DNA of 64,000 nucleotides, taken from Minisyncoccota bacterium. Its GTDB lineage: Bacteria > Patescibacteriota > Minisyncoccia > Phycocordibacterales > UBA2100. This document shows, one piece after another, positions 1 to 64,000 of this stretch (position 1 is the first letter of the stretch; each line of letters starts with the position of its first letter). The notes under the pieces were generated by a model, which was not told the DNA's origin, did no database searches, and was given only the letters and a program-made list of their open reading frames with translations. A program made the position numbers and the translations under genes. The stretch covers positions 199,711 to 263,710 of the forward strand of contig JALHPE010000001.1 in assembly GCA_022842645.1 (NCBI GenBank). Reading direction: 5' to 3'.

Positions 1-594
1 AATAATGTCGGACTCAGCATATATCTCATCAAGAGCCGTATAGCGAGCCTCATCAGATTCGAGTGCCGTATTCGGAAAAAGATCATACATGAGCACTTTC
101 ATACCAAACGCCTTCGCGCGCGTAACCACATTTGCACCAATCGCCCCCGTGCCAATGACCCCGATTGTTTTTCCATAAAGGTCATCTCCCTCAAGCTCAG
201 GCGCCTTCTCAAACACGCCCGCGTTCATGTGTGTGAGTGACTCTGGAACGCGACGCGTGAGCGCAAGGAGGAGCGCAAAGGTGTATTCAGCAACCGTATG
301 CGCCCCGTAGCGAGGCACTGTGTTGAGTGCGATTCCTTTTTCCTTCAGAAATTCACTATCAATGTGATCAATGCCACTGGAGCGCGCAACCACGGCACGA
401 AGATTCGGCAAAAGTTGTATATCCTCTCGCGTAAGACGCGAGGAAACAAAGACAGAAACCACATCTGCATCACTATGGAGAAGAAGCGCATCGCGATTCA
501 CTGGTTCCTCAATGAAAAGAAGCTCGTGCTCTCCAAGCTCTCGTCCAAAGACCTCGCGCACTGTCGCGTCGGTATCAAAAATAAGTATTTTCAC
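1..594 (-). CDS. D-isomer-specific 2-hydroxyacid dehydrogenase (partial, C-terminus runs off window edge)
   Basis: Reverse-strand translation gives MKILIFDTD...GKTIGVIGTGAIGANVVTRAKAFGMKVLMYD, a classic NAD-binding GxGxxG Rossmann motif of D-2-hydroxyacid dehydrogenases. GTG start around 592-594. Confidence 0.6.
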   Translation of the reverse strand, partial: MKILIFDTDATVREVFGRELGEHELLFIEEPVNRDALLLHSDADVVSVFVSSRLTREDIQLLPNLRAVVARSSGIDHIDSEFLKEKGIALNTVPRYGAHTVAEYTFALLLALTRRVPESLTHMNAGVFEKAPELEGDDLYGKTIGVIGTGAIGANVVTRAKAFGMKVLMYDLFPNTALESDEARYTALDEIYAESDII

Positions 595-631
595 CGGCGT
601 ATTGTACCCACCCGAGCCAAACGCGCCAAGC

Positions 632-1048
632 CTACACCAACAACACAGACTTCACGCTCTCAAAAAACGCTTTGTCTTTGGGGTGTGTCAAAAGTCCCCC
701 CACCTGCTCGATCGGAACCCAGCGTGCCTCGGGATTCATCGGATCTTCTGGAGCAAGTGCCTGCTGCAATGTGCGAAACAAGAACATGTGAATGCGCTTA
801 AGCTCCCCCTCATCCTCCCCCACGCCTCCTTTGCCAATTCTGTAACGCTCATAGGATCCAAGCTCTCGTGCAAACGCCAATTCCGTAATCCCGGTTTCCT
901 CGCGCACCTCGCGCTCCGCCGCTTCGCGCGGCGTTTCCCCCGGATCAACATGCCCCTTCGGTAGCGACCACGAATCGCCTTTTTGGCTCACAACAGCAAC
1001 TTCATTGAGTGCATTGAGGACGATTCCGCCGGCGCTTTCTGTCACCAT
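632..1048 (-). CDS. NUDIX hydrolase
   Basis: 138 aa with Nudix box GHVDPGETPREAAEREVREETGI. Confidence 0.7.
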   Translation of the reverse strand: MVTESAGGIVLNALNEVAVVSQKGDSWSLPKGHVDPGETPREAAEREVREETGITELAFARELGSYERYRIGKGGVGEDEGELKRIHMFLFRTLQQALAPEDPMNPEARWVPIEQVGGLLTHPKDKAFFESVKSVLLV

Positions 1049-1152
1049 TACCGTAAGTATAGAACGAGATCGGAATCTTGTCGCCCAGAGAAAAGCCGCT
1101 GCTTAATTCGTATAAGCGGCCGTCTTCTGCACAATCTTAAAGCTTGGACTCA

Positions 1153-2574
1153 CTACTGATTCGCAATGACGTAGGCACGCGTCTTGGGTCCAAAATATCC
1201 ACTTGCTGGAACTATCTTTACCCCCTGCTGCATTTTTATAAGAGCAGCTTTAGTAGCATCGCCAAACATCATGGTCTCTGCACCCGGCGAACCAGGACCA
1301 GAAGCGGCAACAGCATAGCCATGGGAATTGAGCCACATCTGAAGAGCTCGGACGTCATCCCCCATCATGCCCCGATACAAATCCCTCTCGAAACTAGTAT
1401 TCGTATTGACGCGACTCCCTGTAGCTCCCGGCGCAGCGCTTGTGGAACCTTGGAGCGATCGTATTTTTGCAAGCAGACCTGCTAGTTGCGCCTGAAGCTG
1501 CTCGATGAGCGGAGCGTTCTTTTCTGGTGCGGTTGGAACATTCGTAGCTGTAGTAGTGACAATCGGCGATCGAGAAGTACCCCCTCCACCACCTCCTGTA
1601 GCACTTGAGCGAACGACGACCGTACGAGTTGCTGTACTCTCGTTACCTGCATCATCGGTCGCTGTATACGTCAATGTATATGTACCAGCTACGTTTGTAG
1701 TAACAGTTCCTGTCGTCGCAATAGTAACGCTCGAGTCAATACTATCAGTCGCCGTAGCCCCAGAGTCGGTGTAACTATTGTCCGATGCGCTCAATGCGGT
1801 TGTGTCAGGATTATTACCAAGCACTGTTATGGAAGGCCCGGTACGATCCACAACAACACGTGCCCCAGAGCTTACAAACGTCTGCGCAGTTGATGATGCA
1901 TTCCCCGCAAAGTCTACCGGTGTCACAGAGAAAGTGATTGCAGTGCCATCGGTATCACTTGAGGAGATGGTGGTTGAAGCCGTCCATGATGTCCCCGCTG
2001 CCCCACCGCTCAGGACTGACGCAGTCTGAGAGCCGATAGTTACACTCGGAGTAGAAAGTCCTTCGTTTGAAGTAAAGGTGAGTGTCACGACATTCCCAAC
2101 CTTCGCAAGAGTTGTCGAGCTGTTGTTTGATGCGATGGTCGTTGCAGATATGGATGGCGCTGTTTTGTCGAATCTCACATTTGCGCCAGTAAGGCTTGTC
2201 TGAGTAACAGTAGTCGTGGCTTCGCCTAAACTACCACCGAAAGCAATTCGGAATGTGAGAAACCCTTCCGTCCACGCGCTACTACTTGTCGTTGAATACG
2301 ACCACCAGGCGCCGCTCCCCGACATCGTCGTGGAGCCCATGTTGAAAATATTGATGATTGGTGTCGTGGTGGCACTAGGTGTTCCACTCAAATTGAGACC
2401 GAAGGTGATGGTGTCCCCGACCTTGGCGAGTGTGGTAGAGGCGTTCGAAGAGCTTGTTGTTGCTGTAACAACTGACAATGTTGCGGCGGCGGCTGATTGG
2501 GGAATGAAAGCGGCCGCAAACGCAAGCACCAGCCCGAGACACAAAGATACCGACATATATGAGGCGCGATACAT
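1153..2574 (-). CDS. Secreted Thr/Ser-rich repeat protein with C-terminal peptidoglycan-binding-like domain
   Basis: N-terminal signal peptide. Repeated TTLAKVG...T(L)TF modules. C-terminal LQMWLNSHGY...GDATKAALIKMQQ resembles a PG_binding_1 domain. A TATAAT -10 box lies about 45 nt upstream on the minus strand (plus coordinates about 2618-2625). Confidence 0.55.
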   Translation of the reverse strand: MYRASYMSVSLCLGLVLAFAAAFIPQSAAAATLSVVTATTSSSNASTTLAKVGDTITFGLNLSGTPSATTTPIINIFNMGSTTMSGSGAWWSYSTTSSSAWTEGFLTFRIAFGGSLGEATTTVTQTSLTGANVRFDKTAPSISATTIASNNSSTTLAKVGNVVTLTFTSNEGLSTPSVTIGSQTASVLSGGAAGTSWTASTTISSSDTDGTAITFSVTPVDFAGNASSTAQTFVSSGARVVVDRTGPSITVLGNNPDTTALSASDNSYTDSGATATDSIDSSVTIATTGTVTTNVAGTYTLTYTATDDAGNESTATRTVVVRSSATGGGGGGTSRSPIVTTTATNVPTAPEKNAPLIEQLQAQLAGLLAKIRSLQGSTSAAPGATGSRVNTNTSFERDLYRGMMGDDVRALQMWLNSHGYAVAASGPGSPGAETMMFGDATKAALIKMQQGVKIVPASGYFGPKTRAYVIANQ

Positions 2575-2717
2575 ATATTTTTGAATGGTTCTAAGATAGT
2601 AAAGAAAACAGTTACGCGTATTATACGTCCCCTACGAGCGTTTTATGCCACACTCACTCAAAGTGTGTGGATACACATTACTTAGAAAAACTAGATTTTG
2701 TTGAAGGGGTGGAATTC

Positions 2718-2758
2718 TTCAGAATCGAAATTCTCGTCAGAATTTCAATTCTGAAGCC
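2718..2758. promoter_or_regulatory. Approximately 40-bp nested palindrome (cttcagaatNgaaattct...agaatttcNattctgaag)
   Basis: Near-perfect inverted repeat read directly from sequence. Intergenic position. Candidate operator or cruciform site. Confidence 0.3.
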
Positions 2759-2861
2759 GGGATTTTGCGATCCATTCTGGTGAATGGATGCCTCCCAAAA
2801 TCCTGCAATTCCCATCACGAAGCGCACAGGTGCTTCGCTCCCCACGCAAAAGCAAAAAAAA

Positions 2862-2895
2862 GAAAAATGCCCTCAAGGGGCACTTTTCTTTTGGC
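2862..2895. terminator. Hairpin (gccctcaaggggc) flanked by A- and T-runs; possible bidirectional intrinsic terminator
   Basis: GC stem followed by ttttctttt on plus strand and preceded by an A-run. Confidence 0.3.
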
Positions 2896-2899
2896 TTGT

Positions 2900-2935
2900 T
2901 GCGGGGGCGGGAATTGCACCCGCGACCTTGAGGTT
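2900..2935 (-). ncRNA. tRNA-like T-arm / acceptor 3' element (GGTCGCGGGTGCAATTCCCGCCCCCGCAACA); full RNA not resolved
   Basis: 5-bp GCGGG/CCCGC stem with a 7-nt loop, followed by a C-rich 3' strand. No matching 5' acceptor strand or D/anticodon arm could be folded by eye. Sits in a 700-bp ORF-free region. Confidence 0.15.
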
Positions 2936-3296
2936 ATGCATACTACTTCGGCTTTCGCCGCTCTTTTACAAGATTCGTAGTCTGGACTATGCCTTCATCC
3001 GTTTCCTTTTTGAGGAATGAGGATGCTCGCCATCTAGTCTCTACACCTTCCCTGCTTCGCTAGCAGCTAGCAGGACTTGGCTCGGCATTATCACCTCTTT
3101 CGAGAAGACTTCACCGAATTTGACGAGTGTTCCACCGTCCGTTTCCAGGCGGCGAGCCCATTCTTGAGCCTCACGAGCTACTACTGCTCCACCCCGCTAT
3201 ACACCAATGGAAAAACCATCAGTACTGGCGAGTATATCATCCCGTACTATATCGGCAAATGTAGACAACAGAAAGCATAAATGACTACCTCGTGAT

Positions 3297-3995
3297 ATGA
3301 TACATATAATGGCTTCAACGATAAAACGTGATGAGGCACGAGCGTTGCGAGGACGAGGTGAAAGCATAAACACCATCGTCGCACACACGGGCATTAGCAA
3401 GAGTACCGTCAGTTATTGGTGCCGAGACATTCCCCTTTCAAAATCCCAACGGGAAGCGTTAGCAAAAAAGCAAAGTATCGGGGGCATGCTGGGACGATTG
3501 CATGCCGCCGAAAAGAAACGGGCACAACGGCTTGAGTCTGTAAAAGTAGATATGGCACGTGGTGCGCGTGACGTAAAGTCACTTTCAGATCGAGATATTT
3601 TCATGCTAGGACTTGGACTATATTGGGGCGAAGGATATAAGAATGGAAATGAGGAATGCGCTCTTACAAATTCAGATCCCGGTGTAATACAAGCTTTTAT
3701 TCGTTGGGCACGGAGCGCATATGGAATACGGCATACAGATCTAATTTTGCGCGTTTCAGTAAACGAAGCTCATAGAAGTAGAGTAGGTGCTATTGAAAAA
3801 TACTGGTCGCAGATTACCAGTGCCCCCCTTTCCCAATTCACAAAAACAAGCCTCATTCATACAAAGACAAAGAAACACTACGCAAATCATGAGAACCATT
3901 TCGGTACATTACGAGTGAAGGTGCGCAAAGCCACCTCCCTACGACGGAGAATACTCGGCTCAATAGAAGCTCTCCGTAAAATACACGCTAAATGA
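3297..3995 (+). CDS. Hypothetical protein with N-terminal helix-turn-helix and a LAGLIDADG-like motif (MLGLGLYWGEGYK)
   Basis: 232 aa. N-terminal ARALRGRGESINTIVAHTGISKSTV is HTH-like. A single LGLxxGEG motif resembles single-motif LAGLIDADG homing endonucleases. Locally lower GC. Confidence 0.35.
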   Translation: MIHIMASTIKRDEARALRGRGESINTIVAHTGISKSTVSYWCRDIPLSKSQREALAKKQSIGGMLGRLHAAEKKRAQRLESVKVDMARGARDVKSLSDRDIFMLGLGLYWGEGYKNGNEECALTNSDPGVIQAFIRWARSAYGIRHTDLILRVSVNEAHRSRVGAIEKYWSQITSAPLSQFTKTSLIHTKTKKHYANHENHFGTLRVKVRKATSLRRRILGSIEALRKIHAK

Positions 3996-4569
3996 ATCCA
4001 AATTCTTCAAAGATGCGTTTATAGAGACCGATCACGCGATTTTTTTCGCGCTCGGTAAGAGGAGATTCCGAGCCTTCGTGTGCAACTTTATTGCGCACTT
4101 TGTGCGCCTCCCACGCATCGTCAATTGAATGAAAATCTGCCGGATTAACCCGCTTCATTTTCTCCGACATCGTCTCCCCTTTATAACCCTTAAGATCAAG
4201 AAGTTCATTCAACATGATATCGGCCTCAAGGATCGCGAGACGCCATTGGTGCTCGTCGGGAGAGGCTGCGTGCTCCATGACACGCGCCCAGCGCAGCTGC
4301 GTGCGCGGCACATCTTCCGCCTCAACAGTATGCGCGTGCTTGTGGAAGTGCGCGTACTCGATGCGACGAATCGCCATGATGCGGAGCATGCAATAAATGA
4401 TACCAACGGCGAATAAGAGGGTCACGACAACAGAGATCGGATATACTGGCCCCCAAAAACCCTGTATTGTTTCCCATTTCCATCCAGTGACGAATTCTTC
4501 ACGGATGATTTCTTCCCATCGCGGCTTCTCTGTTGCAGAAAACACTGTTTCAAAAGCACCTGGCTCCAT
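3988..4569 (-). CDS. Hypothetical membrane protein
   Basis: 193 aa with one central TM helix (VVVTLLFAVGIIYCMLRIMAI). No recognisable motif. Confidence 0.45.
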   Translation of the reverse strand: MEPGAFETVFSATEKPRWEEIIREEFVTGWKWETIQGFWGPVYPISVVVTLLFAVGIIYCMLRIMAIRRIEYAHFHKHAHTVEAEDVPRTQLRWARVMEHAASPDEHQWRLAILEADIMLNELLDLKGYKGETMSEKMKRVNPADFHSIDDAWEAHKVRNKVAHEGSESPLTEREKNRVIGLYKRIFEEFGFI

Positions 4570-4595
4570 AGTACGAGTATACCGTGCCTATCTGT

Positions 4596-6014
4596 CTACG
4601 AGTGAACTTTCTCAACAACTGCACCAATCGTGCAGAGGTTCTCTTCCGCACCATGTGCACCGATAAGTTGGAATCCAACGGAAAGATTCTTTCCTTCACG
4701 AGCGACAGTGCTTACCGGCACCGATAGTGCCGGCACACCAGCCAAGTTGACCGGTACCGTAAAGATGTCGGCAGCATACAGTGAAACAGGATCAGCTTTT
4801 TCGCCAAGCTTCCACGGAAGAATAGGAGACGTTGGTGTTGCAATTGCATCCACCTCCTGAAATACATCTGCCATTTCAGCGCGAATCAGAGAGCGCACGG
4901 CTCGTGCCTTACGATAGTAGGCGTCAGCGTAGCCCGACGAGAGCACAAATGTGCCGACAAGAATACGGCGCCGCACTTCGGGGCCAAACCCTGCGCCGCG
5001 CGTCTTCGAATACACGCCACCAATATCATCCGCAGGAACTGAAAGCCCATAGCGAATACCGTCGTATCGCGCAAGATTCGTCGATACTTCCGCCGGATTC
5101 ACGATGTAATACACCGCAAGTGCATGCTGGAGGGATGGTAGTTCAATGTCGCGCACTTCGTACCCTTCCTCGCGAAGTGTCTCGAGTGCCTGTTCAAAAG
5201 ACGCGAGCACTTCGGGATCCACACCCTTGGCAAGAAGTGAGCGCGGTACACCAATGACTTTTTTAAGCGGACGCGCAGGATACAGCGATTCCGAAACAGA
5301 TGTGCCATCATGCTCATCGCGCCCGCGAATTGCCTTAAAAAGCATATGCACATCGGCAACACTCTTCCCCATGGGACCAATCTGATCGAGCGATGAGGCG
5401 GCGGCCATGAGTCCAAAGCGCGAGACAGAGCCGTAGGTAGTCTTCAAACCAACAATGCCGCAAAACGATGCGGGCTGACGAATGGAACCCCCGGTATCCG
5501 ACCCAAGTGCGAGAAGCGCGAGATCAGCTGCAACCGCGGCGGCGGAGCCGCCGGAAGTCCCGCCAGGCACGCGAGTCGTATCGAGTGGATTTTTCGTGGG
5601 ACCAAATGCGGAGTTTTCTGTCGAGCCACCGAGCGCAAACTCATCCATATTAGTACGGCCAAGAAACACTGCGCCCTCTTCTTTCAATTTCTTAATAACG
5701 GTTGCGTCGTACGAAGCTCGATAGTTCTCAAGCATTTTCGAAGCCGAGCTCGCGATTCGCCCCTCAATGAGGATGTTGTCTTTAACCGCAATAGGAACTC
5801 CGGTAAACATCGAGGCCTCGCCACGCGCAATTCGCTCATCTGCAGCGCGCGCTTCCGCGCGCGCCTGTTCTGCCCAGACCTCAAGATATGCATGGAGCTC
5901 GGTATCCTTCACCTTAATTGTATCAAGATAGGCGTTCGTAAGTTCGAGCGCCGAAAACTCCTTCGCATCGAGTGCACGACGAGCTTCCGCGACAGAAAGT
6001 GCAGCAAGATTCAT
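4596..6014 (-). CDS. gatA: Glu-tRNA(Gln) amidotransferase subunit A
   Basis: 472 aa. Amidase signature GGSSGGSAAAVA with Ser-cisSer-Lys context. Immediately downstream of gatC. Confidence 0.9.
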   Translation of the reverse strand: MNLAALSVAEARRALDAKEFSALELTNAYLDTIKVKDTELHAYLEVWAEQARAEARAADERIARGEASMFTGVPIAVKDNILIEGRIASSASKMLENYRASYDATVIKKLKEEGAVFLGRTNMDEFALGGSTENSAFGPTKNPLDTTRVPGGTSGGSAAAVAADLALLALGSDTGGSIRQPASFCGIVGLKTTYGSVSRFGLMAAASSLDQIGPMGKSVADVHMLFKAIRGRDEHDGTSVSESLYPARPLKKVIGVPRSLLAKGVDPEVLASFEQALETLREEGYEVRDIELPSLQHALAVYYIVNPAEVSTNLARYDGIRYGLSVPADDIGGVYSKTRGAGFGPEVRRRILVGTFVLSSGYADAYYRKARAVRSLIRAEMADVFQEVDAIATPTSPILPWKLGEKADPVSLYAADIFTVPVNLAGVPALSVPVSTVAREGKNLSVGFQLIGAHGAEENLCTIGAVVEKVHS

Positions 6015-6016
6015 AT

Positions 6017-8316
<2,300 letters not shown>

Positions 8317-8342
8317 TTATCGCACTCACACACAAGGAGCTA

Positions 8343-8894
8343 CTAGTATGAAAGCTCCACCGAGCGCTGCAGCGCGCGACTTGAGGCGTCTATTTCAGAG
8401 CACACGGTCGAAAATCCATCAGCCTCGATCACGGTGCTACCAGTGGTCCTATTTTTTGTAACGGCAACGCGCGCACAATAGCCGTTTGGCTCATATTCAA
8501 ACGACATCGTATACACCGGCTGCCCCGCTGGTGGCGTCGGTGGCGTAATGACTAACGGCACGCTGTCGCATAATGGTGCGCCACTCGGTGTTGTTGAACT
8601 AAAATAACCAAATCGTACATCCCAATACAGCGCACACTCTGCGGCTGTGTCCGCGGCATAAAAGGCATATTGCGAACTACGCCCGAGCGAAGAAAGAATC
8701 ACTTGTTTTTGAGCTATAGAAAACACCGATATACCAAGAGCAAGTACCAAAGTAGCGACTAGTGCGGCAAGTAGAATGGTGAAGCCTCGTGAAGCAGGTG
8801 CTGGGTGGCAGGTGCTAGGTGTTAGGACATGCAAAAAGAAGGTTTTTGTCTTTCCCTGGAACCTAGCACCTAGAACCTGTAACCTGTTCATCAT
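8343..8894 (-). CDS. Type IV pilin-like pseudopilin with long leader peptide
   Basis: ...SRG|FTILLAALVATLVLALG prepilin-type N-terminus. ATG overlaps upstream stop (ATGATGA). Leader is encoded by heptad-repeat DNA. Confidence 0.6.
   Translation of the reverse strand: MMNRLQVLGARFQGKTKTFFLHVLTPSTCHPAPASRGFTILLAALVATLVLALGISVFSIAQKQVILSSLGRSSQYAFYAADTAAECALYWDVRFGYFSSTTPSGAPLCDSVPLVITPPTPPAGQPVYTMSFEYEPNGYCARVAVTKNRTTGSTVIEADGFSTVCSEIDASSRALQRSVELSY
8795..8888. repeat. Heptad-repeat array family A (CCTANNA / inverse AGGTGNT), inverted arms around an A/T-rich spacer; lies inside pseudopilin leader coding sequence
   Basis: caggtgctgggtggcaggtgctaggtgttagg ... cctggaacctagcacctagaacctgtaacctg. 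Confidence 0.6.
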
Positions 8895-9472
8895 ATGCCG
8901 TCGTCCACCCATCGGTGGAGATTCTCATAAATCGTAATAGTGCGCTCCTGCGACGTACCAGCATCCCAGGCAATGACAACCTCTATGCGAATTTCGTCTT
9001 GCGTTCCGTTCACGTATGAAACAGTCACCGTGCGTCGATATGGCGTATCGCTCCATCCCGCATTGTATCCATATAAGTCGCCATTCGTTTGAAGTCGAGA
9101 GCACTGTCCAGAACAAACTGTGATAGCGTTATTGCGCGTATCGATCACAAACGGAGTGCCAATAGGAATGCCACACAAGAGCGTTGTGGGGGAACACGTG
9201 ACAGAAGGATTGTTGAATGCAATACGCAAAATATTGCCGTCTCGAATCGCGCGCACGGATTCAATAGCTTCTTGCGCCAAGTTAAAAGCAACCACTTGAT
9301 CGCGCGCATAATACGAGGCTGAAAGCGATTGCATCGTCAGCGACATTGGCGCCACGATCGCAACGGTGAGAATAACGATGGCCACCATCGTTTCGATAAG
9401 GGTCATGCCTCGCGCCGAAGATGCTGCGCCCTCCTGATACTTGAGACTTGATACTTGATACTTGAATGTCAT
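8891..9472 (-). CDS. Type IV pilin-like pseudopilin
   Basis: Leader MTFKYQVSSLKYQEGAASSARG followed by MTLIETMVAIVILTVAIV (class III signal, Glu+5). Confidence 0.65.
   Translation of the reverse strand: MTFKYQVSSLKYQEGAASSARGMTLIETMVAIVILTVAIVAPMSLTMQSLSASYYARDQVVAFNLAQEAIESVRAIRDGNILRIAFNNPSVTCSPTTLLCGIPIGTPFVIDTRNNAITVCSGQCSRLQTNGDLYGYNAGWSDTPYRRTVTVSYVNGTQDEIRIEVVIAWDAGTSQERTITIYENLHRWVDDGI
9435..9466. repeat. Heptad-repeat array family C (CAAGTAT x4) inside pseudopilin leader coding sequence
   Basis: tgatacttgagacttgatacttgatacttgaa. Confidence 0.6.
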
Positions 9473-10161
9473 ATATCGAGTGCTCGTTGTACGGCGGTCG
9501 CCTGGATGTAGAAGGTACTGCGAACACGCGTGCTCTCCTCCCCTGCCGCACCTTTCACCACAATCACGACCTTCGGCTGTGTTGTGTCTTGCGGAGTAGA
9601 GCCAACAACATACATCTGCATTGACTCAATCTCCACCTCGGGAGAAGTGACAGGTATTGACGCGGCTCCTCCATTTTGAGATCGGTAGAGCCGTGGCCGT
9701 CCTTGTGCATCGTTTGCAATACTGTAGACAGTGCGTTCAGTTTGTGCGTTCGGGTTTGAGCCATACGGAGCAAACGAGAACACTGCTGGAATAGCGGTGA
9801 GCGGCGCAACTCCCTGAGCACAATCGCCCCAATTCGGCGCCTGTGGTATGGCGGTTGAGCCACAATTATAATGCGTGCCCATACGAATGGCGCGCACCAT
9901 ACTATCGAGCGAGATATTAAGATTATTCATCACACTTTCAAGAGAACGTGCTTTTCGATTTGCATCCACCAAAGAGAGGAGCGCGCCTACCGAGACGAGC
10001 ATAATCACACCGAAAAGAGCGATTGAGACCATCATTTCCACGAGAGTGAAGCCGCGGGGGTTAGGTTCTAGGCTCCAGGTTTTAGGTTTTAGGGAAAATG
10101 CACAAATGCATTTTTGTATTCCCTGCCCTCTAACACCTAACACCTGAGACCTGTTTTCCAT
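9469..10161 (-). CDS. Type IV pilin-like pseudopilin
   Basis: ...PRG|FTLVEMMVSIALFGVIM. 41-aa leader MENRSQVLGVRGQG..., paralogous to the leader of 8343..8894. Confidence 0.65.
   Translation of the reverse strand: MENRSQVLGVRGQGIQKCICAFSLKPKTWSLEPNPRGFTLVEMMVSIALFGVIMLVSVGALLSLVDANRKARSLESVMNNLNISLDSMVRAIRMGTHYNCGSTAIPQAPNWGDCAQGVAPLTAIPAVFSFAPYGSNPNAQTERTVYSIANDAQGRPRLYRSQNGGAASIPVTSPEVEIESMQMYVVGSTPQDTTQPKVVIVVKGAAGEESTRVRSTFYIQATAVQRALDI
10058..10152. repeat. Heptad-repeat array family A, inverted arms; inside pseudopilin leader coding sequence
   Basis: ggttaggttctaggctccaggttttaggttttaggg ... ccctctaacacctaacacctgagacctg. Confidence 0.6.
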
Positions 10162-10162
10162 A

Positions 10163-10756
10163 TTATTGAACCGCTATCTGGCCAGAAGCTTCAACATGTA
10201 CCTCAGCGCGCGCACCACGGGGTGACTCTAGAACAATGCGCACACGATCATCTGTTGGTATGCCCGCGGCCCGACGAATCAGTGCATCTGGCTCAGGACG
10301 GTAAAACATGATGTGGATCCCAGGAAGTCCGCAAGTTTCTATTGAACTCGAAGCATTGCGCGCACAGATATCAACAATCCTATAACCGCCCGCAAGCGTA
10401 ATTGTACGGACCGTCTCGCCTCCGTCGTAGACGCCGTTAGCGACTACATCCCCAAAGAGTTGATACACCGTCTGAGTCTCACCACTGGAAGGCACAAAAT
10501 ACATGCCGTACCCCACATCAAAATTTGAACCTGCAAAACGACGCACGGCAATGCCGTACACTTGTGCCTCACGCACCGTGAGCGCCATTTCATGCGCAAG
10601 ATTTTGCAAGATCACCCTATTGCCAAATCGCGTATTTGCAGAGAGTACTACCGAGGAAAGCACCATGAAAATCGCGGAAACTACCATCAGTTCTACAAGG
10701 GTAAACCCCCGAGAAACGATAGTATCGGCATGTGCGCGTGAAGAAGTGCAAACCAT
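10163..10756 (-). CDS. Type IV pilin-like pseudopilin
   Basis: ...SRG|FTLVELMVVSAIFMVL. True start probably downstream of the listed M (overlaps pilD stop). Confidence 0.55.
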   Translation of the reverse strand: MVCTSSRAHADTIVSRGFTLVELMVVSAIFMVLSSVVLSANTRFGNRVILQNLAHEMALTVREAQVYGIAVRRFAGSNFDVGYGMYFVPSSGETQTVYQLFGDVVANGVYDGGETVRTITLAGGYRIVDICARNASSSIETCGLPGIHIMFYRPEPDALIRRAAGIPTDDRVRIVLESPRGARAEVHVEASGQIAVQ

Positions 10757-11529
10757 ACAAGAAGAGTGCCAAAGATTAAAAACGGGCCAAAGGGCACCTC
10801 GCTCTTCATTGTAACCTTCTGTGCGGACTCCCCTGAACCTTGTGTGGGGGTAACGAGCGCACGTACGCTCGCCCCACGTTCTGAAGAGAAAAACACCAAG
10901 AGGAGTCCAATGATGGCCCCCGAAAGAAATGCATAAAAAAGCGCTAGAAATCCATACGGGCCCAAGAGAAACCCTATGCCGAGCGCAAACTTCACGTCAC
11001 CAAATCCCATCCATGCACCGCGCGAAAAAAAGTGGAGGGCAAAAAGTGGTGCGGCAACCGCAATTCCCCAACCAAGAGCGAGTACATACTGTTCATAGTC
11101 TGCGCCGACTTGTAAGAGCCAGACACACGTCAACATGAGCGCAAGTCCATTCCACGCCCAAACCCACGCGTTCGGCATAAGCATGTGGTAGAGGTCATAA
11201 ACCGCAATTGCAACAAGAAAGACCACCATCGCGCACGCGATGAGTTTGAGAAAGAGCGACATGACCGTGCTTCCAATAGCGAAAAAGCCAAGTCCCACAA
11301 CCATCTCAACGATTGGATATTGTACGGAGATAGGCGCATCACATGCGCGACAGCGCGCACGAAGGAACATCCACGAAAGAACCGGGATAAGATCCCGTAC
11401 CTCTAATTTTTTTCCACAGAGAGGGCATGCGCTCCTCCCCTTCAGAGCATCTGTACCCTCACGGAGAATCAGAACGTTTGTAAAACTTCCGATAATAAGC
11501 CCGAATCCAAGCCACACCAGTGCCAACAT
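10693..11529 (-). CDS. pilD: Prepilin peptidase (A24 family)
   Basis: 278 aa polytopic membrane protein. N-terminal CPLCG...C...CRAC zinc-binding cysteines and conserved DUF/peptidase A24 TM segments. Confidence 0.8.
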   Translation of the reverse strand: MLALVWLGFGLIIGSFTNVLILREGTDALKGRSACPLCGKKLEVRDLIPVLSWMFLRARCRACDAPISVQYPIVEMVVGLGFFAIGSTVMSLFLKLIACAMVVFLVAIAVYDLYHMLMPNAWVWAWNGLALMLTCVWLLQVGADYEQYVLALGWGIAVAAPLFALHFFSRGAWMGFGDVKFALGIGFLLGPYGFLALFYAFLSGAIIGLLLVFFSSERGASVRALVTPTQGSGESAQKVTMKSEVPFGPFLIFGTLLVWFALLHAHMPILSFLGGLPL

Positions 11530-11595
11530 AGCACCACTCTAGCACGCAAACACCCGCCTTTCGGCGGGTGTTTTTGAAACACGATTCTGAAGAAA

Positions 11596-12084
11596 CTACG
11601 GTCTCATGCAGTAATAGGCAGGAGTGCCTGTGTCTGCACAATCAAGCCCACCCGCAGTGCCATCGACGTCTCCCGCAGGAACTGCAGTAGAGCCACCTTC
11701 AATACCAGAGCGAATGATGTAACTTGCACATGGTGCTGTAGAACACGCAGTGCCATCGAGATTCGCTGACGCATAGGTATAGATATACGTACCACTATTT
11801 GTCGGATCGGATGGAACCGACGAGATGTAGTTATTAGACACGAGCGCTGTAAGGGTCGTCGAGGCAGATCCTGAACCCGCAGGATAACTCTGTTGCGTAT
11901 CGTAGTAGAGCTCAAGTGCAAGCTGTACCTGCTTCACGTCAGACACACGACGCGCATCGCGCCCTTTCACACGAGCACTATTGAGAGAGGCAAGAACAAC
12001 TGATGAGAGGATCCCAATAATAGCGATCACGACAAGAAGCTCAATGAGCGTAAAGCCGCGAGAAACATGTTTTTTTTGGTTCAT
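11596..12084 (-). CDS. Type IV major pilin (paralog 2)
   Basis: MNQKKHVSRG|FTLIELLVVIAIIGILSSVVLASLNSAR. C-terminal Cys pair. AT-rich TATTATAAT -10-like box just upstream. Confidence 0.7.
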   Translation of the reverse strand: MNQKKHVSRGFTLIELLVVIAIIGILSSVVLASLNSARVKGRDARRVSDVKQVQLALELYYDTQQSYPAGSGSASTTLTALVSNNYISSVPSDPTNSGTYIYTYASANLDGTACSTAPCASYIIRSGIEGGSTAVPAGDVDGTAGGLDCADTGTPAYYCMRP

Positions 12085-12115
12085 AAATAAAAAATTATAA
12101 TAAATATTAGTAACG

Positions 12116-12595
12116 CTACGGCTGCACACAATAATAGAGTGCAGTCGAACAGTTTTCAGTACCTCGCGTCCCTGTAACACTTCCCGCTGGCACAGCAGCT
12201 TCCATCGTTGCGCGCAATACATAACTCGAACACACACCGCTTGCAACGGCACATCCTGCCACACCGTTACCGGTGAGATTGTCATAGCCATAGGCACTAC
12301 CGGTTTGTGGGTCCACAGGTACAGACGCTATAAAACCATTCGTAGCGAGTGTTGCGAGAGAGTCCGGATACTCAACACTCCCACCCGTGCAGGCATTTCC
12401 TGCATCGTAGCAAAGCTCAAGCGCAAGCTGAAGTTGCTTCAAATCTGAAATGCGACGTGCATCACGACCTTTCTGACGTGCGCTGTTAAGCGACGCAAGC
12501 ACAACCGACGAGAGAATACCAATGATGGCAATCACAACGAGAAGCTCTATAAGCGTGAAGCCGCGTGTTCCCTTTTGCATACGCATGTTCATCAT
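12116..12595 (-). CDS. Type IV major pilin (paralog 1)
   Basis: MMNMRMQKGTRG|FTLIELLVVIAIIGILSSVVLASLNSAR. N-terminal 40 aa near-identical to the neighbouring pilin. Confidence 0.75.
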   Translation of the reverse strand: MMNMRMQKGTRGFTLIELLVVIAIIGILSSVVLASLNSARQKGRDARRISDLKQLQLALELCYDAGNACTGGSVEYPDSLATLATNGFIASVPVDPQTGSAYGYDNLTGNGVAGCAVASGVCSSYVLRATMEAAVPAGSVTGTRGTENCSTALYYCVQP

Positions 12596-12639
12596 ACGCG
12601 TTGTTTAATAATAACAAAGCGTCTGATGTGGATATCGCA

Positions 12640-13845
12640 CTAAATACTTCCCGCAATATTGTAGATCGGCACCAAGACTGACGCGAGAAGAACAGCGACA
12701 CCGACAGCAAGGGCCACAATCATAATTGGCTCAATCAAAGAGACTAGTGTGTCTACGGCGTTATTCACTTCACGACGATAGAAGCGTGCAATTGATTCGA
12801 GAATCGGCCCCATGTTACCCGTCTCTTCTCCAATTTTGATCATGGCAATCATAATTCCCGGCATTTCAGGGTGTTTACGAAATGATTCGGACACGGTAAG
12901 CCCACCCTTCACATCAGAAGAAACCTCTCGAAGTACACGCTCATAGGTGGGGTCCTCCACAACAGAACCAGTAATTTCGAGGCCGCGAAGCATTTGTATT
13001 CCGCTCCTGAGCATAGTCGAAAGATTGTCGGCGATACGCGAGAGAAAAAGTTTCCGGTAGATACCGCCAACGATAGGGATTTGCAGACGCGCACGAGAAA
13101 AGAAAAATTTTCCAGAATCGGTCTTAATATAGCGGTAGAAAAAGATACCTGCAATTACGAAAAGTGCACCCCAGAGAAGTGCGTAGTTCGAAAGCGCATT
13201 ACTGATACCGATCACGATTTTTGTGTAGAGTGGTACCTCCTGCCCCACCTCCTCGAGCATAACGGCGAGTCGCGGAATAACGAGGGTCATCATTAAAAAC
13301 ATCACGACAAAAAATGTGCTGATGATGAACGCTGGGTAAATAAGTGCATTTTTTGCTTTCGAGGTAATTTCGTAATTACGCTCAAGATAATCTGCGAGAA
13401 AGAGGAATGTTTCGTCGAGCTTACCCGCTTCTTCTCCTGCACGCACCATGTTCACGTAAAAGTTTGAGAATACTTCAGGATGACGAGACATTGCCGCGGA
13501 AATGGCGGAGCCTGCTTGGATATCGGATGCGATTGCCGTGAGTTTTGCCGCAAGCTGGGGAGTGCGCGCCTCGGCGGCCAAAAGCTGGAAGGCGCGCAGC
13601 GCGGAAACCTGCGCCTCAAACAAGGTTGTCATCTGACGACTAAGCATCACGATGTCACTTCCCTTGATGCCAGAAAATAGCTGTATGTTAGTACTGAGCG
13701 AAAGCTTTTGTTCGACGGGATCGATCGATGCGATAATGAGCCCTCGGCGCTGGAGCGAAGAAATCGCAACATCGATGTTGACCGCATCAATTTGACCACT
13801 GCGGTCTGCTCCCTGCTCATCGACGGCCTTGTAGTTGAATAGCAT
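12640..13845 (-). CDS. pilC: Type IV pilus inner-membrane platform protein (GspF/PilC family)
   Basis: 401 aa with two T2SSF-like repeats and three TM segments. Confidence 0.85.
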   Translation of the reverse strand: MLFNYKAVDEQGADRSGQIDAVNIDVAISSLQRRGLIIASIDPVEQKLSLSTNIQLFSGIKGSDIVMLSRQMTTLFEAQVSALRAFQLLAAEARTPQLAAKLTAIASDIQAGSAISAAMSRHPEVFSNFYVNMVRAGEEAGKLDETFLFLADYLERNYEITSKAKNALIYPAFIISTFFVVMFLMMTLVIPRLAVMLEEVGQEVPLYTKIVIGISNALSNYALLWGALFVIAGIFFYRYIKTDSGKFFFSRARLQIPIVGGIYRKLFLSRIADNLSTMLRSGIQMLRGLEITGSVVEDPTYERVLREVSSDVKGGLTVSESFRKHPEMPGIMIAMIKIGEETGNMGPILESIARFYRREVNNAVDTLVSLIEPIMIVALAVGVAVLLASVLVPIYNIAGSI

Positions 13846-13852
13846 AAGGTAG

Positions 13853-13935
13853 TGGGTAGTTTGTAGACTGTAGTTTGTAGTGAATCTTTATGTGTGCATT
13901 TTCTACAAACTACAATCTACACACTACAAACTATT
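13853..13935. repeat. Heptad-repeat array family B (TACAAAC/TACAATC), inverted arms, upstream of pilC
   Basis: tagtttgtagactgtagtttgtag ... ctacaaactacaatctacacactacaaacta. Confidence 0.6.
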
Positions 13936-15024
13936 CTACAGTAATTTTTGAAGCAAATTCGGATTGAGCGAGTACTGGTATGCACTCTCGACGGTGATTT
14001 CGCCGCGTGTTACAAGCTCGGCGAGCGAACGATTCATGTCGATCATACCCTCTGCTGAAGACGTTTCAATCACAGTATTAATTTCGTGCGTGCGCTTCTC
14101 GCGAATAAGATTCGCGATGGCTTTGTTGTTGATAAGAAGCTCGTAGGCAGGAATGAGGCCGCCGGAAATGCGTGGAACAAGACGTTGACTGAAGATGCCT
14201 GCAAGCGACGAGCCAAGCTGTATTCGAATCTGATCCTGTTGATTTGCGGGGAAAGTATCAATAATGCGGTCGATTGTTTGTGCGGCGTTATTGGTGTGGA
14301 GCGTTGAAAACACGAGATGCCCGGTTTCCGCTGCAGTAACCGCCGCCGACATCGTCTCGTGCCCACGCATTTCTCCGACGAGAATCACATCCACATCCTG
14401 ACGAAATGCAGAAACGAGCGCTGTTGCGAAATCGCGTGTATCTATCAAAACCTCGCGCTGATCGACGAGCGAGCGCTTCGGTTCATAAATATATTCAACG
14501 GGGTCTTCAATTGTAACGATGTGCTCAGTGCGTTCGGTGTTGATCATTTCTATGAGCGAGGCGAGCGTTGTCGTCTTACCCTGCCCCACAGGACCCACCA
14601 CAAGGAAAAATCCCTGTGATTTGCGCGCAAAAGTCGTGAGAATGTCGGGAAGATTCAATTCCTCAAGTGTTTTTATCTGCTTCGGAATAAGGCGAAGGGC
14701 GATACCGACCGCACCGCGCTGGAAAAAAGCGTTCCCACGGAAACGATTACCATCGGCGGTCTGATACGCAAAGTCGACTTCGAGGGTCGAGAGAAATCGC
14801 CCTTGTTGATCTTTATTCAAAAGCACCTTCGCAAACGCCATGGTGTCCTCAGCAGTGAGCGGCGGCTCTTTGAGCATTGGCGTAAGCGAGCCCGAGACGC
14901 GAATCGTAGGATGCGCACCGGTCGAGAAGTGGAGGTCAGATCCCCCTTCGTGCACAAGAACATTAATGTACTTCTTCAGCGTTGCATCGTAATCCCCCAT
15001 TCCCATGCACACATTGTAGCGCAC
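13936..15024 (-). CDS. pilT: Type IV pilus retraction ATPase PilT (start probably at MGMGDYDATL, about 15006)
   Basis: 362 aa. Walker A GPVGQGKTTTLASLIEMIN, Asp/His boxes, signature AIANLIRE. Length and sequence fit PilT rather than PilB. Confidence 0.85.
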   Translation of the reverse strand: MRYNVCMGMGDYDATLKKYINVLVHEGGSDLHFSTGAHPTIRVSGSLTPMLKEPPLTAEDTMAFAKVLLNKDQQGRFLSTLEVDFAYQTADGNRFRGNAFFQRGAVGIALRLIPKQIKTLEELNLPDILTTFARKSQGFFLVVGPVGQGKTTTLASLIEMINTERTEHIVTIEDPVEYIYEPKRSLVDQREVLIDTRDFATALVSAFRQDVDVILVGEMRGHETMSAAVTAAETGHLVFSTLHTNNAAQTIDRIIDTFPANQQDQIRIQLGSSLAGIFSQRLVPRISGGLIPAYELLINNKAIANLIREKRTHEINTVIETSSAEGMIDMNRSLAELVTRGEITVESAYQYSLNPNLLQKLL

Positions 15025-15066
15025 TTTTCTGCACGAACTTTTCTATCCACACTATAAAAAAGAAAA

Positions 15067-15085
15067 GCCGCGTTGCGCACGCGGC
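15067..15085 (-). terminator. Intrinsic terminator (gccgcg-ttgcgca-cgcggc + T-run on minus strand)
   Basis: 6-bp GC stem, 7-nt loop, and minus-strand T-run (plus-strand A-run 15051-15066), 10 nt after the stop of 15096..15584. Confidence 0.5.
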
Positions 15086-15095
15086 GGGCGGGAGA

Positions 15096-15584
15096 TTATT
15101 CGATGATGAGATCGATTTCGTCTCCATTTTTGATGAGAAGTGCGTTTGCTTCGTCAGTATCGAGGTGCACCCGAGGCACAGCCCACGAATCAATGCGCAC
15201 CTCGACGTTGTCGAAACGTCCAGGTCGAGGACCTTGTGTTTGTTCGATTGAGACTTTCTGGCCCTTAGTGAGCCCCCACTCCTTTGCGGTTTTTTGATCG
15301 CAGTGGAAATGGCGAAGCTTCACTTGAAATGTGCCAGAAAATTGTGGCTCTCCTTCAAGGTAATTGAACCAGTCGGTGACTGAAACCTCGTAGACGCCCT
15401 TCCCATCTTCTGTGGGACGGGGCGGCAATACGACGCTAAAGCGCATACCCATCGCCTCAACTTTTTCGTTCGACACTGAGTGCCCACCTTGTGAAAGGTC
15501 GGCTTTCTTAGTGAACCTCCCATCGTCAGAGGATGGATGATGGTGTCGAGCTGAAACTTCGCAGATAACCTTGTGTCTTTTCAT
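15096..15584 (-). CDS. Hypothetical protein
   Basis: 162-aa ORF with no recognisable motif. True start may be the internal MGMRFSVVL. Confidence 0.35.
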   Translation of the reverse strand: MKRHKVICEVSARHHHPSSDDGRFTKKADLSQGGHSVSNEKVEAMGMRFSVVLPPRPTEDGKGVYEVSVTDWFNYLEGEPQFSGTFQVKLRHFHCDQKTAKEWGLTKGQKVSIEQTQGPRPGRFDNVEVRIDSWAVPRVHLDTDEANALLIKNGDEIDLIIE

Positions 15585-15629
15585 GTCTTTTTCTCCTGAA
15601 AGATCAGGCTATGATAATACCACGATATT

Positions 15630-16100
15630 CTAAAGTTTCAAGCGATAGACGTTCGTGTCCCGCTTCTCAAAACCGAGCTTTTGGTAGAGCTTATTTGCAG
15701 CAACACGGGAGGGACGGCTGGTGAGATTCAGGTGACTCAACTTCTTTTTCTTTGCCGCGACGATAAGGGCGCGCATCAAGAGCATCCCAAGACCCTGACC
15801 ACGATAGGCTTCATCCACGACCACATCCTCGACATAACCGCTCTTCTTCCCCATTTGGTGGAGCTCATAAAGCGTAGCAACCCCAATGATTTTCTTCTTG
15901 TCTCGTATCGCAAGCAACACAATGGCACGATTCCCACTCATCGCTTTAAGATCCCGAAGCGATCCTTTGCGACCCGTTTTCATGTCGAGTTGCTGGAGAA
16001 GACGATTAATATCCGCAACAGCGGTAGTATCTATCTTACGTACGGTCATTTGATCAACTTTCATCCCTGCATCGTACACCCCACTCCCTCCTGGGGGCAA
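15630..16100 (-). CDS. GNAT family N-acetyltransferase
   Basis: Acetyl-CoA binding motif VDEAYRGQGLGMLLMRAL (Q/RxxGxG/A). Confidence 0.75.
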   Translation of the reverse strand: MPPGGSGVYDAGMKVDQMTVRKIDTTAVADINRLLQQLDMKTGRKGSLRDLKAMSGNRAIVLLAIRDKKKIIGVATLYELHQMGKKSGYVEDVVVDEAYRGQGLGMLLMRALIVAAKKKKLSHLNLTSRPSRVAANKLYQKLGFEKRDTNVYRLKL

Positions 16101-16123
16101 GGAGAAATGTTGCGAAAGGGGTC

Positions 16124-17392
16124 GTGTATACTTTTGTGATGCTATTTGTGGGTGCGAAACGAGAACTCACTGTTGTGATTATGGTTTTTTTTATATTTTT
16201 TTCCCTTGTCACTTCTGTCGCCTCAAGCACTTTACCCGAAATAAGCGCACAGCAGCGGGAAACATGCGAGTTCTTTGGTGTCCCATCAAGCATGTGCAGA
16301 CCAGCAGACATCGTAATTTTACAGGGAGGATGCGAATTTAATCCGTATCCAATTCTCGAATCCCGCTATAAAGCCAACAATAATGTAAGAATTACACCCC
16401 GTGGAGACGGAGATGGTTTAAATCTGGCTGGCGGTATCAATCCGTCGCTGGCATGTCGTCTCGTGAAATTCTTCGAATATGCGGAGAAAAACCAAGGTTG
16501 TCGTAACATTAAGATAATTAGCTCATACCGTAGCGCGCAACAACAAGAAAATTTGTGTGGAGATGGAGGTACAGGATGTGCGCCGGCGGGTAAATCTTGC
16601 CATCAATATGGACTTGCGATTGATGTATCGTCTAGTTGTACCGAGTGGATGCGCTCGTTTCTGGGTAAAAAGAATCCAAATTCCGTTGGCGCACAACAAT
16701 TTCAACTACATTTCCCATACTCAGGTGATCATATCCAGTGTATAGAAAACATAGGAGCAAGTTGTAACCCAAACACTCGCGGATGTGATGGCAAGGCAAG
16801 TATTGTCCCAGATCTCAGCGTTGCCCGACGCCCCTCGCCAACAAATGTATTCTCGAATGCGGTCCGTCAATGGCTCTCACCTCAGCAACCACAGCAGCCC
16901 CAACAAGTAGTTACTGCAACACCGTCGCAGCCCGCGTCCGCTTCGCAAAACCCACTTACTGCATTCGAAGAGCCGCAAACCATTGGCGGAGTTTCAGGGC
17001 AATTAAATATGACTACAAGCAGCACGACGAACGGTGTTGCAGATCGTCTTGAATCCCTTGCCTTCCCCACAACAACCCAAACAGGCAGCACAGCCACAAC
17101 AGTGCCGCTTGTCATTTCTGGCGCGCAAGCCGTACAACTCTCTCCTAGACAACAAACGACAACAACGCCTGGGTACGTAGGCCCGGGCACCATCTCTCCT
17201 TCTCAAAACACGTTTATTTCCGGCGACTTAAGTTGGCAGGGGGCACCACAAGTGAGTCCACCCGTGACCGGCTTCCAGGCAACACTCGCAAACGTGCGTG
17301 CCATTCTTGAACGCATCCTCGCTTTCCTGACGCCTTTTAACGCACGCTACGTAATTAACGGCGAGACACACGAGCACGAATCGCTCGAATAA
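16124..17392 (+). CDS. Secreted Cys-rich protein with peptidase M15 (VanY/LAS D-Ala-D-Ala carboxypeptidase)-like core and Pro/Gln/Thr-rich C-terminus
   Basis: Signal peptide. SSYRSAQQQENL...SCHQYGLAIDV matches the SxxR...H..G.A.D zinc-binding pattern of M15/LAS peptidases. Confidence 0.5.
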   Translation: MYTFVMLFVGAKRELTVVIMVFFIFFSLVTSVASSTLPEISAQQRETCEFFGVPSSMCRPADIVILQGGCEFNPYPILESRYKANNNVRITPRGDGDGLNLAGGINPSLACRLVKFFEYAEKNQGCRNIKIISSYRSAQQQENLCGDGGTGCAPAGKSCHQYGLAIDVSSSCTEWMRSFLGKKNPNSVGAQQFQLHFPYSGDHIQCIENIGASCNPNTRGCDGKASIVPDLSVARRPSPTNVFSNAVRQWLSPQQPQQPQQVVTATPSQPASASQNPLTAFEEPQTIGGVSGQLNMTTSSTTNGVADRLESLAFPTTTQTGSTATTVPLVISGAQAVQLSPRQQTTTTPGYVGPGTISPSQNTFISGDLSWQGAPQVSPPVTGFQATLANVRAILERILAFLTPFNARYVINGETHEHESLE

Positions 17393-17404
17393 CCAGAGTT
17401 TCCG

Positions 17405-17413
17405 TGCTATAAT
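17405..17413 (+). promoter_or_regulatory. Extended -10 promoter element (TGcTATAAT) for infC operon
   Basis: gtgctataat at 17404-17413, about 28 nt upstream of the infC start. Weak -35. Confidence 0.45.
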
Positions 17414-17441
17414 CCCCCCACTCCGCGCCTGCGCGCGGTTC

Positions 17442-18065
17442 TTGATTCAAATGGGATTCACCAAATACACGACACAAGAAGACAAAGTACGCGTTCGGAT
17501 GAACGATGGTATACGCGTGCCTGAGGTACGCGTGATTGGCCCCAATGCCGAAAACTACGGCGTTATCTCTATTGGTGAAGCACTTGAAAAGGCGCGCGAA
17601 GCAGGGCTCGATCTCATCGAGGTCTCCCCCCTCGCAAAGCCGCCCGTCTGCAAGATCACCGACTACGGCAAATTTAAGTACGAACAGAATAAGAAGGACA
17701 AGGAGGTCAAATCCAAGATGAAGGTCTCGGAAACTAAGGAAGTACAGGTCAAAATCGGCACTTCAGAGCATGACATGGGCATCAAGGCGGCTAAGGCAGC
17801 TGCCTGGCTCCGGGAGGGGCATCGGGTCAAAGTCGACCTCTTCCTCTGGGGACGCTACAAATACATGGAATTTAGCTTCCTCAAGGAGCGTCTCGAGCGA
17901 TTCCTTGCTATTATCCCGGAATCGTATAAGATTGCTGAGCCTGTTCAGAAGAGTCCGAAAGGGCTCTCGGTCGCCCTCGAGCGTGATAAATCGGGCAAAA
18001 AGCCCGCCATTCTGCCCGTATCGACTACAGGAGAAAAACCCGAAGAAACCCATGAAGACGAATAA
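17442..18065 (+). CDS. infC: Translation initiation factor IF-3 (true start likely a few codons downstream / non-ATG)
   Basis: RVPEVRVIGPNAENYGVISIGEALEKAREAGLDLIEVSP and C-terminal domain. Followed by rpmI-rplT. Confidence 0.85.
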   Translation: MIQMGFTKYTTQEDKVRVRMNDGIRVPEVRVIGPNAENYGVISIGEALEKAREAGLDLIEVSPLAKPPVCKITDYGKFKYEQNKKDKEVKSKMKVSETKEVQVKIGTSEHDMGIKAAKAAAWLREGHRVKVDLFLWGRYKYMEFSFLKERLERFLAIIPESYKIAEPVQKSPKGLSVALERDKSGKKPAILPVSTTGEKPEETHEDE

Positions 18066-18237
18066 ATCATTCCAAAAGCGCCTCCGGGTTACCCGAAAAG
18101 GCAAGATTGTCGCCCGTGTCCCGGGTCAGAACCATTTCAATGCAAAGCAGAGCGGTTCCAAACGCCAGAAGAAATCCCGCGCTGTGGGCTTCCATGCAAC
18201 TATGGACGCAACCGCAAAAAGCCGGTTTTTGAACTAA
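18052..18237 (+). CDS. rpmI: 50S ribosomal protein L35
   Basis: MKTNKSFQKRLRVTRKGKIVARVPGQNHFNAKQSGSKRQKK.. basic 61-aa protein between infC and rplT. Sub-ORF of the listed 17770..18237 frame. Confidence 0.8.
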   Translation: MKTNKSFQKRLRVTRKGKIVARVPGQNHFNAKQSGSKRQKKSRAVGFHATMDATAKSRFLN

Positions 18238-18244
18238 GTATTTC

Positions 18245-18280
18245 CCTATACCCTAACCCCTAGAACCTAACACCTACCCT
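18245..18280. repeat. Heptad-repeat array family A directly upstream of rplT ATG
   Basis: ccctataccctaacccctagaacctaacacctaccct|ATG. Confidence 0.55.
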
Positions 18281-18625
18281 ATGGCACGCGTCAAACGAGG
18301 CACAATGAAGAATAAGCGCAGGAAGAATATCCTTGCGCAAACAAAAGGCTATCGTTTCGACCGCAAGTCGAAGGAGCGCGTTGCAAAAGAGGCTATTAAG
18401 CATGCTGGCACGTACGCATTCCGCCACCGCCGCACCAAGAAGCGCGACTTCCGCCAGCTCTTCACTCTTCGCATCAATGCCGGTGCTCGCTCTTTGGGAA
18501 TGTCATACTCTAAGCTCATTGGCGCCCTCAAGGATAAAAACATCGCGCTCGACAGAAAGTCGCTTTCAACTCTCGCAAAAGACTACCCCGAAACATTCGA
18601 ACGCCTCATAAAGTCGCTCTCATAA
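18281..18625 (+). CDS. rplT: 50S ribosomal protein L20
   Basis: MARVKRG...KRRKNILAQTKGYRF...FRHRRTKKRDFRQLFTLRINAGAR. Confidence 0.9.
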   Translation: MARVKRGTMKNKRRKNILAQTKGYRFDRKSKERVAKEAIKHAGTYAFRHRRTKKRDFRQLFTLRINAGARSLGMSYSKLIGALKDKNIALDRKSLSTLAKDYPETFERLIKSLS

Positions 18626-18632
18626 ACTAAAG

Positions 18633-18658
18633 AAAAACCCGCCGAAAGGCGGGTTTTT
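18633..18658. terminator. Bidirectional intrinsic terminator (cccgcc-gaaa-ggcggg flanked by A5/T5)
   Basis: Perfect 6-bp GC stem with GAAA tetraloop between convergent rplT and the 18668 gene. Confidence 0.7.
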
Positions 18659-18667
18659 CTTTAATGA

Positions 18668-19351
18668 CTACAAAATTACTTCTGCCCCTTTCCCCGTTGC
18701 CCCCCACCCATCATGATTCTGAAATACGATGTTCCTCTTTTTGATTTCCATCACCATCTCGATGAGACGGCTTACGAGTTTGCGCGGGTCAGAGTCGAAC
18801 ACAATGAATTCGTTGGGGCGGTGTGCAGCAAGAAGCACGCTCTTGAGAATTTCATCTGTTTGCCACGAGCCTTCGAGAACGCCAATCGGGCGGCGATCTT
18901 CAAAGGCAACTGAGAATTCGTTAAGTGTTCCCACGCGACCAGGGCCAATGATCATGGCGTCTGATGAGCGGACGAAGAGGAGGTCGCGCCCAGAGTAACC
19001 GAAGCCCGTGTACATGACGACATCCATGTAATCCAGGGGAAGTTTGTAGGTTTCGAGATGTTCGCGCTCCGATGACGCGGGAGAAAGACCGACCGAAAAA
19101 CCACACTCATCTTTTGCACCCATTGCCGCGTACATAGGGAAACCTGTTGTCGCTCCTGTCACGATAATGCCGCCATGAAGTGCGATCTCCCGACCCACCT
19201 CTTTTGCTTTTTCAAACGCATCGAGCCCAGCATGTGTCGTATCCGCCGCCCCAGAAACACCGATTTTTACTACACCGTAGCCGTCAGGAAGTCGACAAAA
19301 ATTACGTGGCACTGATTGATGATTCGGATGAATCTTTTTGAGTCGAGTCAT
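18668..19351 (-). CDS. TIGR00725/LOG-family Rossmann-fold nucleotide-binding protein (start probably downstream, near VVKIGVSG)
   Basis: KIGVSGAAD...HGGIIVTGATTGFPMYAAMGA...MIIGPGRVGTLNEF motifs typical of the LOG/DprA-like SLOG fold. Confidence 0.55.
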   Translation of the reverse strand: MTRLKKIHPNHQSVPRNFCRLPDGYGVVKIGVSGAADTTHAGLDAFEKAKEVGREIALHGGIIVTGATTGFPMYAAMGAKDECGFSVGLSPASSEREHLETYKLPLDYMDVVMYTGFGYSGRDLLFVRSSDAMIIGPGRVGTLNEFSVAFEDRRPIGVLEGSWQTDEILKSVLLAAHRPNEFIVFDSDPRKLVSRLIEMVMEIKKRNIVFQNHDGWGATGKGAEVIL

Positions 19352-19730
19352 AGTTTTCTATTCTATCATGCGCAATGAGTCTCTTTGCCAAAAGATATCC
19401 GCAGATGCCACCAAAGGCATCCATGATGAGATCAATCGTCGTATCAAACGCGAAATTTGCTTCGCGGGGAATGCCTCCCCAGAGTTCAAAAAGTTCCCAC
19501 CCGAACGCGACGCATGCAAGGAGCACAAACATGCGTGTGGGCGTTATTGCAATAGAGGTACGAATAAACACGTAGTGTGCGACAAGCATCACCCATACCC
19601 CTCCAAGAAAGTGCACTCCCGTGTCGAGCCACGGGAAAAGCCAGTAGAGGGAGAGGTTGAGTGCTGAAATGTGGAGCGCAGTTAAAACGATCAAAACAAA
19701 TACTTGTATGAAAAAGAGGCGCCGCGGCAT
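19302..19730 (-). CDS. Hypothetical integral membrane protein
   Basis: 142 aa with 4 predicted TM helices. Confidence 0.4.
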   Translation of the reverse strand: MPRRLFFIQVFVLIVLTALHISALNLSLYWLFPWLDTGVHFLGGVWVMLVAHYVFIRTSIAITPTRMFVLLACVAFGWELFELWGGIPREANFAFDTTIDLIMDAFGGICGYLLAKRLIAHDRIENYDSTQKDSSESSISAT

Positions 19731-19915
19731 AAGTTTGAAAAAACTCCGCTACAAAAGCGAAGTCTTTTCAGGGCGGACGGTACAGGAAGCCTGGGCATTG
19801 GAGACCAGGTGGGTTTCCGCAGCGTTAAGGCGCATTGCCTCAAGCGATATGAGAATCCCGTTTGTGAACCAAGCAGGTTTAAGTACAGTCCGCTGGCTCG
19901 ATTATAGCAAATCGA

Positions 19916-19994
19916 GAAGTATCAAGTAACAGGTATCAAGTATCACGAAATTCGTTTGCTACTTGTGCAAATGATACTTTTTGATACTTGCTAC
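19916..19994. repeat. Heptad-repeat array family C, inverted arms, upstream of membrane-protein gene 19302..19730
   Basis: atcaagtaacaggtatcaagtatcac ... atgatactttttgatacttgctac. Confidence 0.5.
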
Positions 19995-19996
19995 CC

Positions 19997-20602
19997 CTAC
20001 TCCAAGATCCCGTCCAGGTTTACGTCGTAGAGAATTGCCTCGCTCACGAGGCGATAGTTGAGGAGTTCGCCTTCAGTAAACCAGATCGCAATCTCGCGCT
20101 TTGCGTCTTCAACGTTCTCTGAGCAATGAATGAGATTGCGAACCGCGCGGTCGTCAACCGCAGAGATACCATACGAGTCGAGCGTGAGGTCTCCGCGAAT
20201 AGTGCCCACATCTGAGGTCGCTGGCTCGGTGTCGCCGGTAATTTTGCGCGCCACCACTGCTGCCTGGTTACCTTCCCAGACGATCATGACAACAGGACCG
20301 CTGGTCATAAACTTCACAAGCTGGCGGATGATGTCTTTCCCGTATTCCATAGGCTCCTTATCTACTGGAAGCCCTGCCGCTTTCTTATCTTCGGTGATTT
20401 TGGTGCCCTTTTTCAGGAACCATGCGTCATCTTTGTTGTAGTGCTCCCAGAGCTTCTTCTCGTCGGCAATGCCGAATTTGAGACCAGCAAGCTTGAGGCC
20501 GGTACGTTCATAGCGTTTTATGATTTCTCCGACGAGACCGCGCTGAAGACCGTCTGGCTTAATAATGACAAATGTGCGTTCTTTCTTGGGGTGATTGTCC
20601 AT
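19997..20602 (-). CDS. ndk: Nucleoside diphosphate kinase (with insertion)
   Basis: ERTFVIIKPDGLQRGLVGEIIKRYERTGLKL and the NDK active-site region. Longer than typical (201 aa). Confidence 0.75.
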   Translation of the reverse strand: MDNHPKKERTFVIIKPDGLQRGLVGEIIKRYERTGLKLAGLKFGIADEKKLWEHYNKDDAWFLKKGTKITEDKKAAGLPVDKEPMEYGKDIIRQLVKFMTSGPVVMIVWEGNQAAVVARKITGDTEPATSDVGTIRGDLTLDSYGISAVDDRAVRNLIHCSENVEDAKREIAIWFTEGELLNYRLVSEAILYDVNLDGILE

Positions 20603-20611
20603 ATTTGAATA

Positions 20612-20693
20612 GTGGGTGGTTAGTAGTTTGTAGATTGTAGTAAAGAAAACAAAAAAATCTCCGAACTACAAACTACAGTCTACAAACTACAGA
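20612..20693. repeat. Heptad-repeat array family B, inverted arms, upstream of ndk
   Basis: ggtggttagtagtttgtagattgtagt ... ctacaaactacagtctacaaactacagac. Confidence 0.6.
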
Positions 20694-20699
20694 CTTGCG

Positions 20700-23486
20700 T
20701 TAGTACGTCGGGAAACTCTGTGTGGGCACGGGTGGAGCGAATCGCTCGCGGATCTCCGCCTCGATCTCTCCCCTGTCCTTGCCGAACGTACGATACGAAA
20801 GTTCTTTGAGTGCGTCAACATGCGCGTGGTCGAAGGCGGGTAGGTTGGCTGTCTTGATAGTAAAGGGGCGAGCGGGCGTACCGTTCACAAGGAGTGCAAC
20901 GGATGCGTGTCTATTCTCCTGATTTTCGAGGTCGCTCCTTATGAAGACAGGATGAAATTGTTTTTCGAGAAACTCGGCGTCGGTGGTACCGATGCGAAAT
21001 GCGATTTTCGTGCCGACGTTCCCAATAACTGCATCACGAATCTCCTCCGGAAGCTGTGCAATAAATTGATGCGCGACCGTAAGCGCGAGTTTGTATTTAC
21101 GCGCCTCGGAGAGGATGGTTGAAATGGAGGGAGTAGCAAAGTTTTGGAACTCATCGATATAGAGATAAAAAACCGGGAGATCACCCTTCGTATCCACGCG
21201 GGAGAACGCCGCTTGGAGGAATTTTGATACAAGAACTAACCCTAGAAGCGATGCGTTGCGCTCGCCGAGACGCCCCTTCGAGAGATTGGCGAGGAAGATT
21301 TTCTTACCATCCATCATCTCGCGGAAGTCGAACGCACTCTCCTGCTGGGCGACGATGGGGCGCATGATGTCGTTGGCGAGAAAAACGTCGAACTTCGACG
21401 TGATATAGGGGACGATGTTTTCGAGTGAGGCTTCCCCGCCTGCGGCTTCAGCAATTTTCTTCCAGAACTGCACGATGACGGGATTATTGCAGCGTGAGAT
21501 TTTAAGATTTCTAAACGAAGAATCAGCAAACACACGCGGGATCTCGAGGAAGGTGGAGCCGGTGTCGGGGTCTTCCACCACCAGCTGCACGGCGTTGCGG
21601 TAGTATTGCTCAAACATAGGACCAAACGCCTCGGGCACGTCGGCATAGAGCTTGCGGAAGATTTGGTACACCTCGTCGACGACGAATGTCTTCATCTCCG
21701 GCTTCGCGCGGTCGTATTCGAGCATGTTGAGCCCCATCGGGCGGGCAGAGTACGCCGGGTCAAAGTAAATAACATCTTGTATGCGCTCGGGCGGCACGGC
21801 GGCAAGCACATCCTGAATGTCGTTTCCGTGCGGATCAATGAAGGCAACTCCCTCACCATTCAACATGTCTTGGATGATCATGTTCTTGATGAGCCCGGTT
21901 TTTCCCGTACCCGTCTGCCCAATCACATAGCAGTGGCGAAGGCGATCCTGCACGCCGTAGCGCACCTCGCGCTCGTCGGCGCCATAGCGGTTAAGCCCCA
22001 AGAGAATGCCATCCGCGGGCATCTCGACTGGTGCAGGAGCTTGTTTTGCATGCGCTTTCTTGAGTTCGCGAGAAGTCGTGACGCGCTCAGCAGTAAAGTG
22101 CACCATGGTCGCAATTTCGCTTAGGGAAAGTGGAATCGCAGACGCACTATCGAATGAGCGATAGGTAAAATCACGCAAGGGATTTCCAAATTCAGGAAGC
22201 CAGCCGCTTCCAGCTTTCGTGAATCGCAAACGATTCCCTTTTGAATCATCAAACTGATTGAAGGGTGAAATGAGATTATCAAGAAGCACGTTTGCGCGCG
22301 CCTGATCGGGAGCTGAAGCAACGAGACGAATAACCGCAGGCACAATCCTGCTTTTTATCTTTCTCCCAATTTCTTCGGTTGCCACCTGATCCCCTTGCCG
22401 ATTCGCATGCTTTGCTGCTTCGCGCTCCTTCTCGGAAGTCATGACGGTCTTTACGACATCGTGCACAAAATCACCAAACACTGTTTCAGGAGTTTTCAGT
22501 GCCTCATCGAGATGCTTTCCATGTTCAAGCGCGCGGAGAATCTTTTTGTAGTGTTGGTTGTACCGCTCGCCTTCGGATGAAACGACGATTTGAAGTGCGG
22601 CTCCTTCGCCGTGTTTTGCAATCTTTGCAAACGCAGCAAGAAGCACGTTCATTGGGTCATGCTCGAAAAGTTCGTAGGTTTTGAGTGGGTACGCGGGATG
22701 CTCGGCAAGTGTTGCGGTTGCCGAGGCGTGCGCACCTTCGTAGTTAAAGATGTTGTAATCGCCCCGAAGCTCGGAGATGCGCGCATTGGGGAAGACCGAT
22801 GAGATAAGACGTTCGGCAAGTGCCTGTTTTGCGCGCGGAACAGCCAGATAGAGCGCCGCCTCTTCCGTGCCCTCAGCAACCGCAATTTCAATTGAAAAAC
22901 CTTCGGCAGGAGTAATGAGGGAAAGGAGCCCCGCATAGAGCTGTTCGGAGGATGCGAGGATTTGCTCGAGCTTCTGCTCTCGGCGATCTTCCCCCTCTCC
23001 ATGCGCCTGAGGGTGTATCTCGAAGAGAACGAGGTGGAGTGCTCGGGAGACCCGCTCAGGGGCAGGAATACCCTTCTGTGGGAGCCCCTCGGCGATGTAG
23101 CGTACAAGGACGCGATGGAGGTCATCCTCAAGGTGAGGGTTTTTGAGCTTGCTTACCACCGACAGAGCGTTCCGAATACCCTGCTCGGAAACAATCTTTA
23201 GAAGTCCGTCCATCTGGGTATCGTGCGCCTCGGGCTCGAGTTTTAGCGCCTGGCGTAAAATCTCGTGTTCAGGCATCGCAACTGCTTCGTGCAAGACTCC
23301 TTGCGGAGTAACTGTGCCATATTCCTGCACCTCGCGCCGTGCAATGCGTTCTCTGTCGGGCATGGCAACTGCCTCAATTTCTTTTTCTTTCTCGGCAACG
23401 CGCGCGCGCAAAAATTGCAACTCCTCTTCTGGAGATTTAAACGTGAACGAAGGCGTGATCGCACGCTCCCCTGTTCGCGGCGGCAT
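20700..23486 (-). CDS. Large P-loop NTPase, HerA/FtsK/VirD4-like (DUF87-type) C-terminal domain, about 500-aa acidic helical N-terminal region
   Basis: Walker A VIGQTGTGKTGLIKNM followed by FIDPHGNDIQD (DPHG box of HerA/DUF87-like ATPases). Walker B VFYLYIDEFQNF. Confidence 0.55.
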   Translation of the reverse strand: MPPRTGERAITPSFTFKSPEEELQFLRARVAEKEKEIEAVAMPDRERIARREVQEYGTVTPQGVLHEAVAMPEHEILRQALKLEPEAHDTQMDGLLKIVSEQGIRNALSVVSKLKNPHLEDDLHRVLVRYIAEGLPQKGIPAPERVSRALHLVLFEIHPQAHGEGEDRREQKLEQILASSEQLYAGLLSLITPAEGFSIEIAVAEGTEEAALYLAVPRAKQALAERLISSVFPNARISELRGDYNIFNYEGAHASATATLAEHPAYPLKTYELFEHDPMNVLLAAFAKIAKHGEGAALQIVVSSEGERYNQHYKKILRALEHGKHLDEALKTPETVFGDFVHDVVKTVMTSEKEREAAKHANRQGDQVATEEIGRKIKSRIVPAVIRLVASAPDQARANVLLDNLISPFNQFDDSKGNRLRFTKAGSGWLPEFGNPLRDFTYRSFDSASAIPLSLSEIATMVHFTAERVTTSRELKKAHAKQAPAPVEMPADGILLGLNRYGADEREVRYGVQDRLRHCYVIGQTGTGKTGLIKNMIIQDMLNGEGVAFIDPHGNDIQDVLAAVPPERIQDVIYFDPAYSARPMGLNMLEYDRAKPEMKTFVVDEVYQIFRKLYADVPEAFGPMFEQYYRNAVQLVVEDPDTGSTFLEIPRVFADSSFRNLKISRCNNPVIVQFWKKIAEAAGGEASLENIVPYITSKFDVFLANDIMRPIVAQQESAFDFREMMDGKKIFLANLSKGRLGERNASLLGLVLVSKFLQAAFSRVDTKGDLPVFYLYIDEFQNFATPSISTILSEARKYKLALTVAHQFIAQLPEEIRDAVIGNVGTKIAFRIGTTDAEFLEKQFHPVFIRSDLENQENRHASVALLVNGTPARPFTIKTANLPAFDHAHVDALKELSYRTFGKDRGEIEAEIRERFAPPVPTQSFPTY

Positions 23487-23494
23487 AGGGAGAA

Positions 23495-23520
23495 GTATAC
23501 CGTATCGTGTATACCGTATG
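23495..23520. repeat. Heptad-repeat array family D (GTATNNN x5) directly upstream of the HerA-like ATPase start
   Basis: gtataccgtatcgtgtataccgtatgaggtatagg. Confidence 0.5.
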
Positions 23521-23530
23521 AGGTATAGGT

Positions 23531-24232
23531 TCAGTTTTTTGGGTTCGGTAAACGCAAATTAAGCTTATCCATGTATGTATCTAGATCCAGACTCCCCCGT
23601 TCTAGTTTTTTATTTATCAGTATTGCTAATTCAGCACGAGTCAATCGTTGTGTGAGTATGCAGTATATGTTGAGCAGAAAGACGGATGCATGTATCGAAG
23701 CATCCTCCCAAGTGGTTTCGGTCGTAGCAAGCCCGAGAGCTACTAACGCACCAGCTATATGTATTAGTTCGTTGAACGAACACTGTTTAATAGCGAAATC
23801 AAGCAAATGGGAATCTGACCTACCAGCTAAGAAATAATTTGTATTTTCCCCTTTGTCTAAAACAGACTGATGGAGGGGTTTTGATAACCTTCCAATTGTC
23901 CCAAGTATAAGTGATCTGTATTTTTGTACTCCCAGCACTTCCAAAAATTGCTTCGCCTTTACAGGGTCTCCAGTCTTGAGAAAAAACTTTGCCATTCTCT
24001 GATACACAGTGCCTGTGGAGGTGTCGAGCATGTCATCGAAAGAAGTGGGAGACTCGGACATACGCTCCAGGCTTTTAATGTCTTGGAGGGATTCTTCTCG
24101 TACGCCCAGAAATATCGCTCGTAGGTTCGCATTTTCCAACATCGATCTCGCAACATCGAAGTTGAGTGCATCAAGCTGACTTAGATCTTTATCATCTCGT
24201 GCCTCAATTCTTGATTTAGGACGTTCGAGCAT
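23531..24232 (-). CDS. Hypothetical protein, AT-rich gene (probable horizontally acquired)
   Basis: 233-aa ORF with markedly lower GC than its neighbours. No recognisable motif. Co-directional with, and 44 bp upstream of, the large ATPase. Confidence 0.45.
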   Translation of the reverse strand: MLERPKSRIEARDDKDLSQLDALNFDVARSMLENANLRAIFLGVREESLQDIKSLERMSESPTSFDDMLDTSTGTVYQRMAKFFLKTGDPVKAKQFLEVLGVQKYRSLILGTIGRLSKPLHQSVLDKGENTNYFLAGRSDSHLLDFAIKQCSFNELIHIAGALVALGLATTETTWEDASIHASVFLLNIYCILTQRLTRAELAILINKKLERGSLDLDTYMDKLNLRLPNPKN

Positions 24233-24239
24233 ACGAACA

Positions 24240-25010
24240 TCATACTCTCGTGATTACATCAGGACCATCCTTGGTGACAATAACAGTGTGCTCGACATGT
24301 GCCGTACGCGAGCCGTCTTTAGTGCGGTAGGAGTAACCATCTTTGTCGACGTAGAGCGTGCCCGAGCCGAGGGTAAACATGGGCTCAATCGCTATTACCA
24401 AGCCCTCCACGAGTCTTTCGCCAGTGCCGGGAGCGCCGAAATTCGGCACATGCGGCTCTTCGTGCACCTGCTTCCCCACGCCGTGTCCTGCAAGATTCTT
24501 TGGAAACCCGAGCTTATTTTTGCGCGCGATTTCCTCAACTGCGTGCCCAATGTCGCCTGTTGTGTTGCCCACGCGTGCCTGTGCAATCCCCGCCTCAAGC
24601 GCTTCGTGTGCAAGGCGAATCATGCGGACATCTTCAGGGTCGCGCTTTGTGCCCGCAATCACGGTAATAGCGTGATCAGTGTAGAGTCCACGGTGCTTTA
24701 TGCCAAAATCGAGCTTCACAATATCGCCGTCTGCAAAGACTGCGCCATTATCACTCCCCGGTGAGTGCACAATCACATCGTTCACTGAAACACAGAGCGA
24801 TGATGGATACGGCGTGTCACTCGGACGATCCTTATGCCCTTTAAACGCTGGTTCGTCTCCTTGGCTCGCAATCAGTTCGAGCGCGCACGTTTCGAGTTCT
24901 TTCGCAGAAACACCCGGCGCAACCATGCTCGCAAGCTCTTTCAAATAGGTGCCGAGGCGGCGTCCGCCTTCACGCAAAATCTCTCGCTCCTCTTCCGTTT
25001 TGATGATCAT
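24240..25010 (-). CDS. map: Methionine aminopeptidase type I
   Basis: 256 aa. Metal ligands in DGDIVKLDFG...HGVGKQVHE...LVIAIEPM context. Confidence 0.9.
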   Translation of the reverse strand: MIIKTEEEREILREGGRRLGTYLKELASMVAPGVSAKELETCALELIASQGDEPAFKGHKDRPSDTPYPSSLCVSVNDVIVHSPGSDNGAVFADGDIVKLDFGIKHRGLYTDHAITVIAGTKRDPEDVRMIRLAHEALEAGIAQARVGNTTGDIGHAVEEIARKNKLGFPKNLAGHGVGKQVHEEPHVPNFGAPGTGERLVEGLVIAIEPMFTLGSGTLYVDKDGYSYRTKDGSRTAHVEHTVIVTKDGPDVITRV

Positions 25011-25606
25011 GCAAGTCCGAGTGCTTTAAGAATATTTTGATGAATAGTTTCAGGATCAGGCTCGCCGTCGATTACATGCACAGTGCGACCACGCTCTTTC
25101 AAAAGCGCGAGTTGTGGGAGGACGTCGCTTTTGTACCATGAGAGACGATTTCTTATTCCCTCTTCGGTGTCGTCATTTCTGCCGCGAGCAAGAAGACGCT
25201 CCATCACCGAGCTTTCAGAGAGTTCAATAGAAACCACTTGAAAATCCTCGCGCCCAAAATAGTGCATGGCGTCATCAAAGCCACGCGTTTGATCCGCGCC
25301 GCGCGCGAGACCATCGGCAATCACGTGCTCCTCACCCGTAATGAGTTCTGTAACGAGCTTTTTTGTTTGGAGGTATATGGGCATAAAATCCGGCATGCGG
25401 TGCCCAGCGTCGATCGTAGCACCTGTGAGTTTCCCAGCATACGAACCACCATCGCGGAGTGCACGAAGCTCGGAACCCATATCAATATGAATAATGCCGC
25501 GCTCAGGCTCGCGGTTTTTCAAAAAATCCATGAGGAGTTTTACCTGCGTCCCCTTACCAGCGCCTTGGGAGCCAAAAAAAAGGACCGAGAATGGTCGTGT
25601 GTTCAT
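25007..25606 (-). CDS. adk: Adenylate kinase
   Basis: P-loop FFGSQGAGKGTQ, NMP-binding and LID regions. Immediately upstream of map, as in the spc/alpha cluster. Confidence 0.85.
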   Translation of the reverse strand: MNTRPFSVLFFGSQGAGKGTQVKLLMDFLKNREPERGIIHIDMGSELRALRDGGSYAGKLTGATIDAGHRMPDFMPIYLQTKKLVTELITGEEHVIADGLARGADQTRGFDDAMHYFGREDFQVVSIELSESSVMERLLARGRNDDTEEGIRNRLSWYKSDVLPQLALLKERGRTVHVIDGEPDPETIHQNILKALGLA

Positions 25607-26205
25607 GCGCCCAGATTATAGCCTTCTTTTGTGAGGATTTCTATTACCCCGTCTATCGCCGCCTCGAGCTTCCCTTCCTCATTGGTAATGCGGTAGTCAT
25701 AGAAAGGCGCATCTTCTTCCATCTCGCGACGAGTGTGCGTGAGACGTTCCTGCCACTCAATGTCGCTCATAGGCGCGCGTGCGCGCACACGTTTTTCCAA
25801 AATCTCAAGTGAAGGCGGCATGATGAAAATCGTCGTGGCATCATAGTGCTCCTTCAGGTAGCGTGCGCCGACAATTTGAATGACGGCAAAGACCACTTTC
25901 CCGCTTGCAATGCGGGCTTCTATATCCGGCTTGTAGGTGCCGTAATACGTATCGGTGTCAGCCCGATGATAGTGTTCAAGAATGTTTCCCGCTTGAAGTT
26001 CGGTAAGAAATTTTCCCTTAGTGAGAAAGTGGTAATTGACACCGTTCTCTTCTCCGGGGCGCATGGGACGGGTAGTTGCCGTCACCATGAGAGTCGCGTT
26101 CGGTGCGCGCCTCAGAACGCCTTGCACGACCGAATCTTTCCCGCTCCCTGCGGGTCCTGCAATCACAACCACCTGCTTCTGCATGCGCGCCATAGTAGCA
26201 CGCAA
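25603..26205 (-). CDS. gmk: Guanylate kinase
   Basis: GPAGSGKDSV...TTRPMRPGEENGVNYHF (TTRxxRxGE GMP-binding motif). Confidence 0.8.
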   Translation of the reverse strand: MRATMARMQKQVVVIAGPAGSGKDSVVQGVLRRAPNATLMVTATTRPMRPGEENGVNYHFLTKGKFLTELQAGNILEHYHRADTDTYYGTYKPDIEARIASGKVVFAVIQIVGARYLKEHYDATTIFIMPPSLEILEKRVRARAPMSDIEWQERLTHTRREMEEDAPFYDYRITNEEGKLEAAIDGVIEILTKEGYNLGA

Positions 26206-26208
26206 AAA

Positions 26209-27483
26209 TTAATACTCGCGAATGGAAGTCTGTGCGTCGATCTTTTTGACAACGTCGAGGACGACCGAAACCGCGATGAGGAGTGCCGTGCCGCCAATAG
26301 TCAGCGCGGTGATGCCCGTGATTCCCTGGAGAATGATTGGAAGAACTGCGATGCCACCGAGAAAGAGCGCGCCCACGAGTGTGATGCGGGTAATGATGGT
26401 TGCGAGGTATTCAGCGGTCATTTGTCCTGGGCGAACGCCTGGGATGAAGGCACCGTTCTTCTGGAGATTCTTAGCGACTTGATGCGGTTCAAAGGTAATT
26501 GCAGTGTAGAAGAACGTAAACATGAATACGAGGAGGAAGTAGAAGAAGCCATAAACCCACTGATTTGCGAGGCCGTTCACGACTGCCTGCGCGCCTGCCG
26601 CAAGCCAGCCGATTGACGACTGCGCAACAAAGGTGGCGATCATTTGAGGGAAAAGGAGAATCGAGAGACCGAAGATGATTGGCATGACGCCCGACTGATT
26701 GAGACGAAGTGGAAGATAGGTGGAAACACCGCCCATGACCTTTGCACCACGTACACGACGTGCGTAGGTAACAGGAATCGGACGTTCTGCTTCAGTGATA
26801 AAGACGACGCCAGCCGTGATTGCAATGCCCAAGGCCGCAAATGCGAGGTAGGTTGGCACTTGAGAGACATCGAACGCGAAAGCGACTTGCGCGAATGCGG
26901 CTGGAAGCCCAGCAACAATGCCAGCAAAGATGATGAGAGACACACCATTCCCCACACCGAACTCAGTGATGAGTTCTCCAATCCACATGAGGAGCATGGA
27001 ACCCGCAGCGACGATGAGTGTGTTCACAATTGCAGTTTGAAGATCCATGGGTGGAATAGCACCGTTCTGCTGGAGAAGGAGGAGGAACGCAAAGCCTTGC
27101 AGGAATGCAAGCGGCACCGTGAGGTAGCGTGCGTACTGCATGAATCGTGCACGTCCTGAATCCCCTTCTTCCTGGTACATCTCTTTTATCTTCGGCACAA
27201 GGACCGTGAGGAGCTGCATCACGATAGCGGCAGTGATGTAGGGACCGACGCCGAGCATCACGATGGAAAGATTAGAAAAGCCGCCGCCGGAAAAGACGTT
27301 CAGGAGTCCGAGGAACTGATTGTTAGCAAGAAATGCCTGCACACCTGAGGCGTCGATTGATGGCACAGGAATGGCTGCAAGAAGGCGAAAGACGATAAGC
27401 GCGCCCAAGACAAAAAGGACACGCATCCGGAGAATCGGATCTTCAATGACGATCGTTATCTTGCGCACGAATGCATCAAACAT
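26209..27483 (-). CDS. secY: Preprotein translocase subunit SecY
   Basis: 424 aa, 10 TM helices. Conserved SecY segments (GVQAFLANNQ..., GIAITAGVVFITEAERPIPV). Confidence 0.92.
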   Translation of the reverse strand: MFDAFVRKITIVIEDPILRMRVLFVLGALIVFRLLAAIPVPSIDASGVQAFLANNQFLGLLNVFSGGGFSNLSIVMLGVGPYITAAIVMQLLTVLVPKIKEMYQEEGDSGRARFMQYARYLTVPLAFLQGFAFLLLLQQNGAIPPMDLQTAIVNTLIVAAGSMLLMWIGELITEFGVGNGVSLIIFAGIVAGLPAAFAQVAFAFDVSQVPTYLAFAALGIAITAGVVFITEAERPIPVTYARRVRGAKVMGGVSTYLPLRLNQSGVMPIIFGLSILLFPQMIATFVAQSSIGWLAAGAQAVVNGLANQWVYGFFYFLLVFMFTFFYTAITFEPHQVAKNLQKNGAFIPGVRPGQMTAEYLATIITRITLVGALFLGGIAVLPIILQGITGITALTIGGTALLIAVSVVLDVVKKIDAQTSIREY

Positions 27484-27486
27484 ATA

Positions 27487-27933
27487 TTAAGAAATACTCC
27501 CTCCCGCTTTTTCAATTGCAGCCTTTGCACCCACCGTTGCAAGCACGCCAGAAACCGTCAGCTTCTTAGAAGCCGTAGCGCCCACGAGCTTCACCTGAGG
27601 AGCCTTGCGGCCTTTCTTCACGGAAATAAGCCCTGCTTCAGCGAGTGTTTGTGGGTTGATCGCACCTGTGAGTTTCTCAAGTTGCGAGAGTGTAATCGTG
27701 ACTGGACGCGGCTTCTTTTCCCAAACAGTGCGGCCACGGTTCTTACCGTATCCACGGCGCTTCGGAATTTTCTTGATGATATCGCGGAGTTCCGGTCGAC
27801 GCTTATTACCTGCGCGCGCAGTCTGACCCTTACCACCACGCCCCGATTGTTTACCTCGCGTAGAAGACTGTCCGCGCCCAACACGGCGGTATGCACGCTT
27901 CGTCATTCGCTTGAGTGTGTGAAGTGCTTTCAT
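27487..27933 (-). CDS. rplO: 50S ribosomal protein L15
   Basis: MKALHTLKR...RRVGRGQSSTRGKQSGRGGKGQ... Gly/Arg-rich L15 N-terminus. Confidence 0.85.
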   Translation of the reverse strand: MKALHTLKRMTKRAYRRVGRGQSSTRGKQSGRGGKGQTARAGNKRRPELRDIIKKIPKRRGYGKNRGRTVWEKKPRPVTITLSQLEKLTGAINPQTLAEAGLISVKKGRKAPQVKLVGATASKKLTVSGVLATVGAKAAIEKAGGSIS

Positions 27934-27937
27934 ATAA

Positions 27938-28540
27938 TTATTTTGCAATCTGCTTCAACGCTTCAATAGCAGCACGTGCGTTGTTGATTGGATTGTGCGA
28001 GCGCGAAAGAATCTTTGCAGTAACGTCGGTCACTCCTGCGAGCTCCAAGACTGAACGCACGGATGAGCCGGCCACAAGACCGCGACCCGGAGAAGGACGA
28101 ATCTCAAGCACTGATGCGGCATATTTTGCACTCACATCGTGCTTGATAGAGTTCGTCTTCGTAAGATCAACAGTGATCATTGCGCGCTTTGCAGCACGAG
28201 ACGCCTTCTCGATTGCAAGCTGTGTGTCTGCAGCCTTACCGAGACCAACACCCACACGGCCTTTCTTATCGCCAAGCGCCATACACACGGAGAAATTAAA
28301 ACGGCGACCGCCTGCCATCACACGAGCAACACGACGGATGGAGAGCATTTTTTGCTCAAATTCTGAGCGACGTTCGTCGCCCCCACGGCGCGGACCACGC
28401 CCTCCCCCGCGACGATCGCGACCAGGAGCGCCTCGACCTCCTCGTGCACCACGAACATTCGCCAGCGGAACATTGGCGGGAACATCCGCCACCGCCGCTT
28501 CGCTTACCTGTGCATCAATTACCTGTGTTTCGTCAGTCAT
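27938..28540 (-). CDS. rpsE: 30S ribosomal protein S5 (Arg/Gly-rich N-terminal extension)
   Basis: ...RRVARVMAGGRRFNFSVCMALGDKKGRVGVGLGKA... S5 dsRBD core. Start taken at MTDETQ, 5 nt after the rplR stop. Confidence 0.85.
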   Translation of the reverse strand: MTDETQVIDAQVSEAAVADVPANVPLANVRGARGGRGAPGRDRRGGGRGPRRGGDERRSEFEQKMLSIRRVARVMAGGRRFNFSVCMALGDKKGRVGVGLGKAADTQLAIEKASRAAKRAMITVDLTKTNSIKHDVSAKYAASVLEIRPSPGRGLVAGSSVRSVLELAGVTDVTAKILSRSHNPINNARAAIEALKQIAK

Positions 28541-28544
28541 AGAA

Positions 28545-28892
28545 TTAAAAGTCGAGTCCCGCCTTACGCGCTGCTTCTGCAAACGCCTTGATAGTGCCTT
28601 GGTATTGGAATCCGCCGCGATCAAACACAACTTTCTTCACACCTTTCTCACTCGCACTCTTCGCAAGCGTCTCTGCGGCTTTCTCTGCCTTTTCGCGTGG
28701 TGTCCCGCTTTTCACATCAGAAGAACTGACTGCGGCAAGCGTGATACCGCGCTCGTCGTCGATAATCTGCGCCACCACACGCGTATTCGATTTGAAGATC
28801 GAGAGACGAGGACGCTCCGCAGAACCAGAAACTTTTGCGCGCACGCGATTGTGTCGTCGCTCCCTTTGTTCAGATTTAGAAAGTGTTTGCAT
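28545..28892 (-). CDS. rplR: 50S ribosomal protein L18
   Basis: RHNRVRAKVSGSAERPRLSIFKSNTRVVAQIID. Confidence 0.88.
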   Translation of the reverse strand: MQTLSKSEQRERRHNRVRAKVSGSAERPRLSIFKSNTRVVAQIIDDERGITLAAVSSSDVKSGTPREKAEKAAETLAKSASEKGVKKVVFDRGGFQYQGTIKAFAEAARKAGLDF

Positions 28893-28897
28893 ATTTT

Positions 28898-29440
28898 TTA
28901 TGAAGCCGCAGCTGCTTTCTTACCCTGCTTCTGACGCACGACCTCGCCCTCATAGCGAATACCCTTGCCCTTATATGGCTCTGGCTTCTTGAGTGCGCGG
29001 ATGGATGCGGCAAATTGCCCAACAGCATCCTTATCAGCACCAGAAATCGTGATGATGTTTTTCTCAACGAGTGCCGTGAGTCCTTCTGGGATTGCAACAA
29101 TAACCGGGTGCGAGAAACCGAGTGCCATTTTGAGGTTTTTGCCCTGGAGCTCAGCTTTGTACCCAATACCTTCGATCTGGAGCTTTTTCACAAACGGCGT
29201 ATTCACACCGGAAATCATGTTCTTCACGTGCGCAGCGTAGGTGCCCCAAAGTGCTTTTGCGAGGCGCGAATCATTTGCAGGAGTCACAGAAACTGAACCA
29301 GATTCAACCTTCACAGAAACCGCGCTATGGGTCGGGCGTACGAGCGTGCCGCCTTTCCCTTTCACCGTGATGTCATCCGAAGAGACGGAGACGTCGGTGC
29401 CTGCAGGGATGGAAATAGCGAGTTTGCCGAGTCGTGACAT
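28898..29440 (-). CDS. rplF: 50S ribosomal protein L6
   Basis: MSRLGKLAISIPAGTDVSV...TVKGKGGTL two-domain L6. Confidence 0.88.
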   Translation of the reverse strand: MSRLGKLAISIPAGTDVSVSSDDITVKGKGGTLVRPTHSAVSVKVESGSVSVTPANDSRLAKALWGTYAAHVKNMISGVNTPFVKKLQIEGIGYKAELQGKNLKMALGFSHPVIVAIPEGLTALVEKNIITISGADKDAVGQFAASIRALKKPEPYKGKGIRYEGEVVRQKQGKKAAAAS

Positions 29441-29444
29441 AGAG

Positions 29445-29840
29445 TTACCAGATTTGAAAGAGTGCTTCACCACCTACTTTTTCTTTACGTGCTTCAAGAC
29501 CAGTCTTCACACCTTTTGGAGTTGAGAGGATGACCGCACCATGACCATAGCGCACCGGGGTGATCTCGGTGACAGAAGCATAGATGCGTCGCCCTGGCTT
29601 TGAAATGCGCTTCACACCCTTGATGTGGGGAGCGCCACCTTCGGTGTACTTGAGGTGCACTTCGATGGTCTTCTTTACCTTCTTACCCTTCTTTTCGACT
29701 TGTTTTACCCAACCAGCGTCCTTAAGTTTCTCTGCGATTGCGAGCTTGAATGCGGAAAACGGCACCGAGACGGTTGCCTGCTTCACTGCTCCAGCATTCT
29801 GGATGCGGTTTATGAAATCGCCGACGGGGTCAGTTATCAT
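29445..29840 (-). CDS. rpsH: 30S ribosomal protein S8
   Basis: MITDPVGDFINRIQNA... S8 signature. Confidence 0.9.
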   Translation of the reverse strand: MITDPVGDFINRIQNAGAVKQATVSVPFSAFKLAIAEKLKDAGWVKQVEKKGKKVKKTIEVHLKYTEGGAPHIKGVKRISKPGRRIYASVTEITPVRYGHGAVILSTPKGVKTGLEARKEKVGGEALFQIW

Positions 29841-29846
29841 AGAAAA

Positions 29847-30032
29847 TTACCAAGAGGATTTCTTCACGCCCGGGATATTGCCCTCAAGTGCCTCCTCGCG
29901 GAAGCAGATGCGGCACAGGTTGAAATCGCGCATAAAGCCGCGCGGACGACCGCACTTAAAGCAACGACGAACCGTACGCGAAGAGAACTTCGGCGTGCGA
30001 TTTGCTTTTACGATCATGGACTTTTTGGCCAT
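29847..30032 (-). CDS. rpsZ: 30S ribosomal protein S14 type Z (Zn-ribbon, 61 aa)
   Basis: [46 protein letters not shown] (CxxC...CxxC). Confidence 0.88.
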
Positions 30033-30269
30033 ATGAATGGTGCTCTTAGGAGTGTTTCGAGGCCTGCACCCGGGCTTTCGCCGCTGGGTTATGGACTCTC
30101 GGATGGCCTCTGTTTCTGGCAGTATCCGTCGGATGACGGACTTACGGAAAAACGGAGTCCCCTATGAGGCTCGTGCATACTACCCGAGGAGGAATAGGAA
30201 GTCAAATGCTTGTCATCACAATAATTTTCATATAGCTTTAACAAGGTCATTGGTTTAGAAGGAACACAT

Positions 30270-30671
30270 TTGATGCCCCACCAAAAACCGCTTGCCAACA
30301 AGTCACTTCTTCAGCATCGCATGAACGAAGAGGCGCGCGTTGGCTATGCACTTGCTCTTAAGTACGGAGCCCGTAAGACAGCTGCTCTGATACGTCTCGG
30401 TAGATTCGCGAGCTACGGCCCAGCGATTGCATGCGCCTGGCGGGAACTGGATATGGCAAAAACCGTTAGCGCACTTATCGAAATCGGTAATCCTGACTGG
30501 GCATTCTGTGCAATTCGGTACGCCCCGAATATAACCGCGGCGCAACGCCAATCCTTAATACCCGTTCTTTCCGAAGACTGCTTTAAGCGTGCAGAGTGGC
30601 AGCTCACACACATAATCCACCTTAGCGATGATGAGAAGAAAAATGTACAGTGGATTATTGACCAACGATAA
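30270..30671 (+). CDS. Hypothetical protein (part of the antisense insertion in the ribosomal cluster)
   Basis: 133-aa ORF with no motif, followed by a 10-bp-stem hairpin (30676-30705). Confidence 0.35.
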   Translation: MMPHQKPLANKSLLQHRMNEEARVGYALALKYGARKTAALIRLGRFASYGPAIACAWRELDMAKTVSALIEIGNPDWAFCAIRYAPNITAAQRQSLIPVLSEDCFKRAEWQLTHIIHLSDDEKKNVQWIIDQR

Positions 30672-30778
30672 AGATCCTCACCGGCGCAAGCTGGTGAGGA
30701 TCTGCTCTTAGTCAGAAATTGGGGTCAGGTACCATTTGGCTTATTGACAAAACTATACCAGAATATATATTTGAGTAT

Positions 30779-31069
30779 ATGACTACTACCACCGTACTTT
30801 TTAAGACTGATAAAAAGCTGAAGGCGCAGGCGCAGGCGACCGCAAAAAAGATGGGTATTCCCTTCTCCGCCGCGATGAATCGCCTCATGCAAGAATTCGT
30901 TGAGCGACAACACATTACGTTCGATACGAAACCGCTTATTCCAACGCCATATCTTGAGCGGATTCTTAAGCAGGGGGAGAAGAATTTGAAGGAAGGTAAG
31001 GTCAAACGATTTGATAGTGTTGATGCATTATTTGACGATCTTGAAGATAGAATTGCAAAAAAGAAATAG
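30779..31069 (+). CDS. Type II antitoxin, RelB/DinJ family (ribbon-helix-helix)
   Basis: MTTTTVLFKTDKKLKAQAQATAKKMGIPFSAAMNRLMQEFVERQHITFD is the typical DinJ/RelB N-terminus. 2-bp gap to the toxin gene. Confidence 0.7.
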   Translation: MTTTTVLFKTDKKLKAQAQATAKKMGIPFSAAMNRLMQEFVERQHITFDTKPLIPTPYLERILKQGEKNLKEGKVKRFDSVDALFDDLEDRIAKKK

Positions 31070-31071
31070 TC

Positions 31072-31335
31072 ATGGAAATTATTGAAGGACGTCCTTTTGC
31101 GAAACAGTTTGCAAAACTTCCTCAAAATCTCAGGATGAAGGTGCGTGAGCGGGTGCACATGCTTGTTGCGGATAGTACTCACCCGCTCCTCAATGACCAC
31201 AAGCTCAATCCTCCCTACGAGGGATACCGGAGCATCAATATCACCGGCGATTTTCGCCTTGTGTACAAGAAAATCAGTGACGATACCTATTACTTGCGGG
31301 CAGTTGGCACCCACCACGAGCTCTATAAATCCTAG
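31072..31335 (+). CDS. Type II toxin, RelE/YafQ/ParE-superfamily mRNA interferase
   Basis: 87 aa. C-terminal ...GYRSINITGDFRLVYKKISDDTYYLRAVGTHHELY matches the RelE/YafQ fold signature (R...GxxRLIY...L.vG.H.dlY). Confidence 0.7.
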   Translation: MEIIEGRPFAKQFAKLPQNLRMKVRERVHMLVADSTHPLLNDHKLNPPYEGYRSINITGDFRLVYKKISDDTYYLRAVGTHHELYKS

Positions 31336-31359
31336 ATTGAGCGGCAGCTCATTAAAAAA

Positions 31360-31379
31360 CCGCCTTGCGGCGGTTTTTT
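31360..31379. terminator. Bidirectional intrinsic terminator (ccgcc-ttgc-ggcgg flanked by A6/T6)
   Basis: Sits between the toxin stop and the rplE stop. Would terminate both the plus-strand TA transcript and minus-strand read-through from rplE. Confidence 0.6.
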
Positions 31380-31381
31380 CT

Positions 31382-31930
31382 TTATGCTTTGAGTGGGAGC
31401 CCGAGGTGGCGCAGAAACGCTTCTGCTTCCTTCTTGTTCTTTGCGGTTGTGGTGATCGTGACAGCAAGACCGAAAATATCTTTTGCTTCTTCGTCGGCGG
31501 TTTCAGGGAAAACCATGTGTTCCTTGAAGCCGAGTGTGATGTTTCCCATCTCATCAATAGCCTTCGGATCGATACCGCGGAAGTCGCGCACGCGTGGAAA
31601 GACGATGTTCACAAGCTTATCAAGAAAACTCTGCATACGTGCGCCGCGAAGCGTTACCTGGTAGCCAGAAAGGTCGCCACGACGAGTTTTGAAGTTTGCG
31701 ATGGATTTCGTTGTTGAACGAGGTGCCGGCTTCTGACCCGTGAGACGCGTAAGACGGTCATTGATGAGTTCGAGGCGCTTCTTGTCTTTTATGCTCCCAA
31801 CACCGGTTGAAACGATGATTTTCTGTACGCGTGGTGCCTGCATGGGGCTTGTATAGTTGAAATCCCCCTTAAGAGCAGCGAAGGTTCCTTTAAATTTTTC
31901 TGCAGAGGTAATGGTTTTCATATTATGCAA
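31382..31930 (-). CDS. rplE: 50S ribosomal protein L5
   Basis: ...PRVQKIIVSTGVG...ITLGFKEHMVFPE L5 signature. Confidence 0.9.
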   Translation of the reverse strand: MHNMKTITSAEKFKGTFAALKGDFNYTSPMQAPRVQKIIVSTGVGSIKDKKRLELINDRLTRLTGQKPAPRSTTKSIANFKTRRGDLSGYQVTLRGARMQSFLDKLVNIVFPRVRDFRGIDPKAIDEMGNITLGFKEHMVFPETADEEAKDIFGLAVTITTTAKNKKEAEAFLRHLGLPLKA

Positions 31931-32234
31931 TCTTTGACTTACTCTTCACCGCGATGCGCTCGCGGACGCCGTCTTTGGTACGTTCAATGCGGATGCGAGT
32001 GGGCTTGCCATCTTTTGGATCAGCAAGAGCGACGTTCGAAACGTGGATCGGCATCACCTTGTCGATGATCTGACCCTTTCGCGCGCGCTTATTGGGCTTG
32101 CGATGTTTTTTCACAGTGTTGAGACCATCGATAACCACCATTTCTTTTTTAGGAAGCACGCGCGCGACAGTACCAGAGCTGCCCTTGCTCTTCCCTGCGA
32201 TAACTATGACTTTGTCTCCTTTCTTGATTTTCAT
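31923..32234 (-). CDS. rplX: 50S ribosomal protein L24
   Basis: MKIKKGDKVIVIAGKSKGSSGTV (KOW motif). Confidence 0.88.
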   Translation of the reverse strand: MKIKKGDKVIVIAGKSKGSSGTVARVLPKKEMVVIDGLNTVKKHRKPNKRARKGQIIDKVMPIHVSNVALADPKDGKPTRIRIERTKDGVRERIAVKSKSKIA

Positions 32235-32239
32235 ATGCG

Positions 32240-32620
32240 TTACACGATTTCTGGAGCAAGCGTACCAATGCGCTGGTAGCCAGCTTCCACAACTTCGCGT
32301 GGAATAGGACCGAAGATGCGCGATGCTTTTGGTTCTTTTGGTTCTTTGCCGGAGCCGGTGACGAGGACTACTGCGTTTTCATCAAAGCGGACATAGCTGC
32401 CATCCTTGCGGCGGAGCGGCTTAGTTTGGCGAACGACGACCGCCTTGTGCACCTCCTTCTTTTTTACAGCCTTTCGCGGCTGCGCTGTCTGAATTGAAAT
32501 GACCACCTCGTCGCCTACCTGCGCATAGCGCTTCTTTGAGCCGCCAAGCACTTTGAAAACGCGCCCCATGGTTGCGCCGGAGTTGTCTGCAATCTTTACG
32601 AGCGTGCGGTCTTGAATCAT
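32240..32620 (-). CDS. rplN: 50S ribosomal protein L14
   Basis: MIQDRTLVKIADNSGA... start is internal to the listed longer ORF. Confidence 0.88.
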   Translation of the reverse strand: MIQDRTLVKIADNSGATMGRVFKVLGGSKKRYAQVGDEVVISIQTAQPRKAVKKKEVHKAVVVRQTKPLRRKDGSYVRFDENAVVLVTGSGKEPKEPKASRIFGPIPREVVEAGYQRIGTLAPEIV

Positions 32621-32624
32621 AGAA

Positions 32625-32888
32625 TTATTCTGTCTTCGCGGAAACGAGGATGGATGCGAGCGTAAAGTGCTTACGCTTTGAAAGCGGACGGATCTCACGG
32701 ATTGAGACCTTGTCCCCCACCTTTGCAGTATTGCCCGCATCGTGGACGAGGAACTTCTTAGACTTCTTTATGAACTTCTGGTATTTCGGGTGTTTTTCAA
32801 AGCGCTCAACGGAAACCGTGCAGGTGTCCTTCATAGCCGCCTTCACGACGGTGCCTTCGAGTGTTTTGCCTGTGGTTGTGGTTTCCAT
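32625..32888 (-). CDS. rpsQ: 30S ribosomal protein S17
   Basis: GKTLEGTVVKAAMKDTCTVSVERFEKHPKYQKF. Confidence 0.88.
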   Translation of the reverse strand: METTTTGKTLEGTVVKAAMKDTCTVSVERFEKHPKYQKFIKKSKKFLVHDAGNTAKVGDKVSIREIRPLSKRKHFTLASILVSAKTE

Positions 32889-32908
32889 AAGTCTAAAGAG
32901 TGCGCATC

Positions 32909-33112
32909 CTAGCCGTTTTTCTTGTTTTCCGCAATGGCGCGCGCTGAGAGCTCTGTTTCCATGCGCGCAATGTCGCGACGAAGCGTGCGACCAGAGCGAA
33001 CATTTCTCGTGCGGGAACCTGCCTCGCCAAAGCGGAATTTGCGAAGTGCTTCACGCTTTTCAGCGATTTCCTTCTGCAAGTCTTCAATGGTGTGTTTCTT
33101 GAATTCAGTCAT
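32909..33112 (-). CDS. rpmC: 50S ribosomal protein L29
   Basis: 67-aa helical protein EDLQKEIAEKREALRKFRF. Confidence 0.85.
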   Translation of the reverse strand: MTEFKKHTIEDLQKEIAEKREALRKFRFGEAGSRTRNVRSGRTLRRDIARMETELSARAIAENKKNG

Positions 33113-33114
33113 AG

Positions 33115-33537
33115 TTAATTTCGTGCGACGACGCGGGTCTTAACGGGAAGCTTGGTACCACCTTTGCGAAGCGCTTCTCGCGCCATAGCTTCAGGAGCCC
33201 CATCAACTTCAAAAAGAATGCGACCTGGGCGAACCTCAATAACGTAGCCCTGAAGATCTCCCTTTCCTGAACCCATACCTACTTCCGCAGCCTTCTGTGT
33301 GAATGGTCGATCAGGAAATACGCGAATCCAGACCTTTGCGGTCTTCCCTGCAGCGCGCGTAAGTGCACGACGTGCGGCTTCGAGCTGATTTGAGGTAATG
33401 CGTGCAGGCGTCATGGCCTTAAGCCCATGAGAGCCAAAGGCAACGGTGATACCGCGCGTCTCCGGCTTTGCGAGGCGTGCCGGGCTTTTGCGCCCCGTCT
33501 GCCATTTGCGATGAAGTGATTTCTTAGGTGCGAGCAT
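33115..33537 (-). CDS. rplP: 50S ribosomal protein L16
   Basis: MLAPKKSLHRKWQTGRK...AFGSHGLKA L16 signature. Confidence 0.9.
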   Translation of the reverse strand: MLAPKKSLHRKWQTGRKSPARLAKPETRGITVAFGSHGLKAMTPARITSNQLEAARRALTRAAGKTAKVWIRVFPDRPFTQKAAEVGMGSGKGDLQGYVIEVRPGRILFEVDGAPEAMAREALRKGGTKLPVKTRVVARN

Positions 33538-33542
33538 ATGTC

Positions 33543-34214
33543 TTATTTGTTCTTCTTCTCATCGAAAATTTCACCGCGATAGATCCACACCTTCACGCCA
33601 ATCACACCATATGGAAGATACGCATTTTCACGAGCGAAGTCGATGTCAGCACGGATTGTCTGGAGTGGAACACGGCCACGCTTGATTTCCTCTTGGCGTG
33701 ACATTTCGGCTCCTCCGAGACGACCCGAGACACCGATACGAACGCCCTGCACGTCGCGGTTTGCCATCACCTTCTCAACTGTCTGCTTGAGAACACGGCG
33801 GAATGTCTGACGCTTCTCGAGACCCTCAGCAATCATGTACGCAACCACTGGTGCCTGGGATTCTGGTGAGCGCACTTCCTCGATATCAAGCTTGATAGGA
33901 AGCTTTGGCGCACCTTTCACAGTGTGAGCAACCTTGGTGATTTCTTTGATGAGCTTCTGTGAGCCTTCACCCGCACGGCCAATAACCATACCTGGACGCG
34001 AGGTTTTGACGAGAATGCGAATCGCCTGACGTGTGCGCTCAATCTCAACCGAGGTGACATACATACCGCGGAGGCGCTTCTTCAAAAATCGACGGATCGT
34101 GGTGTCTATCATCACGTTGTCGCGATACTGCTTCGGAGTTGTTGCAAACCAACGCGACTTCCAGTCGCGGATGACGCCGAGGCGATGTGCGTATGGATGT
34201 ACTGTGTGTGTCAT
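33543..34214 (-). CDS. rpsC: 30S ribosomal protein S3
   Basis: MTHTVHPYAHRLGVIRDWKSRWFA... KH domain. Start is internal to the listed ORF. Confidence 0.88.
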   Translation of the reverse strand: MTHTVHPYAHRLGVIRDWKSRWFATTPKQYRDNVMIDTTIRRFLKKRLRGMYVTSVEIERTRQAIRILVKTSRPGMVIGRAGEGSQKLIKEITKVAHTVKGAPKLPIKLDIEEVRSPESQAPVVAYMIAEGLEKRQTFRRVLKQTVEKVMANRDVQGVRIGVSGRLGGAEMSRQEEIKRGRVPLQTIRADIDFARENAYLPYGVIGVKVWIYRGEIFDEKKNK

Positions 34215-34218
34215 AAAA

Positions 34219-34653
34219 TTATGGGGTTTTTTTCTTTGCGACGCGCTTCTTTTTTGCGACCGGCTTTTCTGTTTCGGTAGTTGCCGCCTCAGGAGCTGCG
34301 ACCTTATGTGCAGAAGTCTTCTTCGATTCACCTCGTGCACCGAGCTCGATACGGACGATCGACATAGTGCGGTTGATGCGACCCGCGCGACCACGCGCTT
34401 TCGGCATAAAGCGGCGAAGGACCAATCCCTTATCAACACTAATCGTCTTCACGACGAGATTCTCCGCAGCAAAACCCTGCTCGCGCGCGTTTGCAACAGC
34501 CGACGCAAGAAGTTTTGCGATTTCAGGTGCAGACTTTTTCGGGAGAAATGCGAGCTGATCACGCGCAAAGACAACGCTCTTACCGCGAATCATATCGGCT
34601 ACAAGGCGAACCTTGCGTGGTGACTGTTTGAAATTAGAGAGCATTGCTTTCAT
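34219..34653 (-). CDS. rplV: 50S ribosomal protein L22 (Lys-rich C-terminal extension)
   Basis: SPRKVRLVADMIRGKSV... Confidence 0.85.
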   Translation of the reverse strand: MKAMLSNFKQSPRKVRLVADMIRGKSVVFARDQLAFLPKKSAPEIAKLLASAVANAREQGFAAENLVVKTISVDKGLVLRRFMPKARGRAGRINRTMSIVRIELGARGESKKTSAHKVAAPEAATTETEKPVAKKKRVAKKKTP

Positions 34654-34656
34654 ATA

Positions 34657-34998
34657 CTATTTCTTCTTGGCATCCGCTGCACCCTTTGCGGCTTGCGCAG
34701 TCGCGATTTCAGCAGCCTTTGCCTTCTGCTCGATCTCCTTCTGCATCTTACCGCCGTGACGGCCGAAGCGGGTTGTAGGAGCGAATTCGCCCAAACGGTG
34801 CCCCACCATGTCCTCGGTCACAAACACGTCGTCAAAATTCTTACCTGTATGGACAGCGAATGTGTAGCCCACGAACTCCGGCGCAATCATTGATGCGCGT
34901 GCCCAGGTTTTGATGCTTCCTGCATTCGCTTTACGCGCCGCAACTTTCTTTGCGAGCTTTACGTCGATGTAGGGACCTTTTTTAAGTGAGCGTGTCAT
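34657..34998 (-). CDS. rpsS: 30S ribosomal protein S19
   Basis: [15 protein letters not shown]...HTGKNF...[13 protein letters not shown]. Confidence 0.9.
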
Positions 34999-35053
34999 AG
35001 GTGTAGCGGGGGTACTGTAGCTGAATTATGGCTTAACGTCAAGAAAATTAAGA

Positions 35054-35902
35054 TTATTTTCTCTTGCCAACACGGCGGCGGGAGACCAAAAATACGTTTG
35101 AATACTTCTTCGGGCGACGCGTCTTCTGGCCTTTGCCCGATGGACGACCCCACAGAGTCTTCGCACGACGAAGACCACGGCCCTGCTTACCCTCACCTCC
35201 ACCGTGTGGGTGGTCAACTGGGTTCATCGCGGTGCCACGCACGCGCGGACGAATACCCTTCCAGCGCGAGCGCCCTGCTTTACCAAAATTCACGAGATGA
35301 TGTTCGTCGTTTGACGCTTCACCAACGGATGCCCAAGCAGTACCGAGGACTTTACGCACTTCTGTCGAAGGCATTTTGAGATGGGTGTAGCCGCCGTCCT
35401 GTGCAACAATTTCTGCGTAGTTGCCTGCGGAGCGCGCAATCTTGCCGCCGCCATTTGGCTTGACTTCGATGTTGTACACGAAGGTGCCGACCGGCATGTT
35501 CTTGAGTGGAAGACGGTTGCCACGGGTGACCGGAACGTTTTCACCAACGAGGAAGGAGTCTCCCACCTGCACGTTCTTCGGCACGATGATGTAGCGCTTT
35601 GCGCCATCAGCGTAGACCGCAAGACCAATGAAGGCAGAGCGGTTTGGGTCGTATTCAACTGAGGTTATTTTTGCAGGAATGTCTTTCTTGTCGAAATTGA
35701 AATCAACAGCGCGCCAGAGTTGTTTGTGACCGCCACCACGGTGACGCATGGTGATGCGCCCCTGATTGTTGCGTCCAAACCCGCGCTTTCCGCCACCTTT
35801 AAGTGCTTTATGTGGCGCATGCCCTGAGAGCACCGCACGATAGTGGATGCGAGTCATTGCACGAGAGCTTTTGGTTACCGGACGATATTTTTTAAGTGCC
35901 AT
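35054..35902 (-). CDS. rplB: 50S ribosomal protein L2
   Basis: 282 aa. ...MNPVDHPHGGGEGK signature. Confidence 0.92.
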   Translation of the reverse strand: MALKKYRPVTKSSRAMTRIHYRAVLSGHAPHKALKGGGKRGFGRNNQGRITMRHRGGGHKQLWRAVDFNFDKKDIPAKITSVEYDPNRSAFIGLAVYADGAKRYIIVPKNVQVGDSFLVGENVPVTRGNRLPLKNMPVGTFVYNIEVKPNGGGKIARSAGNYAEIVAQDGGYTHLKMPSTEVRKVLGTAWASVGEASNDEHHLVNFGKAGRSRWKGIRPRVRGTAMNPVDHPHGGGEGKQGRGLRRAKTLWGRPSGKGQKTRRPKKYSNVFLVSRRRVGKRK

Positions 35903-35913
35903 AGAGTTTAAAG

Positions 35914-36267
35914 TTAGGAAAGAGTGATTGTTTCGCCTTTCTTGAGGTACACATAGGCCTTTTTGCCCCCCTGCTTCACGCCACGCTTGCCGCTTTTCAT
36001 GTTGCGTACGATCTTCGGACGAATATTCACAATGCGGACAGCGCGTGGTGTGACGTTGTATACAGCTTTCACCGCAGAGGCGATTTGTTTCTTGTTTGAC
36101 GACGTGGCAACGTCGAACACATATGTGCTCACACCAGCTGCGAAGGTTGCCTTCTCAGTGATGCGCGGTTTCAAAAGTACGTGCGAGAGATTTGTAGCAC
36201 GCGCCGGAGCACTAACGGAAACCGCTTTTTCTTGTGTCTTCTTCTGTGTGCGTGAAAAGAGTGCCAT
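35914..36267 (-). CDS. rplW: 50S ribosomal protein L23
   Basis: LLKPRITEKATFAA...YVFDV L23 core. Heptad CCTANNA array directly upstream. Confidence 0.85.
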   Translation of the reverse strand: MALFSRTQKKTQEKAVSVSAPARATNLSHVLLKPRITEKATFAAGVSTYVFDVATSSNKKQIASAVKAVYNVTPRAVRIVNIRPKIVRNMKSGKRGVKQGGKKAYVYLKKGETITLS

Positions 36268-36271
36268 AAAA

Positions 36272-36298
36272 TAGGTGCTAGGGGCTAGGTTTTAGGGG
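36272..36298. repeat. Heptad-repeat array family A directly upstream of rplW ATG (overlaps rplD 3' end)
   Basis: Minus strand reads cccctaaaacctagcccctagcacct-atttt-ATG. Confidence 0.55.
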
Positions 36299-36974
36299 AA
36301 TTTTTAACACCTTGAGGAGCGCGTGTCGCGAGGATCGCAACTGCTGCTTCGGGGTTTTCGATAACGAGGAAGGTGTGCTTGAGGATAGCAACAGGATTCA
36401 AATCGCGGACAGCGCTTGAAGAGATGTTGCTGATGTTGCGGAAGCTTTTTGTAGTAGAAGACTTTGCGTCCGCAAATGCAACGAGAGCAGCGTTCTTCTT
36501 TTTTGCTGAAAGCTTCTCGAAATCGCCCTTTGAGAGCGCAACCAAAGACTTTTTTGCAGACGACGTAGATGGCTGCTTTTCAATGCCGAAAGAATCCACG
36601 AAGATAATGTGACCGTCCTTCATTTTCTGCGAAAGCGCCATAAAGAGTGCCTTAGCGCGCATCTTTGCAGGAATGGTACGAGCAAAGACCTTTTCATTAC
36701 GCGGACCATGTGTCACACCACCACCCTTCCAGATTGGGGAGCGTGATGAACCGTGACGAGCGCGGCCAGTGCCCTTCTGCTTCCATGGCTTCCTGCCGCC
36801 GCCGCGCACTTCACCGCGACCCTTTGTGTGCGCGACATTTGTGCGTGCATTGTCCTGCATTGAGGTGACCACCTGGTGCATGAGGGATTCGTTCCACGCG
36901 AGGCCGAAGATGTTCTCCGGGAGTTCGAGCGAACCTGCCTTCTTGCCTTGTGCGTTGTAGATATCAGTTTTCAT
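36285..36974 (-). CDS. rplD: 50S ribosomal protein L4
   Basis: MKTDIYNAQGKKAGSLELPENIF... Start is internal to the listed ORF. Confidence 0.85.
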   Translation of the reverse strand: MKTDIYNAQGKKAGSLELPENIFGLAWNESLMHQVVTSMQDNARTNVAHTKGRGEVRGGGRKPWKQKGTGRARHGSSRSPIWKGGGVTHGPRNEKVFARTIPAKMRAKALFMALSQKMKDGHIIFVDSFGIEKQPSTSSAKKSLVALSKGDFEKLSAKKKNAALVAFADAKSSTTKSFRNISNISSSAVRDLNPVAILKHTFLVIENPEAAVAILATRAPQGVKNSPKT

Positions 36975-36984
36975 ACTATAAAAA

Positions 36985-37593
36985 TTAGCCACGAATCTCG
37001 ACAAGTGTGCCTGGCTTTCCTGGAATAGCACCTAGGATAAACAAGGTGTTGGTCGCAGCGTCGATCTTCATCACCTTCAAGTTTTTGACTGTGATGCGAT
37101 CGCCACCCATACGTCCTGCCATGCGCATGCCCGGAACGACACGACCGCCTGCACGACCGCCGCCGCCGATAGAACCTGGTGCGCGCTCTTTATTCTTCTG
37201 ACCGTGCGATCGAGGACCGCCTTTGAAGCCATGTCGCTTAACCACGCCCTGGAAGCCCTTACCCTTTGAAACAGCAGAAACTACGACGACATCGCCTTCT
37301 GCAAAGCTTCCGAGATCAATCGTTGCGCCGCGCTCCATGGTTTCAGAAGTGCGCACTTCGCGGATATGGCGAGAAAGAGGTAGATCCTTTAGGTGTCCTT
37401 TCACTGCTTTTGAAAGGCGGCTTTCGCGGCGGATGCCTGTCCCGAGCTGGAGCGCCTCATACCCGTCCTTTTCAGTGGTTTTCGCTTGAGTGACGGTCAT
37501 TGGCGTTGCAGTCACGATGGTCACCGGGGAGACGGTGCCTTTTTCATCAAATATCTGGGTCATACGACCTTTGATACCGAGTATGAATTTCAT
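36985..37593 (-). CDS. rplC: 50S ribosomal protein L3
   Basis: MKFILGIKGRMTQIFDEKG...FKGGPRSHGQKN. Start is internal to the listed ORF. Confidence 0.88.
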   Translation of the reverse strand: MKFILGIKGRMTQIFDEKGTVSPVTIVTATPMTVTQAKTTEKDGYEALQLGTGIRRESRLSKAVKGHLKDLPLSRHIREVRTSETMERGATIDLGSFAEGDVVVVSAVSKGKGFQGVVKRHGFKGGPRSHGQKNKERAPGSIGGGGRAGGRVVPGMRMAGRMGGDRITVKNLKVMKIDAATNTLFILGAIPGKPGTLVEIRG

Positions 37594-37605
37594 AATTGTA
37601 GAATG

Positions 37606-37627
37606 AAAAAACCGCGCACTAGCGCGG
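37606..37627 (-). terminator. Intrinsic terminator-like hairpin (ccgcgc-acta-gcgcgg + T6) 13 nt upstream of rplC start
   Basis: Perfect 6-bp GC stem with flanking A/T runs. Between inserted ORF 37724..38143 and rplC. Confidence 0.55.
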
Positions 37628-37723
37628 AAAAATGATGATTCCGAGCCAGTGGTCCGATATGCGGACATGGGTGCTCCTTTAGGAGTCCCGGCACTATACA
37701 CGAGACTCTTCGGGTATGCAAAT

Positions 37724-38143
37724 TTAGGACACTATTTTATCTGGCGACCCACCCTCACGGCGCTTTTTGCGCTGGATTGCGAGGAATAGCCATACGCCAA
37801 TGAGGACGATAAAGAATGCGCCGATGGCGAGCGAGAGAGCGTTGTATGGCACGCTTTCGAGCACTTCATACACAGGCGCCTCGAATGGAACGTCATCAAA
37901 GCTATTTTGTGCCTCAAGATATTCGCCCGCCACGCCCTGATCTTCCGCTTGCGCGGCAAGCGCTTCCACCAAAGCGTCGAGCTCTGTCGGCGACATCTCT
38001 ACCGAACGCGGATCCGCCATGATGTCAGCGCGAATAGCCGCACGCAGGGCGTCTTCCTCCTGTGCCAGTGAAGAAAATGGCACAAAAAACGGCAGCATCG
38101 TTATAACAGCAAGAATGAGTGCCCACCTTCGAGCAAGAGTCAT
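37724..38143 (-). CDS. Hypothetical secreted/membrane-anchored acidic protein inserted between rpsJ and rplC
   Basis: 139 aa. N-terminal signal peptide (LILAVITMLPFFVPFSSLA), acidic middle, C-terminal TM helix + KKRREG stop-transfer. Confidence 0.45.
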   Translation of the reverse strand: MTLARRWALILAVITMLPFFVPFSSLAQEEDALRAAIRADIMADPRSVEMSPTELDALVEALAAQAEDQGVAGEYLEAQNSFDDVPFEAPVYEVLESVPYNALSLAIGAFFIVLIGVWLFLAIQRKKRREGGSPDKIVS

Positions 38144-38203
38144 ACAAAATAGTATAGCTCCCTTGCAGGAGCTATATAAGAACTATCCCCACCGATCACG
38201 TAC

Positions 38204-38236
38204 TTTCTCGAATCCCACAAAGTGGGATTCGAGAAA
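38204..38236. promoter_or_regulatory. Perfect 15-bp-stem hairpin tttctcgaatcccac-aaa-gtgggattcgagaaa immediately after the rpsJ stop. A second hairpin (tatagctcc-ttgca-ggagctata) lies at 38154-38176.
   Basis: Read directly from sequence. Not followed by a clean T-run, so more likely a regulatory/processing structure than a simple terminator. Confidence 0.4.
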
Positions 38237-38596
38237 TTACATCATCTTCACGTCGATCGAAACGCCGGATGGCAAATCAATGTTGGTGAGCGCCTCAATC
38301 ACTTTCCCTTCTGGATTGATGATGTCGATCATGCGCTTGTGCACACGCATCTCAAACTGCTCGCGAGAGTCTTTGTCGATGAAGGCACCGCGGTTCACCG
38401 TGTATTTCTTGATATCAATAGGAAGTGGGACAGGACCAACCACCTTTGCGCTATAGCGAGCGGCGGTGTCGATGATTTGCTTCACCGACTTGTCCAAAAC
38501 AGCGTGCTCATAGGCGCGCACCTTAATGCGCAGGCGGTGTTCGCCCTCGCTTTTCTTGCCCTTTCGAGCTTTGCCTGCCGCTTTGGTTACTGTCAT
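38237..38596 (-). CDS. rpsJ: 30S ribosomal protein S10
   Basis: RLRIKVRAYEHAVLDKSVKQIIDTAARYSAKVVGPVPLP. Start MTVTKAAGK is internal to the listed ORF. Confidence 0.88.
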   Translation of the reverse strand: MTVTKAAGKARKGKKSEGEHRLRIKVRAYEHAVLDKSVKQIIDTAARYSAKVVGPVPLPIDIKKYTVNRGAFIDKDSREQFEMRVHKRMIDIINPEGKVIEALTNIDLPSGVSIDVKMM

Positions 38597-38674
38597 AGAA
38601 CTTGGCGAGTATGCCCTATTCCGAGCGAAAACGCAAGATTTTGTTTCAAACGCTCTCACAATATCCCCCGGTCA

Positions 38675-39067
38675 TCACCCTCTCTTTTTGTGAAGCATCG
38701 CATTCACCTTTTCCACAATTTCCGATGGAATAAACTCTGCCTTGATGATGTGGGCGTCTGCGCCGAGCTCCAGAAGGCGTTTATGGGCGGCTTCGCGCCC
38801 CTCGTTCGTGAGGGCAATCTTGAGCGCATGTCTTGCTAAACGCTCTTCATTGACGGTTTCGATGAACTGAAAACCACTGTCGCTCTCTGGCATGGTGACG
38901 TCAAAAAGAATAACGTCGGGTTCGTAGCCGCCGCGGAGTGCGTTTAGTGCATCCCAGGCGCTGCCATAGAGCACAACATCGTAGCCACGCTTCTCAAACG
39001 AAATCTTATAGATCTCCAAAAGAAATCGCTCATCGTCGAGCATTAAGACTGTGGGTTTTTGTTCCAT
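38675..39067 (-). CDS. Single-domain response regulator (CheY-like receiver)
   Basis: MEQKPTVLMLDDERFLLEIY...DVILFDVTMPESDSG...KIALTN: phospho-acceptor Asp and conserved Lys pattern. No output domain. Confidence 0.7.
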   Translation of the reverse strand: MEQKPTVLMLDDERFLLEIYKISFEKRGYDVVLYGSAWDALNALRGGYEPDVILFDVTMPESDSGFQFIETVNEERLARHALKIALTNEGREAAHKRLLELGADAHIIKAEFIPSEIVEKVNAMLHKKRG

Positions 39068-39110
39068 AACACTACGTATTATAAATCCCACGGCGACACT
39101 CGGCATCCTG

Positions 39111-39815
39111 TTACCCCAAGAGACCCCAGCCACTCGCCTCCCCCCGGTCTTTTGCACAGAGGAGTTGTATGTTCTTGCCGCTTTGCACAAAACGCAGACC
39201 ACTTTGCAGCTTACACGCAGCGCAGCGGCCTTTGGCTTTTTCCCATGCGGCCGCTTTGACAGAAGCGCTCAGGAATCGCTCTTCTTCAAGAACTAGGTCA
39301 CGATCGTTCCTCTCACTGTTTGCCGGCAAGAGCAAGAATTTGAATACTTTCCGCCCGCCTTCGGTTACGCCAACTGCATCCACGAGATCAAAGATGCCTT
39401 TGTCAAACCACACACCAGGATCGAGCTTTTCATACACCTGCACTTGCAACGGCTCGGCCCGAGTGCCGTCTTTGAATGCATGTGCAGCCTTATAAAACTT
39501 CCCGTTCTCGGTGAGTTTTTCGCCGCCATACATAAGAAGCTGATCGAGCGATTTCCCGCCCGTTTCTTTTGTGATCGAATCGTGTCCCTCAAAGGTGAGA
39601 CGGAGCTTCTTCGCATCCCACGCGTCCTTAAATTCCCCATCTTCTTTTGCCAAGACGAGAAAGACACTGAGCGCTTCGTCTTTGTCACGAAAGTTCATGC
39701 TCTTCTGAAGCATTAATCCTTCGCGCTCCATAAGTTCACTCGCGGAAAGAATTGAGGTGGGGCGCTTCGGCACATGCACCTCGCCGAGAAAATTGGACAT
39801 CGGAATATAGTACAC
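39111..39815 (-). CDS. Hypothetical protein with C-terminal Cys cluster (GRCAACK...LLCAKD)
   Basis: 234-aa ORF. The CxxC...C spacing is faintly HNH/zinc-ribbon-like but lacks the catalytic His. Confidence 0.35.
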   Translation of the reverse strand: MYYIPMSNFLGEVHVPKRPTSILSASELMEREGLMLQKSMNFRDKDEALSVFLVLAKEDGEFKDAWDAKKLRLTFEGHDSITKETGGKSLDQLLMYGGEKLTENGKFYKAAHAFKDGTRAEPLQVQVYEKLDPGVWFDKGIFDLVDAVGVTEGGRKVFKFLLLPANSERNDRDLVLEEERFLSASVKAAAWEKAKGRCAACKLQSGLRFVQSGKNIQLLCAKDRGEASGWGLLG

Positions 39816-39858
39816 GATTGCACCCGTCGAGAACGAGGTCTTCTAAATTCCCTCGAGG

Positions 39859-40161
39859 CTACCGCATGATGTCTTTCACCTGTGCCGGATCAAGACCCGC
39901 TTTTTCGTATGCACTGTCGGGGATGCGAGCGAGCGCATACGAGACAACAAGGAGTGTGAAAGTAACATCATCAATCTGTCCCACAAGCGGTACGAGATCG
40001 GGAAGAATGTCGAATGGGAAAATGACGTACCCAATGACAGCAAGGAGTAGTACTTTTGCAAGCATTGGCGTTTCAGCACTCAGCATGAGTCGGAGTGTAC
40101 GTAGCGGATGCCGGATGAACATACGCATCTTCCAGATGAGGGCAATGTGTTTTATCTGCAT
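39859..40161 (-). CDS. Small membrane protein (DUF1232/YkvA-like)
   Basis: 100 aa with two TM helices and conserved PFDILPDLVPLVGQIDD. Confidence 0.45.
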   Translation of the reverse strand: MQIKHIALIWKMRMFIRHPLRTLRLMLSAETPMLAKVLLLAVIGYVIFPFDILPDLVPLVGQIDDVTFTLLVVSYALARIPDSAYEKAGLDPAQVKDIMR

Positions 40162-40170
40162 AGGGTGGAA

Positions 40171-40599
40171 TTACAACACTTCGACGTACTTCTTGAAATT
40201 ATCCAAAATACCCTGCCACCCTTCTTTTTGCATTTCGATGGGGTTCTCACTCTCGGAATCAAAGATGGTTTTTATGTAGGTACTATTCCCCATTTCTTCA
40301 AACACGACTGTTGCGATGCGACCATCGTCCATGGTGTAAGCAATGCGCTGACGCGGCACTACTTCGTCGTACGTGCCAGCAAAATCGAATCCTTCTGAGC
40401 CGTCTTTCGACTCCATGCGCGTATTAAATTTTCCTCCCGCACGCAGATCATTCTCCGCACGCGGTGCATGCCAATCATCTGATGCAAACGCCCACTTGAT
40501 TATGTGCTCGGGCTTCGTGAACGCATCCCACACTTTCTCAATAGAGTCGTTGATTATAACTTCCACCGCGATTTTTTCTGCCATAGCGCGAGTATACAT
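40171..40599 (-). CDS. SRPBCC-fold protein, Activator-of-Hsp90-ATPase (AHSA1)-like
   Basis: IEKVWDAFTKPEHIIKWAF...FDFAGTYDEVVPRQRIAYTM pattern of the AHSA1/SRPBCC family. Confidence 0.5.
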   Translation of the reverse strand: MYTRAMAEKIAVEVIINDSIEKVWDAFTKPEHIIKWAFASDDWHAPRAENDLRAGGKFNTRMESKDGSEGFDFAGTYDEVVPRQRIAYTMDDGRIATVVFEEMGNSTYIKTIFDSESENPIEMQKEGWQGILDNFKKYVEVL

Positions 40600-40655
40600 C
40601 GCCTGTAATAAAAAGCCGCCAGTGTACTGGCGGCTTTATCTTTTGTGCACGAATC

Positions 40656-41882
40656 TTATGTTCGTGTTTTTTTTCTTTCCATGAGCTGCATGACCTCTGC
40701 CGATGTAGCACGTTTTGAGTTGCGAATACCGGTGAGTATCTTTATGAGGCCGTCAAAGACGGCTTGTGCGTCTTTGAGTTTCTGGATGAACACGTCGATA
40801 TCTTCCCGAGAAGAATTGTCGAACACGCGTCTGAATTCTCCCGGAGACCAATCGATGATTGATGATCCAACGACTTCACTCGCAAGATTCGCCAGTATGT
40901 CCTTGCGACGCGCTGGTTGATAACGCGTCGTTTTCCGGGGATACAAACGCCCAGCACTGAATCGCAGCGTGCGATCGTGTATAAACTCGGCAGCGCGCAC
41001 CGAATTGAGTTTGCGCGTCACGATCACGTGTGCCAAGAGTTTTTGCATCGCAAATCTGCGAGCATCCTCATCAAGCTTCTCGAATGAATCGTGCCCGGTG
41101 ACCTGTGTCGCATTCACCGTGTCGGCAAAATTGACCGCAAGATCCTCAAGCTCCTGCGCTGTGGGCGCTTTCAATCCGCCAAGAATCCCGGCCGGATACA
41201 TCGGAAGCAACCGCTTCTTACCGTGGGAATCCAATGCGAGAAGCTGGTGCAGATCGGGATGAAGCTTCGTGAGATTAATACGGTTATGCGCCGTCTGCTG
41301 ATTAATACCATGCGCATCAGCAATTTGCGCTATAGTTTTACCAGCTTTTTTCTCCCGAAGATAGTCGAATCCTTGTTCAAGCTCCGTGAGATCATCACGA
41401 CACGAATTCAGGACTCCACCGTCAGTACGGTGCATAGGCTCGTTTTGGTAGATACGAATGCGCACCGGAACGGCGCGTAATTCCGCTTTCAGCGCCGCCT
41501 CGACCCTTCGGTGGCCACTCACGATAACGTGTGAAAGATGCTCATGCCGTGGCTCGACGCGAGCCCACGGAGCGTGCGCACGTGGAGTGATGGTGATTAC
41601 TTCTCTCACTCCGCAGGTCGCGATGCTTTTTTCAAGCTCAGCGAGCTTCGTCGGATTCATTCGCTTGCGTGGCTGGTCAGGATCAGGCGCGAGTAACCGC
41701 GGATCCATGTAGCCAGTAGTATCGTTGTGCGCCCACCATGGCTCGGGTGTTTCAGAAGTGAGCACCTGAGTACCATCAGGAAGCGTGACGTGTTTCTGCG
41801 TTTTGGTAAGCATGTCCGTCTCCTTGGGTAAGAGTGGATGCATGGCCTGTCGAAGAACAGACTGCCCGCAGGATACCTGCAA
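40656..41882 (-). CDS. ParB/Sulfiredoxin-fold N-terminal domain protein with HTH
   Basis: LSHVIVSGHRRVEAALKAELRAVPV (ParB GxRR box) followed by HTH KTIAQIADAHGINQQTAHNRI. Confidence 0.5.
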   Translation of the reverse strand: MQVSCGQSVLRQAMHPLLPKETDMLTKTQKHVTLPDGTQVLTSETPEPWWAHNDTTGYMDPRLLAPDPDQPRKRMNPTKLAELEKSIATCGVREVITITPRAHAPWARVEPRHEHLSHVIVSGHRRVEAALKAELRAVPVRIRIYQNEPMHRTDGGVLNSCRDDLTELEQGFDYLREKKAGKTIAQIADAHGINQQTAHNRINLTKLHPDLHQLLALDSHGKKRLLPMYPAGILGGLKAPTAQELEDLAVNFADTVNATQVTGHDSFEKLDEDARRFAMQKLLAHVIVTRKLNSVRAAEFIHDRTLRFSAGRLYPRKTTRYQPARRKDILANLASEVVGSSIIDWSPGEFRRVFDNSSREDIDVFIQKLKDAQAVFDGLIKILTGIRNSKRATSAEVMQLMERKKTRT

Positions 41883-41967
41883 GGTGTAGAAAAACCACTT
41901 GTGCGTGAGCTACATCCATTGAATGATCTCGAGACTTTCATCTTCGTATATTGCTATACTGGACTCG

Positions 41968-42447
41968 ATGGCAGACAAAAACTACGTTGACTGGCTACGT
42001 AAAAAAGTTGGTACGGAACCAGTGATACTCAACGCCGCAAATGCAATCATAGCGGACGAAAAAGGCGATGTGCTTTTTATGCGCCGCGGCGATTTTGCAG
42101 CAAGCCCCGTGTGGGGACTCCCTGGGGGCATGCTCGAACTCGAAGAATCTGCAGAAACCGCCGTGCGCCGTGAAGTGTTGGAAGAAACAGGGCTTGAAGT
42201 AATGGCAACAGAATTCCTTGGCACCTACACCAACAACCCAATTGTTTCGTACCCAAACGGCGACCAGTGCAAAATTATATTGTTTGTATTTGTCTGCACC
42301 GTCGCATCAGGCACCTTGCAGGCAGATGGGAAAGAATCGCTCGAGCTTGGCTTCTATAATCCTAAGACTCCCCCACCTCTGTTTCGCCCATACATTCAAA
42401 ATATTCTTGACGATTTTGTGGCAGGCAAACGCGGATTGCTACGATAA
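41968..42447 (+). CDS. NUDIX hydrolase
   Basis: GLPGGMLELEESAETAVRREVLEETGLEV Nudix box. Start at MADKNYV. Confidence 0.7.
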   Translation: MADKNYVDWLRKKVGTEPVILNAANAIIADEKGDVLFMRRGDFAASPVWGLPGGMLELEESAETAVRREVLEETGLEVMATEFLGTYTNNPIVSYPNGDQCKIILFVFVCTVASGTLQADGKESLELGFYNPKTPPPLFRPYIQNILDDFVAGKRGLLR

Positions 42448-42690
42448 ACGCCTCTGGCTCAGATGCCAGAGGCGCGCTATTTACCTCACAGACAGTGCGG
42501 CAATTCTCTGCACTCCACGTAATCGAAGAAAAGTTTCATACGCACCTAGCGCAATGAAGCGTTCCCACGATTCTCCCGCCGCAACACAAAATCGTATTTC
42601 CGTATTATGAAGCATAAAACCACGAGGAGGCGTATAGAAAAAGGTCGGCATTTTGATGCCGACCTTTCTTCTTGTATGCAAGCTATGTAC

Positions 42691-43047
42691 TCAGCCGCAG
42701 TTACCAGCAGCGGCAACTGCTTGCGCTTTCGCGGCTCCTTCACACGCTCCAATGCAGGCCGGGTTTGCCGGTCCAGTTGTCAAAACGCACGCGACACACG
42801 CATAAGTTGCGCCCGTTGCAATGGCCTTGATGTTTGCACATTGCTGACAGACTGCCTTCCTGGCTTCACAGACCGGATCTTTTCCTTCCTGTATGCAACC
42901 ACCGTCCCCGAGGGGAGGGCTGGGACGATGCAGTAGGCATCGATGACATTCCTCATCTGGATTGCAGGCGGCACTCGCTGGAGTGGACATCATGAATGCA
43001 CTACATAATCCGAGCACGACAACCATGCCGAGCAGAACTTTCTTCAT
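42691..43047 (-). CDS. Small secreted cysteine-rich protein (12 Cys in about 95 mature residues)
   Basis: Signal peptide MKKVLLGMVVVLGLCSAFMMSTPASA. Mature part has regularly spaced Cys. Confidence 0.45.
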   Translation of the reverse strand: MKKVLLGMVVVLGLCSAFMMSTPASAACNPDEECHRCLLHRPSPPLGDGGCIQEGKDPVCEARKAVCQQCANIKAIATGATYACVACVLTTGPANPACIGACEGAAKAQAVAAAGNCG

Positions 43048-43161
43048 CAGATATACTCCTCTTTCAAGAATCGACCCCGCTCTTTGTGCATTCACACGCC
43101 ACGAGGTCGGCGGAACAGTACCATCCCTTTCGAGAGTTGCCTAGGCACTGTTCGACATTAC

Positions 43162-43455
43162 TTACATCCATCGCATATCTTTTTCCTTTGAAACCTTCAC
43201 ACGATACTTTGCGATTTTGAGAATGAGCGCTGTCGGGAGTGGCGTATCAAAGGAAAATTTAATAACGGACTTGCTCGTTGCATACCCTTTTAACTCTTTA
43301 GTAAAAACTTTCACTACCGGCGGCGTTGGCATGAGGGAGACATGTGTTTTGAACGCATCGTAGGCAAAGAGGACATATTTATGCGCGAGCGTGGGTACTC
43401 CCCACTTGATCGCCTCCGTCGCGCCCAGCGCGGCTTTCTTGAGAATCGCGCGCAT
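43162..43455 (-). CDS. DUF1801 (YdhG/YdeI-like) domain protein
   Basis: 97 aa. EAIKWGVPTL...KTHVSLMP...KGYATSKSVIKFSFD pattern typical of DUF1801. Confidence 0.4.
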   Translation of the reverse strand: MRAILKKAALGATEAIKWGVPTLAHKYVLFAYDAFKTHVSLMPTPPVVKVFTKELKGYATSKSVIKFSFDTPLPTALILKIAKYRVKVSKEKDMRWM

Positions 43456-43524
43456 CTCACGAGGCTTCCTCTGTCCTTCGACGCCTGAGCGATATATTCA
43501 GCGACGGTTTCTGGTTCTGCCATA

Positions 43525-44058
43525 TTAGTAGTGTTCTGGGTTCTCCAGATGCATAAGCGCCATCCCGATGGCGGTTTTGTTGAACGCTGTGCGGTTAGTG
43601 CGACCTTTTGTCATGATCCCAACAAGGCCTTCGTGTTCGCCAAGTTTGTCGTGCCCCGTGAGTCCGTGCTTTTTCATTGCCTGACTACCGTCGAGACCCT
43701 CATGCAAGATGGAATGAATTACCTTCTTCGGCCACTCGCATCCTTGCGACATGCCAAGGTGTATTTGTTCGCCATCGTAAATAGCACAGATCGCAACCTC
43801 CATGTAGCCGGTTTTTGTGTGAGGAATCGCAATGAGTCCACCCTCGATGCCAAAACCATACTCGCGCCCTATTTGTGCCTGTTTCGCTCGATTGATTGCG
43901 CCAGCAACTGTTTCGTCGATACTCTTTGGGTGTCCAAATTCTTCAACCTGCACGGCGACACTCTCAACTTCTGCATCTTCAAACATCGGGTAGTCTTTTA
44001 GAAGCTCGGCAACAGCATTTACTTTTGTTTTATTCTTCGAACCGATGCCAACGTTCAT
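43525..44058 (-). CDS. Non-canonical purine NTP phosphatase, YjjX/DUF84 family
   Basis: VGIGSKNKTKVNAVAEL...SVAVQVEEFGHPKSIDETVAGAINRAKQA...GFGIEGGL matches the inosine/xanthosine triphosphatase family layout. Confidence 0.5.
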   Translation of the reverse strand: MNVGIGSKNKTKVNAVAELLKDYPMFEDAEVESVAVQVEEFGHPKSIDETVAGAINRAKQAQIGREYGFGIEGGLIAIPHTKTGYMEVAICAIYDGEQIHLGMSQGCEWPKKVIHSILHEGLDGSQAMKKHGLTGHDKLGEHEGLVGIMTKGRTNRTAFNKTAIGMALMHLENPEHY

Positions 44059-44078
44059 GACCAGATTATAGCGGAAAC

Positions 44079-44870
44079 CTACTTCAAGTGCTTTGCAAGA
44101 AACGCGAGTGATTTTGTCCACGCGTCGGCTGTTTCTGCGGGGGCATGGTTCGGATTTGAAGGATTCGCGAAGGCGTGGCCGACACCCGGATACATATAAA
44201 TCTCGTTTTCAATGCCAAGTGTATTGAGTGATGTCTCAAACGTTTTTACCATCTCGACAGGGATTATCTGGTCAGCATCGCCGAATACTCCCATAACTGG
44301 CCACGTAATTGGCCCGAGCTGCTCTGTCGTTGTTGCCATACCGCCGCCATAGTAGACAATCGTCGCATCAAGTGGCTCTCCTGAAATCGCAAGATTCACG
44401 GATTGGCGGCCGCCAAAGCACCAGCCCCATGAAGCGACTTTTGTCGCGCCATGGTCGCGGAGGTACTGCACTGCCGCACGCATGTTTGCTGTGCCTGTAG
44501 CTTGATTAAACTGCGCTGTCTTTGCGCGCGCCTCTTCCTGAGTCTCCAGCACATCGCCATTAAAGAGATCGACAGCGAGTACCATATAGCCCTCCCTTGC
44601 AAGGTCCTCTGCTGCTTTTTTGATCTCTGGTCGCAGGCCACGATTTTCATGGATCAAGACAACCCCCGGATATCCGCCAGCTGGCGGACCCGCCTCTGGG
44701 CGAGCAAGGTAGCCAGTCGCGCCTTCAAAATATGACATATCTTGGGTGATAATTTCTATCGCTTGTTGATGTGGTTCTTGCATAGTCAGCTGTGCGGACT
44801 CTGAATAAAGCCAATATCCTCCCCCGAGAAGTATTACCAGAATAACGATGAAGCCTGGGAGGTAGTTCAT
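44079..44870 (-). CDS. Dienelactone hydrolase family protein (N-terminal TM/signal anchor)
   Basis: GYPGVVLIHENRGL...WGWCFGGRQSV...GVGHAF catalytic triad context. Confidence 0.65.
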   Translation of the reverse strand: MNYLPGFIVILVILLGGGYWLYSESAQLTMQEPHQQAIEIITQDMSYFEGATGYLARPEAGPPAGGYPGVVLIHENRGLRPEIKKAAEDLAREGYMVLAVDLFNGDVLETQEEARAKTAQFNQATGTANMRAAVQYLRDHGATKVASWGWCFGGRQSVNLAISGEPLDATIVYYGGGMATTTEQLGPITWPVMGVFGDADQIIPVEMVKTFETSLNTLGIENEIYMYPGVGHAFANPSNPNHAPAETADAWTKSLAFLAKHLK

Positions 44871-44972
44871 GCATCTAGTATGTCACAGAATTAGGGAGAT
44901 TGTAGGAACTTGCTCGCACGAAAAAATCCGCCACATGGACGGATTTTTTCGTGCTGAATCTCAGGAGTGAGA

Positions 44973-46172
44973 TTATGCTGTGATCTTTGTCACAACACCT
45001 GCGCCAACCGTTTTACCACCCTCGCGGATAGCAAAACGCTGCTGCTCTTCCATAGCGATTGGACCCACGAGTTTGACCTTGAAGGTAACTGTGTCGCCTG
45101 GCATAACCATCTCCACGCCCTCCTTGAGCGTCACTTCGCCCGTTACGTCCGTTGTGCGGATGTAGAACTGTGGCTTGTAACCCGTGAAGAACGGTGTGTG
45201 ACGGCCGCCTTCCTCCTTGGTGAGGATGTAGACTTCTGCGTCAAAATCAGTGTGCGGCTTAACCGTACCTGACTTCGCGAGAACCTGTCCGCGATGCACG
45301 TCTTCCTTCTTAAGGCCGCGCAGAAGAATACCTGCATTGTCGCCCGCCTGACCCTGCTGGAGGGACTTGTTGAACATTTCAACGCCGGTGACTGTTGTCT
45401 TTGCAGTGTCCTTAATACCGATGATTTCCACTTCTTCACCAACCTTCACAATACCGCGATCGATACGACCCGTAACGACGGTACCGCGACCTTCGATTGA
45501 GAAGACGTCTTCAATTGCCATGAGGAATGGCTTATCGAGCTCACGCACTGGCTCTGGAATGTATTCATCAAGTGCCTTGATGAGCTCCATCACCTTGCCG
45601 GACCATTCGTTTCCTGCCTCAGGCGCTTCAAGCGCCTTAAGACCCGAACCACGGATGATTGGTGCATTCTTTCCGTCGAAGCCCTGCTTATCAAGAAGAT
45701 CGCGCACTTCCTCCTCGACGAGATCAACGAGCTCTTTGTCGTCAACCATGTCTACCTTGTTGAGGAAGACTACAATCTTTGGCACACCCACCTGCTTTGC
45801 AAGAAGGATGTGCTCACGCGTCTGAGGCATAACGCCGTCAGTTGCTGCAACCACGAGAATAGCGCCGTCCATCTGAGCGGCACCTGTGATCATGTTCTTA
45901 ATGTAGTCGGCGTGACCTGGGGCGTCCACGTGTGCGTAGTGACGGCTTGGTGTCTCGTACTCAGAGTGCGAGAGACTAATCGTAATACCGCGCGCCTTTT
46001 CTTCTGGCGCCTTGTCGATGTCGTCCACTCCCTTGACTGACGCGCCGTAGCCGCCGCCCGCCTTCGAGAGGACGTTCAGAATCGCCGCAGTAAGCGTTGT
46101 CTTACCGTGGTCGACGTGACCAATTGTGCCGACATTTACGTGCGGCTTCGTTCGTTGAAATTCTCCTGCCAT
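44973..46172 (-). CDS. tuf: Elongation factor Tu
   Basis: 399 aa. [23 protein letters not shown]-motifs. Confidence 0.95.
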
Positions 46173-46383
46173 AAAATTAAATATGACTAATGAATAATGC
46201 GGCTTGCGCCGAGACTGTCGCCAACGCGTTGGGTGCTCCGGTACTTTCTTGCCCTACCCCCTTTGCTTTTGACGCCAGCGGATTGCTAATCCGCACAAAG
46301 GAATTTGAGCAAAGAAATACGCACAGAGCGTGCGTGAACGCATAGTATCAAAATACCCCCTCGGCGCAAGTTGAGAAGCTACG

Positions 46384-46450
46384 CGGCCTGGTGGGAAACG
46401 ACCTCCACATTGTGACCATCCGGATCGATGAGGAGGGCTGCGTCAGAACC
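46384..46450 (-). pseudogene. Duplicated 3' fragment of the VOC/glyoxalase gene (encodes ...LIDPDGHNVEVVSHQAA*)
   Basis: About 45 bp near-identical to the 3' end of the VOC gene at 47845-47900 (ctggtgggaaacgacctccacattgtgacc[a/g]tccggatcgat). Lies immediately beyond the stop of the FG-GAP gene. Confidence 0.45.
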
Positions 46451-46452
46451 CT

Positions 46453-47784
46453 TTACCACACAGAGGTATTAATAAGCACAGACATGACAGCGGCAAGGAG
46501 ATTGGCTACTACGATGTCATTTTTTCCATCGTTATTTACGTCACCGATAGATACATCCATTGGCCCACCAGCAACAGAAAAATTACGTGGCGAGTTGAAC
46601 ATCGCAGCCCCTGTCGTACTGGCGACCAGTACAGAGATAGAATTTCCGCTGAAGTTAGAAACGACAACATCAGGTATACCGTCACCGCTCACATCTCCTG
46701 CTTTCACGCGCCATGGACCAGCTCCGACTGCAAAATTCACACTCGTAGCAAAGGTTCCGTTTCCGTTGTTTCTCAGGAATGAAATGGAGTTTGAGCTATT
46801 GTTCGCAACAACGATATCAGGGCTACCGTTTGAATCGAAATCAGCGGCCGCAACCCCCATAGGATAGCTTCCCACTGAATAAGCAGTGCGTGCATTAAAT
46901 GTGCCTGGCGCGGCCACACCCCTATTAAGAAGTATTGACACTGTCGAATGTCGATATCCATCGGCCCCGACGAGATCGAGGTATCCATCAGCATTGAAAT
47001 CTGCAACTGCCACATCCATCGTAGCAGCACTTGTAGGGTAACTGACTGCAGGTGCAAAAGTACCCGGTGCTACTGCGGCGCGATTTATAAGAATGGTAAA
47101 GGGACCATTGACGTTGGCTATATCCAAGTGACCATCGGCATTGAGATCGCCAAGAGCGACCGCATTGCTTGCGCTCGCATAATTTACTCTGGTGTTAAAC
47201 GTTCCGTTCCCGATACCAGTAAGCACAGACACACTACCTGACGTCCAATTCGAAGTTACCATATCTTGTCGACCATCATTATTGATGTCACCAATCGCTA
47301 CATCCCGCGAACCAGTGCCGATGGAATAATTGACCCGCGGATGAAGGGTTCCCGGCGCACTTGCCCCCCTATTGAGGAATACTGAGATTGTTGTCGCAGA
47401 GCCTCCTGCGCCGAAATTAGGTACGGCGACATCTAGATATCCGTCACCATTAAAGTCCCCCAATTCTACTCCTTGCGAAGATATCCCCGGTGCATACGTG
47501 ACCGGTGACGCAAACGTAACATTATTCGTCCCGCACGCATTTGCCACAACACCACTCGGTGGATTTGTATAAAACGACGCCCACTCAGCAGATGAGACCG
47601 TGGGAACGTACACACTGAGCCCCGTCGTGCTGTTGTTCGTGACCCGACGACAGGTTGAGTGCGCGGTGATCGATTGGTTAGCACCGTGAGTTACTGTGGA
47701 ACTATCTGAAGCTTCGAGAAAAGCGGAAAAGCTAAAGACAATCGCGAGTGAAAGAATTATGCCCGTGAGATGGTCGCGTTGCAT
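46453..47784 (-). CDS. Secreted FG-GAP/VCBS-repeat beta-propeller protein with conserved N-terminal SDSSTV module
   Basis: Seven Dx[DN]xDGxxD repeats (DFNGDGYLDV, DINNDGRQDM, DLNADGHLDI ...). Signal peptide with cleavage at ...LEA|SDSS. Confidence 0.7.
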   Translation of the reverse strand: MQRDHLTGIILSLAIVFSFSAFLEASDSSTVTHGANQSITAHSTCRRVTNNSTTGLSVYVPTVSSAEWASFYTNPPSGVVANACGTNNVTFASPVTYAPGISSQGVELGDFNGDGYLDVAVPNFGAGGSATTISVFLNRGASAPGTLHPRVNYSIGTGSRDVAIGDINNDGRQDMVTSNWTSGSVSVLTGIGNGTFNTRVNYASASNAVALGDLNADGHLDIANVNGPFTILINRAAVAPGTFAPAVSYPTSAATMDVAVADFNADGYLDLVGADGYRHSTVSILLNRGVAAPGTFNARTAYSVGSYPMGVAAADFDSNGSPDIVVANNSSNSISFLRNNGNGTFATSVNFAVGAGPWRVKAGDVSGDGIPDVVVSNFSGNSISVLVASTTGAAMFNSPRNFSVAGGPMDVSIGDVNNDGKNDIVVANLLAAVMSVLINTSVW

Positions 47785-47836
47785 TTATCAATCATTGCAT
47801 GCGCACTGACGTCGAACTTCCCTTCATGTGAACAAC

Positions 47837-48205
47837 TTACTCTGCCTGGTGGGAAACGACCTCCACATTGTGACCGTCCGGATCGATAACGAAGGCGGCA
47901 TAGTAGTTGGGGTGATATTGCTCGCGGATTCCCGGTGCGCCGTTGTCCTTTCCGCCCGCCGCAAGAGCCGCTGTATAAAAAGCATCGACGGCTGCGCGAT
48001 TGGGTGCGGTGAATGCGAGATGGACGGGGGTGGCTACCGTGCCGATCTCACCTATCCAAAGTTCCCCCTTCCCATTTTTTCCTAAGAAACCCCAGCCTTC
48101 GCCTGAACCTATCCATGCATACCCGAGTGGCGCTAAAGCTTGTTCATAAAATGAGCGTGAGGCCGCGAAGCTCTTCACGCCGAAACCGATGTGATCAAGT
48201 GACAT
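47837..48205 (-). CDS. VOC (glyoxalase/bleomycin-resistance) family protein
   Basis: MSLDHIGFGVKSFAASRSFYE...HLAFTAPNRAAVDAFY...AFVIDPDGHNVEVVSH. Confidence 0.65.
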   Translation of the reverse strand: MSLDHIGFGVKSFAASRSFYEQALAPLGYAWIGSGEGWGFLGKNGKGELWIGEIGTVATPVHLAFTAPNRAAVDAFYTAALAAGGKDNGAPGIREQYHPNYYAAFVIDPDGHNVEVVSHQAE

Positions 48206-48284
48206 ATGAAGAGTGTAGCATTTCGTAATCAATCCTACGTTACAACAACTTACCCCGCGCTCCTGCACCTCCTTTACACAGTGA

Positions 48285-49460
48285 TTAAGGGCAACTCCCC
48301 ACTGCGCTGACATCGCAACGATTCGTAAAATCTCGAACCACTCCATCATACCCTCCGCAAATGAGCACTCTGCCATCACTGAGCGTTGATTGTTTGTGGG
48401 CACCCTTGATTTGCGGTAGTTGAGGAGAGCTCGTCCATGTGTTCGTTGCAGGATTATACGTATCACAACGATTCGTGTCTGAACTTCCACTATTCCCCCC
48501 GCATGCGATTACTCGCCCGCCCTGGAGAGTACTCATGGAAAAATGGTAACGACCCTGTGGCATGTCAGCAACCCGAGTCCATGTGTTAGTAGAAGAATTA
48601 TACACATCACATCGTGCTGATAGTGCGCCGGTATAGCCTCCACACACGAGTACGCGACCGTCAATAAGTGTTGCCGAAGCAAGGCCATGTTTCGCTTCTG
48701 GCAAATTAGCGGCTTGAGTCCACGTTCCCGTTTGTGAACTATACACATCACATCTATTTAGGTAGGTGCTTACATATCCTCCACACGCAATCATGTTTCC
48801 GTTACCGAGGAGCGCAGCTGTATGGCCAGACTTTACGGTAGGCATGGCAGCAAAAACTCCCCATGTGTTTGCTACAGGATCGTATGCTCGACAAACATTC
48901 GTATGATTTGAATTCATTGCTAAGGAACCACCACAAAGGACTACTCTGCCATCATTCATCGTCACCGAACTTTGAAGATAGAGAATTGAGCTCAAACTTG
49001 CGACTTGTGACCATGTACCGAGGGACACGTTAAACACATCGCATCGATTGGTCATAGCAAAAGAAGGACCGGTATCGGCCAAACCTCCGCACGCAAGCAC
49101 ATTTCCATTTAGCATAGTGGACTGACTAAAAAAATATTTTGCCTGCGGCAGATTTGCAGTTTGCGTCCACGAAGCAACGCATGTCTCACAGGTTCCAACA
49201 CCCACCCCGCCCGGCGGATTGGTATAAAAAGAAGTCCACTCAGCAGATGAGACTGTGGGAACGTACACACTGAGCCCCGTCGCACTGTTGTTCGTCACGT
49301 TCCTACAGGTACTGTGCGCCGTGATGCTTTGCGATCCACCGTGATTCACGGTGGAGCTGTCGGAAGCTTCGATTATAACTGCAACACTAAGGACCACCAT
49401 CGTACTCAGAAAAGCACCCACTATCCCTTTTCTCGTCATGTATTTGCTGAGTGTATCCAA
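48285..49460 (-). CDS. Secreted Kelch-like beta-propeller protein with conserved N-terminal SDSSTV module
   Basis: Repeated RCDV(Y/F)N..TNTWT...P....H units (6 blades). N-terminal 60 aa of the mature protein near-identical to 46453..47784 and 52461..53624. Confidence 0.6.
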   Translation of the reverse strand: MDTLSKYMTRKGIVGAFLSTMVVLSVAVIIEASDSSTVNHGGSQSITAHSTCRNVTNNSATGLSVYVPTVSSAEWTSFYTNPPGGVGVGTCETCVASWTQTANLPQAKYFFSQSTMLNGNVLACGGLADTGPSFAMTNRCDVFNVSLGTWSQVASLSSILYLQSSVTMNDGRVVLCGGSLAMNSNHTNVCRAYDPVANTWGVFAAMPTVKSGHTAALLGNGNMIACGGYVSTYLNRCDVYSSQTGTWTQAANLPEAKHGLASATLIDGRVLVCGGYTGALSARCDVYNSSTNTWTRVADMPQGRYHFSMSTLQGGRVIACGGNSGSSDTNRCDTYNPATNTWTSSPQLPQIKGAHKQSTLSDGRVLICGGYDGVVRDFTNRCDVSAVGSCP

Positions 49461-49466
49461 AACCGC

Positions 49467-50954
49467 CTAGCGCTCCTTCCAGACAGGAAGTGCATTTACG
49501 ACCGCAGTCTTCGTGAGGACTCCTTGATTTGATTGACAGGTAAGCGTGTATCGTACTTGCCGAGAAATTGGACTCGACAACTCGCCGCCGATCGGAGATT
49601 CAACACCAGTCCATGCATCGCCATTCGCTCCTTGTACTGTGCACGATTGCACATTTGTTGCCGACCAGTTCACACGAACCGTCTCACCTTGACGCACGAG
49701 GGACGGTACGACACGTATCGTTAGATTCGGCTCTAAAGAACCGCTGCCACCCCATACCACACCCCCGCCATTCCCTGTTATACCCCCATCGAAACCAACT
49801 ATGGCATCACCCGGAAGATTCGCATTGTTCGCACAATTAAAAGTCAAATTTGCCCACGATGAATTCCTACCTCCTTGATCTTGCGCAACGATCCCTATCG
49901 TCTTGGATCCAGAAGAGGAGAACGTTCGAGACGCCGATTGCTGGACACCTGAAGAAACATACCCCGAAGCAGGCGCCCACTCATCGATTGCGCTATCGTT
50001 ATTCCAATCGATACCGTACCTCAGAGGGTCATTATCCGCATCGGTTGCGGTGAAATTAATGGTGTGTGGAATTCCTACGACACAGGCTCCTCCAGCAGCC
50101 GAAACTGTTGGCGTGGTGGGAGCACTGCCAACGGGCTGACCGACGGTAATCTCGCAGGAACGTGTAAGGGTGGGTATGTTGATCATGAAGGGAGCGTCAT
50201 TCGCACCCCTCCCCAAAGAACTCGGATACACACTTTCCGGCGTGCATCCCGGCCCACTGGTGCGAGTGTGGCAGTATTGCGCGGTGTGATCCATCCAATA
50301 GGTGGCATTCGTCGCACCGAACATGAACGTGGGAGTGAATGTGCCTACATTCGGCGTGGTACACAGATACTCCCCATTTCCCACGCTCGTGCATCCGAGG
50401 TTTTCTGCTCCGGTCAAAGTCTTTGGCGGCGGATTCACTGAGAGCTCAGCGTACAAGTTGCCCCAGATCTTTTTTGCACGAGCGATATAGTTTTCTGGTT
50501 CGCAGATATTCACACCCGGCTCCGCGGCATTCGGCACCCACACGCCATACGGAGAATCCAGGAAGGCGCCGGTGATGAACCACGAGATATCCTGCGGCAC
50601 ATGTGGGACGAACGTGTATTTCACTTTCGTACCTGCCGGGACGGATGCGCCGCATGCAATAACCGCGCCCGTATCGGCATCAGTCACTTTCGTATGATAT
50701 TTGATAGTCACGTTCGAGCCCGAGAATCGCGGCTGCCCAGAATCGCCACTACAAGTGAGTCCCCAGACTGTCCCCCCTTCGGTCCTGTTCCATAGAATAT
50801 CGTCGCCGGTAACTGAAGAAGTCTCAGATGTCGCTATTCCTGCACCAACTCCACGCGTACCTCGCGCCTCAGTAAAAAATACGAGTACCGATAGCATGAT
50901 CAACGAGAGCCCGATGAGTCCCACAACATATCTGCCTAAAAAGAATGTACGCAT
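49467..50954 (-). CDS. Secreted hypothetical protein (possible PKD/Ig-like region)
   Basis: 495 aa with signal peptide. ...FTATDADNDPLRYGIDWNNDS resembles PKD/cadherin-like beta-sandwich motifs. Confidence 0.4.
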   Translation of the reverse strand: MRTFFLGRYVVGLIGLSLIMLSVLVFFTEARGTRGVGAGIATSETSSVTGDDILWNRTEGGTVWGLTCSGDSGQPRFSGSNVTIKYHTKVTDADTGAVIACGASVPAGTKVKYTFVPHVPQDISWFITGAFLDSPYGVWVPNAAEPGVNICEPENYIARAKKIWGNLYAELSVNPPPKTLTGAENLGCTSVGNGEYLCTTPNVGTFTPTFMFGATNATYWMDHTAQYCHTRTSGPGCTPESVYPSSLGRGANDAPFMINIPTLTRSCEITVGQPVGSAPTTPTVSAAGGACVVGIPHTINFTATDADNDPLRYGIDWNNDSAIDEWAPASGYVSSGVQQSASRTFSSSGSKTIGIVAQDQGGRNSSWANLTFNCANNANLPGDAIVGFDGGITGNGGGVVWGGSGSLEPNLTIRVVPSLVRQGETVRVNWSATNVQSCTVQGANGDAWTGVESPIGGELSSPISRQVRYTLTCQSNQGVLTKTAVVNALPVWKER

Positions 50955-50963
50955 ACGTATGTG

Positions 50964-52403
50964 TTATTGCTGCGGTGGTAGTTGATGAGATTCTGTTCGA
51001 GTAATTTTGCGAAACACCACTAACAGAAGGATGATGAGAAGAAAACTAAAAATCAACATACCGATACCATAGATCGAATCCTTTATAGAAGATAGTGGCG
51101 AGACTTTCTTGGTAGAAGCACAGAGCGTGGGGTCAATATCTGCGCAGTCATACGTGAGCAGTGCCTCATCGACGAACTCCCCTTCCTGATACAATCGCGC
51201 CGAGAGCGTCACGTAGTCATACGTCTCTCCTGGAGTGAAGAGACTTTCAACCCCCATCATCGCGCCAGATACTTCACCATCATAACGATATTCATGTATG
51301 ACCTTGCCGTCGCGATCAGTAAGGCTCAGATCGAAGCTGACATTTTCCACACTCGGTGCGCTACCGGAATTATGAAGGCACGCAAATAGTACATTCTCTT
51401 GTCCGGCTGTTATTGGAAACGTGGTGATGCCGGGAAAATTAATACGCGGAATATCTATCCCTTCACGCACGAATCGTACGCCAATGATTGATTTTGCTCC
51501 ATTCCACGAAAGCGTGCCAACAACATAGTACACAGGGTAGTTGCTATTGCTCACGACAATCTCAACATCTGTCCCCCCCTCGGGAACGATGATATCGCGG
51601 AACTCCTCATCGATTACATTCTCTCTCAGCTGCGCATCCCATCGATACACGCTCCACGAAAGCGATGCGCGCTGTGATTTGCCGAGCGTGTTGTCGATAC
51701 GAGCGCGTACAGTAACTGGCGATACCGCGTCTTTTCTTGGTGGAAATGCCGCAAAGAAATACGGCTCATTATCGATAGTTACTTTCGCCTTGTCGAATCC
51801 GAAAGTCCCGACATGTTCGCTACTGACAGTGAACGGTACGGTATTCCCCACCACATCATCAGTGAATGAAAGACCGAGAAGATTAAATTTACGGGAGGTT
51901 GTGAAGAACGTCGCAAGCTGGTACTCCCCACTGAGCGCAAATGCGGGCACCTGCCATTTAAATGACACCGGGACTGAGCCTCCCGCAGGGATGGTGATAT
52001 CGCCCTCGACCAGGAATTGATCGACGACGTCCGGTCCGAGACCGTCATTTGCTCCGCCACGCGATTTGAAAATCTTCACGTATAAGGCGCCATCGACGAT
52101 TGGATACGGATTGCTGTTGACGAGATTGCCGCTGAAAGTAATCGGTGCGCCCGAAACCGTGCCAGAGACCTCTGCGCGGATGCGTGCCTGCACGGAACCG
52201 AATGTGTAGTAGTCGAAGCACGAAACAGTGCCCGGCGGGACGACGACATCTGCGAATCCTTCATCTTCATTCGAGGCTTCGATCACGCCATTTTCAATGA
52301 ACGCAGGTGCCTGAGCGTATGCAGAAAGAGGCAACGTTATAAGACCGATCAAGAAAATTGCGGCCGTCTTCACTCCTCCCTGAGAGCGATTGAGTACGAA
52401 CAT
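50964..52403 (-). CDS. Secreted hypothetical protein with C-terminal TM anchor
   Basis: 479 aa. N-terminal signal peptide. C-terminal IGMLIFSFLLIILLLVVFRKITR anchor. Confidence 0.4.
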   Translation of the reverse strand: MFVLNRSQGGVKTAAIFLIGLITLPLSAYAQAPAFIENGVIEASNEDEGFADVVVPPGTVSCFDYYTFGSVQARIRAEVSGTVSGAPITFSGNLVNSNPYPIVDGALYVKIFKSRGGANDGLGPDVVDQFLVEGDITIPAGGSVPVSFKWQVPAFALSGEYQLATFFTTSRKFNLLGLSFTDDVVGNTVPFTVSSEHVGTFGFDKAKVTIDNEPYFFAAFPPRKDAVSPVTVRARIDNTLGKSQRASLSWSVYRWDAQLRENVIDEEFRDIIVPEGGTDVEIVVSNSNYPVYYVVGTLSWNGAKSIIGVRFVREGIDIPRINFPGITTFPITAGQENVLFACLHNSGSAPSVENVSFDLSLTDRDGKVIHEYRYDGEVSGAMMGVESLFTPGETYDYVTLSARLYQEGEFVDEALLTYDCADIDPTLCASTKKVSPLSSIKDSIYGIGMLIFSFLLIILLLVVFRKITRTESHQLPPQQ

Positions 52404-52460
52404 GATTCTATTGTATATAAAATTTACCTACCAAAACGACATATCCCCAGCGATTCTTCG

Positions 52461-53624
52461 CTACTGGTAGATGTCGCAGCGCCCGTGGATCGACATACCG
52501 CCCGAGTATCCGCCGCAGACGAGTACCGCTCCACTCGATAATGCTGCTGCTGAATACATACTCCTCGTCAGCGGATCGTTCGCCGCTTGCGTCCAGGTAT
52601 TAGTCGCAACGTTATACAGATCGCATCGATTCGTATAACTACCTGTCGTGCCTCCGCACATGAGAACCCTCCCGTCGCTGATGCGCGCTGCAGCTATACT
52701 GCCTTTCACCTGCGGGAGATTGGCTACCTGAGTCCACATATTTGTAGTTGGATTGTAGATATCGCACCGATTCGTATAGGTCGCGCTGCGACCTGGCTTC
52801 ACCGTCATACCGCCACACAAGAGCACTCGCCCATCGGTCAACGTTGCTGCACCCGGATGCGATTTTGCTTGAGGAACACCAGCCACCTGCGTCCAGGTAT
52901 TCGTTGAATAATTATAGATATCGCAACGATTCGTGAGAACGCCGGTATCGCCGGCACAATAGAGGGCTCGACCATCTAAGAGAGCGACACCTACGACACC
53001 AGCCCTCCCACCTGCAGGCACGCTGGCAACTTGCGTCCACGCGTTCGTCGGAACATCATATGTGTAGCAACTGCCGTTCGGCGATACCGCTGCCCCGCCA
53101 CAGATCAATACGCGATTGTTCCCGAGCAGTACGGCTGTCGAATATCCGAGTGGCGCCGGCATGCTCGCGACTGCAGTCCACGTGTTGCTCGTGGGATTAT
53201 ATATTTCGCAGTTGGCAATGACGCCAGAGTAGGATTGGTTCATGCCGCCGCATACAAGCGCACGCCCATCAGCAAGACCGACCAACATATGAGAAAAACG
53301 CCCCTGTACCATGTTCGCGCGCTGCGTAAACGTATTCAACCAACAGCTCCCTGCCGTCACCCCACTCGGTGGATTTGTATAAAACGACGCCCACTCGGCT
53401 GCGGTGACAGTCGGAACGTAGAGGCTTGCGCCAGTTGTGCTGTTGTTTGTCACATTGCGGCATGTCGAGTGCGCAGTGATCGCAAGGCTTCCGCCATGAT
53501 TCACGGTGGAACTGTCGGAGGCTTCGAGTACGATCGCAGAAAATGCGAGAGCAGCGAGCGTCAGTACAAGAAAGGCGAGCATCGGCCCCAGAAAGGTCCG
53601 AAGCCGTGATGCACCTAGAACCAT
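52461..53624 (-). CDS. Secreted Kelch-like beta-propeller protein with conserved N-terminal SDSSTV module
   Basis: RCDIYN.TTNMWTQVA-type blades. N-terminal module shared with the two proteins above. Confidence 0.6.
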   Translation of the reverse strand: MVLGASRLRTFLGPMLAFLVLTLAALAFSAIVLEASDSSTVNHGGSLAITAHSTCRNVTNNSTTGASLYVPTVTAAEWASFYTNPPSGVTAGSCWLNTFTQRANMVQGRFSHMLVGLADGRALVCGGMNQSYSGVIANCEIYNPTSNTWTAVASMPAPLGYSTAVLLGNNRVLICGGAAVSPNGSCYTYDVPTNAWTQVASVPAGGRAGVVGVALLDGRALYCAGDTGVLTNRCDIYNYSTNTWTQVAGVPQAKSHPGAATLTDGRVLLCGGMTVKPGRSATYTNRCDIYNPTTNMWTQVANLPQVKGSIAAARISDGRVLMCGGTTGSYTNRCDLYNVATNTWTQAANDPLTRSMYSAAALSSGAVLVCGGYSGGMSIHGRCDIYQ

Positions 53625-53626
53625 AA

Positions 53627-54175
53627 TTACATCTGAGATTTGAGGGTCTCGATGTCCGCCTTGAGCACATCTATTTCACGCTGCTGCTCTTTTACCGCCT
53701 CAATAAGAACGCCGATGAGCTGATCGTATTCGACCGACTTAAAACCATCTGCACTGGTGTGTACCGCACTGGGAAGCACGGCTTCTACCTCCTGCGCGAT
53801 GATGCCAGCGCCTTGGGTGCCGTCTTTTTTCCAATTAAATGAAACGCCACGGATTTTTTCAAGAATGGAAAGTCCCTGGAGAGGCGCAATATTCTCTTTT
53901 AAACGCGCGTCAGACGAATGAAAATATCCGAGTGCCGTTACATTATTCCCTACAGTCAATGTGCCAGTGAGCGAACTATTACCAAAAACGGCGAGCGCAT
54001 TGACTGAAAGTCCCGCATTTTTAACCTGATCTGTGGTTCCCACATTCACCGGAGGAGAGACATTACCGTTTGGCGGAGATTGTGAGGGACCCGTCCACGC
54101 CGTCACGGAAAAACCAATGGAAACGAGAGTGATGACAAGCGAGAGCACTATGCCTCGAAGCGAAAACACATACAT
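53627..54175 (-). CDS. Small secreted protein consisting of a short fibre-like segment plus peptidase S74 (intramolecular chaperone auto-processing) domain
   Basis: ...GYFHSSDARLKENIAPLQGL...FNWKKDG...VEYDQLIGVLIEAVKEQQREIDVLKADIETLK matches the S|DxRxK autocleavage site and coiled-coil of tail-fibre/endosialidase C-terminal chaperone domains. Confidence 0.55.
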   Translation of the reverse strand: MYVFSLRGIVLSLVITLVSIGFSVTAWTGPSQSPPNGNVSPPVNVGTTDQVKNAGLSVNALAVFGNSSLTGTLTVGNNVTALGYFHSSDARLKENIAPLQGLSILEKIRGVSFNWKKDGTQGAGIIAQEVEAVLPSAVHTSADGFKSVEYDQLIGVLIEAVKEQQREIDVLKADIETLKSQM

Positions 54176-54271
54176 GAGAAAAGTATATGCTCCGGGAAAT
54201 GTATGGCGACTTCTTTTGAAAGAAATCTGGGGACAAGTCTTCGCGTTTAGTTTGATTTAAAAGTGCAAAAA

Positions 54272-56428
54272 CTAAATCTCCTTCCAATCCGGCCGTCGCG
54301 ATACCGTGGCGGTTTGCGTAAGATTCCCTCCAAGACCGGTGCAGAAAAGTGTGTAGGTGGTCATACGCGTGAGCGGAGATGATGTTTCGGAACCAGAAAG
54401 CATGCTCCATAAGTCGTCGATGTCCGGATTGTCTTCTGTCACGGTGCACGAGGTTGCGCTTTGCACATTCCAGGATACGGTGACGGTGTTGTTGTAGCCG
54501 ATGAAGGAAGGAGAGACACGAAGTTCGCCGCCCGAAGCAGTGAACGGGGCGGGGGGCAGGGTGCAGGTGCCTGCGGAGCAGATGAGGCCGGTGCTACAAG
54601 CTTCTATAGGAGCATTGGTGCATGCATTCTGTCGATGTGTGCTGTCGGTGCAGACGTAGGTGGAGGCGCATGCCGGAAGCCAGGTGGTTTGCACGGGGTT
54701 TGAGCCAGCGTTGAAACTGACCCATCCTACGTTTGTGTCTCCCCACGCATAGCCTGAGAGTGTGCTACTCGCGAGTGTCGGGCCGTAGGTGGGAGATGTA
54801 CCAGAGAGACTGATGAAGCCGTCCCAACCGCCGCTTTGTGGATCGTTTGCGGAGAGCACCTTCATCCAACCCCTGAGTGCAAGATCTTCCATGCGTGCAG
54901 TGCAGGTGCCCGAGGGACATCCAAGAAGATCATTTGCACTCGCACTCACCCAGCCGACATTTGCGCTCCATGCACAGCCCGAGAATGTGCCGTCGTTTGC
55001 GATTGCGACGCCGAAGTTGCTCGCGCCACAGGTGCCAGAGTTCTGGCAGCTGAAATCGATCCATCCGATGGTGTCGCTCCAGGCGTAGCCGGTCACAGGA
55101 GTGCCTCCTGATGCAACGGTACATTGAGGAAGTGCAATGATTGCACTATCTTCGTTGGAATATGGACTGTCGCCCACTGCATTAGTGGCAACGGCGCGGT
55201 AGTAGTAGGTGGTGTTGGGTGAGGCAGTGGTGTCGTCGAAGGTGTTTACGACGCCGACTGACGTGAGGAGTGTCGTGGGATTTGAGGATGTGCCACGGTA
55301 GATCTTGTAGCCAGTGATTGCGCTGCCGCCGTTGCTTGAAGGAGTGTTCCACGTGAGAGAGATGCTGTCCGCGTCTGCGGTGGCGTTGAGGGATTGGGGG
55401 GCGGTGGGGGCTACAGAAGTGACTGACGCATAGTAAATGACGTTAGTGCGATTGGCGCCCGTAAACATACCGCCAAATAAGTACGCAAAACTACCAATGA
55501 AAGAAAATTGAGAAGACGCTAATGCTCCCGGCAAGACAGCTCCTGTATCAGTCCATACGGTCGGACTCGATACGTGAGCCCGATAAATATTATTAGAATA
55601 TACGCTGCCACCAGAGATACCACCGAGAGCGTAGACGTAGTCACCGACTACCCCGACGGCATGATGTCCAAGCGCTTTCGGAAGCACGTTCGTTTCGCGG
55701 ATCCAGCTTGTCGGATTAGATAGTGGCGCGCGATAGATCTGGTTCGTATATGCACCGCCTGAGGTATCTCCTCCGAATAGGTACACATTGCTTCCTACTA
55801 TTGCCAATCGCGATCCGGAGAGATTATTTGGCAGAGTCGCGCCTGTATTTGTCCAACTCAGCGGATTCGTAAGCGGCGCTCGGTAAATTGCACTCGTACT
55901 GACCGAAGGCCCTGTCTGGCCTCCGAATAGGTACACGTAGTCCCCGATTACGGCGGCTTGTGAAGAACCTACCACGTTCGGCAGTGTACTTCCGGTATTT
56001 GTCCAAGTCGTGGGATTAGACACCGGCGCACGATATATGACGTTGGTATACTGCAATCCCGTATATCCGCCGAAAAGATACACGTAGTCCCCGATTACCA
56101 TGGCCTGCGATGAACCGAGATTACCTGGCAATGTCGCCCCTGTATTAGTCCAACTTAGCGGGTTGGCAACTGGCGCTCGATAAATGACGTTGGTATACGA
56201 TGGAGAACCTTGCCCACCAAATAGATATATGTAATCTCCTATGGTGACGAGCTGCGAACCTCGGAGAACGCCGGGTAGTGTCCCTGGCGCAACCGTCCAC
56301 CCACCCTCATTGAGAGTCTGTGAATCTACCTTTTGTGGCTCCGCAGAAAAAGAAACAATGAATGCAATGGAAGCAAGAAGCACCAAAAGCCCAGAAACAT
56401 GGTGCGCTCGAATACTCCGTTTATTCAT
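54272..56428 (-). CDS. Secreted Kelch-like beta-propeller protein with fibronectin type III domain
   Basis: Seven YRAP(L/V)(S/T)NP..WTNTG..LP repeats, then FN3-like ...ISLTWNTPSSNGGSAITGYKIYRG...YYYRAVATN. Confidence 0.6.
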   Translation of the reverse strand: MNKRSIRAHHVSGLLVLLASIAFIVSFSAEPQKVDSQTLNEGGWTVAPGTLPGVLRGSQLVTIGDYIYLFGGQGSPSYTNVIYRAPVANPLSWTNTGATLPGNLGSSQAMVIGDYVYLFGGYTGLQYTNVIYRAPVSNPTTWTNTGSTLPNVVGSSQAAVIGDYVYLFGGQTGPSVSTSAIYRAPLTNPLSWTNTGATLPNNLSGSRLAIVGSNVYLFGGDTSGGAYTNQIYRAPLSNPTSWIRETNVLPKALGHHAVGVVGDYVYALGGISGGSVYSNNIYRAHVSSPTVWTDTGAVLPGALASSQFSFIGSFAYLFGGMFTGANRTNVIYYASVTSVAPTAPQSLNATADADSISLTWNTPSSNGGSAITGYKIYRGTSSNPTTLLTSVGVVNTFDDTTASPNTTYYYRAVATNAVGDSPYSNEDSAIIALPQCTVASGGTPVTGYAWSDTIGWIDFSCQNSGTCGASNFGVAIANDGTFSGCAWSANVGWVSASANDLLGCPSGTCTARMEDLALRGWMKVLSANDPQSGGWDGFISLSGTSPTYGPTLASSTLSGYAWGDTNVGWVSFNAGSNPVQTTWLPACASTYVCTDSTHRQNACTNAPIEACSTGLICSAGTCTLPPAPFTASGGELRVSPSFIGYNNTVTVSWNVQSATSCTVTEDNPDIDDLWSMLSGSETSSPLTRMTTYTLFCTGLGGNLTQTATVSRRPDWKEI

Positions 56429-56432
56429 ATAT

Positions 56433-56699
56433 TCACTGCGTACTCAATGACTCAAGTATGCGCAGTTTTTCTTCCTCCGAAACGTCCGCGCCAGTGGATG
56501 ATGCGCTGAGGGTCGCAAGCACTTCGGCCTTCTGCTCAACAGAATACTCAGGATTAAATATTTCGTTCGCCTCGCGTGCGCGCTCGTCTTTCATTTCAGG
56601 CTGTGTAAGCGCGATCCCCAAGGCGAGGATACCGACTGCTGCGAAGAGGACCCCTATCGCAAGTACGCGCTTTGAATTTTTATCGATATCACCTCCCAT
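56433..56699 (-). CDS. Small membrane-anchored hypothetical protein
   Basis: 88 aa, one TM helix. Confidence 0.3.
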   Translation of the reverse strand: MGGDIDKNSKRVLAIGVLFAAVGILALGIALTQPEMKDERAREANEIFNPEYSVEQKAEVLATLSASSTGADVSEEEKLRILESLSTQ

Positions 56700-56792
56700 A
56701 CGACCATAATACCGCTTTCTTAAGAAAATAATTTGTATCCTGTGTATTACTTATAAAAATGCACATCCCTCGGCTGATATACTAGATTCGTC

Positions 56793-58130
56793 ATGCGCGA
56801 CTCACGTTCTTCATACTCTCTTGATACGCGAGGGCTTGGTTTCGCGTGTAAAGCACTTTTTGCAGTTGTGCTTGTGTTTGGAGCAGTACACTACGGCACA
56901 ACACGTGCATCTGAATATCTCATTCTTTCTACAATCGATACGGCGGCACAACCCGCTGCAATAACACCAGCAGTGCAAGAAACAGTTCACCCCATCTACG
57001 ACGCACTCACTGAGTATGAACGCACACTGTCCGCGCGCACAACGGGCGTTGCAGCGTTTGACACTCTCGTTCGTGCGCGGGCGCGTATGGTGGGTATACG
57101 AGATCAAACGATATTCCTCTTCGAAAATAGTGCTGTCGGTAAGGAAATACCCTTCACAGCTCATGGCACTATACCGACGGGCCTCGCCGTAGCACATGCC
57201 CTCTCGGGCACAGACGACATATTCCCCACAATCAGCTTCCCAGGATGTGTCATAAGCGGCCCACTCCCGAAAGACAACGACACTCTCTGTGTCACACTCA
57301 CCCCAGAAGACGCCGCTCATCTCGCCGAGTTTGTCGGAGCTGGAACGCCTATTTTTGTTACCGCATCAGAGCACAAAGCCGGAACTCCACCAGAACAACC
57401 ACTCCCGCGCATCTCAGCAAAAGCATTTATTGTGGCTGATCTTGGCACGGGTACTGTATATGCCGCAAAAGACGCTGAAACGGCACGCCCTATTGCATCC
57501 ATTTCAAAACTTTTTACGGCCCTTGTTGCCCGCGAAACCATTCGCGACGACAGGACGATGACCGTAACGCGTGACGATCAGTCGCAGACGGAAGGGGTGC
57601 CCGGCTCTATTCGCGCAGGAGAAAGTTTTACAGTCGACGAGCTGCTCTACCCCCTTCTTATGGAGAGTAATAATTCCTCTGCCTACACACTCGCTCGCTA
57701 TGAAGGTACCGAGCAATTTATCGAGCGCGTCAATCAGAAAATAGGGGTGCTTGGCATGACGGCAACGAGACTTGATGACCCTTCGGGGCTCTCCCCAAAC
57801 AATGTCTCAAGCCCGAAAGATCTTGTTACCCTTCTGCGCCACATTAGCGATTATCACTCGCTCCTTTTTGAAATAACCGGAGCGCGCACCAAGGCACTCC
57901 GCGCAGAAAACGGTAGAACCTACGGCTTTTCAAACTTCAACCATTTTGCAGGCGACGAGGGATTTGTCGGTGGAAAAACAGGATTTATTGCAGAAGCAGG
58001 TCAAACCTACGCAGGTGTCTTTGAAGTTCCTAGCACAAGCGGCACGAGCACAATTGCAATTGTGGTGCTTGGGTCGGAAGATCGTAAAAAAGACTCGGCC
58101 GCTCTCCTCTCCTGGTTCCGGGAACGATAA
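56793..58130 (+). CDS. Serine-type D-Ala-D-Ala carboxypeptidase (peptidase S11, PBP5/6-like) with about 200-aa N-terminal extension
   Basis: SxxK (SISK), SxN (SNN) and KTG (KTGF) motifs in correct order. Confidence 0.75.
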   Translation: MRDSRSSYSLDTRGLGFACKALFAVVLVFGAVHYGTTRASEYLILSTIDTAAQPAAITPAVQETVHPIYDALTEYERTLSARTTGVAAFDTLVRARARMVGIRDQTIFLFENSAVGKEIPFTAHGTIPTGLAVAHALSGTDDIFPTISFPGCVISGPLPKDNDTLCVTLTPEDAAHLAEFVGAGTPIFVTASEHKAGTPPEQPLPRISAKAFIVADLGTGTVYAAKDAETARPIASISKLFTALVARETIRDDRTMTVTRDDQSQTEGVPGSIRAGESFTVDELLYPLLMESNNSSAYTLARYEGTEQFIERVNQKIGVLGMTATRLDDPSGLSPNNVSSPKDLVTLLRHISDYHSLLFEITGARTKALRAENGRTYGFSNFNHFAGDEGFVGGKTGFIAEAGQTYAGVFEVPSTSGTSTIAIVVLGSEDRKKDSAALLSWFRER

Positions 58131-58183
58131 GCAGAACACCCCGTAACCGTGTACGGGGTATTCTTATAGCAAAGCCTCCGGTG

Positions 58184-59020
58184 CTATATCTCCTGGAACT
58201 GCGGAATAATGGTGACTAACGCTTGGTCTGTCACGTTTTGTCCGTTGAATGCGGTACAGCTGAGCGTATAGGTGGTCTGCGCATTAATGATGCCTGAGGT
58301 CTTTTCTCCGGAAGTACCTTCCCATGAGTCCCCGTTGCTTCCAGTAACGGTACACGCGGTTACTTCTCGCCCCTGCCATTTAATGACCGTTGTTCCACCA
58401 CTTCGCACCAGAGCCGGCTTTGCATAGATGTTCGCGGCAATCATGCTAATCCGAAACTGAGTCAGTTGATCAAGACTGGAAGTTTGTACTGATGTATTTT
58501 CCAGTGCTGCAATGTCACTGTTCAGTGACGTGACTTCTACCGTAGGATTAGCGCATGCCGCGCCCGCATTGTATGTCGTGCGCGTTTCTTCAATCTGACA
58601 CGCCGAAGATTCAGTGATAATCTTGCCCTCTTTATACCCACTCGCACCACCCCCACCTCCAGATTGTACTTGTGAGTACCCAGCCTCACATGCTGTGCGA
58701 CGATTGAGATATTGCAAAATATGACTTGTGGTACGAGTACCCGTGTAGATTCGCTTCTCCACCTGTGTAGGTGCGCATGCCGTTGCGTTAGTAGAAGACG
58801 ATACCGTTTGCCACGCACCCCAACTGCCATTAGTACAATCGCCGTTCACCTCGATGATGTCCGTACAAATATAATCTGCATTCGCCCCCGCATTGCGCAC
58901 AATGAGAAACGAGGCGGCAATCGAAGCAAGTGCGATAATAATTGCACCCCATAGATAGAGCTTGCCGTGATGGGAAACGTCAGGTGCCTGAGAATGCATT
59001 TGTATATCTTCCATAGTCAA
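58184..59020 (-). CDS. Secreted hypothetical protein
   Basis: 278 aa, N-terminal TM/signal. No motif. Confidence 0.35.
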   Translation of the reverse strand: MTMEDIQMHSQAPDVSHHGKLYLWGAIIIALASIAASFLIVRNAGANADYICTDIIEVNGDCTNGSWGAWQTVSSSTNATACAPTQVEKRIYTGTRTTSHILQYLNRRTACEAGYSQVQSGGGGGASGYKEGKIITESSACQIEETRTTYNAGAACANPTVEVTSLNSDIAALENTSVQTSSLDQLTQFRISMIAANIYAKPALVRSGGTTVIKWQGREVTACTVTGSNGDSWEGTSGEKTSGIINAQTTYTLSCTAFNGQNVTDQALVTIIPQFQEI

Positions 59021-59036
59021 TTATATAAATGAATAA

Positions 59037-60590
59037 CTAATCATCACGCAGTGTGTAAAAAATGGTTTTGATTGTCCCCTGCGTATCGAGCACACTCACA
59101 CCTATGTTGTCCCACACCCCTCGCTTCCTATCAAACACCCAGAAGGCCGGAAAGCGCAAGAGGTTGTTGTTGATAAGAAATTCACGATCAATCGGATAGC
59201 CGCCCCCACGCGACGCTTCAACAAGAAATTGCATGTCCGCATCAGTGAGTGGTTCGTAGATTTGATCTTGATTTGCGCGCAGCGCTTCCATGTCAGCAAT
59301 CCGATAGGTCAGCATCATAGGAGCGCTCTCACGCACATGCAATTCAACACCGTCCTGTGTAAAAAACTGAATATAGGGCATACCAAATGTCTTCATAAGA
59401 TCTCCGGCGAATCCCATGACATCATCAAACGTATCAATTTGCATTAAACTCTCGGGCGGATTACCTTTCGTAAATTCATATAGGTATATATCAATCGGAC
59501 CATCGTACGGTTTTCCATCTGCATCAACAATCGCGCCCTCAGGAATCTCATAGATACTGTTCGATGTGGTGATGACGACGCCTGCCTCGGTGAAGCGATT
59601 TCCGCTACCCGTTACTGTTCGATCATCAAAATCGATACTCACAATGGTAATCGGACTTTCAAGTGCAATATCCCCAATACTCACTGTTTTGACACCCGTA
59701 GCAAGAAGAATTGCGTCCGCATAACCGTCTGAATAATTCCGTTTCGAGGCTCGAACTCGTAGCTTTTCCATTTGCATAGCCCCCGTAGGAATTGAGTAGA
59801 TACCGTCTTTGTTGGAAAGAACAGGTTGCACACCTGCACGACTCACAATTTCCACTGTTGCCCCAGCAATCGGAAGACCATTCGTATCAACGACCCGCCC
59901 CGTTGCAGTAATTTCAGACGCATTCTCGCACCTCACCCTGAAGCGCGTACAATTTTCCTGATTCAAACGATCGCGTTTCGCATAATTTCCTTCAAGTTCG
60001 TACAGATAGCTGAGTTCAAAAAGTTCTTCTGAAGAAGCTCTTCCTGCGCGCATCTTCTCAAGGAGCACATTTTTCATGTCGAGCGTGGTGAGTCCGGTTG
60101 AGCCAAAAGCGTAAATTGCGTTATGAAACTGAAGCTCTTCTGGCAATTCAACATCTGAGACAGTGCGCATAAGGTTTCTTTGTGTAACACGAGACTTGCC
60201 TACCACTTCGGCAAGCTGACGAAGTTCGTCGTCTGAGATACCAGCACGAGCAAGTGCGTCCGGGTCAAAGTAGAGCACGTGTTCGTTCCCCTCTGCGTCA
60301 GTATAGGTGTACCAAAAACCATTTACGATGGTTGTTTTATCAATGCCCACATCAGTAAACGCATTGGTGAATCGCTCGCGCTCACGAGCGATTGATTCTA
60401 ATTCGACTCGCGCCGCCTGATTTATTTGAATAATGTTCGCATAACGAACAGCACCAATCACAAAGCCCGCGGAGAGTATGAGGAGTGCGAAGATAAGAAA
60501 CGGCCGCAGCGTCTGACGCGGCGTCTGACGCGGCGCCATACGATCGCGCATATACTCAGGAACAGCTTCTGGTTCAATCTGAGGATCCAT
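59037..60590 (-). CDS. Membrane-anchored hypothetical protein with carboxypeptidase-regulatory-like beta-sandwich segment
   Basis: N-terminal TM. ...ITATGRVVDTNGLPIAGATVEIV is CarboxypepD_reg-like. Confidence 0.4.
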   Translation of the reverse strand: MDPQIEPEAVPEYMRDRMAPRQTPRQTLRPFLIFALLILSAGFVIGAVRYANIIQINQAARVELESIARERERFTNAFTDVGIDKTTIVNGFWYTYTDAEGNEHVLYFDPDALARAGISDDELRQLAEVVGKSRVTQRNLMRTVSDVELPEELQFHNAIYAFGSTGLTTLDMKNVLLEKMRAGRASSEELFELSYLYELEGNYAKRDRLNQENCTRFRVRCENASEITATGRVVDTNGLPIAGATVEIVSRAGVQPVLSNKDGIYSIPTGAMQMEKLRVRASKRNYSDGYADAILLATGVKTVSIGDIALESPITIVSIDFDDRTVTGSGNRFTEAGVVITTSNSIYEIPEGAIVDADGKPYDGPIDIYLYEFTKGNPPESLMQIDTFDDVMGFAGDLMKTFGMPYIQFFTQDGVELHVRESAPMMLTYRIADMEALRANQDQIYEPLTDADMQFLVEASRGGGYPIDREFLINNNLLRFPAFWVFDRKRGVWDNIGVSVLDTQGTIKTIFYTLRDD

Positions 60591-60645
60591 CGAACCTCAT
60601 ACTAACATGTACTACTGCGCACGATTTCATGCGCATGCCGCAAAA

Positions 60646-62787
60646 TTATTTACGCGATGCAATTACCTCATCTGCCACGTTGCGCGGAACGACAGCGTAG
60701 TGTGAGAACTCAAGGTTTGGTACTGCGCGACCTTCGGTGAGGGAGCGGAGTTGTGTAGTGTAACCGAAGAGTTCTGAAAGCGGTACTTTTGCGACGACAA
60801 CACGTGCCTGACCACGTTCACCCATTGATTCAATGAGACCACGCTTTGCGTTGATGGAGCCTGTCACGTCGCCCAAGAATTTCTCTGGCGTAACAACCTC
60901 AAGCTTCATGACTGGCTCGAGAAGAACCGGCTTCGCCTGCTTCATCGCTTCCTGCATCGCGTTTATTGCGGCGAGCTTGAAGGCGATTTCTGAGGAGTCC
61001 ACATCGTGCGCGGAGCCGTCGTAAAGGTCGACGGAAATATCAACAACTGGGAATCCAGCGAGAACCCCACGATCCATTGCCTCCTTGAGACCCTTTTTGA
61101 TTGGGGAAATAAATTCTGCTGGGATAACGCCTCCTTTGATGTTGTTCACGAATTCAAAGTGGTCTTCACGGTCAACATTGTTCTTCACCTTTTCACCCTC
61201 TACAACTGGCTCGAGTGGCTTCATGCGAATCTTCACGTGACCATACTGACCGCGACCACCCGTCTGCTTGATGTGCTTGTATTCAACATCCGCGGTGCCC
61301 TGAATCGTTTCGCGGAAGGCAACCTGCGGCTTCCCTGTCGTTGCTTCCACCCCGAACTCGCGCTTCATGCGATCGACGAGAATTTCGAGGTGAAGCTCAC
61401 CCATCCCGGAGATAATGGTCTCACCCGTTTCTTCATCGGATTTAACGCGGAACGTTGGATCTTCGTCGGAAAGACGCGAAAGTGCGATACCGAGCTTCTC
61501 CTGATCAGCCTTTGTCTTTGGCTCGACGCGCATGGAAATAACAGGTGTTGGGAAGACAATGGATTCAAGCGCGATCGGGTGATCGCCGTCGCAAACGGTG
61601 TTACCAATCTTCACCTCCTTCATGCCAACGAATGCAGCGATTTCTCCTGCAAAGACTTCCTCCACTTCCTCGCGCTTGTCTGCCTGGAGGCGGACGATGC
61701 GTCCCACACGCTCCTTCTTATTGTTCGCTGAGTTGTAGACAGTGTCACCCGCTTTGACTGAGCCGGAATAGACGCGGAAGAAGGTGAGAGCACCCACGAA
61801 CGGATCGACTTGGAGTTTGAAGACGAGCGCTGCAAATGGACCATCATCTTTTGCGGGACGAGTTTCCTCTGCGCCGGTGTCAGTATTGATGCCCGTTGCC
61901 GCTGGAAGGTCGAGTGGCGACGGAAGGTAGTCGACAACCGCATCGAGGACGAGTTGCACACCCTTGTTCTTGAGCGAGGAACCCGTGAGAACTGGGAAGA
62001 TTTCATTCTTGATAACCGCCTTGCGAAGATTTGCCTTCAACACATCAAGTGGAATCTCCTTCCCTTCGAGGTAGTCGTTCATGAGCTTCTCATCGTTTTC
62101 CACGATACGCTCGACGAGTTCGGCATGGTACTTCTTTGCGTCTTCCATCATCTCTGCTGGAATGTCATAGGCAATAACCTCCTTACCCATTTCGCCTTCA
62201 AACTTGTAGGCTTTCATCGAGAGAAGATCGACAACGCCGTTGAAGTCTCCTTCTGCGCCGATTGGAATCTGGAGACGAACTGCCTTTGTGGAAAGTCGCT
62301 CGAGGATGGAAGCGTATGACTTCTCAAAGCTTGCACCGGTGCGGTCGAGCTTGTTGATATAGCAAATGCGGGGCACTTCCGCTTCTTCAGCGTATCTCCA
62401 GTTGGTTTCAGACTGTGGCTCCACACCAGCAACGCCGTCGAAGACGACGACTGCGCCGTCGAGAACGCGCATCGAACGCTTCACTTCCGATGTGAAGTCG
62501 ATATGTCCTGGAGTGTCGATAACGTTAAAGCGTACTTTCTGGGAGATGTCGGTACCCATGTAGGTTGGGTTCCAGAAACAAGTAATAGCGGCGGCGGTGA
62601 TGGTGATGCCACGCTCGCGCTCCTGTTCCATCCAGTCGGTCACCGTTGCACCGTCGTGCACTTCACCGATTTTGTGGCTCATTCCGGTATAGAAAAGGAT
62701 ACGCTCAGACGTGGTGGTCTTCCCAGCGTCCACGTGGGCGACGATACCGAAGTTGCGGACTTTTTCGAGAGGATAATCGCGGCTCAT
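60646..62787 (-). CDS. fusA: Elongation factor G
   Basis: 713 aa. [21 protein letters not shown] and domains II-V. Confidence 0.95.
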
Positions 62788-62788
62788 A

Positions 62789-62823
62789 CTAGGTTATAGG
62801 TGTCAGGTGTTAGGTTCTAGGGG
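62789..62823. repeat. Heptad-repeat array family A (CCTAGAA CCTAACA CCTGACA CCTATAA CCTAGT) directly upstream of fusA ATG
   Basis: Minus strand reads cccctagaacctaacacctgacacctataacctagt|ATG. Confidence 0.6.
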
Positions 62824-62889
62824 AAACAAATAAAAACCGCCTGAGGCGTAGGCACAATATAGTGTAAATTTGCGAAATTGCAAACACGA

Positions 62890-64000
62890 TCACACTCGAA
62901 TCTTACCCGCACGTATCACGAGTTCGTAGCGCGCTTTTAGTTCATCAATGCTGTGAAGAAAGGTGACGGGGCCGATAACGTCATAGGCACGCCGAAGCGT
63001 ATCGCGCTCACGCTTCTTTGCGTACACAATCGCGATATCAATACCCTTCTCGCGTACTTCCTTCCAAAATGCGCCGAGGTCTTCAATCCCAGAGAGGTCG
63101 ATATCGTTCACACCTGCAAAACTCATCACGAAGAGCTTCGCCGTGCCGCAGTCTGCTTCATGGCGCGCGAGTATCGCGCGCATGCCGTTCACAATATGCT
63201 CGCTATTGGCATAGAGAATCGAACTCTCTATACGAACCATAAGAAGCCCCGGAAGAGTCTCGACAGAGTCTCGCACGCCGACGGGATGCAACGTGTTGCT
63301 GAGCTCACGATCAAATCCAACCTCCTGCACTTTCGCAAACATAATGCCATGGATGAGGAATATGAGCGCGATGAAAATACCCACAATCACCGCAACATCC
63401 GGCTTAAAGATAAATGCGAGCACGAAAGTGATAGCTGCAGTAGAACCGCCAGAGAGCGAGAGCGCGAATGCTTTTCGCATCTCCCCAAAATTAATCATTG
63501 GAACAACCGCAGCGATTACAATTGCCGCAAGAATTACTTTAGGAAGAAGCGAGAGGAGTGGTGCAAGAAAAAGAATACTCGCAAGAATCGCAAGTGACAC
63601 AATAATAATGGAAAGTGCTGTTTTTGCTCCCGCACTGATATTCACTGCACTTGCTGAGAATGATCCCGAAACAGGAAATCCACCGGCAACTCCCGCCGCA
63701 ATATTCGCAAGCCCCTGCCCCGTCAGTTCGCGGTCAGCATCAAGACGTTCGCGCGTTTTCTGTGCAAACGACTTGCCAATCGCAAACGTTTCCATAAACC
63801 CCACGAGTGCAATCACCACAGCGGAGCTAAGGAGTGTTGCAAGGGTAGTAAATGAAAGATCGGGAAAACCAAGCACCGGTAAGCGCGATGGGATCTCTTC
63901 CATGAGTGCAATACCGCTTTCGGGAAGCGCAAAAAACGCACTTGCCGCTATACCTGCTATGAGCGCGCACAGTGCTGCCGGAAATGTGGGCACGAGACGG
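62890..64000 (-). CDS. SulP-family anion permease with C-terminal STAS domain (N-terminus beyond window)
   Basis: Multiple TM helices. C-terminal STAS segment ...FVMSFAGVNDIDLSGIEDLGAFWKEV... Confidence 0.65.
   Translation of the reverse strand, partial: RLVPTFPAALCALIAGIAASAFFALPESGIALMEEIPSRLPVLGFPDLSFTTLATLLSSAVVIALVGFMETFAIGKSFAQKTRERLDADRELTGQGLANIAAGVAGGFPVSGSFSASAVNISAGAKTALSIIIVSLAILASILFLAPLLSLLPKVILAAIVIAAVVPMINFGEMRKAFALSLSGGSTAAITFVLAFIFKPDVAVIVGIFIALIFLIHGIMFAKVQEVGFDRELSNTLHPVGVRDSVETLPGLLMVRIESSILYANSEHIVNGMRAILARHEADCGTAKLFVMSFAGVNDIDLSGIEDLGAFWKEVREKGIDIAIVYAKKRERDTLRRAYDVIGPVTFLHSIDELKARYELVIRAGKIRV

Follow-up and report, generated by a model that had tools for sequence, protein, structure and literature searches.

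A conserved N-terminal module on secreted proteins with varied heads, encoded beside Peptidase_S74 fibre genes, as a possible docking domain

Three secreted proteins encoded within 7 kb of a 64 kb window (the whole stretch of DNA that was analysed) begin alike and end differently, which raises the question of what a constant N-terminus might do for such dissimilar C-terminal domains. All three genes lie on the minus strand. In p1 (46453..47784) a signal peptide and the module (47533-47709, residues 26-84) precede an FG-GAP head of seven repeats; in p2 (48285..49460, with the ATG at 49439, reading MTRKG..., as the likely true start) the module (49188-49364, residues 33-91) precedes a Kelch head; and in p3 (52461..53624) a signal peptide at 53520-53624 is followed by the module (53343-53519, residues 36-94) and a Kelch propeller. 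The leaders are hydrophobic and end in LEA or IEA, with a predicted cut between LEA and SD. The original prediction that these reading frames share a module of about 60 residues directly after the cut is borne out, the copies being 78-81% identical in pairwise comparison over 59 residues (tblastn E about 1e-28); tblastn found no fourth copy within the window. Its description of the C-terminal propellers as unrelated or divergent also holds. The heads are ordinary members of their families, with multiple repeat matches that exceed the Pfam gathering scores: FG-GAP_3 in p1 (PF13517; E 4.9e-54; 181.2 bits against a cut-off of 26.9; seven matched stretches) and Kelch_1 in p2 and p3 (PF01344; E 1e-32 and 5e-28; 111.7 and 96.8 bits against a cut-off of 20.1). 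Between p2 and p3 the Kelch heads have diverged to 38% identity, whereas the modules retain the far higher identity given above. In p3 all Kelch matches fall outside the module, a region without a Pfam match.

At E<=1e-3 a profile search with the three copies retrieved at least 815 cluster representatives, of which 172 also pass E<=1e-10; p1, p2 and p3 score best among the 815 (each E about 1e-30). The family has no match in Pfam, NCBIfam, PHROG or the PDB; against all PDB sequences the best E value was 0.93, to unrelated proteins. The module starts at residue 20-39, straight after the signal peptide, in 120 of the 151 top matches, and its mature N-terminus is conserved (SD../DSY..). Residues N25, E42, W43 and C59 are invariant in the alignment and C20, P36, T37, F46, P51 and G53 nearly so, giving a pattern over about 60 residues, C..N...VPT...EW..F...P.GV....C, that the window proteins bear. 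C20 and C59 could form a disulfide. An AlphaFold2 model based on a 109-sequence alignment is compact (pLDDT 91.6, pTM 0.74), a single helix lying between four short strands and a last one; a Foldseek search of this predicted fold against the PDB and BFVD gave nothing below E 0.8. Unnamed and compact, the module is an extracellular domain found across a large family of secreted proteins, which would begin with it after the predicted signal-peptide cleavage. Structure prediction and a search of other genomes, both proposed with the original prediction, thus yielded a confident fold and many fusions to unrelated heads. In a set of 150 members the module is joined to Gly_rich_2 (12, the commonest), Kelch (11), RCC1 (9), Lcl_C (5), Laminin_G_3 (3), GP38 (3), Fibrinogen_C (2), FG-GAP and others, and in module genes that lie directly behind fibre genes the head type varies from locus to locus.

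Immediately upstream of p3, separated from it by two nucleotides (TAA-TT-ATG), is a gene for a 182-residue mini-fibre (53627..54175, minus strand) with a Peptidase_S74 domain (PF13884, E 2.3e-16). Its layout comprises a signal peptide with a predicted cut between SVTA and WTGP, a mature stub, the sequence SDARLK (S88 to K93), which fits the SDxxxK catalytic motif of autocleavage, the S74 domain and a coiled-coil-like C-terminal tail; read from the sequence, about 60 residues separate the predicted signal-peptide cut from the S74 cleavage site. The mini-fibre has 934 relatives at E<=1e-10, some of them named as Parcubacteria or Paceibacterota 'tail fiber domain-containing protein'. That module genes adjoin Peptidase_S74 fibre genes, in the window and across the family, is new here. 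Of 28 dereplicated and informative loci reached by way of the module, 22 have an S74 reading frame that lies on the same strand and ends 63-242 nt before the module domain. Sampling through mini-fibre relatives instead, the module gene is immediately downstream at six of eight loci and the second gene at one (7/8). Five loci (L005, L023, L025, L026 and L034) have two or three tandem module genes behind one fibre gene. The source records of linked loci are labelled Bdellovibrio bacteriovorus, Parcubacteria, Gracilibacteria and 'Proteobacteria' MAGs, and also include a MAG labelled archaeon UBA583 and a conjugative-element-like contig.

We propose, with conviction and doubt in equal measure, that the module may be a docking or adaptor domain by which interchangeable binding heads attach to the fibre-gene product, with a role in adhesion; the binding is suggested by gene order. 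The proposal draws on the extent of the module family, the confidence of the predicted fold, its N-terminal position, the range of head types, the linkage to fibre genes and the purifying selection that acts on the module. The constant module would dock, while the ligand-binding head behind it could be exchanged. The most likely partner of the module would be encoded immediately upstream: a putative trimeric fibre protein matured by its C-terminal Peptidase_S74 domain acting as intramolecular chaperone and autoprotease; in the window this candidate partner, or anchor, is the mini-fibre. Because the modules of p1, p2 and p3 are almost the same, the three heads could all be displayed on one partner, whichever part of the fibre they would bind, and such an apparatus might help an episymbiont or predator to attach to other cells. 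A constant module and a variable head on a common anchor, as originally interpreted, fit the fold, the 815 relatives and the S74 linkage well, if attachment is as we infer; the cassette shuffling that was part of the same interpretation fares poorly.

In phages with a gp38 adhesin the gp38 gene adjoins the fibre gene, and gp38 is among the proteins of solved structure. The long tail fibre gp37 and the adhesin gp38 form a pair in T2, T6 and S16-type Straboviridae (PMC3157838, PMC12032242), in which the N-terminal attachment domain of gp38 binds the fibre tip and a glycine-rich C-terminal domain sets specificity (PMC3157838). The module proteins would be a cell-borne counterpart of this pair, with the fibre gene first and then a separate adhesin whose conserved N-terminal domain would bind the fibre and whose C-terminal domain would determine specificity. 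They share the layout of a separate small adhesin with a conserved N-terminal and a variable C-terminal domain, binding by the former being presumed, and the order of fibre gene then module gene, known here from the genes alone; in addition, glycine-rich heads are the commonest in the module family and the GP38 Pfam model is matched by 3 of 150 members. The differences are considerable. The module has no detectable sequence or fold similarity to solved structures, the gp38 N-domain among them, nor to predicted viral structures, which counts against docking. Module proteins carry Sec signal peptides, their genes lie in cellular genomes, their heads are mostly propellers, lectin-like or fibrinogen-like, and the fibre upstream carries its own S74 chaperone. 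None of p1, p2 and p3 matches the GP38 Pfam model, their heads being Kelch and FG-GAP rather than glycine-rich GRM/HVS.

Cells also bear phage-like trimeric fibres on their surface, the mosaic adhesive trimer (MAT) fibres of Bdellovibrio (Caulton et al., 2024, PMC10769870), and in strain HD100, 13 of the 21 such fibres have at their C-terminus an autoproteolytic S74 domain that bears an SDxxxK motif (PMC10769870). The module proteins follow the same logic of a constant part plus swapped tips, and B. bacteriovorus Bd5 has two module genes, with fibrinogen-like sequence motifs (YCDMTTDGGGWT), directly behind the gene for a 1382-residue protein of the S74-type MAT kind, whose C-terminus is an S74 domain. 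A term search of the MAT paper's main text (PMC10769870) gave no mention of downstream, operon or accessory partner genes. Module proteins differ from MAT fibres in having neither the N-domain of ~130 residues nor a fibre shaft, and the window fibre is a miniature that, judged by length, has no room for a beta-rich N-domain of ~130 residues and a long shaft. A mature mini-fibre of only about 60 residues with no obvious cell anchor counts against docking. Dockerin-cohesin pairs, SLH domains and cell-wall-binding repeats likewise use a small constant domain to bring varied functional domains to a common scaffold, but there is no homology: Dockerin_1 matched only weakly, in the FG-GAP head at L027 (residues 326-342) and outside the module, which is N-terminal, has two conserved cysteines and would have the fibre-gene product as its scaffold. 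Kelch and FG-GAP surface proteins are alike in their C-terminal heads, but the N-terminal module, the conserved and informative part, is absent from those families.

A broader reading, to which we give slightly less than even credence, is that the module is a widespread docking domain that plugs receptor-binding heads onto S74-matured fibres or released chaperone hubs, in a two-component, phage-like adhesion apparatus that is apparently exchanged horizontally. If so, it would be shared by lineages labelled as CPR bacteria, Bdellovibrio-type predators, an archaeal MAG and a conjugative-element-like contig, and target range would be set by the downstream module-head genes and not by the fibre gene alone.

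The alternative that survives best, although we consider it unlikely, is attachment that needs no fibre: the module would fix the heads directly to the surface of the cell that makes them (cell wall, S-layer or type IV pilus), and the S74 linkage would reflect co-regulation of adhesins in one operon of surface proteins. Six of the 28 module-sampled loci have no S74 neighbour; the neighbours there are AspRS, a transposase, a pilB-pilC cluster, a Gly-rich gene and, at two of the loci, fibre-like genes in which no S74 domain was detected; at one of the six (L035) the module gene follows pilB-pilB-RR-pilC, and the S74 fibre at L038 has a pilin-like N-terminus. Within the window, p1 and p2 are not beside the fibre gene but 3-6 kb further down the same cluster. 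Distances between modules show no correlation with those of the 40-residue stretch in front of the S74 cleavage site (Mantel rho 0.03, p 0.38) and a modest one with those of the neighbouring S74 domain (rho 0.30, p 0.005); linkage alone can account for the latter. The S74-less loci, the position of p1 and p2 and the absence of co-variation with the fibre tip also count against docking. Anchoring to the cell's own surface is nonetheless at odds with the range of carriers, which are labelled as a Gram-negative predator (Bdellovibrio), CPR lineages and an archaeon MAG; their envelopes differ, so that a shared envelope ligand is unlikely, and the fibre gene alone travels with the module. Adjacency at gaps of a few nucleotides, recurring in 22/28 and 7/8 loci among very divergent sequences, also exceeds what is usual for co-regulation.

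The strict position of the module straight after the signal peptide, together with its conserved mature N-terminus, would also suit a pro-domain or an export or folding helper that is removed or idle after secretion. We think this improbable, and reject a pro-peptide devoid of a structural domain, albeit less firmly than the artefact considered below. The fold is predicted with confidence to be autonomous and contains two conserved cysteines; the family alignment has no conserved processing site after the module, sequences diverging beyond the conserved C59; and the module occurs twice in tandem in one protein (P0033) and internally, at residue 323, in another (P0115). Heads of unrelated folds are unlikely to need a common folding helper, and the fibre-gene linkage would be left unexplained. 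Many carbohydrate-binding modules are of about this size, and the module, which is small and extracellular and has an invariant Asn and an invariant Glu-Trp pair besides its two conserved cysteines, might instead bind a ligand such as a glycan and give every head a common specificity. This possibility is a similarly poor prospect: the module matches no known binding module in sequence or fold, and neither its strict N-terminal position nor its fibre-gene linkage would be accounted for.

The three modules are old paralogues under purifying selection, not collapsed repeats or products of recent conversion. Their DNA is 70-74% identical over 177 nt (72-73% over 204 nt in a repeat search of the window), third codon positions agree at 26-32 of 59, dS is 0.99-2.06 and dN/dS 0.09-0.19, values that contradict the near-identical DNA described originally, whose coordinates for the repeats were also off by some 10-45 nt. 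Collapsed or chimeric repeats in the assembly, or recent gene conversion, have a negligible probability: three copies so close together, longest exact runs of 28, 35 and 14 nt and a lower dS of 0.48 in the p1-p2 core could point that way, but dS is otherwise 1-2, the same domain occurs in hundreds of unrelated contigs, and an artefact is excluded by copies that differ at more than a quarter of positions and by independent Logan assemblies from 13 samples that match 53367-54670, spanning the p3 module, at 100% identity. For p1 and p2, the lower core dS makes limited old conversion or a later duplication possible. Because of their nucleotide identity and saturated synonymous divergence, the copies are poor substrates for homologous recombination, and the notion that these direct DNA repeats feed shuffling is correspondingly weak.

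One past head replacement is nonetheless visible at p1. Downstream of p2 is a gene for a VOC/glyoxalase-family protein of 122 residues (47837..48205, minus strand, PF00903), and directly downstream of p1 is the 3'-end remnant of a second VOC gene (46379..46441, minus strand, ending ..LIDPDGHNVEVVSHQAA and a stop); a direct repeat, D4, joins 46367-46441 and 47825-47899 at 83% identity. The remnant marks duplication of a unit of module gene plus VOC gene, the interior of which was then replaced by the FG-GAP head.

The genes around the mini-fibre form a block that is conserved in relatives, in the order 54272-56428 gene, mini-fibre, module gene. In relatives with this block (L011, L013, L015 and L041), similarity to the window genes ends at about residues 85-97, so that at the orthologous site the module is retained and the heads differ. 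The first gene of the block (54272..56428, minus strand) encodes a secreted protein of 718 residues with, by Pfam, an N-terminal Kelch region, fn3, GxAWSxxxGW repeats and a C-terminal domain of ~85 residues; its residues 330-718 have conserved counterparts immediately ahead of the mini-fibre genes at L011, L013 and L015. The cluster also encodes a 479-residue protein (50964..52403, minus strand) that starts with a signal peptide and has a hydrophobic C-terminal segment and, between two module genes, a secreted protein of 495 residues (49467..50954, minus strand), neither of which matches Pfam or NCBIfam. The 495-residue protein and the 718-residue protein have the C-terminal domain of ~85 residues in common (41% identical, E 2e-13).

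The three minus-strand propeller genes predicted in the window are present, and their products join a shared N-terminal module to differing C-terminal heads: an FG-GAP propeller of seven repeats in p1 (46453-47784) and Kelch propellers in p2 (48285-49460) and p3 (52461-53624), which are homologous yet only 38% identical. All three leaders are hydrophobic and end in ..LEA or ..IEA, after which each protein reads SDSSTV..H..ITAHSTCR.VTNNS.TG.S.YVPTV..AEW.SFYTNPP.GV....C. The modules (47533-47709 in p1, 49188-49364 in p2 and 53343-53519 in p3, all on the minus strand) are 78-81% identical over 59 amino acids (tblastn E about 1e-28), and a six-frame search of the window found no fourth copy. The nearest relatives of these modules are one another, at 76-79% identity; with other loci the identity does not exceed 71%.

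The nucleotide-level identity that the original prediction ascribed to these copies did not hold. They are 70-74% identical in nucleotides over the module, with longest common exact runs of 28, 35 and 14 nt and only 26-32 of 59 third codon positions agreeing. Synonymous divergence is high (dS 0.99-2.06, with a lower value of 0.48 for the p1-p2 core) and dN/dS is 0.09-0.19; together with the nucleotide identity, these values point to old paralogues whose amino-acid sequence is under purifying selection. The same identity and dS rule out recent gene conversion as the source of the similarity. Collapsed repeats or another assembly artefact are ruled out by the divergence and by the 100% match of window positions 53367-54670 to independent Logan assemblies from other sequencing runs, covering 13 samples; one Logan contig stops exactly at the 35-nt run common to two of the copies, as expected of a de Bruijn graph, which breaks at a real repeat.

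Neither the window proteins nor 109-150 relatives have a Pfam, NCBIfam or PHROGs model match over the module, and since the domain is absent from the Pfam, NCBIfam, PHROG and PDB copies searched, we regard it as a candidate new family. With a three-copy profile, HMMER run exhaustively over 1.84 billion cluster representatives recovered 815 proteins at E<=1e-3, 172 of them reaching E<=1e-10, compared with only one or two matches from a word-indexed protein search; exact-sequence look-up of P0001, a member of the family, and of two window module proteins returned no contig. The module starts at residue 20-39, just after the signal peptide, in 120 of the 151 best matches; among the exceptions, the module occurs twice in tandem in one protein and lies internally in another. 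Residues N25, E42, W43 and C59 are invariant, and C20, P36, T37, F46, P51 and G53 nearly so. Structure prediction, which had been proposed as a check, gave a compact domain when AlphaFold2 was supplied with a 109-sequence alignment (pLDDT 91.6, pTM 0.74), with strands at 4-6, 11-16, 19-25 and 33-35, a helix at 40-48 and a strand at 54-58; the module had a pLDDT below 40 in a single-sequence run of a whole Kelch protein. The placement, the conserved residues and the confidently predicted fold together argue that the module is a real structural domain, more than a long leader. Just 5' of the module gene in two loci (L001, 9645-9929; L002, 9636-9920) lies an ORF of about 95 amino acids with the motif C.R[VI].N.S.G.VYL..., which may be a very divergent stand-alone copy of the module.

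Elsewhere the module is, as anticipated, fused to diverse C-terminal parts. Pfam searches of 150 relatives identified heads with Gly_rich_2 (12), Kelch (11), RCC1 (9), Lcl_C (5), Laminin_G_3 (3), the phage GP38 adhesin model (3) and Fibrinogen_C (2), besides LVIVD, DUF6242 and FG-GAP, while many relatives had no Pfam match in the head. Judged by these domain assignments, the heads are typical of ligand-binding or adhesin proteins. Those of the window are unexceptional Kelch and FG-GAP propellers.

The gene directly 5' of p3 encodes a 182-aa protein (53627-54175, minus strand; hereafter the mini-fibre) with a C-terminal Peptidase_S74 ('chaperone of endosialidase', PF13884) domain, and two nucleotides separate its stop codon from the p3 ATG. 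The mini-fibre comprises a signal peptide (..SVTA/WTGP), a mature part of about 60 amino acids, SDARLK at residues 88-93, the S74 domain and a coiled-coil-like tail. Pattern scans with the module alignment (six sequences in the genome scan) yielded 10 genome loci, 27 metagenome loci and one IMG/VR locus. These were searched locally with the module HMM and with queries for S74, translating under code 25 wherever UGA was read through. When the loci were dereplicated at 90% module identity, an S74 gene was followed by a module gene in 22 of the 28 informative groups; the S74-domain ORF ends 63-242 nt 5' of the module domain on the same strand, a distance spanning the signal peptide only. A single fibre gene precedes two or three module genes in five loci (L005, L023, L025, L026 and L034). 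Reverse sampling from eight mini-fibre relatives (32-67% identity, chosen by available sequence length alone) placed a module gene immediately 3' in six, as the second gene in one and nowhere in one.

The fibre genes range from 'mini-fibres' of 170-320 aa to proteins of 1,000-1,950 aa. Source records label the loci as Bdellovibrio bacteriovorus, two 'Proteobacteria' MAGs, Parcubacteria, Gracilibacteria and Peribacteria, and one MAG (L004) as archaeon UBA583, this last being a source-record label only; some mini-fibre relatives are named Candidatus Parcubacteria or Paceibacterota. The window itself is likely to be of CPR (Parcubacteria-like) origin. In Bdellovibrio (L005), the fibre gene encodes a 1382-aa protein with a C-terminal S74 domain, and two module genes with fibrinogen-like sequence motifs come after it. 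Among the exceptions to this gene order, L001 and L002 have fibre-like genes with C1q-like repeats upstream, in which no S74 domain was detected (in L001 these sit further 5' of the 95-aa ORF), L016 has a Gly-rich gene, and others have AspRS, a transposase or a pilB-pilB-RR-pilC cluster. The last of these, in L035 (1595-8576), comprises two PilB-like ATPases, a response regulator and a PilC-like protein, named from sequence only, directly followed by the module gene with no S74 gene there.

We propose, as the strongest reading of these data, that the module acts as a docking domain whose partner is the protein encoded by the S74 gene upstream. That protein would form a fibre, to which the module would couple exchangeable heads. 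Four observations favor this reading: the gene order is tight and widely conserved in both sampling directions; the module lies strictly at the mature N-terminus; it is under strong purifying selection while the heads diverge or are replaced; and it occurs in lineages whose envelopes are very different, so that a common envelope ligand is unlikely. The last point bears on the rival in which the module is an independent anchor to the cell's own surface or to a pilus; a pilus-type cluster does precede the module gene in one exceptional locus. A pro-domain would share the position behind the signal peptide, and is set against the conserved linkage to S74 genes. An intrinsic ligand-binding function of the module is the remaining rival. 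For the docking reading itself, Mantel tests detected no co-variation between the module and the 40 residues that precede the S74 cleavage site (rho 0.03, p 0.38). With the S74 domain itself the module was modestly correlated (rho 0.30, p 0.005); this correlation may be due to linkage alone, or alternatively could reflect contact of the module with the chaperone domain and not with the fibre tip.

The constant anchor with variable heads is a known concept. The closest functional precedent for the module as a dock is phage gp38, in which an N-terminal domain attaches to the fibre tip and a glycine-rich C-terminal domain determines specificity (PMC3157838); the window module proteins are not homologues of gp38. 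S74-type MAT fibres are described as surface adhesins in prey recognition, and 13 of 21 MAT fibres have at their C-terminus an autoproteolytic S74 domain that bears an SDxxxK motif (PMC10769870). The 1382-aa Bdellovibrio protein is of this kind. The module proteins are not MAT fibres, and the mini-fibre agrees with them in its S74 features but, as read from its sequence, lacks the MAT N-domain and shaft. A term search of the main text of PMC10769870 found no downstream partner genes of MAT fibres, and literature searches of incomplete coverage on S74 or tail-fibre-like proteins in CPR, or on such partners, returned nothing relevant. Within the databases and papers searched, there appears to be no description of this domain family, of how large it is, or of its systematic pairing with S74 fibre genes in bacteria that are CPR-like or predatory.

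The surface-protein cluster occupies 46177-60645, wholly between the genes for EF-G (fusA, 60646-62787) and EF-Tu (tuf, 44973-46172), which are normally adjacent in the str operon. A mini-fibre and a module gene lie between fusA and tuf in L043, and in L041 the order is mini-fibre, one module gene whose head is glycine-rich, and tuf; because these loci show the same placement, we interpret the cluster as a lineage-conserved island at that site, the window having the same frame enlarged to three module genes. An intact VOC (glyoxalase-family) gene lies 3' of p2 (47837-48205, minus strand), and a 63-nt VOC 3' remnant (46379-46441, minus strand), which matches the intact gene's end at 83% identity, abuts the FG-GAP gene. 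This scar indicates that a module-Kelch and VOC unit was duplicated and its interior then replaced by the FG-GAP head, an order with which the low p1-p2 core dS is consistent. Past head exchange at this locus is therefore documented, although the present repeats, suggested as substrates for cassette shuffling, are too diverged for efficient recombination.

Three loci (L011, L013 and L015) keep a block of three genes: a homologue of 54272-56428, a mini-fibre and a module gene. In these loci the module genes match those of the window only to about residue 85-97, with different heads, and in the homologues of 54272-56428 only residues 330-718 are conserved (fn3, GxAWSxxxGW repeats and a C-terminal domain), the N-terminal Kelch part not being so. 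This gene, just upstream of the mini-fibre, thus has the mirror-image layout of a variable N-terminal head and a constant C-terminal part; in L047, the gene after the mini-fibre is not a module gene but encodes a protein with these GW repeats. A C-terminal domain of about 85 amino acids, ending P.WKE, is common to the 495-aa and 718-aa proteins (C-termini at 49467-49730 and 54272-54530, respectively; 41% identity, E 2e-13). ORFs of L013 and of L015 end in it too, and it may be another constant domain of the cluster, possibly with an anchoring role.

To our knowledge, how ultrasmall CPR episymbionts and predators such as Bdellovibrio recognize and attach to host or prey is largely unknown, and work on MAT fibres left open what else decorates or anchors them. 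Hundreds of secreted proteins whose binding heads vary carry a conserved, easily recognized tag of 60 residues, encoded beside fibre genes, which allows candidate host-recognition proteins to be listed directly from uncultured genomes. The tag also offers a testable hypothesis for the diversification of specificity, in which the dock is kept and heads are swapped or added, and, if the module-fibre contact is real, a possible natural plug-in scaffold for the display of binding domains.

The IMG/VR contig (L038) was rejected as a virus or phage, its neighboring resolvase, ArdA, Fic and TraG genes indicating a conjugative element. It carries ArdA, two Fic genes and TraG, and its S74 fibre gene (5201-7941) has a pilin-like N-terminus (..RG/SVFTMMMATVAMVG), with a divergent serine recombinase/resolvase with an HTH_7 domain just upstream and a module protein with He_PIG and Lcl_C domains downstream. 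In L046 (7581-8714), DsbA/thioredoxin-like and T2SS-E/PilB-type ATPase genes lie 3' of a mini-fibre with two module genes; the disulfide oxidoreductase may be relevant to the two conserved module cysteines. Within the window no tRNA or rRNA was detected, and a group I catalytic intron lies at 2959-3222 on the minus strand (RF00028, 69.8 bits, full-length model match). In another part of the window (20700-23486, minus strand), TraG/TrwB-type coupling-protein domains in a protein of 928 aa hint at an element related to conjugation or type IV secretion.
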